DNA from: a virus
Taxonomy: Duplodnaviria; Caudoviricetes
IMG/VR virus record: IMGVR_UViG_3300049138_000106
Location: 1 to 41,273 of that record
Reading direction: 5' to 3' (one strand)
Length of the DNA: 41,273 nt
Position 1 is the stretch's first letter. Each line of letters begins with the position of its first letter. The translations under genes were made by a program, and so were the position numbers. The notes beneath the pieces were generated by a model. It was not told the DNA's origin. It made no database searches and was given only the letters and a program-made list of their open reading frames with translations. Positions 1-41,273 of the stretch are shown one piece after another.

Positions 1-1
1 C

Positions 2-415
2 ATCGGGGCGGACTCGATCGCAGCCCTGGACGCCGGGCACATCGCGGCCGTGAAGCAGAACATGGCCGCCTGGGGCGAGGGGCTCGAGGAGGTCCTGCAG
101 CTGATGGCCGGTGTCGCGGGCCTGGAGCGGGACCTGTCGCAGTCGGAGATCGTCTGGGCCCGGCCGGAGAACTTCCAGCCGGCCGTGGTCGCCGACTTCG
201 CGTCCAAGCTCAAGGCCGCGGGCTTCCCGCTGCCGATGCTGGCCGAGGAGATCGGCTGGACGCCGCAGCGGGTGTCCCAGTTGCGCGCCGAGCAGGCCTC
301 GGAGGCGTTCCTGACGGCCGCGCGGGCGCCCCAGCAGGCCCCTGGACAGCCCGCGGCGCGTCCGGCAGGTCAGCAGCCCGCCCCGGCCGCTCAGCGGCCC
401 CCTGAAACGCCGTGA
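2..415 (+). CDS. Phage portal protein, C-terminal part (truncated by window start)
   Basis: Frame is open from base 2 (IGADSIAALDAGHIAAVKQNMAAWGEGLEEVLQL...EIVWARPE) and resembles the C-terminus of SPP1 gp6-like actinophage portals. It lies upstream of the head genes and has a GTGA overlap with the next gene. Confidence 0.8.
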   Translation: MGADSIAALDAGHIAAVKQNMAAWGEGLEEVLQLMAGVAGLERDLSQSEIVWARPENFQPAVVADFASKLKAAGFPLPMLAEEIGWTPQRVSQLRAEQASEAFLTAARAPQQAPGQPAARPAGQQPAPAAQRPPETP

Positions 416-1527
416 GCCTGCCGGAACAGCGCGCTTTCATCGACGAGTTCATCCTGCAGCTCGCCCGGATCCGGGGTGGGCTCGTGCAGACGCTCATCGA
501 GCTGTTCCTGGAGGCGCACTCCTGGCGGGACGCGGACGCGGACCGGTTCGTCGCCCGCGCCGTGCCGCTCGTCGAGGGCGCACAGCGGGCCGCGGCCACG
601 CTCACCGACGACTTCGTCGGCCGGGTGCTCGCGGACCAGCGCGGTGAGCCGTTCCGGCCTCGGGGCGTGGACTACCGCCGGGTGACCGGTTCGGCCGTGC
701 GCAACGGGGTGCGGCCGGAGGTCGTGTACCGCCGCCCCTTCGAGGAGGTGTGGCGCTCCCTCGCGCAGACCGAGGAGCGGATCGAGGAGCGCCGCTCCAG
801 CCTCGGCGAGGCCCTGGACAGGGCCGAGGCGCTCGGCCGGACATCTCGGCGGGGCGTGCAGATCGACATCCCCGACGCGCCGGCCGTGGAGCGTCCCCGG
901 CGGGGCGTGCAGATCGAGCTCGGCATCCCCGGGCCCACGGAGCGCGAGCGCAAGCCGCTGACCGCCGCAGTGGGCGATGGCGAGCGGCGGGTCCGGTCGC
1001 TGGCCCTGACCGACGTGGAGCTCGCGACCACGCACACGGCCCGGGAGCGGCTGGCCGACGAGCCCGAGGTCCGGTTCTACCGGCGCGTGCTCACCGGGGC
1101 CGAGTCCTGCGGGCTGTGCATCGTGGCCTCGACCCAGCGCTACCGCAAGCGGGACCTGCTGCCGATCCACCCGAACTGCGACTGCGTGGTGGCCCCGATT
1201 TTGGGCGACCAGGATCCCGGCCGGGTAATCAACTCCAGTCGGGTCACGGACGAGGCGTCGCCGGTCGGCGAGACCCGCTCCGGAGTGCCGGTCTACAGCG
1301 CCGAGGACCTGCTCGACGCCAACGCCATGACCGACGACGTGCACAACGCGATCCGCGAGACCTTCGGCGAGATGGCGTTCGACGCCCGGCAGATCGACTA
1401 CCGGAAGATCCTGCTCGTGAAGCAGCACGGCGAGCTCGGGCCGGTGCTCACGGTGAAGCGGCACAAGTTCACGAAGCTCCAGATTGACCAGCGCGACCTG
1501 GCCGCGACCGACGTCCGACGTCGCTAG
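412..1527 (+). CDS. MuF-like minor head protein (often annotated capsid maturation protease in actinophages)
   Basis: Follows the portal. Carries the Cys/His motif RRVLTGAESCGLC...IHPNCDC typical of this family. Confidence 0.75.
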   Translation: MSLPEQRAFIDEFILQLARIRGGLVQTLIELFLEAHSWRDADADRFVARAVPLVEGAQRAAATLTDDFVGRVLADQRGEPFRPRGVDYRRVTGSAVRNGVRPEVVYRRPFEEVWRSLAQTEERIEERRSSLGEALDRAEALGRTSRRGVQIDIPDAPAVERPRRGVQIELGIPGPTERERKPLTAAVGDGERRVRSLALTDVELATTHTARERLADEPEVRFYRRVLTGAESCGLCIVASTQRYRKRDLLPIHPNCDCVVAPILGDQDPGRVINSSRVTDEASPVGETRSGVPVYSAEDLLDANAMTDDVHNAIRETFGEMAFDARQIDYRKILLVKQHGELGPVLTVKRHKFTKLQIDQRDLAATDVRRR

Positions 1528-1937
1528 CACCACCACTTGCGATGACAGATCCGGGGCTTGTCCCAGTCGTCGTCATCGTCGTCGGGGAGCGGGACGTAGA
1601 CCGGCTCCGGCTCACTGGTGGGCGTGGGCGTGGGTACGAGCACGGTCGTCGTCGGCGGAGGGGTGTAGCGCCGGGCCAGCTCGGTGACCCGGCTCCGCTC
1701 GGGCTGGACGCGCTCGATCTCATCGGTGCGCGTCGGCGTCACGGTGGCCATCGAGAAGATCATCAGCGCGATCAGCCACACGAACCCGTGCACCGAGCCG
1801 CGCAGGAACCCGCCCATCGGCAGGAGCCCGTTCTCGTGCCGCTTCCGGTCGAGCCACCGGACCAGCAGCCGGCCCGGGAGCGCCACCAGTACGTACAGCA
1901 GGCGCAGCAGGTTCGTCACGTTCTCACCGTCGCGCAC
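1524..1937 (-). CDS. Antisense membrane protein with Pro/Thr-rich tail ending CHRKWWC (moron-like)
   Basis: Only the 3' part of ORF 1524..2549 is plausible, since the rest is the shadow of the scaffold gene. Hydrophobic segments, PT linker, acidic run. Start is GTG 1937 or GTG 1919. Confidence 0.6.
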   Translation of the reverse strand: MRDGENVTNLLRLLYVLVALPGRLLVRWLDRKRHENGLLPMGGFLRGSVHGFVWLIALMIFSMATVTPTRTDEIERVQPERSRVTELARRYTPPPTTTVLVPTPTPTSEPEPVYVPLPDDDDDDWDKPRICHRKWWC

Positions 1938-2005
1938 TTGTACAGCGTGCGTTACAGCCGAGCATGATCCAGGACTCCTGGCAGCCCGACGGTCCGTCAA
2001 GTCTT

Positions 2006-2069
2006 CCGCCTGATCCAGGCGGTTGCCCCGCGCCGACATGGCAGATGCGGGGCCCATCCCGACACGGGA
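2006..2069 (+). promoter_or_regulatory. Three tandem hairpins in the scaffold gene leader; the last sequesters the RBS
   Basis: CCGCCTG-atc-CAGGCGG (2006-2022); GCCCCGC-GCC-gacat-GGC-agat-GCGGGGC (2025-2053); TCCC-gacac-GGGA (2057-2069), which overlaps GGGAG. Confidence 0.45.
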
Positions 2070-2076
2070 GCACGAC

Positions 2077-2634
2077 ATGTCCGACGAGAACGCGACCGAG
2101 GCCCCGGCCGAGGTCGAAGACCTGGGCCTGACCGACGCCGAGGCCGAGCAGCTCCTGGCCGACGCGGCTCGCCGAGGTGATACCGAGTCCGCCGACACGG
2201 CGGCCGACGACACCGACTGGCAGGCCGAGGCGAGGAAGTGGCGCACGCTCGCGCGCAAGCACGAGGCGCAGGCCAAGGCGAACACGAAGCAGGCCAAGAC
2301 GATCGAGCAGCAGGTCGCAGACCTGCAGGCCCAGCTCTCCGAGCGCGACAAGCGCGAGCAGGAGCGCAGCGGTCGCCTGGCCATGGCCCAGCTCGACGCC
2401 CAGCTCGCGAAGGCCGGGATCGACCGAGCCGACGTGGAAGGCCTGCTCAAGCGGATCAAGGGTGCCGACCTGCTCAAGGACGGCGAACCCGACGACTCCG
2501 CGATCGGCGAGCTGGCCCAGTCCCTGACCAAGATCGCTGGCCGCGCCACCCCCGACCCCGATCAGGGGGCGAAGGGCGGCAAGGCCCCGCTCGACATGAA
2601 CGCGCTCATCCGGCGAGCAGCGGGGGTGGGCTGA
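2077..2634 (+). CDS. Capsid scaffolding protein
   Basis: GGGAG RBS then ATG 2077. Acidic N-terminus, DWQAEARKW motif, coiled coil, C-terminal PDPDQG...DMNALIR. Lies upstream of the major capsid gene. Confidence 0.85.
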   Translation: MSDENATEAPAEVEDLGLTDAEAEQLLADAARRGDTESADTAADDTDWQAEARKWRTLARKHEAQAKANTKQAKTIEQQVADLQAQLSERDKREQERSGRLAMAQLDAQLAKAGIDRADVEGLLKRIKGADLLKDGEPDDSAIGELAQSLTKIAGRATPDPDQGAKGGKAPLDMNALIRRAAGVG

Positions 2635-2635
2635 C

Positions 2636-2887
2636 ATGGCCTGTCTCGGCGAGTACGAGATCGTGACCGAAACGCGCTCGCTCGACTTCAGTTCCGGCGA
2701 CGTGGTCACGACCCTGAGCGCCCCCACCGGCAAGCGCGTGCTCTACGGGTGGGTGCCTGACGACGACGTTGCTTACCTGCGTGGTCGTCCCGTTCAGGGT
2801 GGAGCGGCGTGGGAGTTCACGCTGCGCCGGTCCGGCGGAGGTTCCGCCTCCGTCGACCTAGCCATTTCCAGCGCCCTTCTCGACTAA
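2636..2887 (+). CDS. Small hypothetical protein between scaffold and major capsid genes
   Basis: 83-aa ORF filling the gap exactly; beta-rich appearance. Confidence 0.55.
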   Translation: MACLGEYEIVTETRSLDFSSGDVVTTLSAPTGKRVLYGWVPDDDVAYLRGRPVQGGAAWEFTLRRSGGGSASVDLAISSALLD

Positions 2888-2938
2888 CCAACAGCGGCAC
2901 GGAATGTCCGCTGTGAACAAGAAAACGGAGGAGATTCC

Positions 2939-3898
2939 GTGCCCTACGACAGCATTACGGCGCGTACCGACGCCGAGGCCCTCATCCCCGAGGAGGTCTC
3001 TCGGCAGATGCTCGGGAAGGCCACCGAGGACTCGGCCGTCCTGCAGCTGTTCCGGCGCATCCCGGTGTCGCGGAACCAGATCCGGTTCCCGATCCTGTCG
3101 GCGCTCCCGATCGCCTACTGGGTGACCGGTGACACGGGTGTCAAGCAGACCACCGAGATGGCCTGGGACAACAAGTTCCTGCAGATCGAGGAACTTGCGA
3201 CGATCATGCCCGTCCCGGAGAACGTGGCGGCTGACGTCGAGATCAACATCTGGGACAACGCCGAGCCGTACATCGTCGAGGCGTTCTACCGGGCGCTCGA
3301 CTCGGCCGTCTTCTTCGGGGTCAACGCTCCGGCCTCGTTCCCGACCAACGTGTCCGCTGCCGCGATCGCGGCCGGCAACTCGGTCACTGAGGGCACGGCG
3401 GCCGCGACCGCGGGCGGCTACTTCGGCGACATCGACAACCTGATCAGCGCGGTCGAAGAGGACGGGTTCGATGTCTCCGGCTTCGTCGCCTCCCGGGCGA
3501 TCCGGCGCCGTCTCCGGGCGGCCCGCAACGCTGACGGCGAGCGACTCGACCAGGGTCGCCTGACCGGCGATCTGAACACGCTCGACGGTGCACCGATCAC
3601 GTACCCGATGCGTGGTCTGTGGACCACTGGCGGCGCCGCCGGCACGAACGTCCGGATGCTCGCCGGCGACTGGGCGTCGCAGTTCGTCGTCGCCGTGCGC
3701 GAGGACATCTCGTTCAAGCTGCTCACCGAGGCCGTGATCCAGAACCCGGCCACCGGCGACATCGTCTACAACCTCGCGCAGCAGGACATGGTCGCGATGC
3801 GGGTCAAGTTCCGCGTCGGCTGGCAGGTCGCCAACACCCTGAACAACGACAACACCAACGCGGCCACGCGCTACCCGGCCGCTGCCCTGGTGTTCTGA
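2939..3898 (+). CDS. Major capsid protein (HK97 fold)
   Basis: GGAGGAGA RBS. Motifs ALIPEEVS, AYWVTG, LDSAVFFG, YNLAQQDMVAMRV typical of phage major capsid proteins. Confidence 0.93.
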   Translation: MPYDSITARTDAEALIPEEVSRQMLGKATEDSAVLQLFRRIPVSRNQIRFPILSALPIAYWVTGDTGVKQTTEMAWDNKFLQIEELATIMPVPENVAADVEINIWDNAEPYIVEAFYRALDSAVFFGVNAPASFPTNVSAAAIAAGNSVTEGTAAATAGGYFGDIDNLISAVEEDGFDVSGFVASRAIRRRLRAARNADGERLDQGRLTGDLNTLDGAPITYPMRGLWTTGGAAGTNVRMLAGDWASQFVVAVREDISFKLLTEAVIQNPATGDIVYNLAQQDMVAMRVKFRVGWQVANTLNNDNTNAATRYPAAALVF

Positions 3899-3913
3899 TC
3901 GGAGGACTGAGAC

Positions 3914-4144
3914 ATGGCTGACGAGAAGAAGCGGGGCGAGGTCGTCGACCCGGCCGATGCGGTCGAGCACGGCTACTGGGGTTACAACCCGGTCGAGAAG
4001 GACCGGTCCCAGTACAGCTTCAAGGGGGCCGGCGCCGTCGCTGAAGAGGCCGCCAAGGGAGGTGCTCGCGCGGAGGGGCCTGCCACGGTCGACAAGAGCT
4101 CGGCCGAGCGCCAGACCGTGAAGCGGCCCAGCTCCAACAAGTAG
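3914..4144 (+). CDS. Small hypothetical virion-region protein
   Basis: GGAGGA RBS; 76 aa directly after the major capsid gene. Confidence 0.75.
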   Translation: MADEKKRGEVVDPADAVEHGYWGYNPVEKDRSQYSFKGAGAVAEEAAKGGARAEGPATVDKSSAERQTVKRPSSNK

Positions 4145-4191
4145 TTCCCGGCCGGTTCCACTCCAGCTCGCAGGCAACGGAGGTCACGTCC

Positions 4192-4617
4192 ATGGGCGTC
4201 TACGCCGACGTTGCCGATATCGAGCTGGAGTGGAACCAGCAGGTGCCGCCCGAGAACGAGGCGCACGTCAACTGGGTCATCGACAAGGCCGAGGCCGTGC
4301 TCGTCACGATCCCCGGTCTGGCCGCGCGCATCACCGCCGGCACGGTGACGGCCCAGCAGCTCAAGTTCGTGGTCGCGGCCATGGTCGTTCGTGTGCTGCG
4401 CAACCCCGAGGGGAAGCGGTCGGAGACCGCGGGTGACTACTCCTACGAGCTGGCGACCGGATCGTCCGGCGAGTCGGGGATGTTCCTGACGGCGGCCGAG
4501 CGGCGCCTGCTCGGGGTCGGTGGCCGGGCGGGCTCGATCCCGCTCGTGGACGACGCGCTCGAGTACCCCATCAAGAGCCACCGGTGGTGGGAACCGGGCG
4601 AGGTGTGGCTGCCGTGA
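4192..4617 (+). CDS. Head-to-tail adaptor
   Basis: YADVADIE...MVVRVLRNPEGKRSETAGDYSY motif of actinophage adaptors; GGAGG RBS. Confidence 0.85.
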   Translation: MGVYADVADIELEWNQQVPPENEAHVNWVIDKAEAVLVTIPGLAARITAGTVTAQQLKFVVAAMVVRVLRNPEGKRSETAGDYSYELATGSSGESGMFLTAAERRLLGVGGRAGSIPLVDDALEYPIKSHRWWEPGEVWLP

Positions 4618-4955
4618 GCCTGCTCGACGCCGCCCCGGAGACGGTCACGGTCTACCCCCAGGAGACCTACACCGACTCCCGGGGCGACGAGCGGGTCCGG
4701 CCGGCGAGTGTGGGCGTGACCGTGAAGGCGTGGATGCAGCCAATGTCGCAGCTGCGCCTGTTCCCGTCCGTGGACTCCACTCAGCAGCAGCGCGTGTACT
4801 CCACCTGGCGATTCATCGCCCGCAACGCGCCGCTCGGGGTGTGGTCCCGGGTGGAGTGGCACGGCAGGTCGCTGTCGGTGCGCTCGGGCCCCGAGCCGCG
4901 CAGCTACTCCGGCGCGACGAGCCACATCACCGCCCTACTGCAGGAGGAGCGCTGA
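4614..4955 (+). CDS. Head-to-tail stopper / head closure protein
   Basis: GTGA-coupled start (VSLLD...). APLGVWSRVEWHGR...P..YS...TSH pattern; synteny. Confidence 0.8.
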   Translation: MSLLDAAPETVTVYPQETYTDSRGDERVRPASVGVTVKAWMQPMSQLRLFPSVDSTQQQRVYSTWRFIARNAPLGVWSRVEWHGRSLSVRSGPEPRSYSGATSHITALLQEER

Positions 4956-4956
4956 C

Positions 4957-5253
4957 GTGGCCGAGATCTACGGCTTTGCCACCGACGAGTACTTCGCGAA
5001 GTTGCCCGGCGTGGTCGACGCCGTGCACGACACGGCGCAGCGCGGAGGGGCCCGCGCCTCGGCGTTGCTCGCGCAACACCACGCCCAGGGCCATGCTCGG
5101 ATCCTGGTCGAGCGCGGCAACATCCCCGACTCGTTCGTGGTGCTCAGTGACGAACGAGGCCAGCGGGCCGCGGCCGCGATCGAGTTCGGCCGTTCCGGGG
5201 GCCCCACCGGGGCCATGCAGGGCATCTTCGTGCTCCGGCGAGCGTTCGGCTGA
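4957..5253 (+). CDS. Neck-region protein (tentatively DUF5403-like)
   Basis: AAAIEFGR...AMQGIFVLRRA motif; position between stopper and terminator. Confidence 0.7.
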   Translation: MAEIYGFATDEYFAKLPGVVDAVHDTAQRGGARASALLAQHHAQGHARILVERGNIPDSFVVLSDERGQRAAAAIEFGRSGGPTGAMQGIFVLRRAFG

Positions 5254-5672
5254 TGGCCAGGTGGGCAGGCGAGGCCGAGCAGGTCCCCGTCCTACTGCTC
5301 CGCGCCGCTCTGCCCGACGTGACCATCCGCTCGGCCATCCCGGACGACCTGCTCCGGTTCCTTCCGTTGATCGTGGTCCGCCGGGTCACCGGCGCGTCCC
5401 CCGCCCCGAGGTTCTGGGACGGCCCGCAGATCAACGTGCAGTGCTGGTCGGATGCGACCGATGACCTCGATCCGGTGTCGGCGGCCTCCGACCTGGCCGA
5501 CCAGGTGCGGCGAGTGCTCTGGGAGGCCTGGGACAACCAGACCGTGACCCCGGCCGGGCACATCGTGCAGCTGCGCGAGTCGCAGGGGCCGATGGAAGTG
5601 CCCGACGTCGACCTTCCCCGCCTTGGTCGCTACGTGGCGACCTATGCGCTGCGCGTCCGCCGCGCTGCGTGA
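5253..5672 (+). CDS. Tail terminator protein
   Basis: TGATG coupling; LPLIVVRRVTG...INVQCW...RYVATY pattern; precedes the major tail gene. Confidence 0.8.
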   Translation: MARWAGEAEQVPVLLLRAALPDVTIRSAIPDDLLRFLPLIVVRRVTGASPAPRFWDGPQINVQCWSDATDDLDPVSAASDLADQVRRVLWEAWDNQTVTPAGHIVQLRESQGPMEVPDVDLPRLGRYVATYALRVRRAA

Positions 5673-5731
5673 TCCCCGCACGGCCTGCCACGGGCCGCCC
5701 GCGGTCGCTCCCCACTCCCTAGGAGGTACCC

Positions 5732-6277
5732 GTGGCACTGCTCGACTCTGCCGTCCTGATCCCGGGGACGGGCTACATGTACACCGCCCCCGCCGAGACC
5801 GCGATCCCGGCCGACCTGGACAGTCCCGCCACGCCGTGGGCGAACCTGGGCCACACCAGCCGCGAGGACGGCCTCACGATCACCCGCGACGGCGGTGACA
5901 GTGAGGTCATCGGCACCTGGCAGAACCCGAGCTTGCGCGAGCGGCGCGAGCCCACGACCTTCGCCATCACCGCATTCCTGCACCAGGTGGACAACGAGGT
6001 GTTGTCCATGTACTTCGGCCCGGGGGACGTGGACACCGCCGACCAGTTCGGCGTCACCTCGGCCACGGCCACGATCGAGCGCGCGCTCTACGTCAGGATC
6101 GTTGACGGCACCAACGAGGTGGGCCTCTACGTGCCCCGCACGTCGATCTCTTCGGAGGACGACGTCGAGATCGACGTCGAGGGCTTCCTGGCCTTCCCAG
6201 TCCGGTTCACCGTGCTCCAGGTGACCGGCTCGAACCTGATGACCTTCATCGGCCCCGAGCTCGGCCTGGCCCCGTGA
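5732..6277 (+). CDS. Major tail (tube) protein
   Basis: AGGAGG RBS. ALLDSAVLIPGTGY, WANLGHTS, GTWQN motifs of actinophage tail tube proteins. Confidence 0.9.
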   Translation: MALLDSAVLIPGTGYMYTAPAETAIPADLDSPATPWANLGHTSREDGLTITRDGGDSEVIGTWQNPSLRERREPTTFAITAFLHQVDNEVLSMYFGPGDVDTADQFGVTSATATIERALYVRIVDGTNEVGLYVPRTSISSEDDVEIDVEGFLAFPVRFTVLQVTGSNLMTFIGPELGLAP

Positions 6278-6279
6278 TC

Positions 6280-6330
6280 GATCGGCGGGCGGCCCACCCC
6301 CCGAACCGGGCCGCCCGTCGATCTCTTCGT
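6280..6330 (+). terminator. Hairpin after major tail gene (terminator/attenuator-like)
   Basis: GATCGGCGGGCGGCCC (6280-6295) pairs with GGGCCGCCCGTCGATC (6308-6323); pyrimidine-rich tail follows. Confidence 0.6.
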
Positions 6331-6361
6331 CTTCTGAGGTTCGGGAGAGGTTCGGGAGAAC

Positions 6362-6826
6362 ATGACCACGAGCAAGTCCACCCCCCGCCGGGCGCCGCGC
6401 AGCACGGGTAAGGCCGAGGGCGAGAAGACCTCGATCACCGACCAGATGGGCGAGGACGCCCAGGCGGCCACGGTCGAGTACCCGGACGGGGCGCCCGAGT
6501 TCATCGTGCCCCTGGCGATCCGGCCGCGTTCGCGCCGGGCCGAGTTCAAGCGTCGCTATGCGGCCGTGCTCGAGCGCTACGAGCGGGCGAACAAGCTGCG
6601 CAACGCGCTCGACGAGGAGAACCCTCCGCCGTCCGAGCAGATGAAGATCATGGCCGAGCTGGACGAGGTCTATCAGGCCGTGATCGAGGCGCTGGAGATC
6701 GTGGCCGTGGATCCCGAGCAGTACAAGATGTGGGCGGACGAGGTCGAGGACGCCGATCTGATGCAGACCTTCACCGCGTACAACGTTCGGACCCAGCCGG
6801 GGGAAGCTTCCAGCTCGACGAGCTGA
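6362..6826 (+). CDS. Tail assembly chaperone (G-like)
   Basis: Lies between the major tail and tape measure genes; ends QPGEASSSTS with a slippery site. Confidence 0.88.
   Translation: MTTSKSTPRRAPRSTGKAEGEKTSITDQMGEDAQAATVEYPDGAPEFIVPLAIRPRSRRAEFKRRYAAVLERYERANKLRNALDEENPPPSEQMKIMAELDEVYQAVIEALEIVAVDPEQYKMWADEVEDADLMQTFTAYNVRTQPGEASSSTS
6799..6805 (+). other. Programmed -1 frameshift site G GGG GAA
   Basis: In-frame CCG GGG GAA. The -1 frame is ORF 6730..7173 (GSFQLDELIEEHGEALLFDL...). Confidence 0.85.
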
Positions 6827-7173
6827 TCGAGGAGCACGGCGAGGCGCTGCTGTTCGACCTGCAGGGGATCGGCGTCGATCTGTACGACGTGTTCCTCGGT
6901 CGGGTCACACCTCGCCGTGTCCTCTGGCTCGTCGGGCAGCTTCCCCCGGGCTCGGCCTTCAGCGCGTCCGTGCGCGGTGGCCAGGAGTTCCGGCCGTGGA
7001 CGCCGGAGACGTACCTACTCGCCGCTGGCGTGAACCTGCTGGCGGCAGCCAACCGGCAGCGGGCCGGCAAGCGCGGCAACAAGCCCGTGGTCACGCCTCC
7101 ACAGGCGCAGCGGAAGCCGCGCGTCCTCACGGTCGCCGAGCTCGCGCGGCGCCAGCAACGCGCCGACACCTAA
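6803..7173 (+). CDS. Tail assembly chaperone frameshift extension (GT-like)
   Basis: -1 frame continuation with LPPGSAF...WTPETYLLA pattern; ends just before the tape measure gene. Confidence 0.82.
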
Positions 7174-7189
7174 CTCAACACCCCGGGAG

Positions 7190-10100
7190 GTGAGCGTGAC
7201 CGGTCCCGGTGGCGATGAGGTCGGTCGCGTAAGTGTCCGGGTGGTCCCGAACACCTCCGGGTTCCGGCGAGAGCTGCAGCGCGAGCTCGAGGCGATCGAG
7301 CGCAGTCTGAAGCTCGAGATCCCGGTCGGGTTCGACGTCGACACGGCCGGGCTGCGCGCCCAGCTGGCAGCACTCGACAACGCTCGAGTCACCATCCCGG
7401 TCGAGGTCGGGGACGGGTCCGAGATCGAGCGCTTGCGTGCTCGACTGCAGGCCCTGGACAACGCGCAGATCACCATCCCGGTCGATCTCGACCTGAGGAA
7501 CCTCGAGCGCGCGGACGCCGTGCTGCGACGGCTCGACGGGCGTTCGGTCCGGATGAACGTCCGGCTCAACGGCGTGCGTCAGGCGATCCGGGACCTCACC
7601 GCCCTGGACGCGATCGTGCGGCGCCTCGACGGGCGCAACATCTCGATCAACATCGACGTGGACGCGGCCGCGGCCGTCGCGCAGATCGCGGCGATCGAGG
7701 CCGCCCTGGTCGGCGTGCGGGCGTCCCTGGGGTCCGTTGGCACCAGCGGTGGAAGGGCTTTCGGCCCCGGTTCGCCACTTCTCAGCGGGGCCACTCAGCT
7801 CGTGGGCCTACTGCTCCAGGTCGGCGCTCTCTCTCTCGGGCTCGCGGTCGCGGGCGCAGCCGTTACCGCGGCCTGGGGGGCGGTCTCGACCGCCGTCCTA
7901 GCCATCCCGGCCGCGCTAGGCCTGGTTGCGGGGCCGATCGCGGCTATCGCGGCCGGCATGGAGGGCATCGAGCGGGCCGCGAAGACGATCAAGCCCCAGT
8001 TTGACGCGCTGCGTGCCTCGGTGGCGGCGACGTTCGAACGCGGCATGATCCCCGTCTTCCGGACGTTGGCGACCACGTTCCCCACCCTGACGGCCGGGCT
8101 GAACGGGATCGCCCAGGCGATGTCCACGGTGGCGTTGCGGACCGCGGAGTGGATCGCCTCGGCGCCCGGCCTGGCTCTGCTGCGGCAGAACATGGAGAAC
8201 ATCCGGGTTGCCGTGCTCGGCATGCAGCCCGGCCTGCAGAACATCCTGTCCTCGATCCTGCAGCTCGGAGCGCAGTCCAGTGTGATGGATGCGCTGCGCG
8301 TGGCAGTTAACGAGTTCGGGGCCTCGTTCCGGGCGAACGTCACTCAGCTCATCGGTGACGGCACGCTCGACCGGGCGATGCGCGGCCTGCGTGACATGCT
8401 CGTTGAGCTCGGCCAGGGCTTCTCCGACCTGGTGAGCAATGGCCTTGAGGTCTTCGCCGCCGCCGCGCCCGGGGTGAACAAGTTCCTCGACTCGCTGTCA
8501 ACCTTTTTCAACCGATTCAACTGGGACAGCCTGGGGCGCTCGGTCGGCAACGTCTTCCGTGGCCTGGGTGAGACTCTCGACGGTGTCGACACCGGCACGA
8601 TTCGTAAGATCGAGGACGCCTTTAGTCGATTAGGCGACCTGTTCCGGGACCAGAAGTTCCAGGACGATCTACGGAAGATGGTCGATGGCCTGCCGGCTGC
8701 TATCGATCAGATCCGTGCCTTCGCCAAGGACTTTGCCGCCCTCGGCGCCGACATCTCGGCGGCCATGCAGGGGTTCAATACCGTTGACCAAAAGTTCCGC
8801 GAGTTCACCGACGGCTTCACTAAGTCGGCGGAGGATCTGGGCAAGGCCCTCGGCCTGCACGGCGAAGAGGGGACCATTGGCGACTGGCTGAGGAAGCTGG
8901 ACGACAGTATCGATGAGGCCCTCGGCATCATCGAGGACGACGGCTACGACATGGGCAAGGCGTTGCGCGAGGGCTTCGAGCGCGGCATGAACGGGATCGA
9001 GCCCCAGTTCGGGTCGGTCGACGGCGAAGGCTGGCTGCCCGACATCGGCGAGCTCCTCAAGGACTGGTTCAGCCCCGAGGACACGGATCTTGACGAGAAG
9101 TTCACGGACCTGGAGACCGAGATCCGGGACGGCATGGACCCGCTGGACGACATCGCCCGGCTGGCCATGGAGCAGGTCAAGCTCGTGGTGCAGACCGGTT
9201 TCGCCCAGCTCCTGCCGATCGCGACCCTTGCCCTGGTCGCCCTGCAGACCGCGTTCACCAACGGCTTCCTGGCCATCGGCGCTGGCGCCTCGCTGGCGAT
9301 GAACACCCTGGTCAACACACTGACCCTGGGCTTCGTCCTCATGCAGACGGCCGTGGCCAACGGCATGCTCCTGCTGCAGACCGCCTTCACTACGGGCTGG
9401 ACCCTGGTCCAGCTGGCGGTGGACACGGGTCTACTGGCGATGCGCACGGCCTTTTCCGAGGCGTTCCTGCAGATGCAGACGGACGCGACCAACGGGATGC
9501 TGCTGTTCGCGGCCGCCATTCTCGCGGGGTTCGCCGTGGTTGTCCCTGCGGTGACCCTGGGGATGACACAGATCGTCCTTGCGGTACAGCTGGGATTCCA
9601 GCAGATCGTGTCCGCGGTGCAGACCGGGATGCAGCAGGTCACCGAGGCCCTGCAGCTGAACTGGGGCCTCGGGGTTTCTGCGACCCAGGCCGCGATGGCC
9701 CAGATGACCGCTGCCGTGCAGGCCGGAATGTCGCAAATGGTGTCTGCAGTGCAGACCGGGGCGCAGCAAATGGTCTCCGAAATGCAGGCCGCCATGGAGC
9801 AGCTGCGTTCTGCGGTGCAGGTCGGGATGTCCGACGCCGAGGCCGAGGTGCGGGCCGGTATTCAGGAGATGAACGCCACTCTCAAAACGGCGCCGCCCTT
9901 GTTCTACGCAGCGGGCCGGGACATGGGACAGGGCTTGGTCGATGGCCTCAACTCCATGCTCGGTGCAGTGCGCGCGGCTGCGGCCGCGCTCGGTGCCGCA
10001 GCGGCGTCGGCCATGCGCGCGGCCGCTCAGGTCCGCTCGCCGAGCAAGCTCACGACCTACTACGGCGAGATGATGGGTGCCGGCCTGGCACTGGGCATGC

Positions 10101-10381
10101 GCCGTTCCGAGTCCGAGGTCGAGCGGGCTGCCCGCTCGCTCGCGAGCACGGTCGTGGTCGGGGTCTCCGGTGTGCAGGACGCGCTCGCGTCCGACGCCTG
10201 GGCGGCCGACTTCAACGCCCGGGTGAACTCCGAACTCGCGCAGAACGACGCGGTCGAGGCGGGCGCGGCAGGGAAGCAGGTCACGATCCACACCGAGATC
10301 CACAACCCGCTCCCCGAGACCGGCAGTGACTCGGTCGCGCAGACGCACCGGCGCCAGGCCGCGATGGGGATCTTCGGATGA
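7190..10381 (+). CDS. Tape measure protein
   Basis: 1063 aa, Ala-rich and helical. EVGRVSVRVVP N-terminus, about 11-aa periodic repeats, RSPSK motif near the C-terminus. Confidence 0.93.
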   Translation: MSVTGPGGDEVGRVSVRVVPNTSGFRRELQRELEAIERSLKLEIPVGFDVDTAGLRAQLAALDNARVTIPVEVGDGSEIERLRARLQALDNAQITIPVDLDLRNLERADAVLRRLDGRSVRMNVRLNGVRQAIRDLTALDAIVRRLDGRNISINIDVDAAAAVAQIAAIEAALVGVRASLGSVGTSGGRAFGPGSPLLSGATQLVGLLLQVGALSLGLAVAGAAVTAAWGAVSTAVLAIPAALGLVAGPIAAIAAGMEGIERAAKTIKPQFDALRASVAATFERGMIPVFRTLATTFPTLTAGLNGIAQAMSTVALRTAEWIASAPGLALLRQNMENIRVAVLGMQPGLQNILSSILQLGAQSSVMDALRVAVNEFGASFRANVTQLIGDGTLDRAMRGLRDMLVELGQGFSDLVSNGLEVFAAAAPGVNKFLDSLSTFFNRFNWDSLGRSVGNVFRGLGETLDGVDTGTIRKIEDAFSRLGDLFRDQKFQDDLRKMVDGLPAAIDQIRAFAKDFAALGADISAAMQGFNTVDQKFREFTDGFTKSAEDLGKALGLHGEEGTIGDWLRKLDDSIDEALGIIEDDGYDMGKALREGFERGMNGIEPQFGSVDGEGWLPDIGELLKDWFSPEDTDLDEKFTDLETEIRDGMDPLDDIARLAMEQVKLVVQTGFAQLLPIATLALVALQTAFTNGFLAIGAGASLAMNTLVNTLTLGFVLMQTAVANGMLLLQTAFTTGWTLVQLAVDTGLLAMRTAFSEAFLQMQTDATNGMLLFAAAILAGFAVVVPAVTLGMTQIVLAVQLGFQQIVSAVQTGMQQVTEALQLNWGLGVSATQAAMAQMTAAVQAGMSQMVSAVQTGAQQMVSEMQAAMEQLRSAVQVGMSDAEAEVRAGIQEMNATLKTAPPLFYAAGRDMGQGLVDGLNSMLGAVRAAAAALGAAAASAMRAAAQVRSPSKLTTYYGEMMGAGLALGMRRSESEVERAARSLASTVVVGVSGVQDALASDAWAADFNARVNSELAQNDAVEAGAAGKQVTIHTEIHNPLPETGSDSVAQTHRRQAAMGIFG

Positions 10382-11268
10382 GCACCTACCCACCGGTCTA
10401 CCCGCCGTTCTACCCGACCACCGACCCGCCGCCACCCCCGGTTCCGGAACAGCTGCTGGTCAACGGGGTCGACCTGGGCTCGTACTGCTACATGACTTCG
10501 GACGTGTCCGGTCTGCTGACCGTGCCGGGTCGGCGTGGCGCGGACTCGGTCGTCCCCGGACGGCACGGGCGGATCCGAACCCCGGGCAAGCGGTTCGACG
10601 CGGGCGAGATCGTGCTGCCGATGTGGGTGGTCGGCGCCCGGCCCGACGGCACCCCGCCGTCCGGTGGCGAAGAACGCGAGTTCTTCCGTCGTCGGGACGA
10701 TCTGTTGCGGCTGTTCCACGCCGACGACGTGGAGCTGTCCTGGCGGCGCCCGGACGGGGTCACGCTCACGACCACGGTCGAGGTCGTGGACGTCATGGAC
10801 TTCACTCGGCGCTGGGCCGAGCCGCTGGCGCAGGTGTCGATCGCGCTGCGCCTCACGGACGCGTTCTGGACCGAGGACGTGGACGTGGCCCAGACCATCA
10901 CCGGGGTCACCGGCACGACCGCGAACCTGACCCTGTTCCAGGGCTCCACGGCCCCGATCGCGGACGCGGTCATCCGGTTCATCGGTCCGGTGAACAACCC
11001 GCGGCTGGCGATCGGTGAGCGGTGGGTGCAGTTCAACGGCGTGATCTCGGCCGGGCGCGAGCTCGTGCTCGAGTGCGAGCACTGGCGGGCGTCGCCCGGG
11101 GTCGGAGACCCCTGGTCGCCGCCGGTCACCCAGGTCTACCGCGAGCCCGGCCCGGCCTGGCTCGAGTTCCCGCCGTCCCTGACCCCGCTGACGGCGACCT
11201 TCACTCACACCGGCGGCGGTAACGCGAGCGTGGAGATTTCAGGGCAGCGGAAATTCCTCACCGCTTAG
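10378..11268 (+). CDS. Distal tail (Dit-like) protein
   Basis: Immediately after the tape measure gene (ATGA overlap); RRGADSVVPGRHG pattern. Extra N-terminal YPPVYPPFYP peptide. Confidence 0.8.
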   Translation: MSTYPPVYPPFYPTTDPPPPPVPEQLLVNGVDLGSYCYMTSDVSGLLTVPGRRGADSVVPGRHGRIRTPGKRFDAGEIVLPMWVVGARPDGTPPSGGEEREFFRRRDDLLRLFHADDVELSWRRPDGVTLTTTVEVVDVMDFTRRWAEPLAQVSIALRLTDAFWTEDVDVAQTITGVTGTTANLTLFQGSTAPIADAVIRFIGPVNNPRLAIGERWVQFNGVISAGRELVLECEHWRASPGVGDPWSPPVTQVYREPGPAWLEFPPSLTPLTATFTHTGGGNASVEISGQRKFLTA

Positions 11269-11851
11269 CGGCGTAGGCCTCTCGCCGCCGTCGATTAATC
11301 TCATCTCGGTTGGCTGCGTTCCACTGGCGCTTCCTGTCCCGGAGGCAAGGCCTGCACTGCCAGTGGCCATCCGCGTTCCGTGCAATCGGGTGGCCACGCT
11401 TGCATGTAGTCCGGCGGTCTCGTCCTCGCTTCAGGTTCTCAGGCTGGTTCACTACCTCGAGGTGCGCCGGGTTGACGCACGCACGATGCGGGCAGGTGGA
11501 ACCGCCCGGGCATGTGGCAGCACGGGTGTGACACGTGTGGTCGACCTGCCTCCCTGTCGGGATGGGTCCGACGTGCTGCTCGTAGGCCCAGCGATGGGCT
11601 AGCTGAGAGCCGGTCCAGCCGTAGCCGTTCCGACGGCGTACATGGCCAGGCCAGGGCCAGCATGCCGACGGGTCGGTTTTGTCGATCAAGGCGAACCATT
11701 CCGTAGGGCTGCGCTTCGGACGGGCGAACTCGTCCAGGCGGTCATGGAACCGCAAGTACTCGTAGCAACGGCGACAGAGTCCCCGGCCGTGGATCTTCGC
11801 CATTTGATCGCATCTCAAGCAGGAACGGTGCGGTCTTTCGCGGGACGTCAC
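11258..11851 (-). CDS. HNH homing endonuclease-like protein (antisense insertion)
   Basis: CWPWPG...GYG...AHRWAYE...VDHTC...CVNPAHLEVV...EN, with flanking CxxC zinc motifs; lower GC than neighbours. Confidence 0.88.
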   Translation of the reverse strand: MTSRERPHRSCLRCDQMAKIHGRGLCRRCYEYLRFHDRLDEFARPKRSPTEWFALIDKTDPSACWPWPGHVRRRNGYGWTGSQLAHRWAYEQHVGPIPTGRQVDHTCHTRAATCPGGSTCPHRACVNPAHLEVVNQPENLKRGRDRRTTCKRGHPIARNADGHWQCRPCLRDRKRQWNAANRDEINRRRREAYAAKR

Positions 11852-11888
11852 ATGGATCAGTTTACATCACTGCGTAGAGAAGGGCGCC

Positions 11889-12323
11889 ATGTCGACCTTG
11901 TATGACCCAGCCCGAGAGGGCTTCCTAAAGGGCGAGATCGTCTGGAAGGTCGACGGCTCGGTCATCAAGGCGAGCCTGGTCCGCGGCTACACGTTCTCGG
12001 TCACCCACCGGTACCTGTCCGAGGTGATCGGGGCGGGGGGCGTGATCGTGGCCACCGAGACGCTCGGTTCGCTCACCAACGCGAACGGCGTCGCGGACGC
12101 GGCCGACGCGGTCTGGGAGGGAGTCCCAGAGGGTCCGGCGATCAACAGCGTCGTGATCTACCAGGCCTCGGCCGTGACCGGCGGGGTGGACCTGCCCGCG
12201 GCCTCACAGCGACTGATCGCGCACGTGGACCGCGGGTCAGGTGTCGCGCTGTCGATCCTGCCCAATGGGCAGGACGTGACCGGTCGCTGGTCTCCCGGTA
12301 GTGACCGCGTGTTCCGCATCTAA
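11889..12323 (+). CDS. Conserved phage tail-region structural/adaptor protein
   Basis: GAAGGG RBS. LYDPAREGFL...GVADAAD...LIAHVD...PNGQD..W..VFRI pattern that I recall from phage tail modules. Confidence 0.7.
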   Translation: MSTLYDPAREGFLKGEIVWKVDGSVIKASLVRGYTFSVTHRYLSEVIGAGGVIVATETLGSLTNANGVADAADAVWEGVPEGPAINSVVIYQASAVTGGVDLPAASQRLIAHVDRGSGVALSILPNGQDVTGRWSPGSDRVFRI

Positions 12324-12332
12324 GGAGAGAAC

Positions 12333-13598
12333 GTGGTCAACCGGTACACCCCGTACGCCTGGGTCGACGGCGAGCTCGTCACGGCCGACCAGGGCGCGAA
12401 CCGCTGGGAGCAGGGGATCGAGGCCGTGGACGTCGGCCTGGACACGGCCGAGGCCCGGCTGGACGCGATCCAGGCGCAGTTGGCGTCGGTCTCGGCCAGC
12501 CGGATGGTCTCCGGAACGACGGCGCAGCGCCCGCAGCCGGCCGTGGGCATGCAGTACTTCGACACCACCTTGAACAAGCCGATCTACGGCGACGGAACCG
12601 CGTGGCGCGACGGGACCGGCGCACTGCTGACCGGCTCGGGTTCGTCGTCCGCGCCGACCGGGATGACCGCGGTCACGCAGTCGGATAACTCGATCGTGCT
12701 GACCTGGAACCCGGTCCCGGGCGCGAGCCATTACAAGCTCTACGAGATCGCTTCGCCGTCCGGCGTGTCCGGGGCGGACAACCTCACCACGACCACCAGC
12801 ACCCGGACCCCGTCCACGATGCGCACCTACGAGTACTGGGTGACCGCGTTCGTCGGCGGCGTGGAGTCGGCCCAGTCCAACCACGCGACCGCGACCCTGC
12901 CCTTCGGCGGTGGTGGAGGCGGCACCGTGGGCGGTTCGCCGGCGCAGGTGCTCGCGCTCGGCGCGGGCGGCGGCAAGTGGAACCTGGGCGTGGGCTACCC
13001 GTCCGGGCACGTGGACATCTCGCCGTCCCAGCTCGAGGGCGGCTGGAGCGAGGCCCCGTACTTCTACACCACCTCGGACGGTGCTCGGGTGCACTTCCAG
13101 GTGCCCATGAACGGCGGCCGGACGAGCTCGAACACGAAGTACCCGCGCACCGAGCTGCGCGAGTACATCGGTAGCTCGAAGGCGGCCTGGAACGGGTCGT
13201 CGGGCACGCACGTGCTGTCCTACCGGGCGACGGTCATCCACATGGAGGACGACAAGCCCGAGATGGTCATCGGGCAGATGCACGACGGGTCGGACGACAC
13301 CCTGCAGATCCGCTGCGAGGGCACCACCTGGCGGGCGTCGATCAACGGCACCGAGCACTCCACGACCCTGGGCAACTTCCCCTGGGGGACCGAGGTCGCG
13401 ATCGAGATCCGGGTGTCCAACGGGACCTTGACCATCAAGGTCAACGGCACCACGAAGATCACGGCCAACCCGGGGTACGGGTCGGGTCAGTACTTCAAGC
13501 TGGGCTGCTACGCCCAGCAGAACTCGACCGACCAGAACAACCCGGCCAACGGGTACGCGTCCTGCCAGATCCGCGACGTCGTGGTCAGTCACTCCTGA
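12333..13598 (+). CDS. Fibre-anchored FN3 + PL7-like (alginate lyase family) protein
   Basis: N-terminal YTPYAWVDG..NRWEQG anchor plus coiled coil, then FN3 (LTWNPVPGASHYKLY). PL7 motifs YPRTELRE, QMH, YFKLGCYAQ. Confidence 0.82.
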   Translation: MVNRYTPYAWVDGELVTADQGANRWEQGIEAVDVGLDTAEARLDAIQAQLASVSASRMVSGTTAQRPQPAVGMQYFDTTLNKPIYGDGTAWRDGTGALLTGSGSSSAPTGMTAVTQSDNSIVLTWNPVPGASHYKLYEIASPSGVSGADNLTTTTSTRTPSTMRTYEYWVTAFVGGVESAQSNHATATLPFGGGGGGTVGGSPAQVLALGAGGGKWNLGVGYPSGHVDISPSQLEGGWSEAPYFYTTSDGARVHFQVPMNGGRTSSNTKYPRTELREYIGSSKAAWNGSSGTHVLSYRATVIHMEDDKPEMVIGQMHDGSDDTLQIRCEGTTWRASINGTEHSTTLGNFPWGTEVAIEIRVSNGTLTIKVNGTTKITANPGYGSGQYFKLGCYAQQNSTDQNNPANGYASCQIRDVVVSHS

Positions 13599-13599
13599 G

Positions 13600-13773
13600 C
13601 TACGAGCCCGATTTGGGCGTGGGATGCCCGTCGCGTCGGCGAATTCGGATCACTACACATTCGGCTGAGCAGTAGTTCTCACCGTCTTCGCGCCAGATGA
13701 CGCCGTCGGAGTCATCGCCCGGCCAGGCCCCGAAGTCCTCGTGGCACTCAGGACAGATCTTGGTTTCGCCCAT
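13600..13773 (-). CDS. 57-aa zinc-finger-like protein (not in ORF track)
   Basis: MGETKICPECHEDFGAWPGDDSDGVIWREDGENYCSAECVVIRIRRRDGHPTPKSGS. CxxC...YCSxxC motif; TACTCT lies 6 nt upstream of the ATG. Confidence 0.7.
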   Translation of the reverse strand: MGETKICPECHEDFGAWPGDDSDGVIWREDGENYCSAECVVIRIRRRDGHPTPKSGS

Positions 13774-13793
13774 GACCACAGAGTAGGAGCCGC

Positions 13794-15434
13794 GTGGCCA
13801 TCTACCCGCTCGCGTTCCCGGACGGGACCCCGTACCCGGTCATCCCGGCCGGGACCAGCGTGGTCAACGTGTCGACGTCGAACCAGCTGGTCACTGCACT
13901 GTCCAACGCGGTGGCCGGGCAGCGGATCGTGCTCGCCAACGGGACCTATTCCGGGGCGTTCTCGATGTCCGGGCGGACCGGCACGGCGACGGCCGGGATC
14001 TCGGTCGAGGCGGCCAACGTCGGTGGCGCGCTGATCGCGTCCGGGTCGTCGTTCCGGATCACCAACTGCACCTACGTGACTGTGTCCGGTCTGATGTGGA
14101 ACTGGCAGGGGAGTGGCGAGACGTTCCAGTTCCGCGGCAACTCCCACCACTGCCGCCTGACCCGCTGCACGTTCGGGCCGACGTCGCACAGTGAGTCGAG
14201 CGACGTCCAGACCTGGATCTTCGCCGGGGACGACTGCTACCACATCCGGATCGACCACAACGAGATCCGGAACAAGGGCACGTCCGGCAACGGCGTGCGG
14301 GTCTACGGCTCGTTCGCCAAGGTCGACGCCGGGCAGGGTTCGTCCGCGGGCTGCCGGTGGGTGCGGATCGATCACAACATCTTCCGCTCGATCAAGCCCG
14401 AGGTCGGCAACGACAAGGAGCCGGTGCGCTACGGCGTGTCGACCATGTCGCGCACCATCGCCAACGGGGTGATCGAGCGCAACGTCTTCCACGACTGCGT
14501 GTGCGAGCCCGAGGTCATCTCGGTGAAGATGGGCGGCATCCGGACCACCGGTAACACGATCCTGCAGAGCATCGGCGGGCCGGTGATCCGACACGGCACC
14601 AACTCGATCATGTCCGACAACTACGTGATCGACGACCCGGCCGGCAGCGGCCCACCGCCCGCCCCGACGCAGACCCTCGGCGTGGGCGGCGTGGAGACCC
14701 CGCCCGGCGCGATCCTCACGACCGGGAACTCCACCTCGACGCTGACCATCACCACGTCGGGGACGGCGTCGGCGCAGCGGGTGTACGACGGGCAGGGCTT
14801 CACCGTCAAGAAGATCGACATCCAGGCGAACTACGTCACGGTGCAGAACTTCCGCATCCGGGGCGCGGGCAACTCCGGGGTGTACTCGGTCGGCACCGGG
14901 AATGTGATCCAGAACAACGACATTGCCCAGGTCAACGAGGGCGGCGTCGGGGACATCAACGGGATCACGTTCTTCGGCGACGGCCACAAGATCCTCTACA
15001 ACGCGATCGGTGAGTCCGACTTCCTCGCGACGGGCGACCTGGCGGGCAGTCACACCGACGGGATCCAGACCTGGAACACGCCCTCGAAGCGGTCCAGCTC
15101 GTCCGTCACGATCAAGGGCAACCACATCACCGGCCCGCCGCAGTCGGACGAGCGCTACATCCACCAGGGCGTGATGGCCCAGGGCAAGGCGGCCACGGAC
15201 GGCGGCGGGGGCGGGACCGGGACGAGCACGGGCTGGCTGGTCGAGGGCAACTACTTCAAGACGTACGGCAACCAGTGCCTGAAGTTCGACGACATCCACA
15301 ACGTGCAGATCACGAAGAACCACTTCGACGGGGCCTGCAACAAGATCGTGGCCACCGGCGACTTCTCAACCGGCATCACCTTCGGCAACGACAACATCAT
15401 CACCGGCAACTACGGATCGCAGGTCGGGGACTGA
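13794..15434 (+). CDS. N-terminal part of PL6/chondroitinase-B-like lyase fused to a second right-handed beta-helix domain
   Basis: AGGAG RBS. IVLANGTY, RIDHN, GNDKEPVRYG, EPEVISVK, IRHG are PL6 Ca/Lys/Arg motifs. Then linker PAGSGPPPAP and a beta-helix with HTDGIQ. Confidence 0.8.
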   Translation: MAIYPLAFPDGTPYPVIPAGTSVVNVSTSNQLVTALSNAVAGQRIVLANGTYSGAFSMSGRTGTATAGISVEAANVGGALIASGSSFRITNCTYVTVSGLMWNWQGSGETFQFRGNSHHCRLTRCTFGPTSHSESSDVQTWIFAGDDCYHIRIDHNEIRNKGTSGNGVRVYGSFAKVDAGQGSSAGCRWVRIDHNIFRSIKPEVGNDKEPVRYGVSTMSRTIANGVIERNVFHDCVCEPEVISVKMGGIRTTGNTILQSIGGPVIRHGTNSIMSDNYVIDDPAGSGPPPAPTQTLGVGGVETPPGAILTTGNSTSTLTITTSGTASAQRVYDGQGFTVKKIDIQANYVTVQNFRIRGAGNSGVYSVGTGNVIQNNDIAQVNEGGVGDINGITFFGDGHKILYNAIGESDFLATGDLAGSHTDGIQTWNTPSKRSSSSVTIKGNHITGPPQSDERYIHQGVMAQGKAATDGGGGGTGTSTGWLVEGNYFKTYGNQCLKFDDIHNVQITKNHFDGACNKIVATGDFSTGITFGNDNIITGNYGSQVGD

Positions 15435-17569
15435 TGGCCACGTTCGGCACGACCATCGGCTCGGGCGGGATCCGGTTCTACGACGCCGACCACGAGATCG
15501 CCTACAACTACATCCAGGGCGTGTACGGCGGCAACTACCAGGGTCCCCTGCTCCTCGACACGGGCGACGCCGAGGGCAGCTCGACGAACCTGTCCGGGCA
15601 CTGGCGTGTGATCGGCGCGATGGTCGAGCGCAACGTGCTGGTGAACAACCCCGAGGGCATCCGGATCGGCGACAACTACTCGTCGACCCCGCGCGACTGC
15701 ACGATCCGGGACAACATCGTGGTCGACGCCGACACCGGCGCGGCCATCACCCAGCGGATCGCCCCGTCGAACACGGTGATGACCAACAACGCCTACTACG
15801 CCAACACCGGCGCGGCCGGCATGACCCAGGGCGCGGACGGGATCTGGCGCAAGCCCGGCTACGGGCCGCGCCTGACCTACCTGGGCCTGGCCGACGTCGG
15901 CCCGGCCGGGGACCTGGGCGACACCGACGGCACCGGGGCCGAGGTCGGCGGGGGCGGCACACCGGTCGCGGTGCCGGGCGACGTGCTGAACATCGGCGCC
16001 GAGGCCGGTGAGAACCACTTCAGCCTGCAGTACGCCGAGAACGGCGCGGCCACGATCTCGACCGCGTCCCTGGCTAAGATCGCCGCCGGGTTCTCGGCCG
16101 ATCCGTACTTCAAGGTCGTCACGAACACCATCAACGACGTAGCGGTGCCCGCGGTCCAGTTTCAGGTCCGCGCCGACGCGGCCACCACGAGCGGCTCCAC
16201 CGACCCGCGTTCGGAGCTGCGTGAGACTCGCGCGGACGGGTCCGAGATGGCGTTCGACGCCATGCAGGGCGACCACACGCTGCACACCCGAGTGCGCATC
16301 ACGCACCTGCCCGCGGCCGACCCCGAGGTCGTGGTCGCGCAACTGCACAACGGCGTGACCGGCGACCGGATCGCCATCCGGACCCAGTTGATCAGCGGGG
16401 AGACCAAGCTCCTGTGCCGGATCAACGGCGTCCAGGCCGATCCTCGCCTCGACGAGTTCTACGTGACCGGCGACGAGTTCGAGGTCGAGATCCGGGTCCT
16501 CGACGGCGGCCGGGTGGAGGTCTACTACCAGGGCTCCACGCTGCCGATCAACACCGGACAGCTCGAACCGTCCGGGGCGGGCGCGTCCTGGTATTGGAAG
16601 GTCGGCGCCTACGCGGCCTTCAACGAGACCACCGTCTCGGCCACCGAGTACGTCTCGGTCGAGCACCGGGACCTGTGGGTCACCCACGGCGGGGCCCGGG
16701 TCAGCGCGGGCCCGGACCTGTCCGTGGTCCGCGGTCAGCCGGTCACCATCCCCGCGGTCGAGGTTGGCCTGACCGGGGTCACCGCGCGGCGCTGGCGGAT
16801 CGTGTCCCAGCCGGCGCCGCCCGGTCCCGGCCCGGGTCCTAGTCCGGATCTGACCCAGGCCGCGGTCCGGCACGGCTGGGGCACGCCGCACGCGCTGTCG
16901 GACGAGTTCGACTACGAGGGCACGCCGAACTCGACCAAGTGGAAGCTCCCGGGCGCGGACTGGGCCGGCCACAACGGCAACGGTCGTCGGCGGCCGGAGC
17001 GTCAGACCGTGACCGGCGGCAAGTTCATCATGACCGGGCTGCAGAACGGCGATACCGGGTGGTGTCAGCACCGGCTCGACGTGCAGTACGGGCGCTGGGA
17101 GGCGCGCGTCCGGTCCTTCGCCGGAGCGCCGTCCGCGGGCGAGCCGGACAACACCTCAAACGGGAACGACTACCACCCGCTCCTGTTGCTCTGGCCGCAG
17201 TCGAACTCGCGCCAGACCGACGGCGAGTACGACTTTATGGAGAACGGCGCGCCGGGCGAGTCCACGCTCGAGGCCTTCATCCACTACCCGCACCCGCAGA
17301 CGTCCGTGGTGCAACAGGAGCACTTCGAGCGACCCAACTCGTCCTTGCACCTGTTCCACAACATCGCCATGGAGTGGACCAGCCAGCACATCAAGGGGTT
17401 CTTCGACGGCGTCGAGTGGTTCTCGGTCTCGGGAGGCGCCAACAGCGTGCGGCGTGACATCCAGACCATGCCCGCGGGCCACCTGGTGATCCAGCTCGAC
17501 AACTTCGACGGGACGAACCAGACCCCGGCCACGATGGAGCTGGAATGGTTCCGTTATTACAGTCTGTAG
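15434..17569 (+). CDS. Multidomain protein: PL6 C-terminal part + PL7-like + half PKD/Ig domain + GH16-like
   Basis: Start ATG 15434 (TGATG coupling). GGIRFYDADHEIAYNY; PRSELRE/QLH/YWKVGAY; SAGPDLSV...WRIVS; DEFD, YGRWEAR, EYDFME (GH16 ExDxxE). Confidence 0.8.
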   Translation: MATFGTTIGSGGIRFYDADHEIAYNYIQGVYGGNYQGPLLLDTGDAEGSSTNLSGHWRVIGAMVERNVLVNNPEGIRIGDNYSSTPRDCTIRDNIVVDADTGAAITQRIAPSNTVMTNNAYYANTGAAGMTQGADGIWRKPGYGPRLTYLGLADVGPAGDLGDTDGTGAEVGGGGTPVAVPGDVLNIGAEAGENHFSLQYAENGAATISTASLAKIAAGFSADPYFKVVTNTINDVAVPAVQFQVRADAATTSGSTDPRSELRETRADGSEMAFDAMQGDHTLHTRVRITHLPAADPEVVVAQLHNGVTGDRIAIRTQLISGETKLLCRINGVQADPRLDEFYVTGDEFEVEIRVLDGGRVEVYYQGSTLPINTGQLEPSGAGASWYWKVGAYAAFNETTVSATEYVSVEHRDLWVTHGGARVSAGPDLSVVRGQPVTIPAVEVGLTGVTARRWRIVSQPAPPGPGPGPSPDLTQAAVRHGWGTPHALSDEFDYEGTPNSTKWKLPGADWAGHNGNGRRRPERQTVTGGKFIMTGLQNGDTGWCQHRLDVQYGRWEARVRSFAGAPSAGEPDNTSNGNDYHPLLLLWPQSNSRQTDGEYDFMENGAPGESTLEAFIHYPHPQTSVVQQEHFERPNSSLHLFHNIAMEWTSQHIKGFFDGVEWFSVSGGANSVRRDIQTMPAGHLVIQLDNFDGTNQTPATMELEWFRYYSL

Positions 17570-17596
17570 TGATTTGAAGGCGAGGAGCTACAGCCT

Positions 17597-20500
17597 GTGA
17601 CCACGCCGATCGACAACGACGACGAACTCAACTGGGTAGCGCCGAGCACGCTCGGCAAGTACGTCATCCGGTACGAGGTCGAGTCCGACCAGGGCACGTT
17701 CGCCGACGACGTCGACATCACGGTCATCGACCTGCCGACCGGCCCGCAGACCGTCGATCTGGACTCGATCCCGTCCCGGGCCGCGGTCGGCGAGCCGACG
17801 TTCACGGTGCCCCCGCCCACGGGCGCGACGCCGACCGTCCTGGGTGACAACACCGTCCTCGGACAGACCTTCTACCTGGGCTACGCCCCGCCGCCCGGTG
17901 GTCCGCAGAAGACCTATCCGGACGTCGGCCTGTATCCCGGGCACACCACGTTCCCGGGCAGCGGCCTGCCGGCGTCGGAAGGGCCGCAGACCGTCGACCT
18001 GGGCTCGATCCCGTCCAGGGCCCTGGTCGGCGAACCGACGTTCATCGTCGACCCGGTCCCCGAGCCGATCATCCTGGACCTCGACTCGATCCCGTCGAAC
18101 CTGCGGATGGGCGCGCCCTCGTTCACGATCGGGGCCGCTCCGCCGGATCAGCCGATCACCGACCTGACCATCTCGCTGTACGCGGTCACCCCGGACGGAA
18201 ACGTCGCGCTGCCGGACTTCGAATCCCTGGAACTGTCGCCGCTGCGCAACTCCGGCGGGTCGATCACGCTCGACTACCCGCCGACCGGCGTGAACTTCGC
18301 CGTGCTGCGCGAGGCCATCACCGGCGGCCGGGACATCGAGGTCGAGATCTGGACCTCCGGCACCTCGGCGGGCGCGCTGCGCGGCTACCTGGACCAGGCC
18401 GAGGGCGACGACACGGCCGAGGCTGGGGCCTGGAAGTTCGCCGGCCGGTTCCTGGGCGGCCGGATGGACGAGGCCGTGGTCCTGCCGCAGGACCCGGGCC
18501 CGCTCGTGCCCGACAACGACGACAACCCGGACAACGACAAGCACGTCAACGAGAAGCGCGAGCTGGTCTACTCGAACGCGACCGCGGGCACGGTCATGTT
18601 GACCGCGCTGCGGATCGTGCAGGAGCACGGCTGGCTCACCGACATCGTCTGGGACTTCACCGGGACGCACGACTCCGACGGCGTGGCCTGGCCGCAGGTG
18701 CTCACGACGAAGTTCTCGCCCGGCGCGAGCATGAAGCAGCTCCTGGACCGGCTGGTCGCGCTGCAGCTCGCCGAGTGGGACGTGCAGTGGAACGGCGCAC
18801 ACCGGGTGCTGCGGATGTGGGTCCCGGAGGGCCGCGGGGACGACCTGAGCCTGCTCGTGCCGCCGGTGGTGCTGCGACACGGCCAGAACGTGCTCGACGC
18901 CCCCCGCCGCTGGTCGGTCCGGGAGTCCGGGACCGATGTCCTGGTGGCGGGCGACGAGGGGCTCTACGCCGAGGCGTCGGACCCGGCCGCGGTCACGCGC
19001 CGAGGACGGCGAATCGCCCGGTTCGTCAGCGCCAACAACCTGATCGAGCAGAACGCGGTCACCGCGTACGCGATCAACCAGCTGCCGGTCATCACCACGC
19101 CGCTGCACGAGGTCGCGCACGGGATCGGGTTCCTACCGGGGACACCGCGCCCCCTCGTGACATACAACGTGGGCGACTGGGTGCTGTCCGAGACCGCCGG
19201 CGAGTACGAGCGGCTGCGGGTGGTGCAGTGGACGCTGTCGGTGGACAAGGACCACCAGCTGTCCGGCACGGTCACGCTCAACGACACGATCACCGACCAG
19301 GTGACGCGGCTGAAGGCGCAGCTCGAGGCCATCACCGCGGGCGAGACCGTGGTCGGCACGTCCACGCCACCGTCCGGGTCGCTCTCGGACATCACGCCCC
19401 CGGCCGCGCCCGAGGGCCTGACGGTGTCCTCGATCGCCTACCAGGACCCGGCGCACACGAACACGCTCGCGAGCGTCACCGTGGGCTGGTTGCCGGTCCG
19501 GTTCAACGCGGACGGGTCGAACTATCCGCAGGTCCAGGCGGCGCGCTACATCATCATCCGGCTGGAGAACGTCGACCCGGAGCGCCCGGACACGGCGATC
19601 AGCGAGGACTGGACCTGGCCGGAGTGCCCGCAGGTCGTGGTCGACTACAACGACCTGCTACTCGCCGCGTGGGCGGCCGCGGGCAAGCCCGGGGCCGCCC
19701 CGGTCGACTACGCCGCGCAGGCCGCGTGGCTTCAGTCCTACGTGGACGAGTTCAGCGCCACCCCGACCGCGACCGACGACGTGGCCGGGTACCAGGTCCG
19801 CTACGCCTACATCGGACTGTCCCAGGTCGGCGGCCTGCCGTCCTCGGACCCGTTTCCGGACGATGAGCGGTTCTACTACGAGGCCACGCCGACGGGCGGG
19901 ACCACGGCCACGTCCTACACCTTCGGCGGTGTCGAGGGCGGCGCGAACGTCCGGATCGAGGTCCGGGCGTTCGACCGGTCCGGCAACTTCGGGCCGTGGG
20001 CGTCGATCGGGCACGACACCGCCAGCGACGACACCCCACCGCCCCGCCCGGGCCCGCCCGGGCTGAGCGTGTGGTTCCGGACCCTCGACATCACCTGGAA
20101 CGGGCTGGGCCTGATCGGCGAGCCGATGCCGGTTGACTTCGACCACGTCGAGGTGTGGGTCAGCAGCAGCGCGGACTTCTCGTCCGCGTCCTCGACCGCG
20201 AGCCAGGCCACCGCGTTCGATCCGTTGAACCCGAACCCGCAGCACGTCGCGAACCTGTATGCGGCCGGCACGCACAACCAGCCGGACATCGCGCACGGGG
20301 TCGGTTACTACGCGGCGCTCCGCGCGGTGGACCGCAGCGGGAACGTCAGCGAGATGTCGCAGCAGGCGGGCCCGGCCACGGCCGAGCAGCTGTTCCCCGA
20401 CGACTTGCGCGATCAGATCATCAACGACCCGAACATGATCGCGCGCGAGACCATCGGCACCCTGCACGTGGTCGACGGGGCGATCATCAACGCGAAGATC

Positions 20501-21529
20501 GCCAACCTGGCGGTCAACGACGCCAAGATCCAGGATCTGAACGTCGGCAAGCTCCGCTCGGGCACGATGATCGCCCAGGTCACGATCTCCGGGAAGTTCC
20601 GCACCCACGAGTCCGACGCGGCGAACCGGGTCGAGTTCGACGCGGCCGGGCTGCGGCTGTATCGCGGCGCGACCGTGGTCGGCAACTGGGACGTGGCCAC
20701 CGGTGACATGCTGATCACCGGAACCTGGCGCACTGGTGTCACCGGCGAGCGGGTCGAGGGCCACCCTGACGGGACCCTGCGGTGGTACCCGCAGTCCGGG
20801 TCGAACTACAGCCAGATGTCCAACGTCGGGTCGGACGTGGTCTGGCGCGGCCCGGTCGCGGCCGACGGACGCTCCGGGCGGGTCAACGTCAACGCGCTCG
20901 GCGTGGGGCTGAACTACAGCGCCGAGTCCGAGATCCCGGACCGGCTGCGCGCGGAGATCCTGGTGACCGACCGACGGACCCGCATCACCGCGCCGTTCAC
21001 CGCGTTCGAGGTCGACGGGCGTTACACCAACCCGGCCGGCGGCGTGCACCGCGTGCAGTTCTCCCAGCTGTCCTCGTCCGGCACCACGATGCCGTACTCG
21101 TATCTGTCCTACGGGGTCTCGTCCTCGTCCGGGCGCGGTGGCATGTTCGGCAATGGATCGGGGTTCAAGTTCGAGGCCGGGAATATGCTGGTCACAGACG
21201 ACTCACTGAACTCGTTCGGCCCGATCAAGACGAGCGACCTAGTCGAGACATCGTCACGCAAGGCGAAGCGCGACATCGCGCCCGCTCGTTCAGTGCTCGA
21301 CCCGAAGAGGGTCATCAAGGCCGCGAGGGCGCGGTCGTATCGCTACAAGAGCGATCCCGTCGACGCGCCTCCGCGGTTCGGGGTGATCGCTGAGGAGCTC
21401 CCTGTCGAGCTGCAGCGAATGACCCCTGATGGCAAGGGCGGTCTGGAGCTGTCTGTCTCGCTCGGGTCGCAGATCGGGTTGCTGTGGGCGGCCGTTGAAC
21501 AGTTGATCGATGAGAGGGAAGTGACCTGA
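17597..21529 (+). CDS. Large minor tail / tail tip (central fibre) protein with FN3 domains and C-terminal intramolecular chaperone (peptidase S74-like)
   Basis: GAGGAG RBS, 1310 aa. Siphovirus hub-like region, FN3 repeats (VRAFDRSGN, LRAVDRSGN), IINAKIANLAV repeats, TSSRKAK...FGVIAEEL...LWAAVEQL. Confidence 0.88.
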   Translation: MTTPIDNDDELNWVAPSTLGKYVIRYEVESDQGTFADDVDITVIDLPTGPQTVDLDSIPSRAAVGEPTFTVPPPTGATPTVLGDNTVLGQTFYLGYAPPPGGPQKTYPDVGLYPGHTTFPGSGLPASEGPQTVDLGSIPSRALVGEPTFIVDPVPEPIILDLDSIPSNLRMGAPSFTIGAAPPDQPITDLTISLYAVTPDGNVALPDFESLELSPLRNSGGSITLDYPPTGVNFAVLREAITGGRDIEVEIWTSGTSAGALRGYLDQAEGDDTAEAGAWKFAGRFLGGRMDEAVVLPQDPGPLVPDNDDNPDNDKHVNEKRELVYSNATAGTVMLTALRIVQEHGWLTDIVWDFTGTHDSDGVAWPQVLTTKFSPGASMKQLLDRLVALQLAEWDVQWNGAHRVLRMWVPEGRGDDLSLLVPPVVLRHGQNVLDAPRRWSVRESGTDVLVAGDEGLYAEASDPAAVTRRGRRIARFVSANNLIEQNAVTAYAINQLPVITTPLHEVAHGIGFLPGTPRPLVTYNVGDWVLSETAGEYERLRVVQWTLSVDKDHQLSGTVTLNDTITDQVTRLKAQLEAITAGETVVGTSTPPSGSLSDITPPAAPEGLTVSSIAYQDPAHTNTLASVTVGWLPVRFNADGSNYPQVQAARYIIIRLENVDPERPDTAISEDWTWPECPQVVVDYNDLLLAAWAAAGKPGAAPVDYAAQAAWLQSYVDEFSATPTATDDVAGYQVRYAYIGLSQVGGLPSSDPFPDDERFYYEATPTGGTTATSYTFGGVEGGANVRIEVRAFDRSGNFGPWASIGHDTASDDTPPPRPGPPGLSVWFRTLDITWNGLGLIGEPMPVDFDHVEVWVSSSADFSSASSTASQATAFDPLNPNPQHVANLYAAGTHNQPDIAHGVGYYAALRAVDRSGNVSEMSQQAGPATAEQLFPDDLRDQIINDPNMIARETIGTLHVVDGAIINAKIANLAVNDAKIQDLNVGKLRSGTMIAQVTISGKFRTHESDAANRVEFDAAGLRLYRGATVVGNWDVATGDMLITGTWRTGVTGERVEGHPDGTLRWYPQSGSNYSQMSNVGSDVVWRGPVAADGRSGRVNVNALGVGLNYSAESEIPDRLRAEILVTDRRTRITAPFTAFEVDGRYTNPAGGVHRVQFSQLSSSGTTMPYSYLSYGVSSSSGRGGMFGNGSGFKFEAGNMLVTDDSLNSFGPIKTSDLVETSSRKAKRDIAPARSVLDPKRVIKAARARSYRYKSDPVDAPPRFGVIAEELPVELQRMTPDGKGGLELSVSLGSQIGLLWAAVEQLIDEREVT
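17741..18130 (+). repeat. Three about 23-aa repeats in the tail tip N-terminus
   Basis: GPQTVDLDSIPSRAAVGEPTFTV (17741), GPQTVDLGSIPSRALVGEPTFIV (17981), EPIILDLDSIPSNLRMGAPSFTI (18062). Confidence 0.85.
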
Positions 21530-21530
21530 C

Positions 21531-21869
21531 GTGCCACTGGTGTACACGAACGCGACGAAGCCCCTGGTCGGGATCGCTCACCCCTTCGCGGAGACCTTCC
21601 ACTTCGTGGACGATCCAGCCGAAGATGACATGTTCGAGGCGTTCGTCCAGCGGGTGGCGTCGATCACTGCAGCAGTGAGTCGTCCCTCCTGGAGTGGCCC
21701 GACGCTGTCCGCAGGCGGCATCTCGGTTCCGCTCGTCTCAGGTCAGTACTGGCGGTACGCGGGGTCCATAGCGGCTCCGTTGTATGTAGCGCCCGCAGAC
21801 ATGAACGTCGTGTGGGAGTGCGATCAGTACGGGCGTGCCTTCGACATCTCCAAGCTCGTGGTGCCGTGA
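21531..21869 (+). CDS. Hypothetical protein
   Basis: 112-aa ORF contiguous in the late operon. Confidence 0.65.
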   Translation: MPLVYTNATKPLVGIAHPFAETFHFVDDPAEDDMFEAFVQRVASITAAVSRPSWSGPTLSAGGISVPLVSGQYWRYAGSIAAPLYVAPADMNVVWECDQYGRAFDISKLVVP

Positions 21870-22021
21870 CCGACGGCATGGAGATCAGCGTGGACGAGGT
21901 CCTGGCCCAGCTCGACGAGCTGGGCCGGGCGAAGTTCGACACCGCCCTGGAGAAGGCCAAGAACCGCAAGCTACAGGCCCGGATCGACGAACTCGAGCGC
22001 CAGCGGCCGGAAGGAGCCTGA
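21866..22021 (+). CDS. Small coiled-coil protein
   Basis: GTGA-coupled; VTDGMEISVDEVLAQL...LQARIDELE. Confidence 0.65.
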   Translation: MTDGMEISVDEVLAQLDELGRAKFDTALEKAKNRKLQARIDELERQRPEGA

Positions 22022-22022
22022 C

Positions 22023-23180
22023 GTGCCGACCTCGTTCCCCACCTTCGTCGACGTCCCCGATGGTGAGCCGCCCGAGCCTGGCACGCCGGACGTGGACGCG
22101 GCCTACCTGAACTCGGTCAACGTCGCGGTCAACACGCTCGAAAACACGCTGCCGGGCAAGGTCGACGCCAACGACCTGGCCACGGTGGCGATCACCGGTG
22201 CCTATACCGACCTGATCGGCCCGCCCGCGATCCCGAACAGCCCCGACGACATCGGCGCGCAACCCGCCGGGGACTACGCCACCAACACCGCGCTGGCCGG
22301 GAAGGCGAACACGGCCCACACGCACGCGATCACCGACCTGACCGCGACCGGGACCCGGGACGCGACCACGTTCCTGTCCGGCAACAACACCTGGAGCGTG
22401 CCGCCGGGCTCCTACACCGACGAGCAAGCCCGGGACGCGATCGCGGCCGCGTTGGTGGCCGGTACGAACATCACGATCACGCCGGACGACGTCGCGAACA
22501 CCATCACGATCTCCGCGTCCGGCACCGGGGGTGCGCAGCCCGAGGACGCGGACCTGACCGCGATCGCCGCGCTCACCGCGGCCGACGACGACATCATCCA
22601 GCGCAAGACTGGGGCCTGGACCAATCGCACCATGGCCCAGCTCAAGACGGATCTGGCGCTCACCGCAGCCGACGTCAGCCTGGGCAACGTCGTCAACGCC
22701 GCCCAGGTGCAGTTGGGCACCGTCGACGCCAAGGGCGACCTGATCGTCGGCACGGCGGCCGACACGGTGGCCCGGGTCGCGGTCGGGGCCAACGGCCGCA
22801 CGCTGGTCGCCGCCTCGGCGCAGACCGCGGGCGTGGAGTGGTCGGCGAACCCGGCCCCCGCCACCGTCCCCCTTGCTGATGTCGCCTCGGTAGCCCTGGA
22901 TGCGGCAGCCGGGAAGGTGTTCAAGCTGACTGCGACTGGAAACCGTACTATCGCCGTGCCCACGAATGCGGCCGACGGGCGCGGGATCGTCATCGCGCAC
23001 ACCGCGTCCGGGGCGGCCCGCACGCTGGCCCTCACGACCGGTACGTCGGGCGCGTTCGCGTTCGGCAGCGACATCACCGCGTTGACCGAGACCGCGGTCG
23101 GGACCACGGACTACATCGGCGCGGTCTACGACGCGACCTCCGCCCGGTGGCGGGTCATCAGCTACGCGAAGGGCTACTAG
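22023..23180 (+). CDS. Tail fibre-like protein
   Basis: Mosaic of short fibre motifs (AHTHAITDL, YTDEQARDAI, QPEDADLTAIAAL, AKGDLIVG) with a C-terminal beta domain. Confidence 0.75.
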   Translation: MPTSFPTFVDVPDGEPPEPGTPDVDAAYLNSVNVAVNTLENTLPGKVDANDLATVAITGAYTDLIGPPAIPNSPDDIGAQPAGDYATNTALAGKANTAHTHAITDLTATGTRDATTFLSGNNTWSVPPGSYTDEQARDAIAAALVAGTNITITPDDVANTITISASGTGGAQPEDADLTAIAALTAADDDIIQRKTGAWTNRTMAQLKTDLALTAADVSLGNVVNAAQVQLGTVDAKGDLIVGTAADTVARVAVGANGRTLVAASAQTAGVEWSANPAPATVPLADVASVALDAAAGKVFKLTATGNRTIAVPTNAADGRGIVIAHTASGAARTLALTTGTSGAFAFGSDITALTETAVGTTDYIGAVYDATSARWRVISYAKGY

Positions 23181-23183
23181 TCG

Positions 23184-24392
23184 GTGGCCACCTTCGGCAA
23201 GACGACCGATGGCACTGGACAGTCGCAGTCGTCCACCGACCGAAAGAAGGTCAGCTCAGCTGTCCCCGCCAGTTCGGGGACGGCCACCTCGATCACCATC
23301 CGCGGCCGGGTCACGGCCGAGAGCACGGTGATCAAGGGTGTGATCTACGCCGACAACGCGGGCGCGCCCGGTGCCCTGCTCGCGGTGTCGGATGAGATCA
23401 CGGTCAACTCCACCACCGAGCAGAACTGGACCGGCGCGCTCACCGGCGGTAACCAGATCGCCATCACCTCGGGCACGACGTACTGGATCGGCTGGATTCA
23501 GCAGGACCCGGGCTCCGGGTTCTTCGAGATCTCGCGCGACACTACGGCGGGCCTGTCGCAGACCAACACCGACACCTATGCCGACGGCCCGACGAACCCG
23601 TTCGGCGTCCCCTCGGCCGAGGCCGGGCCGGTGGACGTGTTCGTCACCTACACCGAGCCGTCCGGTGGCGGCTCCGCCGAGCCGCTCATCCGCGGAGCCA
23701 CCGGCGCGAGCGGTGTCGGGAACGGCGCGTCGGCGGTCGTGACCAAGCCGTCCGGGCTGGCCGTGGGCGACCTGCTGCTCGCGTTCCAGGTCGGCGACAA
23801 CGACGCCGCGCTGGCGAACATGACCGGCCCGTCGGGCTGGGCGACGATCGCATCCCAGGCCGCCGCCGTCGGCGGCCAGCCCGCGATGAAGGTATGGCAG
23901 CAGGTGGCCACGTCCACCGAGACCGCCGCGTCGTCGTTCACGTTCTCGGCCGGGTCCGGGATCCAGTGTTCGGCCGGCATCCTCGCCATCACGGCGGACA
24001 CGTTCCTCGCGTCCGAGCCGCTGTTCGTCGGCGCGGTGTTCCAGATCAACGCCGCGTCCTCGACCTCGCACACCGCCCCGTCGATCGGCACCGGCGTCAC
24101 CAACGGCCTACTCGTCACCGCGCACTCCACCGACCAGCACGGGGCGGCGTCCTGCTCGTACACGCCGCCCACCGGCATGACCGAGCGCGTGGACACTGCC
24201 GCCTCGTCCGGCTACACCTGTCTGGAGATCAACACATTGGTGTTGACCTCGGCGGGCGCGACCGGCGCGAAGACCGCGACCTGCACGGCGAACCGCCCGT
24301 CGACCTGCGTCTCCCTGATCGTCGCCCCGGCGACGACCGCGAGCGGGATCAACCTGGCGCGACGGACCGGCGGCTTCCTGCAGCTGCTCTGA
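23184..24392 (+). CDS. Minor tail / receptor-binding-like protein (two beta-rich domains)
   Basis: Ser/Thr/Ala/Gly-rich; KPSGLAVGDLLLAF pattern; ends TGGFLQLL. Confidence 0.7.
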   Translation: MATFGKTTDGTGQSQSSTDRKKVSSAVPASSGTATSITIRGRVTAESTVIKGVIYADNAGAPGALLAVSDEITVNSTTEQNWTGALTGGNQIAITSGTTYWIGWIQQDPGSGFFEISRDTTAGLSQTNTDTYADGPTNPFGVPSAEAGPVDVFVTYTEPSGGGSAEPLIRGATGASGVGNGASAVVTKPSGLAVGDLLLAFQVGDNDAALANMTGPSGWATIASQAAAVGGQPAMKVWQQVATSTETAASSFTFSAGSGIQCSAGILAITADTFLASEPLFVGAVFQINAASSTSHTAPSIGTGVTNGLLVTAHSTDQHGAASCSYTPPTGMTERVDTAASSGYTCLEINTLVLTSAGATGAKTATCTANRPSTCVSLIVAPATTASGINLARRTGGFLQLL

Positions 24393-24419
24393 CCGAACAC
24401 CAACGACGAAGGGAAAGCC

Positions 24420-24875
24420 GTGCCGGAGACGTTCACGCCCCGACCCACCCCGTGGGTGGACGGGGTCGGTGGCGGCACCCCGATCACCGCCGCCGAACTC
24501 AACCGGCTCGAGGCCGGCGTCGAGTCGATGGACGACCGGGTGACCGCGCTCGAGGACTCCGCCGCCGTCATCACCGCGAGCATCCAGACCGCCCCGTACA
24601 CGCTGGGGCTGGCCGACGCCGGGAAGCTGATCGAGATGAACTCGGGGTCGGCCACCACCCTGACGGTCCCGCCGGACTCGTCCGCCGCGTTCCCGGTCGG
24701 CACCGTGATCGAGGTGACCAGGCTCGGCGCCGGGTCGGTGACCCTGGTCGCCGGTTCCGGGGTGACCATTCGCGTCCCCGCCGGCTCCTCGCTCATCCTG
24801 CGCGCCCAGTACTCAACGGCAGGCCTGCGCAAGCGGGCGACCAATGAGTGGATCGCGTCGGGCGACCTGGCGTGA
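24420..24875 (+). CDS. Short fibre/adaptor protein
   Basis: GAAGGGA RBS. Anchor PWVDG..GTPITAAELNRLEAG and C-terminal domain ending LRAQYS...EWIASGDLA. Confidence 0.75.
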   Translation: MPETFTPRPTPWVDGVGGGTPITAAELNRLEAGVESMDDRVTALEDSAAVITASIQTAPYTLGLADAGKLIEMNSGSATTLTVPPDSSAAFPVGTVIEVTRLGAGSVTLVAGSGVTIRVPAGSSLILRAQYSTAGLRKRATNEWIASGDLA

Positions 24876-25915
24876 GGGCAATCCGGCAGCTCCGGCACTG
24901 CGGCGGTCGCGGCCCGAGGCAGCACGCGTTCACGAACCGGCCCACCCAGCCGATGCGCTACCACTACGACCAGCAGCCGCTGTCGACGTGGGCGTATCCC
25001 GGCGCGCTGGTCATCGCCGGCCTGGGGCGCTCGGACCTCGGCCCGCCCGGCATCAGTCCGGCCTACGAGGGCACCGACCCCGGCTACATCGCCGCTGCCA
25101 ACGCCGGCGCCACGGTGATCGCCTACATCGACCCGATCATCGACAACGACTTCGGGCTGTACCACGAGCTGCTCCACCACGAGTACGACTCGTTGGGCCG
25201 CAGCGTCGGCCCGGCGACGTCGCTGTGGCCGGGCAACCACACCGCGAACGAGTGGGGCATGCTCGCGGACTTCCGGCCGAGCTCGGTGCTGCAGCAGAAG
25301 TTCGGCGCGGTCCTGGAGATGATCCTCGACGAGTGCCCGTGGCTGGCCGGGTTCTGGATCGACGACACGGGCACCCGCTCCTGGTTCCCGGACTTCTCCT
25401 GGGAGAGCGACTTCACCGCGACCGACCGGCAGAACTACCGGGACGGCGCGATCGCGCTGGTGCAGACCGCGCGCGAGGTGTGCGACCGGCGCCGCACGGC
25501 CACCGGCCAGCGCCGGATCATCATCGTCAACGGCACCTGGACCGCGGGCACGCTGCTCGAGGACGGGGGCGGCTACCCGAACCCGGCCGTGCACGGCTGC
25601 TCACTGGTCGAGGGTGCGGAGATCGAGCACCACACCCTGGACCAGTGGTGGATCGACTACGCCACCGGTCCGCAGTGGGCGACCGAGGCGTCCACCAACG
25701 GGGTCCCGTTCATCGTGGCGTCCTGCACCACCGACGCGATCCAGGACGACTTCATCGCCGCCAACATCCTGTCGCACTCCGAGTCCGCGGAGTCGGCGAC
25801 CACGGTCTGGGGCTCGTTCCACGAGACCGGCCTGCCGGACAACCGTGCCAGTCAGCTGCTCATCTACCCGGGCGACAACGTGCACCCCAGCGGCGACATC
25901 TGGCCGCAGGGATGA
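24872..25915 (+). CDS. Putative glycoside hydrolase (TIM-barrel-like)
   Basis: Likely GTGA-coupled start at 24872. Strand motifs VIAYID, GFWIDD, IIIVNG, EIEHH resemble GH114/spherulin-like barrels; family uncertain. Confidence 0.55.
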   Translation: MRAIRQLRHCGGRGPRQHAFTNRPTQPMRYHYDQQPLSTWAYPGALVIAGLGRSDLGPPGISPAYEGTDPGYIAAANAGATVIAYIDPIIDNDFGLYHELLHHEYDSLGRSVGPATSLWPGNHTANEWGMLADFRPSSVLQQKFGAVLEMILDECPWLAGFWIDDTGTRSWFPDFSWESDFTATDRQNYRDGAIALVQTAREVCDRRRTATGQRRIIIVNGTWTAGTLLEDGGGYPNPAVHGCSLVEGAEIEHHTLDQWWIDYATGPQWATEASTNGVPFIVASCTTDAIQDDFIAANILSHSESAESATTVWGSFHETGLPDNRASQLLIYPGDNVHPSGDIWPQG

Positions 25916-25948
25916 GCGCTCCGGCTCCTTCGGAAGGACTCTTCATCG

Positions 25949-27277
25949 ATGCCCGAGACGTATGAGCCGTTCACGTGGGCGACCGGTACCAGCGGTGGCA
26001 CCCCGATCACCGCCGGGCGGCTCAACGCCATTGAGCAGGGCGTCGAGCTGATGGACACCCGTATCGCCGCCATCGAGGACAAGCACGGGTATTTCAACGT
26101 CAAGAACTACGGGGCGACCGGGGACGGGCTCACGAACGATCGGACCGCGATCCAGAACGCGATCAACGCGTGTCAGACCGCGGGCGGCGGGACGGTGTTC
26201 TTCCCGACCGGCTACTACAAGGTGGGCTCCGGCCTGACGGTCACCAGCAGCGACGTCGTCCTGCAGGGCGAGAGCCGGGGCGCGGTCCGACTGGAGAAGA
26301 CCGCCGACTTCCCGCTCATCCAGCTCATCGGGGCAGCGGGGGTGGGCAACCACATCACCGACTGCGGCGTCCGGTCGATGACGTTGCGCGGCGGGGACTT
26401 CTCCGGTGTGCTCCTCGACTGTCTGTACGGCACCCGGCACCTGTTCGAGGACCTGCACCTGTTCGGCAACGACGACCCCGCCATCGACATGGTGGAGCTG
26501 TGGGACAGCCGGTTCGCCAACGTCTACGTCGAGTGGTGCTCCGGCACTGCGACGAACGAGCCCGCCATCTACGTGCGGTCCTCGCGGGCGGCGTCGGGCG
26601 TGGGTTCGTCCACGGACTCCACGAACCAGATCGTGTTCGTGGGCTGCCTCGTGGAGTCGTGGAAGGGCGGCGCGATCCGCGTCGAGCAGGGCGTCGGAAG
26701 CCCGCAGAACATCTACTCGATCCACTTCTACGGGTCGAAGATCGAAACGGACATGGTCCGCGGGTCGGCGGTCGTCGTCGGCAACGGTGCTTCGAACGTG
26801 TCGTTCACCGACACCTACATCTATCTGGGCAGTTTCGACGCCGGCTTCTCCACCCCGGTCGACGCCGTGAACCTCGGCGGCAACGGCATGAACAAGGTCG
26901 ACGGCTGCTACATCGGCGTCGGCGCCGCGGTCCTGGCCAGCGGCGTCAACGTGAACGGGTCCGGGGCCACGGTGACGAACGTCGAGGGCTTCTACGACGC
27001 CGGCGCACCCACCACCGGCAGCCACGTCAGGATCACCGCCGGCACGAACTTCACGTTCGCGCACCTGCGTTCCTCGGCCGCGACCACCCTGCTGTCCGGG
27101 CTGTCCTCCAGCGCCCAGGCCAACGCCGGGGCCCCGATCCGGGCGGTCGCGGGCCCGGTCAGCGACGCCAGCTTCCCCGCCGTGCCCGCAATCGGGACGT
27201 TGGGCGTGGACGTCAGCAACGGACGGCTCTACATCAAGACCGCGGCCGGCACCTGGCGCTACACCGCGCTGACCTGA
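25949..27277 (+). CDS. Tailspike-like pectin-lyase-fold (beta-helix) depolymerase
   Basis: Anchor motif followed by FNVKNYGATGDGLTNDRTAIQNAINA...GGTVFFPTGYY. Confidence 0.85.
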   Translation: MPETYEPFTWATGTSGGTPITAGRLNAIEQGVELMDTRIAAIEDKHGYFNVKNYGATGDGLTNDRTAIQNAINACQTAGGGTVFFPTGYYKVGSGLTVTSSDVVLQGESRGAVRLEKTADFPLIQLIGAAGVGNHITDCGVRSMTLRGGDFSGVLLDCLYGTRHLFEDLHLFGNDDPAIDMVELWDSRFANVYVEWCSGTATNEPAIYVRSSRAASGVGSSTDSTNQIVFVGCLVESWKGGAIRVEQGVGSPQNIYSIHFYGSKIETDMVRGSAVVVGNGASNVSFTDTYIYLGSFDAGFSTPVDAVNLGGNGMNKVDGCYIGVGAAVLASGVNVNGSGATVTNVEGFYDAGAPTTGSHVRITAGTNFTFAHLRSSAATTLLSGLSSSAQANAGAPIRAVAGPVSDASFPAVPAIGTLGVDVSNGRLYIKTAAGTWRYTALT

Positions 27278-27296
27278 CACGAAGGACGGTTCACGA

Positions 27297-27866
27297 ATGA
27301 TCCGCCGCACATCCCTCGGGGCGTTCAACCAGGCCGCGCCCCGCAACGGCAGCCTGACCACCGGGCGCTACTACTGCGAGCCTGGTCCACTGCACGGTGC
27401 GACCGCGCAGAACCAGGACCGGCTGCGGGTGTCGCCCCGGCACATCGACGGGCAGACCAGCTTCGACCGGATCGGCTCCCACGTCACCACCGGGGCCGCG
27501 AGCTCGACGATCCGCTGGGTGGTCTACGCCGACAGCAACGGCTACCCCGGCGCGGTACTTCTCGATACCGGCGCGGTCGGCGACGCGGCCACGACCGGGT
27601 TCAAAGAGGCCACGATTTCGCTCACGCTGTCCACCGGGCGCTACTGGATCGGCGCGGTGTGTCAGGGCGGCGCCCCCACCCTGATGGCCGTTACCGGCTG
27701 CATCATGCCCGGAGTCGGCGTGACCGCCGCCGAGATCGTGACCAACAACAGCAACGCCGTCGCCTACCTGCTGGACGGCGTGACGGGGGCGGCCCCCAAC
27801 CCGTTCACGGCGGCGGCCGCGTCCGGTGGCAACGCCCCCGCGTGCTGGCTCCGGAAGGCGGCATAG
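27297..27866 (+). CDS. Minor tail-region beta-sandwich protein
   Basis: GAAGGA RBS. VYADSNGYPGAVL...GRYWIG resembles the first domain of 23184 (IYADNAGAPGALL...TTYWIG). Confidence 0.7.
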   Translation: MIRRTSLGAFNQAAPRNGSLTTGRYYCEPGPLHGATAQNQDRLRVSPRHIDGQTSFDRIGSHVTTGAASSTIRWVVYADSNGYPGAVLLDTGAVGDAATTGFKEATISLTLSTGRYWIGAVCQGGAPTLMAVTGCIMPGVGVTAAEIVTNNSNAVAYLLDGVTGAAPNPFTAAAASGGNAPACWLRKAA

Positions 27867-27870
27867 GGGC

Positions 27871-28149
27871 ATGGCCGCCGGAGGCGACACGTTGCGCGTC
27901 ATCTGCGCGGCCCTGGCCCTCCTACTGGTTCCCCTGTGCGTCTACTCCATGTACCGGTGCGCCACGCTCGGCCAGCAGTTGCGCTTCGGGGCGCTGGCCC
28001 TGTTGGGGGTGGTCGTCGTGGCATGGCAGATCGAGGCCTGGGGGCATCCGCTGCACTGGCGGGTACCGATCCTGTTCGTCGGCCTGGCCTGCGCCCTGGC
28101 CGGAACGGTGATCCATCTCCGGGAAACCCGGAGCGAGTTGGAGGACTGA
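27871..28149 (+). CDS. Small membrane protein (about 3 TM), holin-like candidate
   Basis: ATG 27871; three hydrophobic stretches. Confidence 0.65.
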   Translation: MAAGGDTLRVICAALALLLVPLCVYSMYRCATLGQQLRFGALALLGVVVVAWQIEAWGHPLHWRVPILFVGLACALAGTVIHLRETRSELED

Positions 28150-28190
28150 TCCCTGCGTGCGCGTGACCGACTTCTCGCAGGGGGTGTCCG

Positions 28191-28481
28191 TTGTCCGTCG
28201 AGCTGATCTCGGCGATCTTCACGGGGCTGACCGGCTTGCTGGCGGGGCTGGCCGCGGTGCTGGCCCAACGTGCGCGCCGGGTCGGCGAGGACGGCCGGTA
28301 CTACCGCCGCCAGGCGCGCGAGCTGCATCGGTGGAAGCTGGCCGCGCTGCGGCACATGAACGTCCTCGAGGAGGCGCTGGTCCGCGCCCGTCGTCCGGTC
28401 CCCAAACGTCCCCCGATCCTGGAGGCGGACGACGACGATGACGGGACGCCACAGCCTGCGGGTGCCCATGCCGCCCCATGA
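28191..28481 (+). CDS. Single-TM protein with helical tail (lysis-associated candidate)
   Basis: N-terminal hydrophobic helix followed by a charged helix and a PVPKRP motif. Confidence 0.65.
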   Translation: MSVELISAIFTGLTGLLAGLAAVLAQRARRVGEDGRYYRRQARELHRWKLAALRHMNVLEEALVRARRPVPKRPPILEADDDDDGTPQPAGAHAAP

Positions 28482-29316
28482 GACCGTCCTGGGCGAGGCC
28501 CCCGACATCAAGAACGAGCAGGCCAGTACCCGCTGGCAGGGCCGGTGGCCACTGATCGCCGTGATCCTGCTTGGCATTCTTGCGGTCGTCGGTGGGATCG
28601 TCGCCACCCGCAGCGCCGGAGAGGTCGAGGACCAGAAGGACAGGGCCGTAGACACGGCCCAGAACCTCGGCCAGCAGGTAGTGGCCGCGTGCGCGCAGGG
28701 CCTGATCGTGCAGGACGACCAGGGCCGCGACCTCTGCCAGCGCGCCGCGCAGGTGCAGTCCACGCCGGTGCCGGGCGTACCGATCCAGGGCGATCGCGGA
28801 CCGGGCCCGACGCCGGAGCAGATCGAGGCCGCTGTGGTGGCGTACTGCGCCGCGCGCGACCAGTGCGCCGGGAGCCCGCCGTCGACCGGCGAGGTGGCCG
28901 CAGCCGTGGCCGAGTACCTGATCGCGAACCCGCCGGATCCCGGGCGTCCGCCGACCGCGGCCGAGATCGCCGAGCAGGTCACGATCTACTTCGCGAACAA
29001 CCCGCCGCCACAAGGCCCCGAGGGGGAGCGCGGCCCGCGCGGAGAGGCCGGCGCAACCGGCGCACGCGGGCCCGGCCCGACGGCCGAGGAGATCCAGGCT
29101 GCGGTCGATGCGCACCTGGCCGCGAACCCGCCCCCGCGGGGTGAGCCGGGGCCGTCCTGCCCGCCCGGCTCCACGTTGCAGCCCGTCGTGTTCGCCAGTG
29201 GTGAGAGCGGGCTCGGCTGCGTGACCGGCACCGCACCGACGACCGAGCCCCCAGAACCGACCACTACGCCGCCCCCGACCACGGACATGGACGACGGGGA
29301 GCTACTCGGTGAATGA
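28468..29316 (+). CDS. Membrane-anchored Pro-rich/collagen-like protein
   Basis: TM segment, Gly-X-Y run (GPEGERGPRGEAGATGARG) and four PTxxEIxAAVxxY-like repeats. Start 28438 or 28468. Confidence 0.75.
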   Translation: MPPHETVLGEAPDIKNEQASTRWQGRWPLIAVILLGILAVVGGIVATRSAGEVEDQKDRAVDTAQNLGQQVVAACAQGLIVQDDQGRDLCQRAAQVQSTPVPGVPIQGDRGPGPTPEQIEAAVVAYCAARDQCAGSPPSTGEVAAAVAEYLIANPPDPGRPPTAAEIAEQVTIYFANNPPPQGPEGERGPRGEAGATGARGPGPTAEEIQAAVDAHLAANPPPRGEPGPSCPPGSTLQPVVFASGESGLGCVTGTAPTTEPPEPTTTPPPTTDMDDGELLGE

Positions 29317-29695
29317 GGACGAGATGAAGCTCCCGGAGATCGTCGACCGAGGGCCGATGCTGCAGATGGACGGCATCCGGATCGCCACACTGTGCGTGCT
29401 CGCGGTGGACACCCTCGTGGTCGTTTTGCTGGCCGTGTTCCTGGTGACCAACGTGCAGTCCCAGCGTCAGGCGAACGAGTGCTACCAGCGGCAGCTGGTC
29501 GCGCTTACCGAGTGGGCCGCTAACGCGGTGGAGGCCGGGCGCACCGACCGGCAGGCGCAGCGGGAGCTGCTGCTCACTCCTGCCACCGCTCCCGAAGACC
29601 GCCAGGCCGCCCTCGATCGGTACCTGGCTCAGCTCGATCAGGCCGACCGCACCCGGCGTGCGGTCCCGGTCCCAGAACAACGCTGTTCTCAATGA
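29309..29695 (+). CDS. Single-TM protein with Cys-bracketed helical domain
   Basis: Hydrophobic segment followed by NEC...PVPEQRC. Confidence 0.7.
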   Translation: MNEDEMKLPEIVDRGPMLQMDGIRIATLCVLAVDTLVVVLLAVFLVTNVQSQRQANECYQRQLVALTEWAANAVEAGRTDRQAQRELLLTPATAPEDRQAALDRYLAQLDQADRTRRAVPVPEQRCSQ

Positions 29696-29735
29696 AACGT
29701 CCCTGTTCGTAGGGGGATCAACCGCAAGGGGAGAC

Positions 29736-30383
29736 ATGAACAAGCTCACCACCGCCGTACTCGGCCTCGCCGTAGCGGCGCTGCCCGTCTTCGCCGCGTC
29801 CCCGGCGTTCGCCCAGGACGAGCAGGACTGCAACCGTGCCCAGCGCGAGGTCACACGCGTCGAGCTCCGGCTGGCCGGGCTGGTCACCGAGGAGCGCAAC
29901 GCTGAGCAGGCCGCGCTGAAGGCTGCCCAGAAGGCCCTGGACGACGCCCAGGCTGCCCTTGAGGCCGCCAGGGACGACGTGCCGCCCGTCGACCTCGGCC
30001 CGCTACGCGCGGCCGTCGACACCGCCCGGGAGGCCCGTGACGCCGCCCGGGACGCGTTGAACACCGACAGCCGTCGCCTGGTCGATGTGCGTGCTGAGCT
30101 GGCCGCGAGCATCAAGGCCCGCGACGAGGCGTGCGACGACGACCCGACGCCCGCGCCGACCACCACGCCGGCACCTACGACCACCCCGCCCGCGGACAAC
30201 GACGTGGACTGCACCGAGGTCAGCGACGACGAGGCGCAGCGGATCCTGAACGCGGACCGCTCTGACCCGCACAACCTCGACGAGGACAACGACGGCGTGG
30301 CCTGCGAGGAAGAGGTCATCGTCCAGCGTGACGTCGTGGTCGTGCCCAACGGGGGTGTGAACACCGGCGGCTGGAAGAAGTGA
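29736..30383 (+). CDS. Secreted coiled-coil + Excalibur Ca-binding domain protein, candidate class F sortase substrate
   Basis: GGGGAGA RBS; signal peptide ending SPAFA. DVDC...DPHNLDEDNDGVACE; C-terminus VPNGGVNTGGWKK. Confidence 0.8.
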   Translation: MNKLTTAVLGLAVAALPVFAASPAFAQDEQDCNRAQREVTRVELRLAGLVTEERNAEQAALKAAQKALDDAQAALEAARDDVPPVDLGPLRAAVDTAREARDAARDALNTDSRRLVDVRAELAASIKARDEACDDDPTPAPTTTPAPTTTPPADNDVDCTEVSDDEAQRILNADRSDPHNLDEDNDGVACEEEVIVQRDVVVVPNGGVNTGGWKK

Positions 30384-30997
30384 AGCTGCTCGCTCTCGTT
30401 CTCGGTGCCGTACTCGCTCTCTCGGGGTGCGGCACCGAGGTCGTTACGGACCCGCCACGCGACACGCACAGCGCCCCGGTCGAGCCGCCGATCGTCGTCG
30501 TCGACCCCACCGCGATCAGCATCCCGAAGCTGGGTGTGGCGTCGACGCTAATCCCACTCGGCCTGACCGACGAGGACTGCCCGGCCGAGCCGCCGTGCCT
30601 GGCCACCCCGCCACTCGACGCTCCGATGCAGGCAGGGTGGTACGCGGGCGCGGACCCGGCGTTCCCCGGCGACGAATACCAGCCCGGTGAGCCCGGGCCT
30701 GCGGTCATCGCCGGGCACGTCGACGGCAACGGCCGCGACGGCGTCTTCAAACGGCTGCACGAGCTCGAACCCGGCGACCGGATCGTCATCGAGCGCAACG
30801 ACCCCCAGAACCCGCGGCCCCCTCTGACGTTCCTGGTTGACGCGGTCGGGTTCTTCCCGAAGGACCGGTTCCCCACCGAGGACGTCTACAACGAGCCCGG
30901 CGTGCCGGAGCTGCGTCTGATCACCTGCGGCGGCTCCTTCGACGAAGCCAGCGGCCACTACCGGGACAACGTCGTGGTCTGGGCCTCGCTGGCGTGA
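30380..30997 (+). CDS. Class F sortase with lipoprotein signal
   Basis: LSGC lipobox. ISIPKLGV, AGWY, PGEPGPAVIAGHVD, LRLITCGG, YRDNVVV (His/Cys catalytic residues, Asn at the usual Arg position). Confidence 0.92.
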   Translation: MKLLALVLGAVLALSGCGTEVVTDPPRDTHSAPVEPPIVVVDPTAISIPKLGVASTLIPLGLTDEDCPAEPPCLATPPLDAPMQAGWYAGADPAFPGDEYQPGEPGPAVIAGHVDGNGRDGVFKRLHELEPGDRIVIERNDPQNPRPPLTFLVDAVGFFPKDRFPTEDVYNEPGVPELRLITCGGSFDEASGHYRDNVVVWASLA

Positions 30998-31152
30998 ACC
31001 TGCGCTGGGGCTGGCGATGCGTGTCCTGCCACCACCGCAGAGACGCCCACTGGTTGCTTCACGGCCCGTGCCTGGTCTGTTACTGCCCGCGGTACGTGCC
31101 GCCGTGGTGGATCTCAGTCAAGAACTCGATCCGGAGGTGGTGGCGTGGCTGA
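30994..31152 (+). CDS. 52-aa Cys/His-rich protein (not in ORF track)
   Basis: GTGA-coupled to the sortase. MNLRWGWRCVSCHHRRDAHWLLHGPCLVCYCPRYVPPWWISVKNSIRRWWRG. Confidence 0.65.
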   Translation: MNLRWGWRCVSCHHRRDAHWLLHGPCLVCYCPRYVPPWWISVKNSIRRWWRG

Positions 31153-31369
31153 TCCCGACACTCTGCGTCGGCTCGCAGCGGCGCTCGACGACGTCGCGAT
31201 GCACATGAACCTGCTCGCACTTCTGCCGTGGACGGTGCACCACGACCACCGCGCCGAACGCGCCGAGTACGAGCGCCGCGCGTCCCAGGCCCGAGCGGCC
31301 CGGCTGGCCACCATCCCCTCCCAGCGGCTCCCGATGCGCACCGATCTCCACCGGAGGACACATCGATGA
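31145..31369 (+). CDS. Hypothetical protein
   Basis: GGAGG RBS; overlaps both neighbours. Confidence 0.55.
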   Translation: MADPDTLRRLAAALDDVAMHMNLLALLPWTVHHDHRAERAEYERRASQARAARLATIPSQRLPMRTDLHRRTHR

Positions 31370-31722
31370 CGGCCTGGCGCGACTGGTTGCCCGCCACGCA
31401 GGGCGACCTCAAGTACCTCTGGTCCTTCGTACTGGACCAGACGGAGCACATCACGAGGATCGGAGAAGGCATGGCCAAGAACAAGCAGGCACTCGCGGAG
31501 CTCGACGCGCAGATCGACGAGCTCGAGGCCTACGTCCTGTCCGACGACGAGACCGACGCGGCCGAGGTGCAGAACCGCGTCGCGCGGCTCAAGAGCGTGC
31601 TCGCGCAGGCCAAGGGGGAGGCCCCCGCAGGCGGCGAGACCGACGGGTCCGCCGGCACCCCTGGCGGCGGGACTGACGTCGTCAACCCGACCCCGGCCGC
31701 CGAGGACAACCCGAACGCCTGA
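31366..31722 (+). CDS. Coiled-coil hypothetical protein
   Basis: GGAGGA RBS, ATG 31366 (ATGA overlap). Confidence 0.7.
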   Translation: MTAWRDWLPATQGDLKYLWSFVLDQTEHITRIGEGMAKNKQALAELDAQIDELEAYVLSDDETDAAEVQNRVARLKSVLAQAKGEAPAGGETDGSAGTPGGGTDVVNPTPAAEDNPNA

Positions 31723-31735
31723 CCGAACACCGACC

Positions 31736-31777
31736 GGACGTCCCGCCTCCTTTGCTCCCCATGGGGGCGGGGCGTCC
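31736..31777 (+). terminator. GC-rich hairpin upstream of the lysis genes
   Basis: GGACGTCCCGCCTCC pairs with GGGGGCGGGGCGTCC (with GU pairs); no U-tail. Confidence 0.45.
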
Positions 31778-31798
31778 ACCCCTCCGAGGAGGTGCGCC

Positions 31799-32053
31799 AT
31801 CGGCGACTGGTACATCAACGACGAGGGCAAGTGGGTTTACGACGCGAACGCTCCCGCGGCCAGCGTCGAGGCCACTCAGATCCGGCCAACGACACGAGCA
31901 GCCCTCGACGCGATCCACGGGGACGCCGACGCCACCCCCAGCGTTGGTGACGTGGGGGACTGGATCGACCCGAACGCCCCGGACCCGACCCCAGACGAGG
32001 TCGTGGACGAGAACGACCCGAACTTCGTGCACCCCTGGTTCGGCGACCGGTGA
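31799..32053 (+). CDS. 84-aa acidic protein with probable ATC start (not in ORF track)
   Basis: GAGGAGGT followed by 5 nt and ATC. IGDWYINDEGKWVYDANAP...HPWFGDR; stop overlaps the endolysin GTG. Confidence 0.6.
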   Translation: MGDWYINDEGKWVYDANAPAASVEATQIRPTTRAALDAIHGDADATPSVGDVGDWIDPNAPDPTPDEVVDENDPNFVHPWFGDR

Positions 32054-32883
32054 GCCTGCACCGCAAGTACGAGCCAGCCACACGCTGCACCGGCGGGCCG
32101 ACACCGGGAGCGAAGGCGCTCATGGCTTGGTTCATCGGCGCGTACGGCCACCTTGGCGGCAAGAACCTGGGCATCTACGTGTGTCGCCCCGTTCGGGGGT
32201 CGAACTCGACGACCTCCCTCCACGGCGAGGGGCGCGCCTGCGACTTCGGTATCAACCCGCACGGCGCGGCCTGGGGCACCGGCCTGGCCGAGCTCCTGCG
32301 CGCGCGCAGCGGTGAGCTAGGCATTCAGTGCCTGATCTGGAACCGCCGGATCTGGTCGGGCAGCTACCCGGACGACGGATGGCGGGCCTACAGCGGCACG
32401 AACGCGCACGTGGACCACATCCACCTTGAGCTGAGCAAGCACGCGGCCGCGAATCTCACGCCCCAGCAGATCCAGCGCGTGCTCATCTCCACGACCACCC
32501 CGCCCCTCGCCCTCACGCAGGAGGACCTGTTCATGGCCCTGTCCGACGCCGAGCAGCACGAGCTCCTAACCGCCGTGCGCGACCTCAAGCACCAGCTGTT
32601 CGTCGGCGAGGGCGGCCCCAACCGCCCCGGCTGGCGCACCTGGAAGGGCGGCACCGACGAGCAGCTGACCGTCGTGGACTACCTGCGTCGCGGCAACGTC
32701 GAGACCCGGCAACTCCACCTAGCGGTCGCGGGCGTGCACCAGAAGCTGGACGCCATCTTGGCCGCGGTCAAGGCGGCCGGGGTCGACCCGGACGCGGTCC
32801 GTGAGGCGATCACGACCGCGCTCGGTGGCGGCTTGCAGATCACCGGAAATGCCGTGCCCCGGTCGAAGCCCCCGGCCTCGTGA
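32050..32883 (+). CDS. Endolysin (M15-like zinc peptidase domain + C-terminal helical domain)
   Basis: SLHGEGRACD...IWNRRIW...HVDHIH zinc ligands; linker then MALSDAEQHELL as seen in actinophage lysins; upstream of a holin-like gene. Confidence 0.82.
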   Translation: MSLHRKYEPATRCTGGPTPGAKALMAWFIGAYGHLGGKNLGIYVCRPVRGSNSTTSLHGEGRACDFGINPHGAAWGTGLAELLRARSGELGIQCLIWNRRIWSGSYPDDGWRAYSGTNAHVDHIHLELSKHAAANLTPQQIQRVLISTTTPPLALTQEDLFMALSDAEQHELLTAVRDLKHQLFVGEGGPNRPGWRTWKGGTDEQLTVVDYLRRGNVETRQLHLAVAGVHQKLDAILAAVKAAGVDPDAVREAITTALGGGLQITGNAVPRSKPPAS

Positions 32884-33104
32884 TCGACCGGTTCCTGATC
32901 CGCACCCAGCTTTGGCTCGAGTTCACGTTCTGGGCGGCGCTCGCGCGCGCCGCGTTGGTCGTCTTCCACCCTGCCGCCGTGGTGGTCGACGTGTTCGCTC
33001 CCCGACTGCGGTGTCTCAGACCGAGCGCCGACTACCTCAACCGGAGGATCCCATGGTGCCCCCCCAGACGCCCGGCGTGCCGGACCACGCCGCGCCCGCC
33101 GTGA
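32880..33104 (+). CDS. Possible small hypothetical protein
   Basis: GTGA-coupled to the endolysin but overlaps the holin start by about 50 nt. Confidence 0.35.
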   Translation: MIDRFLIRTQLWLEFTFWAALARAALVVFHPAAVVVDVFAPRLRCLRPSADYLNRRIPWCPPRRPACRTTPRPP

Positions 33105-33355
33105 AGACCGTCGGGTTGTCGCCCAAGATGATCGCGCCCACCGTAGTTACCACGGCCGTCGGCATCGCCGTGGCGTTGCTGAACGCGCTGCAGGCGGACG
33201 CGACCATGCTCGGTGGTCTGCACCCGGTGCTGCAGTTCGTGATCCTGACCTCGATCCCGCCGATCCTGGCCGGGTTCGCCGCCTATCAGGCCAGCCCTGG
33301 CGCCGTCACCGTGTCCGGTGCGCGGACCTCGCCCGTCGACCCTATGGAGCGCTGA
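33053..33355 (+). CDS. Holin-like 2-TM protein
   Basis: GGAGGA RBS, ATG 33053; SPK..A start, two TM segments, AGFAAYQA. Confidence 0.75.
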   Translation: MVPPQTPGVPDHAAPAVKTVGLSPKMIAPTVVTTAVGIAVALLNALQADATMLGGLHPVLQFVILTSIPPILAGFAAYQASPGAVTVSGARTSPVDPMER

Positions 33356-33358
33356 GCC

Positions 33359-33523
33359 ATGCGTATCGCCGCTGTCGTCCTCGCCGGTCTGGCGATCCTC
33401 TGCTACCTGGTGGCCATGCTCGGCGGCAGCCTGGAGAACGTCGACCTGGTGACGCTCGGGCACGTGTTCGTGGCCGCCTGCCTGGCCGCGATGAACCTCG
33501 TTCCCTACGCTCGCTCGGCCTGA
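33359..33523 (+). CDS. 54-aa 2-TM membrane protein (not in ORF track)
   Basis: MRIAAVVLAGLAILCYLVAMLGGSLENVDLVTLGHVFVAACLAAMNLVPYARSA; GGAG upstream. Confidence 0.7.
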   Translation: MRIAAVVLAGLAILCYLVAMLGGSLENVDLVTLGHVFVAACLAAMNLVPYARSA

Positions 33524-33545
33524 TTCCCCGTCACGCCGGGCAGGC

Positions 33546-33600
33546 ACAAGGCCCCGCCTCTTGTCCCTCACGGGATGGGAGGCGGGGCCTTGTTGTCGTT
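33546..33600. terminator. Terminator hairpin ending the late operon, between convergent genes
   Basis: Perfect 15-bp inverted repeat ACAAGGCCCCGCCTC / GAGGCGGGGCCTTGT, extended by an inner stem and followed by a T-rich tail. Confidence 0.85.
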
Positions 33601-33792
33601 TCAGGGGGTGCAGCCGCGGGCGAACCACTCGTCCCAGGTGATCTCGCACTCGGGGTACTCGCGGACCAGGAAATCGGGATCGAGGCTGCCGGTGAACTCC
33701 GACGTCATGTACCAGTGCGTGATGAGCGTGCCGGGCTGGCCGGGGTAGTCCCGAACGACTCGACCGACCATCTGCACACCTGCTACCGCCAT
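33601..33792 (-). CDS. Hypothetical protein (63 aa)
   Basis: GAGGAG RBS before ATG 33792 (MAVAGVQMVG...). Confidence 0.65.
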   Translation of the reverse strand: MAVAGVQMVGRVVRDYPGQPGTLITHWYMTSEFTGSLDPDFLVREYPECEITWDEWFARGCTP

Positions 33793-33802
33793 GCTGTGCT
33801 CC

Positions 33803-34075
33803 TCACCAGTCGAACATCCCCTCGTAGTCGCCCTCACCGGCTGTCGGCGAGGTCCCTGCCCACGACACCGGATGCCCCGTCCAGAACAGCGGCGCCGGCG
33901 CGGTGCGCTCCCCGTTCGGGTTGAGAACGTCCCGCACCTCGACGCACACCGCGGCCGGGATGATCTCGTCGTGCAGGTCCAGGCCGAGGTGCTCGACCAC
34001 CACATGCCGGACGTCGTCAGGCTGCAGCATGCCGAGGTCCTCGGCGAGATCCTGTGCGGTCATGCCCTCAGCCAT
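33803..34075 (-). CDS. Hypothetical protein (90 aa)
   Basis: ATG 34075 overlaps the upstream stop; MAEGMTAQDLAEDL... Confidence 0.65.
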   Translation of the reverse strand: MAEGMTAQDLAEDLGMLQPDDVRHVVVEHLGLDLHDEIIPAAVCVEVRDVLNPNGERTAPAPLFWTGHPVSWAGTSPTAGEGDYEGMFDW

Positions 34076-34520
34076 GGCTGTTGACTTCCGCGCGCTGCAC
34101 GTACAGCTCATAGCCGGTGCCGTAGTAGCCGTTCCCGTCCGAGCCCTCGAACGAGGCCACGTTGATCTCGGCCGCGTCCGCGAACACGAAGATCCGGTAC
34201 CATCCCTCGCCGTCGAGGTCATCGCCCGACGGGCTGTCCTCGAACCGCACCGACGTGATCACGTTGTCCACGGTGGCCAGGTGCGTGAGCTCGTAGTCCC
34301 CGGCCCCGCACGAGCACCCGCCCTCATGTCCTCGTGCGTAGATCCGGGTCCCGTCGTCGAGCGTGAGCACGCCCTCGGCGCCTGACGTGTAGCGCCACGG
34401 GTCCTCGACGCCAGGAATCGGCACGCTGCCCATCTCCGCGGCCACGATCCGCCGACCGATCAGCAGGGCCTCGATCTCGGCGTGGTTGGTCTCGTCCAGC
34501 TGAACCAGCTCATCGGTCAC
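34068..34520 (-). CDS. Phage-type conserved hypothetical protein
   Basis: GGGAGG RBS, GTG 34520. EGGCSCGAGDY...DNVIT...YRIFV...DGNGYYGTGYEL pattern that I recall from phage genomes. Confidence 0.75.
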   Translation of the reverse strand: MTDELVQLDETNHAEIEALLIGRRIVAAEMGSVPIPGVEDPWRYTSGAEGVLTLDDGTRIYARGHEGGCSCGAGDYELTHLATVDNVITSVRFEDSPSGDDLDGEGWYRIFVFADAAEINVASFEGSDGNGYYGTGYELYVQRAEVNSHG

Positions 34521-34704
34521 TGCGGGATCCTCCCAGTTTCTGCGCCTCCAGCGCAGCCGTGTAGAGCGTGCACCCGATGGACCGGCACGCGCTGCACCGC
34601 CCCTTCCCATCCGGGGCATGCTCCCGGAGCAGCTTCGCCGCCGACCCGTACCTGATGATGAGCCGTAGGAGGTCCCCCGACACCCTCGGCCCCTCTGCCG
34701 TCAT
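34510..34704 (-). CDS. Small His/Cys protein
   Basis: GAAGGGA RBS; HAPDGKGRCSAC...GC motif. Confidence 0.65.
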   Translation of the reverse strand: MTAEGPRVSGDLLRLIIRYGSAAKLLREHAPDGKGRCSACRSIGCTLYTAALEAQKLGGSRSDR

Positions 34705-34727
34705 GGCAGTCCCTTCTCATTGCGTTG

Positions 34728-34748
34728 ACCAGGTGAATCCCACCTGGT
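34728..34748. promoter_or_regulatory. Palindromic operator candidate between divergent genes
   Basis: ACCAGGTG-aatcc-CACCTGGT, perfect 8-bp arms. Confidence 0.45.
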
Positions 34749-34787
34749 GGTTGGGTTTTGTCAGGCCTGGCCCGCATACTGCGTGTC

Positions 34788-35183
34788 ATGGGGCAGACCG
34801 TGCTGATACCTGCCTGGGTGGCACCGTCGGCCCGGGCGGTGGCCGACTGCCACTGGATCGCCGCCGCCCACAACCCGCAGGTCCGGGCGGTCATGGACTG
34901 GGTAACGGACGGCGACACCACCGAGCCCAACGCGCTGGCGCTGCTCGGCGCATCGCACGGCGACGCGCAGAACACCATCGCGTGGCTGCTGGGCATGTCC
35001 CGGACCCCGCCGATCGAACTGCCCCGCCGCAACCCCGACCACACGGTGGTCACCGCCGACCAGCTGTACGCCGAGTACATGGCCGGCAAGACCGGGCTGC
35101 CGGAGCAGCGAAACGAAGCCCGCCAGCGAGCCACAACCGATGCCGCCCGATACCGGCGGCTCGCCGCGCTGGTGCCGCACTAG
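34788..35183 (+). CDS. Hypothetical protein, probably leaderless
   Basis: CATACT -10-like hexamer 7 nt before ATG 34788. Confidence 0.65.
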   Translation: MGQTVLIPAWVAPSARAVADCHWIAAAHNPQVRAVMDWVTDGDTTEPNALALLGASHGDAQNTIAWLLGMSRTPPIELPRRNPDHTVVTADQLYAEYMAGKTGLPEQRNEARQRATTDAARYRRLAALVPH

Positions 35184-35209
35184 CGCCCCCTCTCTAGTGC
35201 GGCACCAGC
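35168..35209. repeat. Perfect 16-bp inverted repeat
   Basis: GCTGGTGCCGCACTAG-N10-CTAGTGCGGCACCAGC at the convergent gene ends. Confidence 0.85.
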
Positions 35210-35680
35210 CGCGGGAGGCTCCTCAGCCACAGCCGGGGCCTGTTCGGCTTCCCGGCATGCCTCCCGCGCCCGAGCAACCGTCTCCGCCGTGCGCTGCAGC
35301 GGCACCACAACTTCCGCGCGGCGCCGCTGCATCTCCGCGTACGGCACGTGAACATCGGCGTGCCCACGGCGTGCGTACTCCGCGGAGATGGCGTGGCTGG
35401 CCTCCATCCGATCCCGCCGCTCACCGGCCTCGCTCGCCAGCCGGTTCGAGATCGCAGGCCCTTGCGCCGCAGCGACGTTCCGCTCGTGGCGGGCGTACGC
35501 CGCGGTTTGCGTGCGCCAATCAGCGGCAGCCCACTCCGCAGTGCCGACCTCCGGAACGTCCCCTGGGATGGAGTCGGCGATCCGGTTGCGGTACTCGATG
35601 ACCGCGCGGGCCTTCACATCCCACTCGTCCGGTCTCCAGTCACCGACGGTGTCGTCCCATTCGTCGAGTACCGGCATCAC
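35180..35680 (-). CDS. Hypothetical protein, tentatively DUF2742-like
   Basis: GTGA-coupled to the relaxase stop; PEVGTAEW...ASHAIS...YAEMQRRR pattern. Confidence 0.6.
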   Translation of the reverse strand: MMPVLDEWDDTVGDWRPDEWDVKARAVIEYRNRIADSIPGDVPEVGTAEWAAADWRTQTAAYARHERNVAAAQGPAISNRLASEAGERRDRMEASHAISAEYARRGHADVHVPYAEMQRRRAEVVVPLQRTAETVARAREACREAEQAPAVAEEPPAAGAALERGR

Positions 35681-38600
35681 GCGCTCCTCGCAGCGACGTC
35701 AGCTTCTTCGCGCGCGGCGAGCCACTGCTGGGCGCGCTCCGCGGCCTCTTCGTCCTCCCGCACCCGGTCCGCGGTTTCGCGGGCATGCACCTCGAGCAGC
35801 GCCTCCCGCGCCCGCGCAACAGCCGCAGCCGTGGCGTCCGCGTCCGGTACCTGCCGCCGCGGTGTGGCATCGACGGCCTCGTTGGGATCGATCACGGCGA
35901 CATCGCGGATGTCGGCGACCGCGGTCTCGACACCACGCGGGCGGTCGTCGACCCGCTCGTCCGCGGCCAAATCGGTTTCGTAGACTGCGCGGTGCTGCTC
36001 GGCCTCTGCCAGTTCTGCGCGGTGCGCTTCAAGCCACTCCGCCGCAGTGACCCGCCCGGACGTATCCGTCAGGTCAACTCCACGTCGCCCGAGTTCAACC
36101 TTGCCGCGTTCCGCTAGGTCACGGGTGACAGCGGTGTGCGCGTACCAGCGGGCCCGCGCCTGGTCCGCCTCCGCAAGTGCGAGGGCCTGAAGCTCAAGCT
36201 CCTCGGCCCTCTCGTCCGCTTCACGGGCGGCCTGCGCAACCTGCTTCCGCTCGGCGTCGTTAAGAGTTTCGGCGTGGGCTGCCCACAACTGGGCGTTCGC
36301 CCGAGCGGTCGCCGCCTCCTCGTTGGTGGCCGCGAGCTCGTCGGCCACATAGCGGGGGGCCCACTGCTGCTCGCGTTCCCACGCAGCCACCCTCATCCGC
36401 AGCTGCCCGTCGGTGAGCATCGCCTCCTCAGCCGACACATCCGGCAGACCGAGGGCGTCGTGGGCGGTGCACCACACCGCATGCTTCTCCGGCAACCCCG
36501 CCGCCGGGGCGGGCCCGAGCGCGTTGGCTTCGTCGGTGTATCCAGAGTTCTCCCGGTCCGCTGCAGCCCACCCGGCGCGGGACTCCCACACGGCCCGGCG
36601 CAGCGGATCCTCCGGGACCGGGCCAAGGGTTTCGCGAGCCCACTGCGGCGGCTCCTCCGCGACCCGGGCGCCGAGCTCGTGACGGCGCTGGTCGGACCGC
36701 TCCGCAAGGTCCTCGAGGTACGGCCTCCACCGCTCCGGCGTCCATGACGGGATCAGGTCCCGGTAGGAGGAGATGCGGGGCGCGATCTTCCCGACTTCGT
36801 TCCGCAGTCGGGCGTGCAGCACCTGCCCCACCGACCGGGCGTCCGCGAGCGACTTCCCGTCGAGGGCGTCACGCACCAGCTGGGCGGGGTCGCGGCCGCT
36901 GACCTCGGCGTGCCGCAGCAGCCGCTCCACCGACCCCATTGCCTCGTCAGCGGCGAACCGTTCCCGCTCCTCCGCCGAGATGACACCGTCGGCCGCCAGG
37001 TGGTCGAGGATGTTCGAGGTGCGCCCGCCGGACATGATGCTGACGGCATCGATCAGGCGATCGAAGTTCCGGAACGTCGACTTCTCGTCCTCCACCGCCT
37101 GGGCCTGCTGAGCGAGCGCGCCACGTTCTTCCTCGGCCCGCTCGAGCATGTCTCCGAGCACGGCCTTCGCGGTGCGCGGCTCCACCTCTTGCGCCTCACC
37201 CACCGGGGCATCCGACGCCAGCGGCTTCGTGACGACCCATAGCGTGTTCGAGTCCGCGCCGCGGGTTGCCATCACATACGCGCTGTTCGCGTCGACCTTG
37301 TCGACGACCCCGTGCGCGGTGTCCACCGTCCGCCCCTGCGCCGCGTGCACCGTCGACGCGTACGCCAACGTCACGTCCTCGCGGACGTACTCGGCCGGCA
37401 ACACCATCGGGTTGCCGTCGCGACTTTCAACCCGCAGCGACCCATCCTCCAGGATTTCGGTCACCCGGAACGTCTGCCGGTTGATCACAGGGGTGTCGAT
37501 GCGCCAGTTGTTCTTCCGGGCCTGCACCACATCCCCAACACCGGCGACGGTGCCTTCACGGTCGAGCGCAACACCCCGTTCTTCAACCCGCCCCAGCCGG
37601 ACGAGCTCGGCGCGCAGATCGGCGTTCACCCGAGCGGCGGCCTCGTTGCTGCCGACCAGCAGAAGCGACCGCCGACCGGCCAAGGTGTCGGCCAGCCATG
37701 CGCGTGAAGCCTTCCGCTCCGCCTCTTCAGGCGTGCCAGCTGACCGCAGGCGGCCATGCTTGTCGTAGTCGTCCAGCGCGGAGACGTCACCCTCGCGGAG
37801 ACGGAGCGACGCGTCGCCCTCCCAGGCGTGAGAGAACCGGCGCACCTCCGTCAGCTCGTACGACTTCGCCTGGGCGCCGAGGTCGGCGAGCGCCCCGCCG
37901 GGGCCGACCGCCGCGAGCTGGCGGGAGTCCCCGACGAGCAGGAGCTTCGCCGCCGCTGCTTCACACCGCTGGACAATGTCCGCGACATCCTGGGTGGACG
38001 CCATCCCCGCCTCGTCCACCACAACCAGGTCGCCGGGACGGAGCTGCAGGTCTTCGTCGCGCTCCAACTCACCGCGCCACCGGGAGATGTTGAACGCCCG
38101 CACACCCTCCTCGGACATGATGTCGGCGGCGTTCTGGCTCGCGGCGAGGCCGAAGGTGCGGTGCCCGTGCTCCGCCCACGCTTCGGCGATCGCCCCGACG
38201 GTGAAGCTCTTGCCGGTGCCTGCGGCGGCGGTCAAGGTTTCGACGTGGGCGCCGGAGGTGAGCACCCCGCGAACGGCGACATCCTGGTCGACGCCCAGGC
38301 GGAAACCGGCCGCGGCGAACCGGTCCACCGCAGCGGCGGCTTGCTCCGCGGTCAGCTTCGCGGCGCCGGTGCGGACAGCGGCACGCTCGTTGATCCGCTC
38401 GGCGGTCAGCTGGTCCGGTGTCGTGAACTTCGCCGAGCCAGGCCGCTGATACGCGGACAGGCCGTTGGCGAGCCTGAAGTCGGCCGGCAAACCGTCCGCG
38501 TCCTCCGTTGCCACCACCACGACGGCGTCGGCCAGGGCCTTGTCGGCGAGACCTTCCAGCAGAGTGCGCACTTTCGTGGGCTCCACGCCGAGGTTGCCGG

Positions 38601-39897
38601 GCAGCGCCGACGACACTGCGAAGATGAGATCGGAGCGGGTCCACGTCTGCTGGTTCTTCCCCACCATCGCCAGAGCCCGCTCGAGGACATCCCTCTCGTC
38701 CCACGACTCCGCCGGCCCAGCATCGCGCTGAGCGAGAACATCGTGGGCGACCTTCGACAAGCCACCTGTCAACGCGGTGCGCGCCTGACGCTCCCACCGG
38801 TCCAGGCGCTCCTCCGCGGTCTCACCGTCGTGCGACTTCCCCTTGCGCGTCAGGAGGGTCGCTTGCTCATGGATCAGCTTCCGCTCCAACACCGATGCCT
38901 CACGGCCGTGTCGCTGCTCGAAGTCGGCGATCAGCTCGGCTGCGCGAGCGGTCACCGCATGCCGGCGTGACGAGAACAGGTCCATCACAGCCTGGTCGAC
39001 GCCGACGATCTCCCGGGCGGCACCATCGGGGCGGGTCTCGAACCGGACACCCAGGATGCGGGCGAGCTCGGCCTCCATCACCCGCTCACCAATCGCACCA
39101 GCTGACCAGCGGTGCAGGCGGAGAGCGGACTCGTCGACTCCGGTCCAGTTGCCGTCGACCCGCTGCAACTTGTTCAGGATCGCCTGGTGCACATGCAGCT
39201 GCGGATCCCTGTCACGGGAGTCGTGCTGCAGGAACTGGGCCACCACGAACTTGTTCGCGTCGCCCCACCGGTTCGCCCCACCACCGTGCCGCCCGACGCG
39301 GGCGTACCCGGCGACCTCCTCCAGGTAGTCGATGGAGGCGCGCGCGCCGGCCATCACTGCCTTCTCGACGGCCTCGTTCATGGCGCGCCACGCATCCGCC
39401 TCGGCGAGGCGGCCAGCGGATCTTGCGTCGTTCGCGGCCCGCTCGAACGCCACCGACAACACCGTGACGGACTTGCTGGGGGAGAAGGTCATGTCGAAGA
39501 ACGCGATCGGCTGGCGTGCCTTCTTCTCGGCCGCCGCCAAGAGCTCGGCCCGCCGCTCCGGCCCGGCGTCTGGCTCCCGAAGCAGCGCCTTCTCGTACAG
39601 CTCCTGCGGCGTCGCGTACTTCTTGTGCGGGGCACCCAACGTGGGCGCCTCCGCCCACCTCGCCCTCTCATGTGTCGCTTCATCGCGTGGGTCGAGCAGG
39701 CGGGCGTAGATCGCCTCCATCAGATCGGAGTCGACCTCGCCCGCCAACCCGAGCTCCTGGGCTCCCGCTCCCCACCACTGGCCGGGCGGCTCACCCGCCG
39801 CCACGGCCCCGGAGTAGTAGCCCTCCCTTCCACTGGCGACAGGCCCAGTCAAGTAACTGACCGAATAGCCCTTGGCGAACCCGAGCACGGCACTCAT
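35677..39897 (-). CDS. mobF: MobF (TrwC/TraI-type) relaxase with RecD-like SF1 helicase domain
   Basis: GYY...GEPPGQWWG, FDMTFSPSKSV, HDSRDRDPQLHVH (3H motif). Walker A AAAGTGKS, VVDEAGM, LVGDSRQL, YASTVHAAQGRTVD. Confidence 0.93.
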   Translation of the reverse strand: MSAVLGFAKGYSVSYLTGPVASGREGYYSGAVAAGEPPGQWWGAGAQELGLAGEVDSDLMEAIYARLLDPRDEATHERARWAEAPTLGAPHKKYATPQELYEKALLREPDAGPERRAELLAAAEKKARQPIAFFDMTFSPSKSVTVLSVAFERAANDARSAGRLAEADAWRAMNEAVEKAVMAGARASIDYLEEVAGYARVGRHGGGANRWGDANKFVVAQFLQHDSRDRDPQLHVHQAILNKLQRVDGNWTGVDESALRLHRWSAGAIGERVMEAELARILGVRFETRPDGAAREIVGVDQAVMDLFSSRRHAVTARAAELIADFEQRHGREASVLERKLIHEQATLLTRKGKSHDGETAEERLDRWERQARTALTGGLSKVAHDVLAQRDAGPAESWDERDVLERALAMVGKNQQTWTRSDLIFAVSSALPGNLGVEPTKVRTLLEGLADKALADAVVVVATEDADGLPADFRLANGLSAYQRPGSAKFTTPDQLTAERINERAAVRTGAAKLTAEQAAAAVDRFAAAGFRLGVDQDVAVRGVLTSGAHVETLTAAAGTGKSFTVGAIAEAWAEHGHRTFGLAASQNAADIMSEEGVRAFNISRWRGELERDEDLQLRPGDLVVVDEAGMASTQDVADIVQRCEAAAAKLLLVGDSRQLAAVGPGGALADLGAQAKSYELTEVRRFSHAWEGDASLRLREGDVSALDDYDKHGRLRSAGTPEEAERKASRAWLADTLAGRRSLLLVGSNEAAARVNADLRAELVRLGRVEERGVALDREGTVAGVGDVVQARKNNWRIDTPVINRQTFRVTEILEDGSLRVESRDGNPMVLPAEYVREDVTLAYASTVHAAQGRTVDTAHGVVDKVDANSAYVMATRGADSNTLWVVTKPLASDAPVGEAQEVEPRTAKAVLGDMLERAEEERGALAQQAQAVEDEKSTFRNFDRLIDAVSIMSGGRTSNILDHLAADGVISAEERERFAADEAMGSVERLLRHAEVSGRDPAQLVRDALDGKSLADARSVGQVLHARLRNEVGKIAPRISSYRDLIPSWTPERWRPYLEDLAERSDQRRHELGARVAEEPPQWARETLGPVPEDPLRRAVWESRAGWAAADRENSGYTDEANALGPAPAAGLPEKHAVWCTAHDALGLPDVSAEEAMLTDGQLRMRVAAWEREQQWAPRYVADELAATNEEAATARANAQLWAAHAETLNDAERKQVAQAAREADERAEELELQALALAEADQARARWYAHTAVTRDLAERGKVELGRRGVDLTDTSGRVTAAEWLEAHRAELAEAEQHRAVYETDLAADERVDDRPRGVETAVADIRDVAVIDPNEAVDATPRRQVPDADATAAAVARAREALLEVHARETADRVREDEEAAERAQQWLAAREEADVAARSA

Positions 39898-39902
39898 CGC
39901 AG

Positions 39903-40094
39903 TCAGCGCACCCGCGCCCGAGCCTCAGCCGCCCGCTGGGTGGGAGGCGCCTCCGCCTCCACGCCCGGCACGAACGACAGGACACCCGCGATCAGGTCCC
40001 GGACGTGCTGCACCGCCATCGCGGTCCGGTCACCCATCTCCCACGTCTGGGCGCCCCACCGGGTGGGACAACCGCGGTGCTTCTCGTCGCTCAC
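39903..40094 (-). CDS. Small hypothetical protein
   Basis: GTGA-coupled start (VSDEKHRG...); ends just before the relaxase ATG. Confidence 0.5.
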   Translation of the reverse strand: MSDEKHRGCPTRWGAQTWEMGDRTAMAVQHVRDLIAGVLSFVPGVEAEAPPTQRAAEARARVR

Positions 40095-40439
40095 CGCGCC
40101 CACCCGTTCTCACCGCGATCCGGCATCGACCATCCCCACATGTCGCACTGGGCTTGCCTGCACGCCGTCTCATAAGCCAGGCGCCCGGCCAGCCGGTCAG
40201 CCCTGCTGCGATGCATCTGTGCGTCCCCGAGCAGCTGGTCAGCCTCATCGGTGGCGCGAGACCACCTCAGCGCCTCCTGCTCCGCGTGCCCCGCCCACTC
40301 CTCGGCATTAGCCAGGTTCGACCGGAGTGAGCCGAAGAAGTCCGGGTCGTATGTGACGGTTCCGCGATCGGCTGCGGCGTGATCAGCACGGCCGGTCAAG
40401 CGACCGAACAAGCCACGGAGGCTCACCGCGCCCACCCGT
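40089..40439. repeat. 19-bp direct repeat at two gene junctions
   Basis: GCTCACCGCGCCCACCCGT at 40089-40107 and 40421-40439. Confidence 0.85.
40091..40426 (-). CDS. Hypothetical protein
   Basis: GTGA-coupled start (VSLRGLFGRL...); ends GWAR. Confidence 0.6.
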   Translation of the reverse strand: MSLRGLFGRLTGRADHAAADRGTVTYDPDFFGSLRSNLANAEEWAGHAEQEALRWSRATDEADQLLGDAQMHRSRADRLAGRLAYETACRQAQCDMWGWSMPDRGENGWAR

Positions 40440-40581
40440 CCTGCCCAGCGATCTCGGCGTCGCGCTGCGCCCAGGCGGCTTCGATCTCGGCCTGCCGCTG
40501 CGCGTCTTCGGCGTCACCGGCTTCGTACGCCTCGCGGATGACGTCGAGCATCTCGTGCGGGCCCTGGAAATGGCGGTGCAT
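40423..40581 (-). CDS. 52-aa hypothetical protein (not in ORF track)
   Basis: GAAAGGAAG RBS. MHRHFQGPHEMLDVIREAYEAGDAEDAQRQAEIEAAWAQRDAEIAGQDGWAR. Confidence 0.65.
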   Translation of the reverse strand: MHRHFQGPHEMLDVIREAYEAGDAEDAQRQAEIEAAWAQRDAEIAGQDGWAR

Positions 40582-40726
40582 GGCATCTTCCTTTCGCGGT
40601 TGTTGATCACCTTCGGATCGGGATGCTTACGGTGTGGTCGAGAGTTCTGGTGGTTGTGGATCTAGAGATGTTGATCAGAAGGTGGATCTTGCAGAGGTGT
40701 AAGTAGTGCGAATGGAGTAGGGCGTG

Positions 40727-41224
40727 TCAGCTGGATGGTCTGCGGAGAAGGCGGTCTGAGTACTCGCGCGCGTGCTGCAGCTGCTGCTCAGTGGGCTCCG
40801 CCGGAAGGCCGGTAGAAGTCCAGGCATCCGCGACAGCGTCGAGGTGAGCCACAAGCGGCGCCGCCATAGGCGGCTGACCACCGAAAACGTGCCGGGAAAG
40901 ATCACATGTGCCGAGGATGGCGCGGACGCGCTCGACAACTCCAGGGCGCTGCTGGTGGTGCCACAGGCCGGCGCGCGTAGCCCAACCGCGGCCCGAGTAG
41001 GCCTCGGCGTGCGCACACCGCAGCCACCACAGCTCCTCGATCACCGGCGGGTGCCAGGCCCAGCAGTCCCGCAGCTCCGTCCCCGGGTACCGCAGGTACA
41101 CGGCGTCCAGCCACCCGCGGAGGTTGTCGAGCATGTCCCGGGCGACCTGAGGGTCGGACACCTGCAGCCACGACTCCGCCTTGGCGGAGTTCATCTCGAT
41201 GAGGCGGGCGAGGTCACCCACCAA
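40727..41224 (-). CDS. DUF4913-like protein of actinobacterial mobile elements (start may lie further upstream)
   Basis: LRGWLDAVY...CWAWHPPVIEELWWL...W pattern. Confidence 0.6.
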   Translation of the reverse strand: MVGDLARLIEMNSAKAESWLQVSDPQVARDMLDNLRGWLDAVYLRYPGTELRDCWAWHPPVIEELWWLRCAHAEAYSGRGWATRAGLWHHQQRPGVVERVRAILGTCDLSRHVFGGQPPMAAPLVAHLDAVADAWTSTGLPAEPTEQQLQHAREYSDRLLRRPSS

Positions 41225-41273
41225 CGAGGCGCTCGCCCAGCGGGTGGACGAACTCGGGTCGATGCTCGAGGCG

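What the first reader, a model, noticed from the sequence alone, without database searches (positions are those of the whole stretch)
13794..17730. Daisy-chained split domains: a candidate system for hanging a branched enzyme array on the phage tail
Seen: gene A (13794) = [PL6 N-part]-Pro/Gly linker-[beta-helix]-stop. Gene B (15434) = [PL6 C-part]-[PL7]-[PKD N-part]-Pro/Gly linker-[GH16]-stop. Gene C (17597, tail tip) = [PKD C-part]-tail protein. The same design occurs twice: a domain is cut, a linker plus about 0.8 kb of enzyme domain continues from the cut, and the remainder restarts with its own translation signal (TGATG coupling; GAGGAG RBS). Neither A nor B has the N-terminal virion anchor carried by the other enzymes here. 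Inference: the halves refold in trans, so A binds B and B binds C. This would give a branched, cellulosome-like glycanase tree that a single chain could not form. I know of no description of this in phages, but cannot confirm novelty.
Basis: partly seen in the sequence, partly recalled or inferred. Interest (0 to 1): 0.92.

Follow-up and report, generated by a model that had tools for sequence, protein, structure and literature searches.

The report
Split-domain enzyme chain on phage tail
A soil phage encodes two protein domains each cut in half across neighbouring tail genes, a layout kept in many relatives; the halves likely snap back together, which would hang a chain of predicted sugar-cutting enzymes on the tail tip by a docking route not found in the papers searched.

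Summary
Observation confirmed. In this 41-kb high-GC siphophage a PL6 lyase beta-helix is divided between genes A and B, and a K319L-like PKD domain between B and the Tal-like tail-tip gene C; an enzyme-like passenger plus stop follows each cut. Relatives show intact, fully fused (PL6...GH16-Tal, one ORF), in-frame nested and split forms; two different PL6 cut loops have matching halves; PL6 catalytic and substrate-site residues and PKD core residues stay near-invariant on both sides; PKD halves occur together or not at all. Best reading (0.75): the halves refold in trans and tether A-B to the tail tip. Binding is untested: the complex predictor was unavailable. This scan noted each split separately on other DNA (unchecked notes e1-6197264, e1-5948703); here both are chained. 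No paper found describing it. New variant of branched phage depolymerase arrays; interest 0.7.

The parts
13794..15434 (+). Gene A (546 aa): PL6 N-half, linker, passenger beta-helix, stop
13794..14636 (+). PL6 N-half (aa 1-281) with K245, R266, H267 and the N206/E238/E240 positions; ends after the NYVID strand
14637..14681 (+). Pro/Gly linker (pLDDT under 50 at aa 281-296)
14667..15431 (+). Passenger right-handed beta-helix (PF13229-like in relatives), substrate unknown; elsewhere fused to minor tail proteins or nested in PL7/GH16 loops
15432..15436 (+). TGATG stop/start overlap between A and B
15434..17569 (+). Gene B (711 aa): PL6 C-half, PL7, PKD N-half, linker, GH16, stop
15434..15937 (+). 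PL6 C-half (aa 1-168) with the GGIR arginine R14 and the HWRV loop
15965..16690 (+). PL7 lyase domain; R/E/R, QxH and YxKxGxY positions intact in this window
16691..16813 (+). PKD N-half (aa 420-460)
16844..17566 (+). GH16 domain, E598/D600/E603 invariant in 19 of 19 aligned relatives
17582..17587 (+). GAGGAG ribosome-binding site of gene C, after tandem TAG TGA stops of B
17597..17737 (+). PKD C-half (aa 1-47) at the start of gene C
17597..21529 (+). Gene C (1310 aa): PKD C-half, short repeats, Tal-like hub (aa 185-590), fibre region, C-terminal S74-type chaperone
12333..13598 (+). Upstream gene: N-terminal anchor, FN3, PL7 (separately anchored enzyme)
10378..11268 (+). Distal tail protein Dit (context; follows the tape measure gene 7190-10381)

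Best explanation
Two domains are each encoded in halves on neighbouring tail genes, and the halves likely refold together in trans, so that A would dock on B through the completed PL6 lyase and B would dock on the tail-tip protein C through the completed PKD domain. Shown: the gene anatomy, the intact, fused, nested and split relatives, and conservation on both sides of each cut. Inferred origin: in this phage group enzyme modules are repeatedly inserted into a few surface loops; an in-frame insertion gives a nested domain, an insertion that keeps its stop (with a restart behind it) gives a split domain, tolerated because the halves still associate. Inferred result: each Tal subunit carries PKD-[GH16]-PL7-PL6-[beta-helix], an array that likely clears acidic polysaccharide and glucan around an actinobacterial host; PL6 activity would need both A and B, because the catalytic Lys/Arg/His lie in A and a conserved substrate-site Arg lies in B.
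For: (1) Fused reference forms: L019 encodes PL6-beta-helix-GH16-Tal as one 2410-aa ORF; L005 and L018 fuse PL6 C-half-GH16-Tal, so the PL6 split is their only link to A; intact PKD domains precede a minor tail (phrog_1885) domain in P0135 and P0228. (2) Matching cuts: 16 of 59 hits are PL6 N-half plus beta-helix cut at site 1 and 2 are cut one loop later; 10 of 29 hits start at site 1 and 2 start exactly at the later site. Both sites are variable loops in solved PL6 structures. (3) K245 in 21 of 21, R266 and H267 in 20 of 21 split N-halves; R14, H20, N25, H56, W57, R58, N67 in 16 of 16 site-1 C-halves. R14 lies 24 residues after the catalytic Arg in AlyGC, the spacing of BcelPL6 Arg-294, a 98% conserved +2-subsite residue (PMC6879350, passages; correspondence inferred from spacing). 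(4) PKD halves are ungapped with 9 of 39 and 10 of 41 invariant columns over 19 and 20 sequences; both halves present in 5 of 5 loci with separate genes, neither in 3 of 3 fused loci nor in 2 distant loci without enzymes. (5) Passengers occur on either side of the PKD cut: 3 of 20 tail-tip proteins and L016 carry a 220-aa domain before the C-half; P0070 ends 3 residues after the N-half. (6) AlphaFold: A is two confident domains with a disordered linker, pTM 0.53, so the passenger is not modelled as a cap; the natural nested PKD[GH16] of L008 folds with both PKD halves confident, pTM 0.71. (7) Every C-half with DNA in hand has an RBS-like run or a stop/start overlap.
Against: No direct evidence of binding or of virion location. 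Split-split pairs have higher pN/pS than intact-intact pairs (0.74 vs 0.54 for N, 0.70 vs 0.47 for C), and the first rung after the cut is less conserved in split forms (59 vs 71% identity at B 21-40); synonymous sites are near saturation (GC3 0.94-0.99) and split pairs are more distant, so this is inconclusive, but some relaxation is not excluded. P0077 and P0078 have intact PL6 with neither PKD half nor Tal fusion, and P0074 lacks them too, so not every member shows an attachment route. One split N-half has lost the Arg-His pair. The same beta-helix also occurs in PL7-containing proteins outside this tail context (L010, L011).
Confidence: 0.75

Rival explanations
1. The halves do not re-associate. 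A and B are free enzymes (for example released at lysis), each truncated domain is capped by its neighbour, and the orphan halves are folding aids or slow-decaying remnants.
For: No anchor on A or B; a related beta-helix occurs in non-tail proteins; higher pN/pS in split pairs; members without a visible attachment route.
Against: Substrate-site and core residues are invariant in C-halves only 49-93% alike; cut sites match across two loops; PKD C-half is kept on tail-tip proteins only where an N-half is upstream; the A model shows no capping by the passenger.
Confidence: 0.09
2. Only one joint works as docking: for example A and B form a soluble PL6 complex that binds the tail weakly or is shed, with the short PKD halves giving a transient link.
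For: The PKD halves are only about 41 and 47 residues; no affinity estimate exists; shedding could be useful after capsule clearance (inference).
Against: PKD split is the commoner state (20 of 22 tail-tip hits) and persists with intact PL6; core columns are invariant.
Confidence: 0.08
3. The chains are rejoined during translation: stop readthrough from B into C, or a -1 frameshift from A into B, yields nested single chains like L008.
For: B and C are in one frame in the window and in L004 (single TGA); nested chains are viable in other phages.
Against: The window has tandem stops and an RBS; L006 and L015 have out-of-frame overlaps and L016 a separate out-of-frame start; L005, L018 and L021 have 170-335 nt spacers between A and B; no Rfam hit and no flanking repeat at the junctions.
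Confidence: 0.06
4. Assembly or gene-calling artefact.
For: The stretch lies on two abutting contigs in the likely source run (break at 14698/14699).
Against: Both junctions lie inside one contig with no differences; another study's contig bridges the A/B junction; six other loci show the PL6 split and four the PKD split.
Confidence: 0.01

Closest known systems
Branched receptor-binding protein systems (KP32/KP34, G7C, K1-5; T4gp10-like branching domain plus conserved peptide)
   Same: A second enzyme without its own anchor is held on the virion through a first protein (PMC13352976 abstract; PMC6872550 passages).
   Different: There a dedicated domain binds a short peptide; here the joint would be two halves of one fold, one of them an enzyme cut across its substrate cleft, and two joints are in series.
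Evolved Dit/Tal proteins of Gram-positive siphophages
   Same: Carbohydrate-active modules inserted into loops of tail-tip proteins between linkers (PMC9437275 and PMC8540738 passages).
   Different: Those insertions are in frame in one chain; here in-frame and stop-bearing versions coexist and the host domains are PL6, PL7, GH16 and PKD.
PL6 lyases (AlyGC 5GKD, Pedsa0632 7O84, BcelPL6 6QPS, chondroitinase B)
   Same: Fold, Lys/Arg/His and acidic calcium-site positions conserved.
   Different: All solved members listed are single chains; here the helix is on two genes.
Donor-strand complementation and engineered split-domain tags (recalled, not read here)
   Same: A fold completed by strands from another chain.
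   Different: The PKD is cut near its middle rather than missing one strand; no conserved Lys is present in the N-half alignment for an isopeptide bond.
Cellulosome cohesin-dockerin scaffolds (recalled)
   Same: Several glycanases gathered on one carrier.
   Different: No repeated interchangeable docking modules; no cohesin or dockerin Pfam hit.

Membership tests
PL6 lyase | Right-handed beta-helix matching PL6 sequences and structures | tested here: met
   Pfam PF14592; Foldseek top hits all PL6; intact relative P0064 matches 7O84 at 1e-26
PL6 lyase | Catalytic Lys/Arg, His and acidic calcium-site positions | tested here: met
   K245, R266, H267, N206, E238, E240 align with AlyGC and are conserved
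PL6 lyase | Whole helix with both caps in one polypeptide | tested here: not met
   Divided between A and B
PL6 lyase | Beta-elimination activity | not testable with these tools
   needs assay
K319L-like PKD domain (PF22352) | Both halves homologous to the two halves of intact family members | tested here: met
   50 of 60 strong C-half hits have an adjacent N-half; such proteins match PF22352
K319L-like PKD domain (PF22352) | Halves form one folded domain in trans | not tested
   complex predictor unavailable; only the natural in-cis nested form was modelled
PL7 | PF08787 match and catalytic-site motifs | tested here: met
   motif names recalled
GH16 | Jelly-roll fold and E-x-D-x-x-E motif | tested here: met
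   relative's model Z 21.7, rmsd 2.8, 208 aligned to 4BOW; motif invariant in 19 of 19
Tal / tail-tip hub protein (gene C) | Sipho_Gp37/Prophage_tail-like hub downstream of tape measure and Dit, with C-terminal chaperone | tested here: met
   Atlas score 0.97 to Sipho_Gp37 clusters; gene order and phrog_31; Peptidase_S74 weak, 6F45 match
Anchor-branched RBP system | T4gp10-like branching domain and short conserved docking peptide | tested here: inconclusive
   no such Pfam/PHROG/NCBIfam hit on A, B or C; no profile-profile search for it was run
Split intein | Intein halves at the junctions | tested here: not met
   no intein family in the Pfam scan of A, B, C; junction sequences belong to the host folds
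Programmed readthrough or frameshift | Conserved frame relation and recoding signal | tested here: not met
   frames and spacers differ among relatives

The most novel reading that the evidence does not exclude
Soil actinophages use naturally split domains, including an enzyme cut across its substrate cleft, as a general, repeatedly re-invented and selected clip system: every permissive loop becomes a port where either half can carry new cargo, so enzyme arrays on the tail tip are built and swapped gene by gene, and PL6 activity switches on only on assembly.
Probability: 0.4. Interest if true: 0.85.

Novelty: new variant of a known kind. Interest (0 to 1): 0.7.

Why it matters
If the halves bind, this is a third way to put several enzymes on a virion, beside fusion and dedicated docking domains, and it shows a natural route from gene fusion through loop insertion to a multi-subunit complex, with all stages present among living relatives. 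It supplies natural split-protein pairs (an approximately 90-residue PKD and a split lyase with two alternative cut sites) that are directly testable as non-covalent display tags. It also warns annotators that 'truncated' lyase and PKD fragments in phage tail operons need not be pseudogenes.

Tried and rejected
Complex prediction of B(418-711) with C(1-52): not available, queue full, so trans binding has no verdict. VIA-align search of the A model could not be queued, so the passenger beta-helix is not assigned to a family; Foldseek on the whole model was filled by PL6 hits. No match for A or B among 50,697 GenBank phages, 3 weak matches for C. P0070 and P0078 loci were not found among viral contigs. 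pN/pS was uninformative through saturation. PKD half profiles gave only weak PDB and Atlas hits. Alignment A4 misplaced the short PKD C-halves and was discarded. No RNA holder listed. No Rfam match and no repeats flanking the inserts: splicing and excision rejected. No in-frame beta-helix-in-PL6 chain was seen, but the protein searches stopped at 956 and 1245 residues, just short of such a chain, so its absence is not shown. Literature searches with no paper on this design: 0 papers; listings only, none on split docking by title or abstract start; PMC13370021 checked by passages. The library lacks most subscription papers, and no supplements were read.
Full report
Context. The window is a whole 41,273-base virus record with a siphophage structural operon: capsid, tail tube, tape measure (7190), Dit (10378), a phrog_644 gene, an anchored FN3-PL7 gene (12333), then A, B and C. 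C has a Tal-like hub at residues 185-590 and a chaperone-like C-terminus. The runs that hold the stretch best are labelled soil metagenomes. One relative lies in a Blastococcus metagenome bin, a weak pointer to an actinobacterial host.

The observation. A (13794-15434) matches only the first 251 of 426 positions of the PL6 model and continues through a Pro/Gly linker into a second beta-helix. B starts at the overlapping ATG 15434 (GC3 0.99 downstream, 0.36 upstream in that frame) with the rest of PL6, then PL7, 41 residues of PKD, a linker and GH16. C starts at 17597, nine bases after GAGGAG, with the last 47 residues of PKD. Reads support the sequence: one contig of the likely source run covers 14699-17998 without differences, and another study's contig bridges the A/B junction; a third run holds a relative with the intact PL6 junction.

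Relatives show every stage. Searches returned 18 loci; one duplicates another (L014), two encode the same protein (L008, L009), two have only the beta-helix (L010, L011) and one is truncated (L020). Of the rest, six show the PL6 split with both genes visible (L005, L007, L012, L017, L018, L021) and seven have intact PL6 (L004, L006, L008, L013, L015, L016, L019). L019 is one ORF from PL6 through GH16 to the Tal. L005 and L018 fuse the PL6 C-half and GH16 to the Tal and have no PKD. L004, L006, L015 and L016 have intact PL6 and the PKD split. L008 has GH16 in frame inside PKD at the same loop. L016 has the beta-helix in frame inside PL7 and an extra domain in front of the PKD C-half.

Protein searches extend this. 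Of 59 hits to the passenger helix, 16 are PL6 N-half plus helix cut at site 1 and 2 are cut one loop later. Of 29 hits to the PL6 C-half, 10 start at site 1, 2 start at the later site, 15 are intact and 2 are the longer N-halves. Ten of these are doubly split like B. Of 22 tail-tip hits (one being the window's own), 20 carry the PKD C-half, 17 at the start and 3 behind a 220-residue domain; 2 distant ones lack it. None of 19 proteins with the PKD N-half has the C-half in the same chain. These searches were length-limited.

The PKD assignment. A profile of six C-halves searched against 1.84 billion representatives gave 1482 hits; the best 150 were listed. Among the 149 new proteins, 60 strong near-full-length hits in 27 proteins were examined: 50 have an N-half match ending 3-12 residues upstream, 5 have one 237-352 residues upstream and 5 have none. 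Four of the 'far' cases enclose an enzyme in frame: PF14099 lyase (P0113, P0146), PL7 (P0156) and GH16 (P0251); the fifth appears to be a weakly scoring intact domain. Intact copies match PF22352, and two precede a minor tail protein domain in one chain. So this loop is an insertion hotspot.

Evolution. On a tree of 40 PL6 N-halves (21 split, 18 intact, 1 unclassed) the state changes at least 8 times, 5 of them forced by well-supported branches; with three long rows dropped, a single split clade is rejected (20 vs 17 rows, p-AU 3e-83, quick tree). The window's N-half is 92% alike to an intact one (P0071). Repeated splitting, repeated rejoining and recombination between phages all give this pattern; the direction is not resolved. 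The two cut sites imply at least two origins (inference).

Constraint. Catalytic K245 is kept in 21 of 21 split N-halves and R266/H267 in 20 of 21; R14, H20, N25, H56, W57, R58 and N67 in 16 of 16 site-1 C-halves. By spacing in the AlyGC alignment, R14 corresponds to BcelPL6 Arg-294, reported at subsite +2 and 98% conserved; the same paper notes that beta-helices need end caps to avoid oligomerising (PMC6879350, passages). A substrate-site residue kept on a chain with no catalytic residues is most simply explained by re-association. PKD halves are ungapped, with invariant core columns, at 60-62% mean identity against 65-74% for flanking domains. Against: pN/pS is higher in split than intact pairs and sites are saturated, and the first rung after the cut is less conserved in split forms.

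Models. A folds as two confident domains with a disordered linker, pTM 0.53. The natural nested PKD[GH16] of L008 folds with confident PKD halves, pTM 0.71; contacts could not be viewed. The trans complex could not be run.

Mechanism and limits. I favour trans refolding and tethering to the Tal (0.75). Recoding is unlikely because frames and spacers vary. P0074, P0077 and P0078 show no attachment route and remain unexplained.

Known systems. Branched RBP systems use a branching domain and a conserved peptide (PMC13352976, abstract; PMC6872550, passages). Evolved Dit/Tal carry in-frame inserted modules (PMC9437275, PMC8540738, passages). Nine of my ten searches concerned phage tails or split domains; none listed a paper on split-domain docking in phage tails. 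Earlier AI notes of this scan describe the PKD split and the PL6 split separately on other genomes; I saw them after forming this reading and do not count them as evidence.

Verdict. Real, conserved and unusual; mechanism inferred, binding untested. New variant of branched phage enzyme arrays; interest 0.7.

Noticed in passing
window 11270-11880 (- strand); L006 about 7975-8970; L018 3083-3353: HNH-endonuclease-like reading frames or remnants on the minus strand between tail genes (motif recalled).
   Followed up: no
window 13600-13793; L005, L013, L017, L019, L021: Small minus-strand ORFs in operon spacers, followed by a shared CACAGAGTAGGAGCC-like block and GTG; the block precedes A in some phages and B in others, and the B start (MATFG) resembles the A start (MATFP) of one subgroup, a possible route by which the C-half gained its start.
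   Followed up: partly
P0195, residues 1-45: An unrelated phage-like protein begins with a PKD C-half at the same loop: possibly an independent split, or a mis-called start.
   Followed up: no
alignment A7, column of B Y393: The PL7 tyrosine position is Tyr in only 12 of 19 relatives; some PL7 domains may bind without cutting.
   Followed up: no
P0066, P0075, P0068, L016, L013: Different domains of 170-250 residues are inserted in frame in the same PL7 loop.
   Followed up: partly
L008 5269-10338: A 1680-aa chain carrying GH46 chitosanase, PL7, PKD[GH16] and PL6 in another phage group.
   Followed up: partly
window 17738-18139: Short GPQTV-type repeats between the PKD C-half and the Tal hub, variable in number among relatives; probably a stalk.
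   Followed up: no
window 29658-30997: Excalibur-domain protein next to a sortase gene in a phage.
   Followed up: no
window 22023-27866: Further putative tail genes, two with the same N-terminal anchor as gene 12333, one a pectate-lyase-like tail spike.
   Followed up: partly
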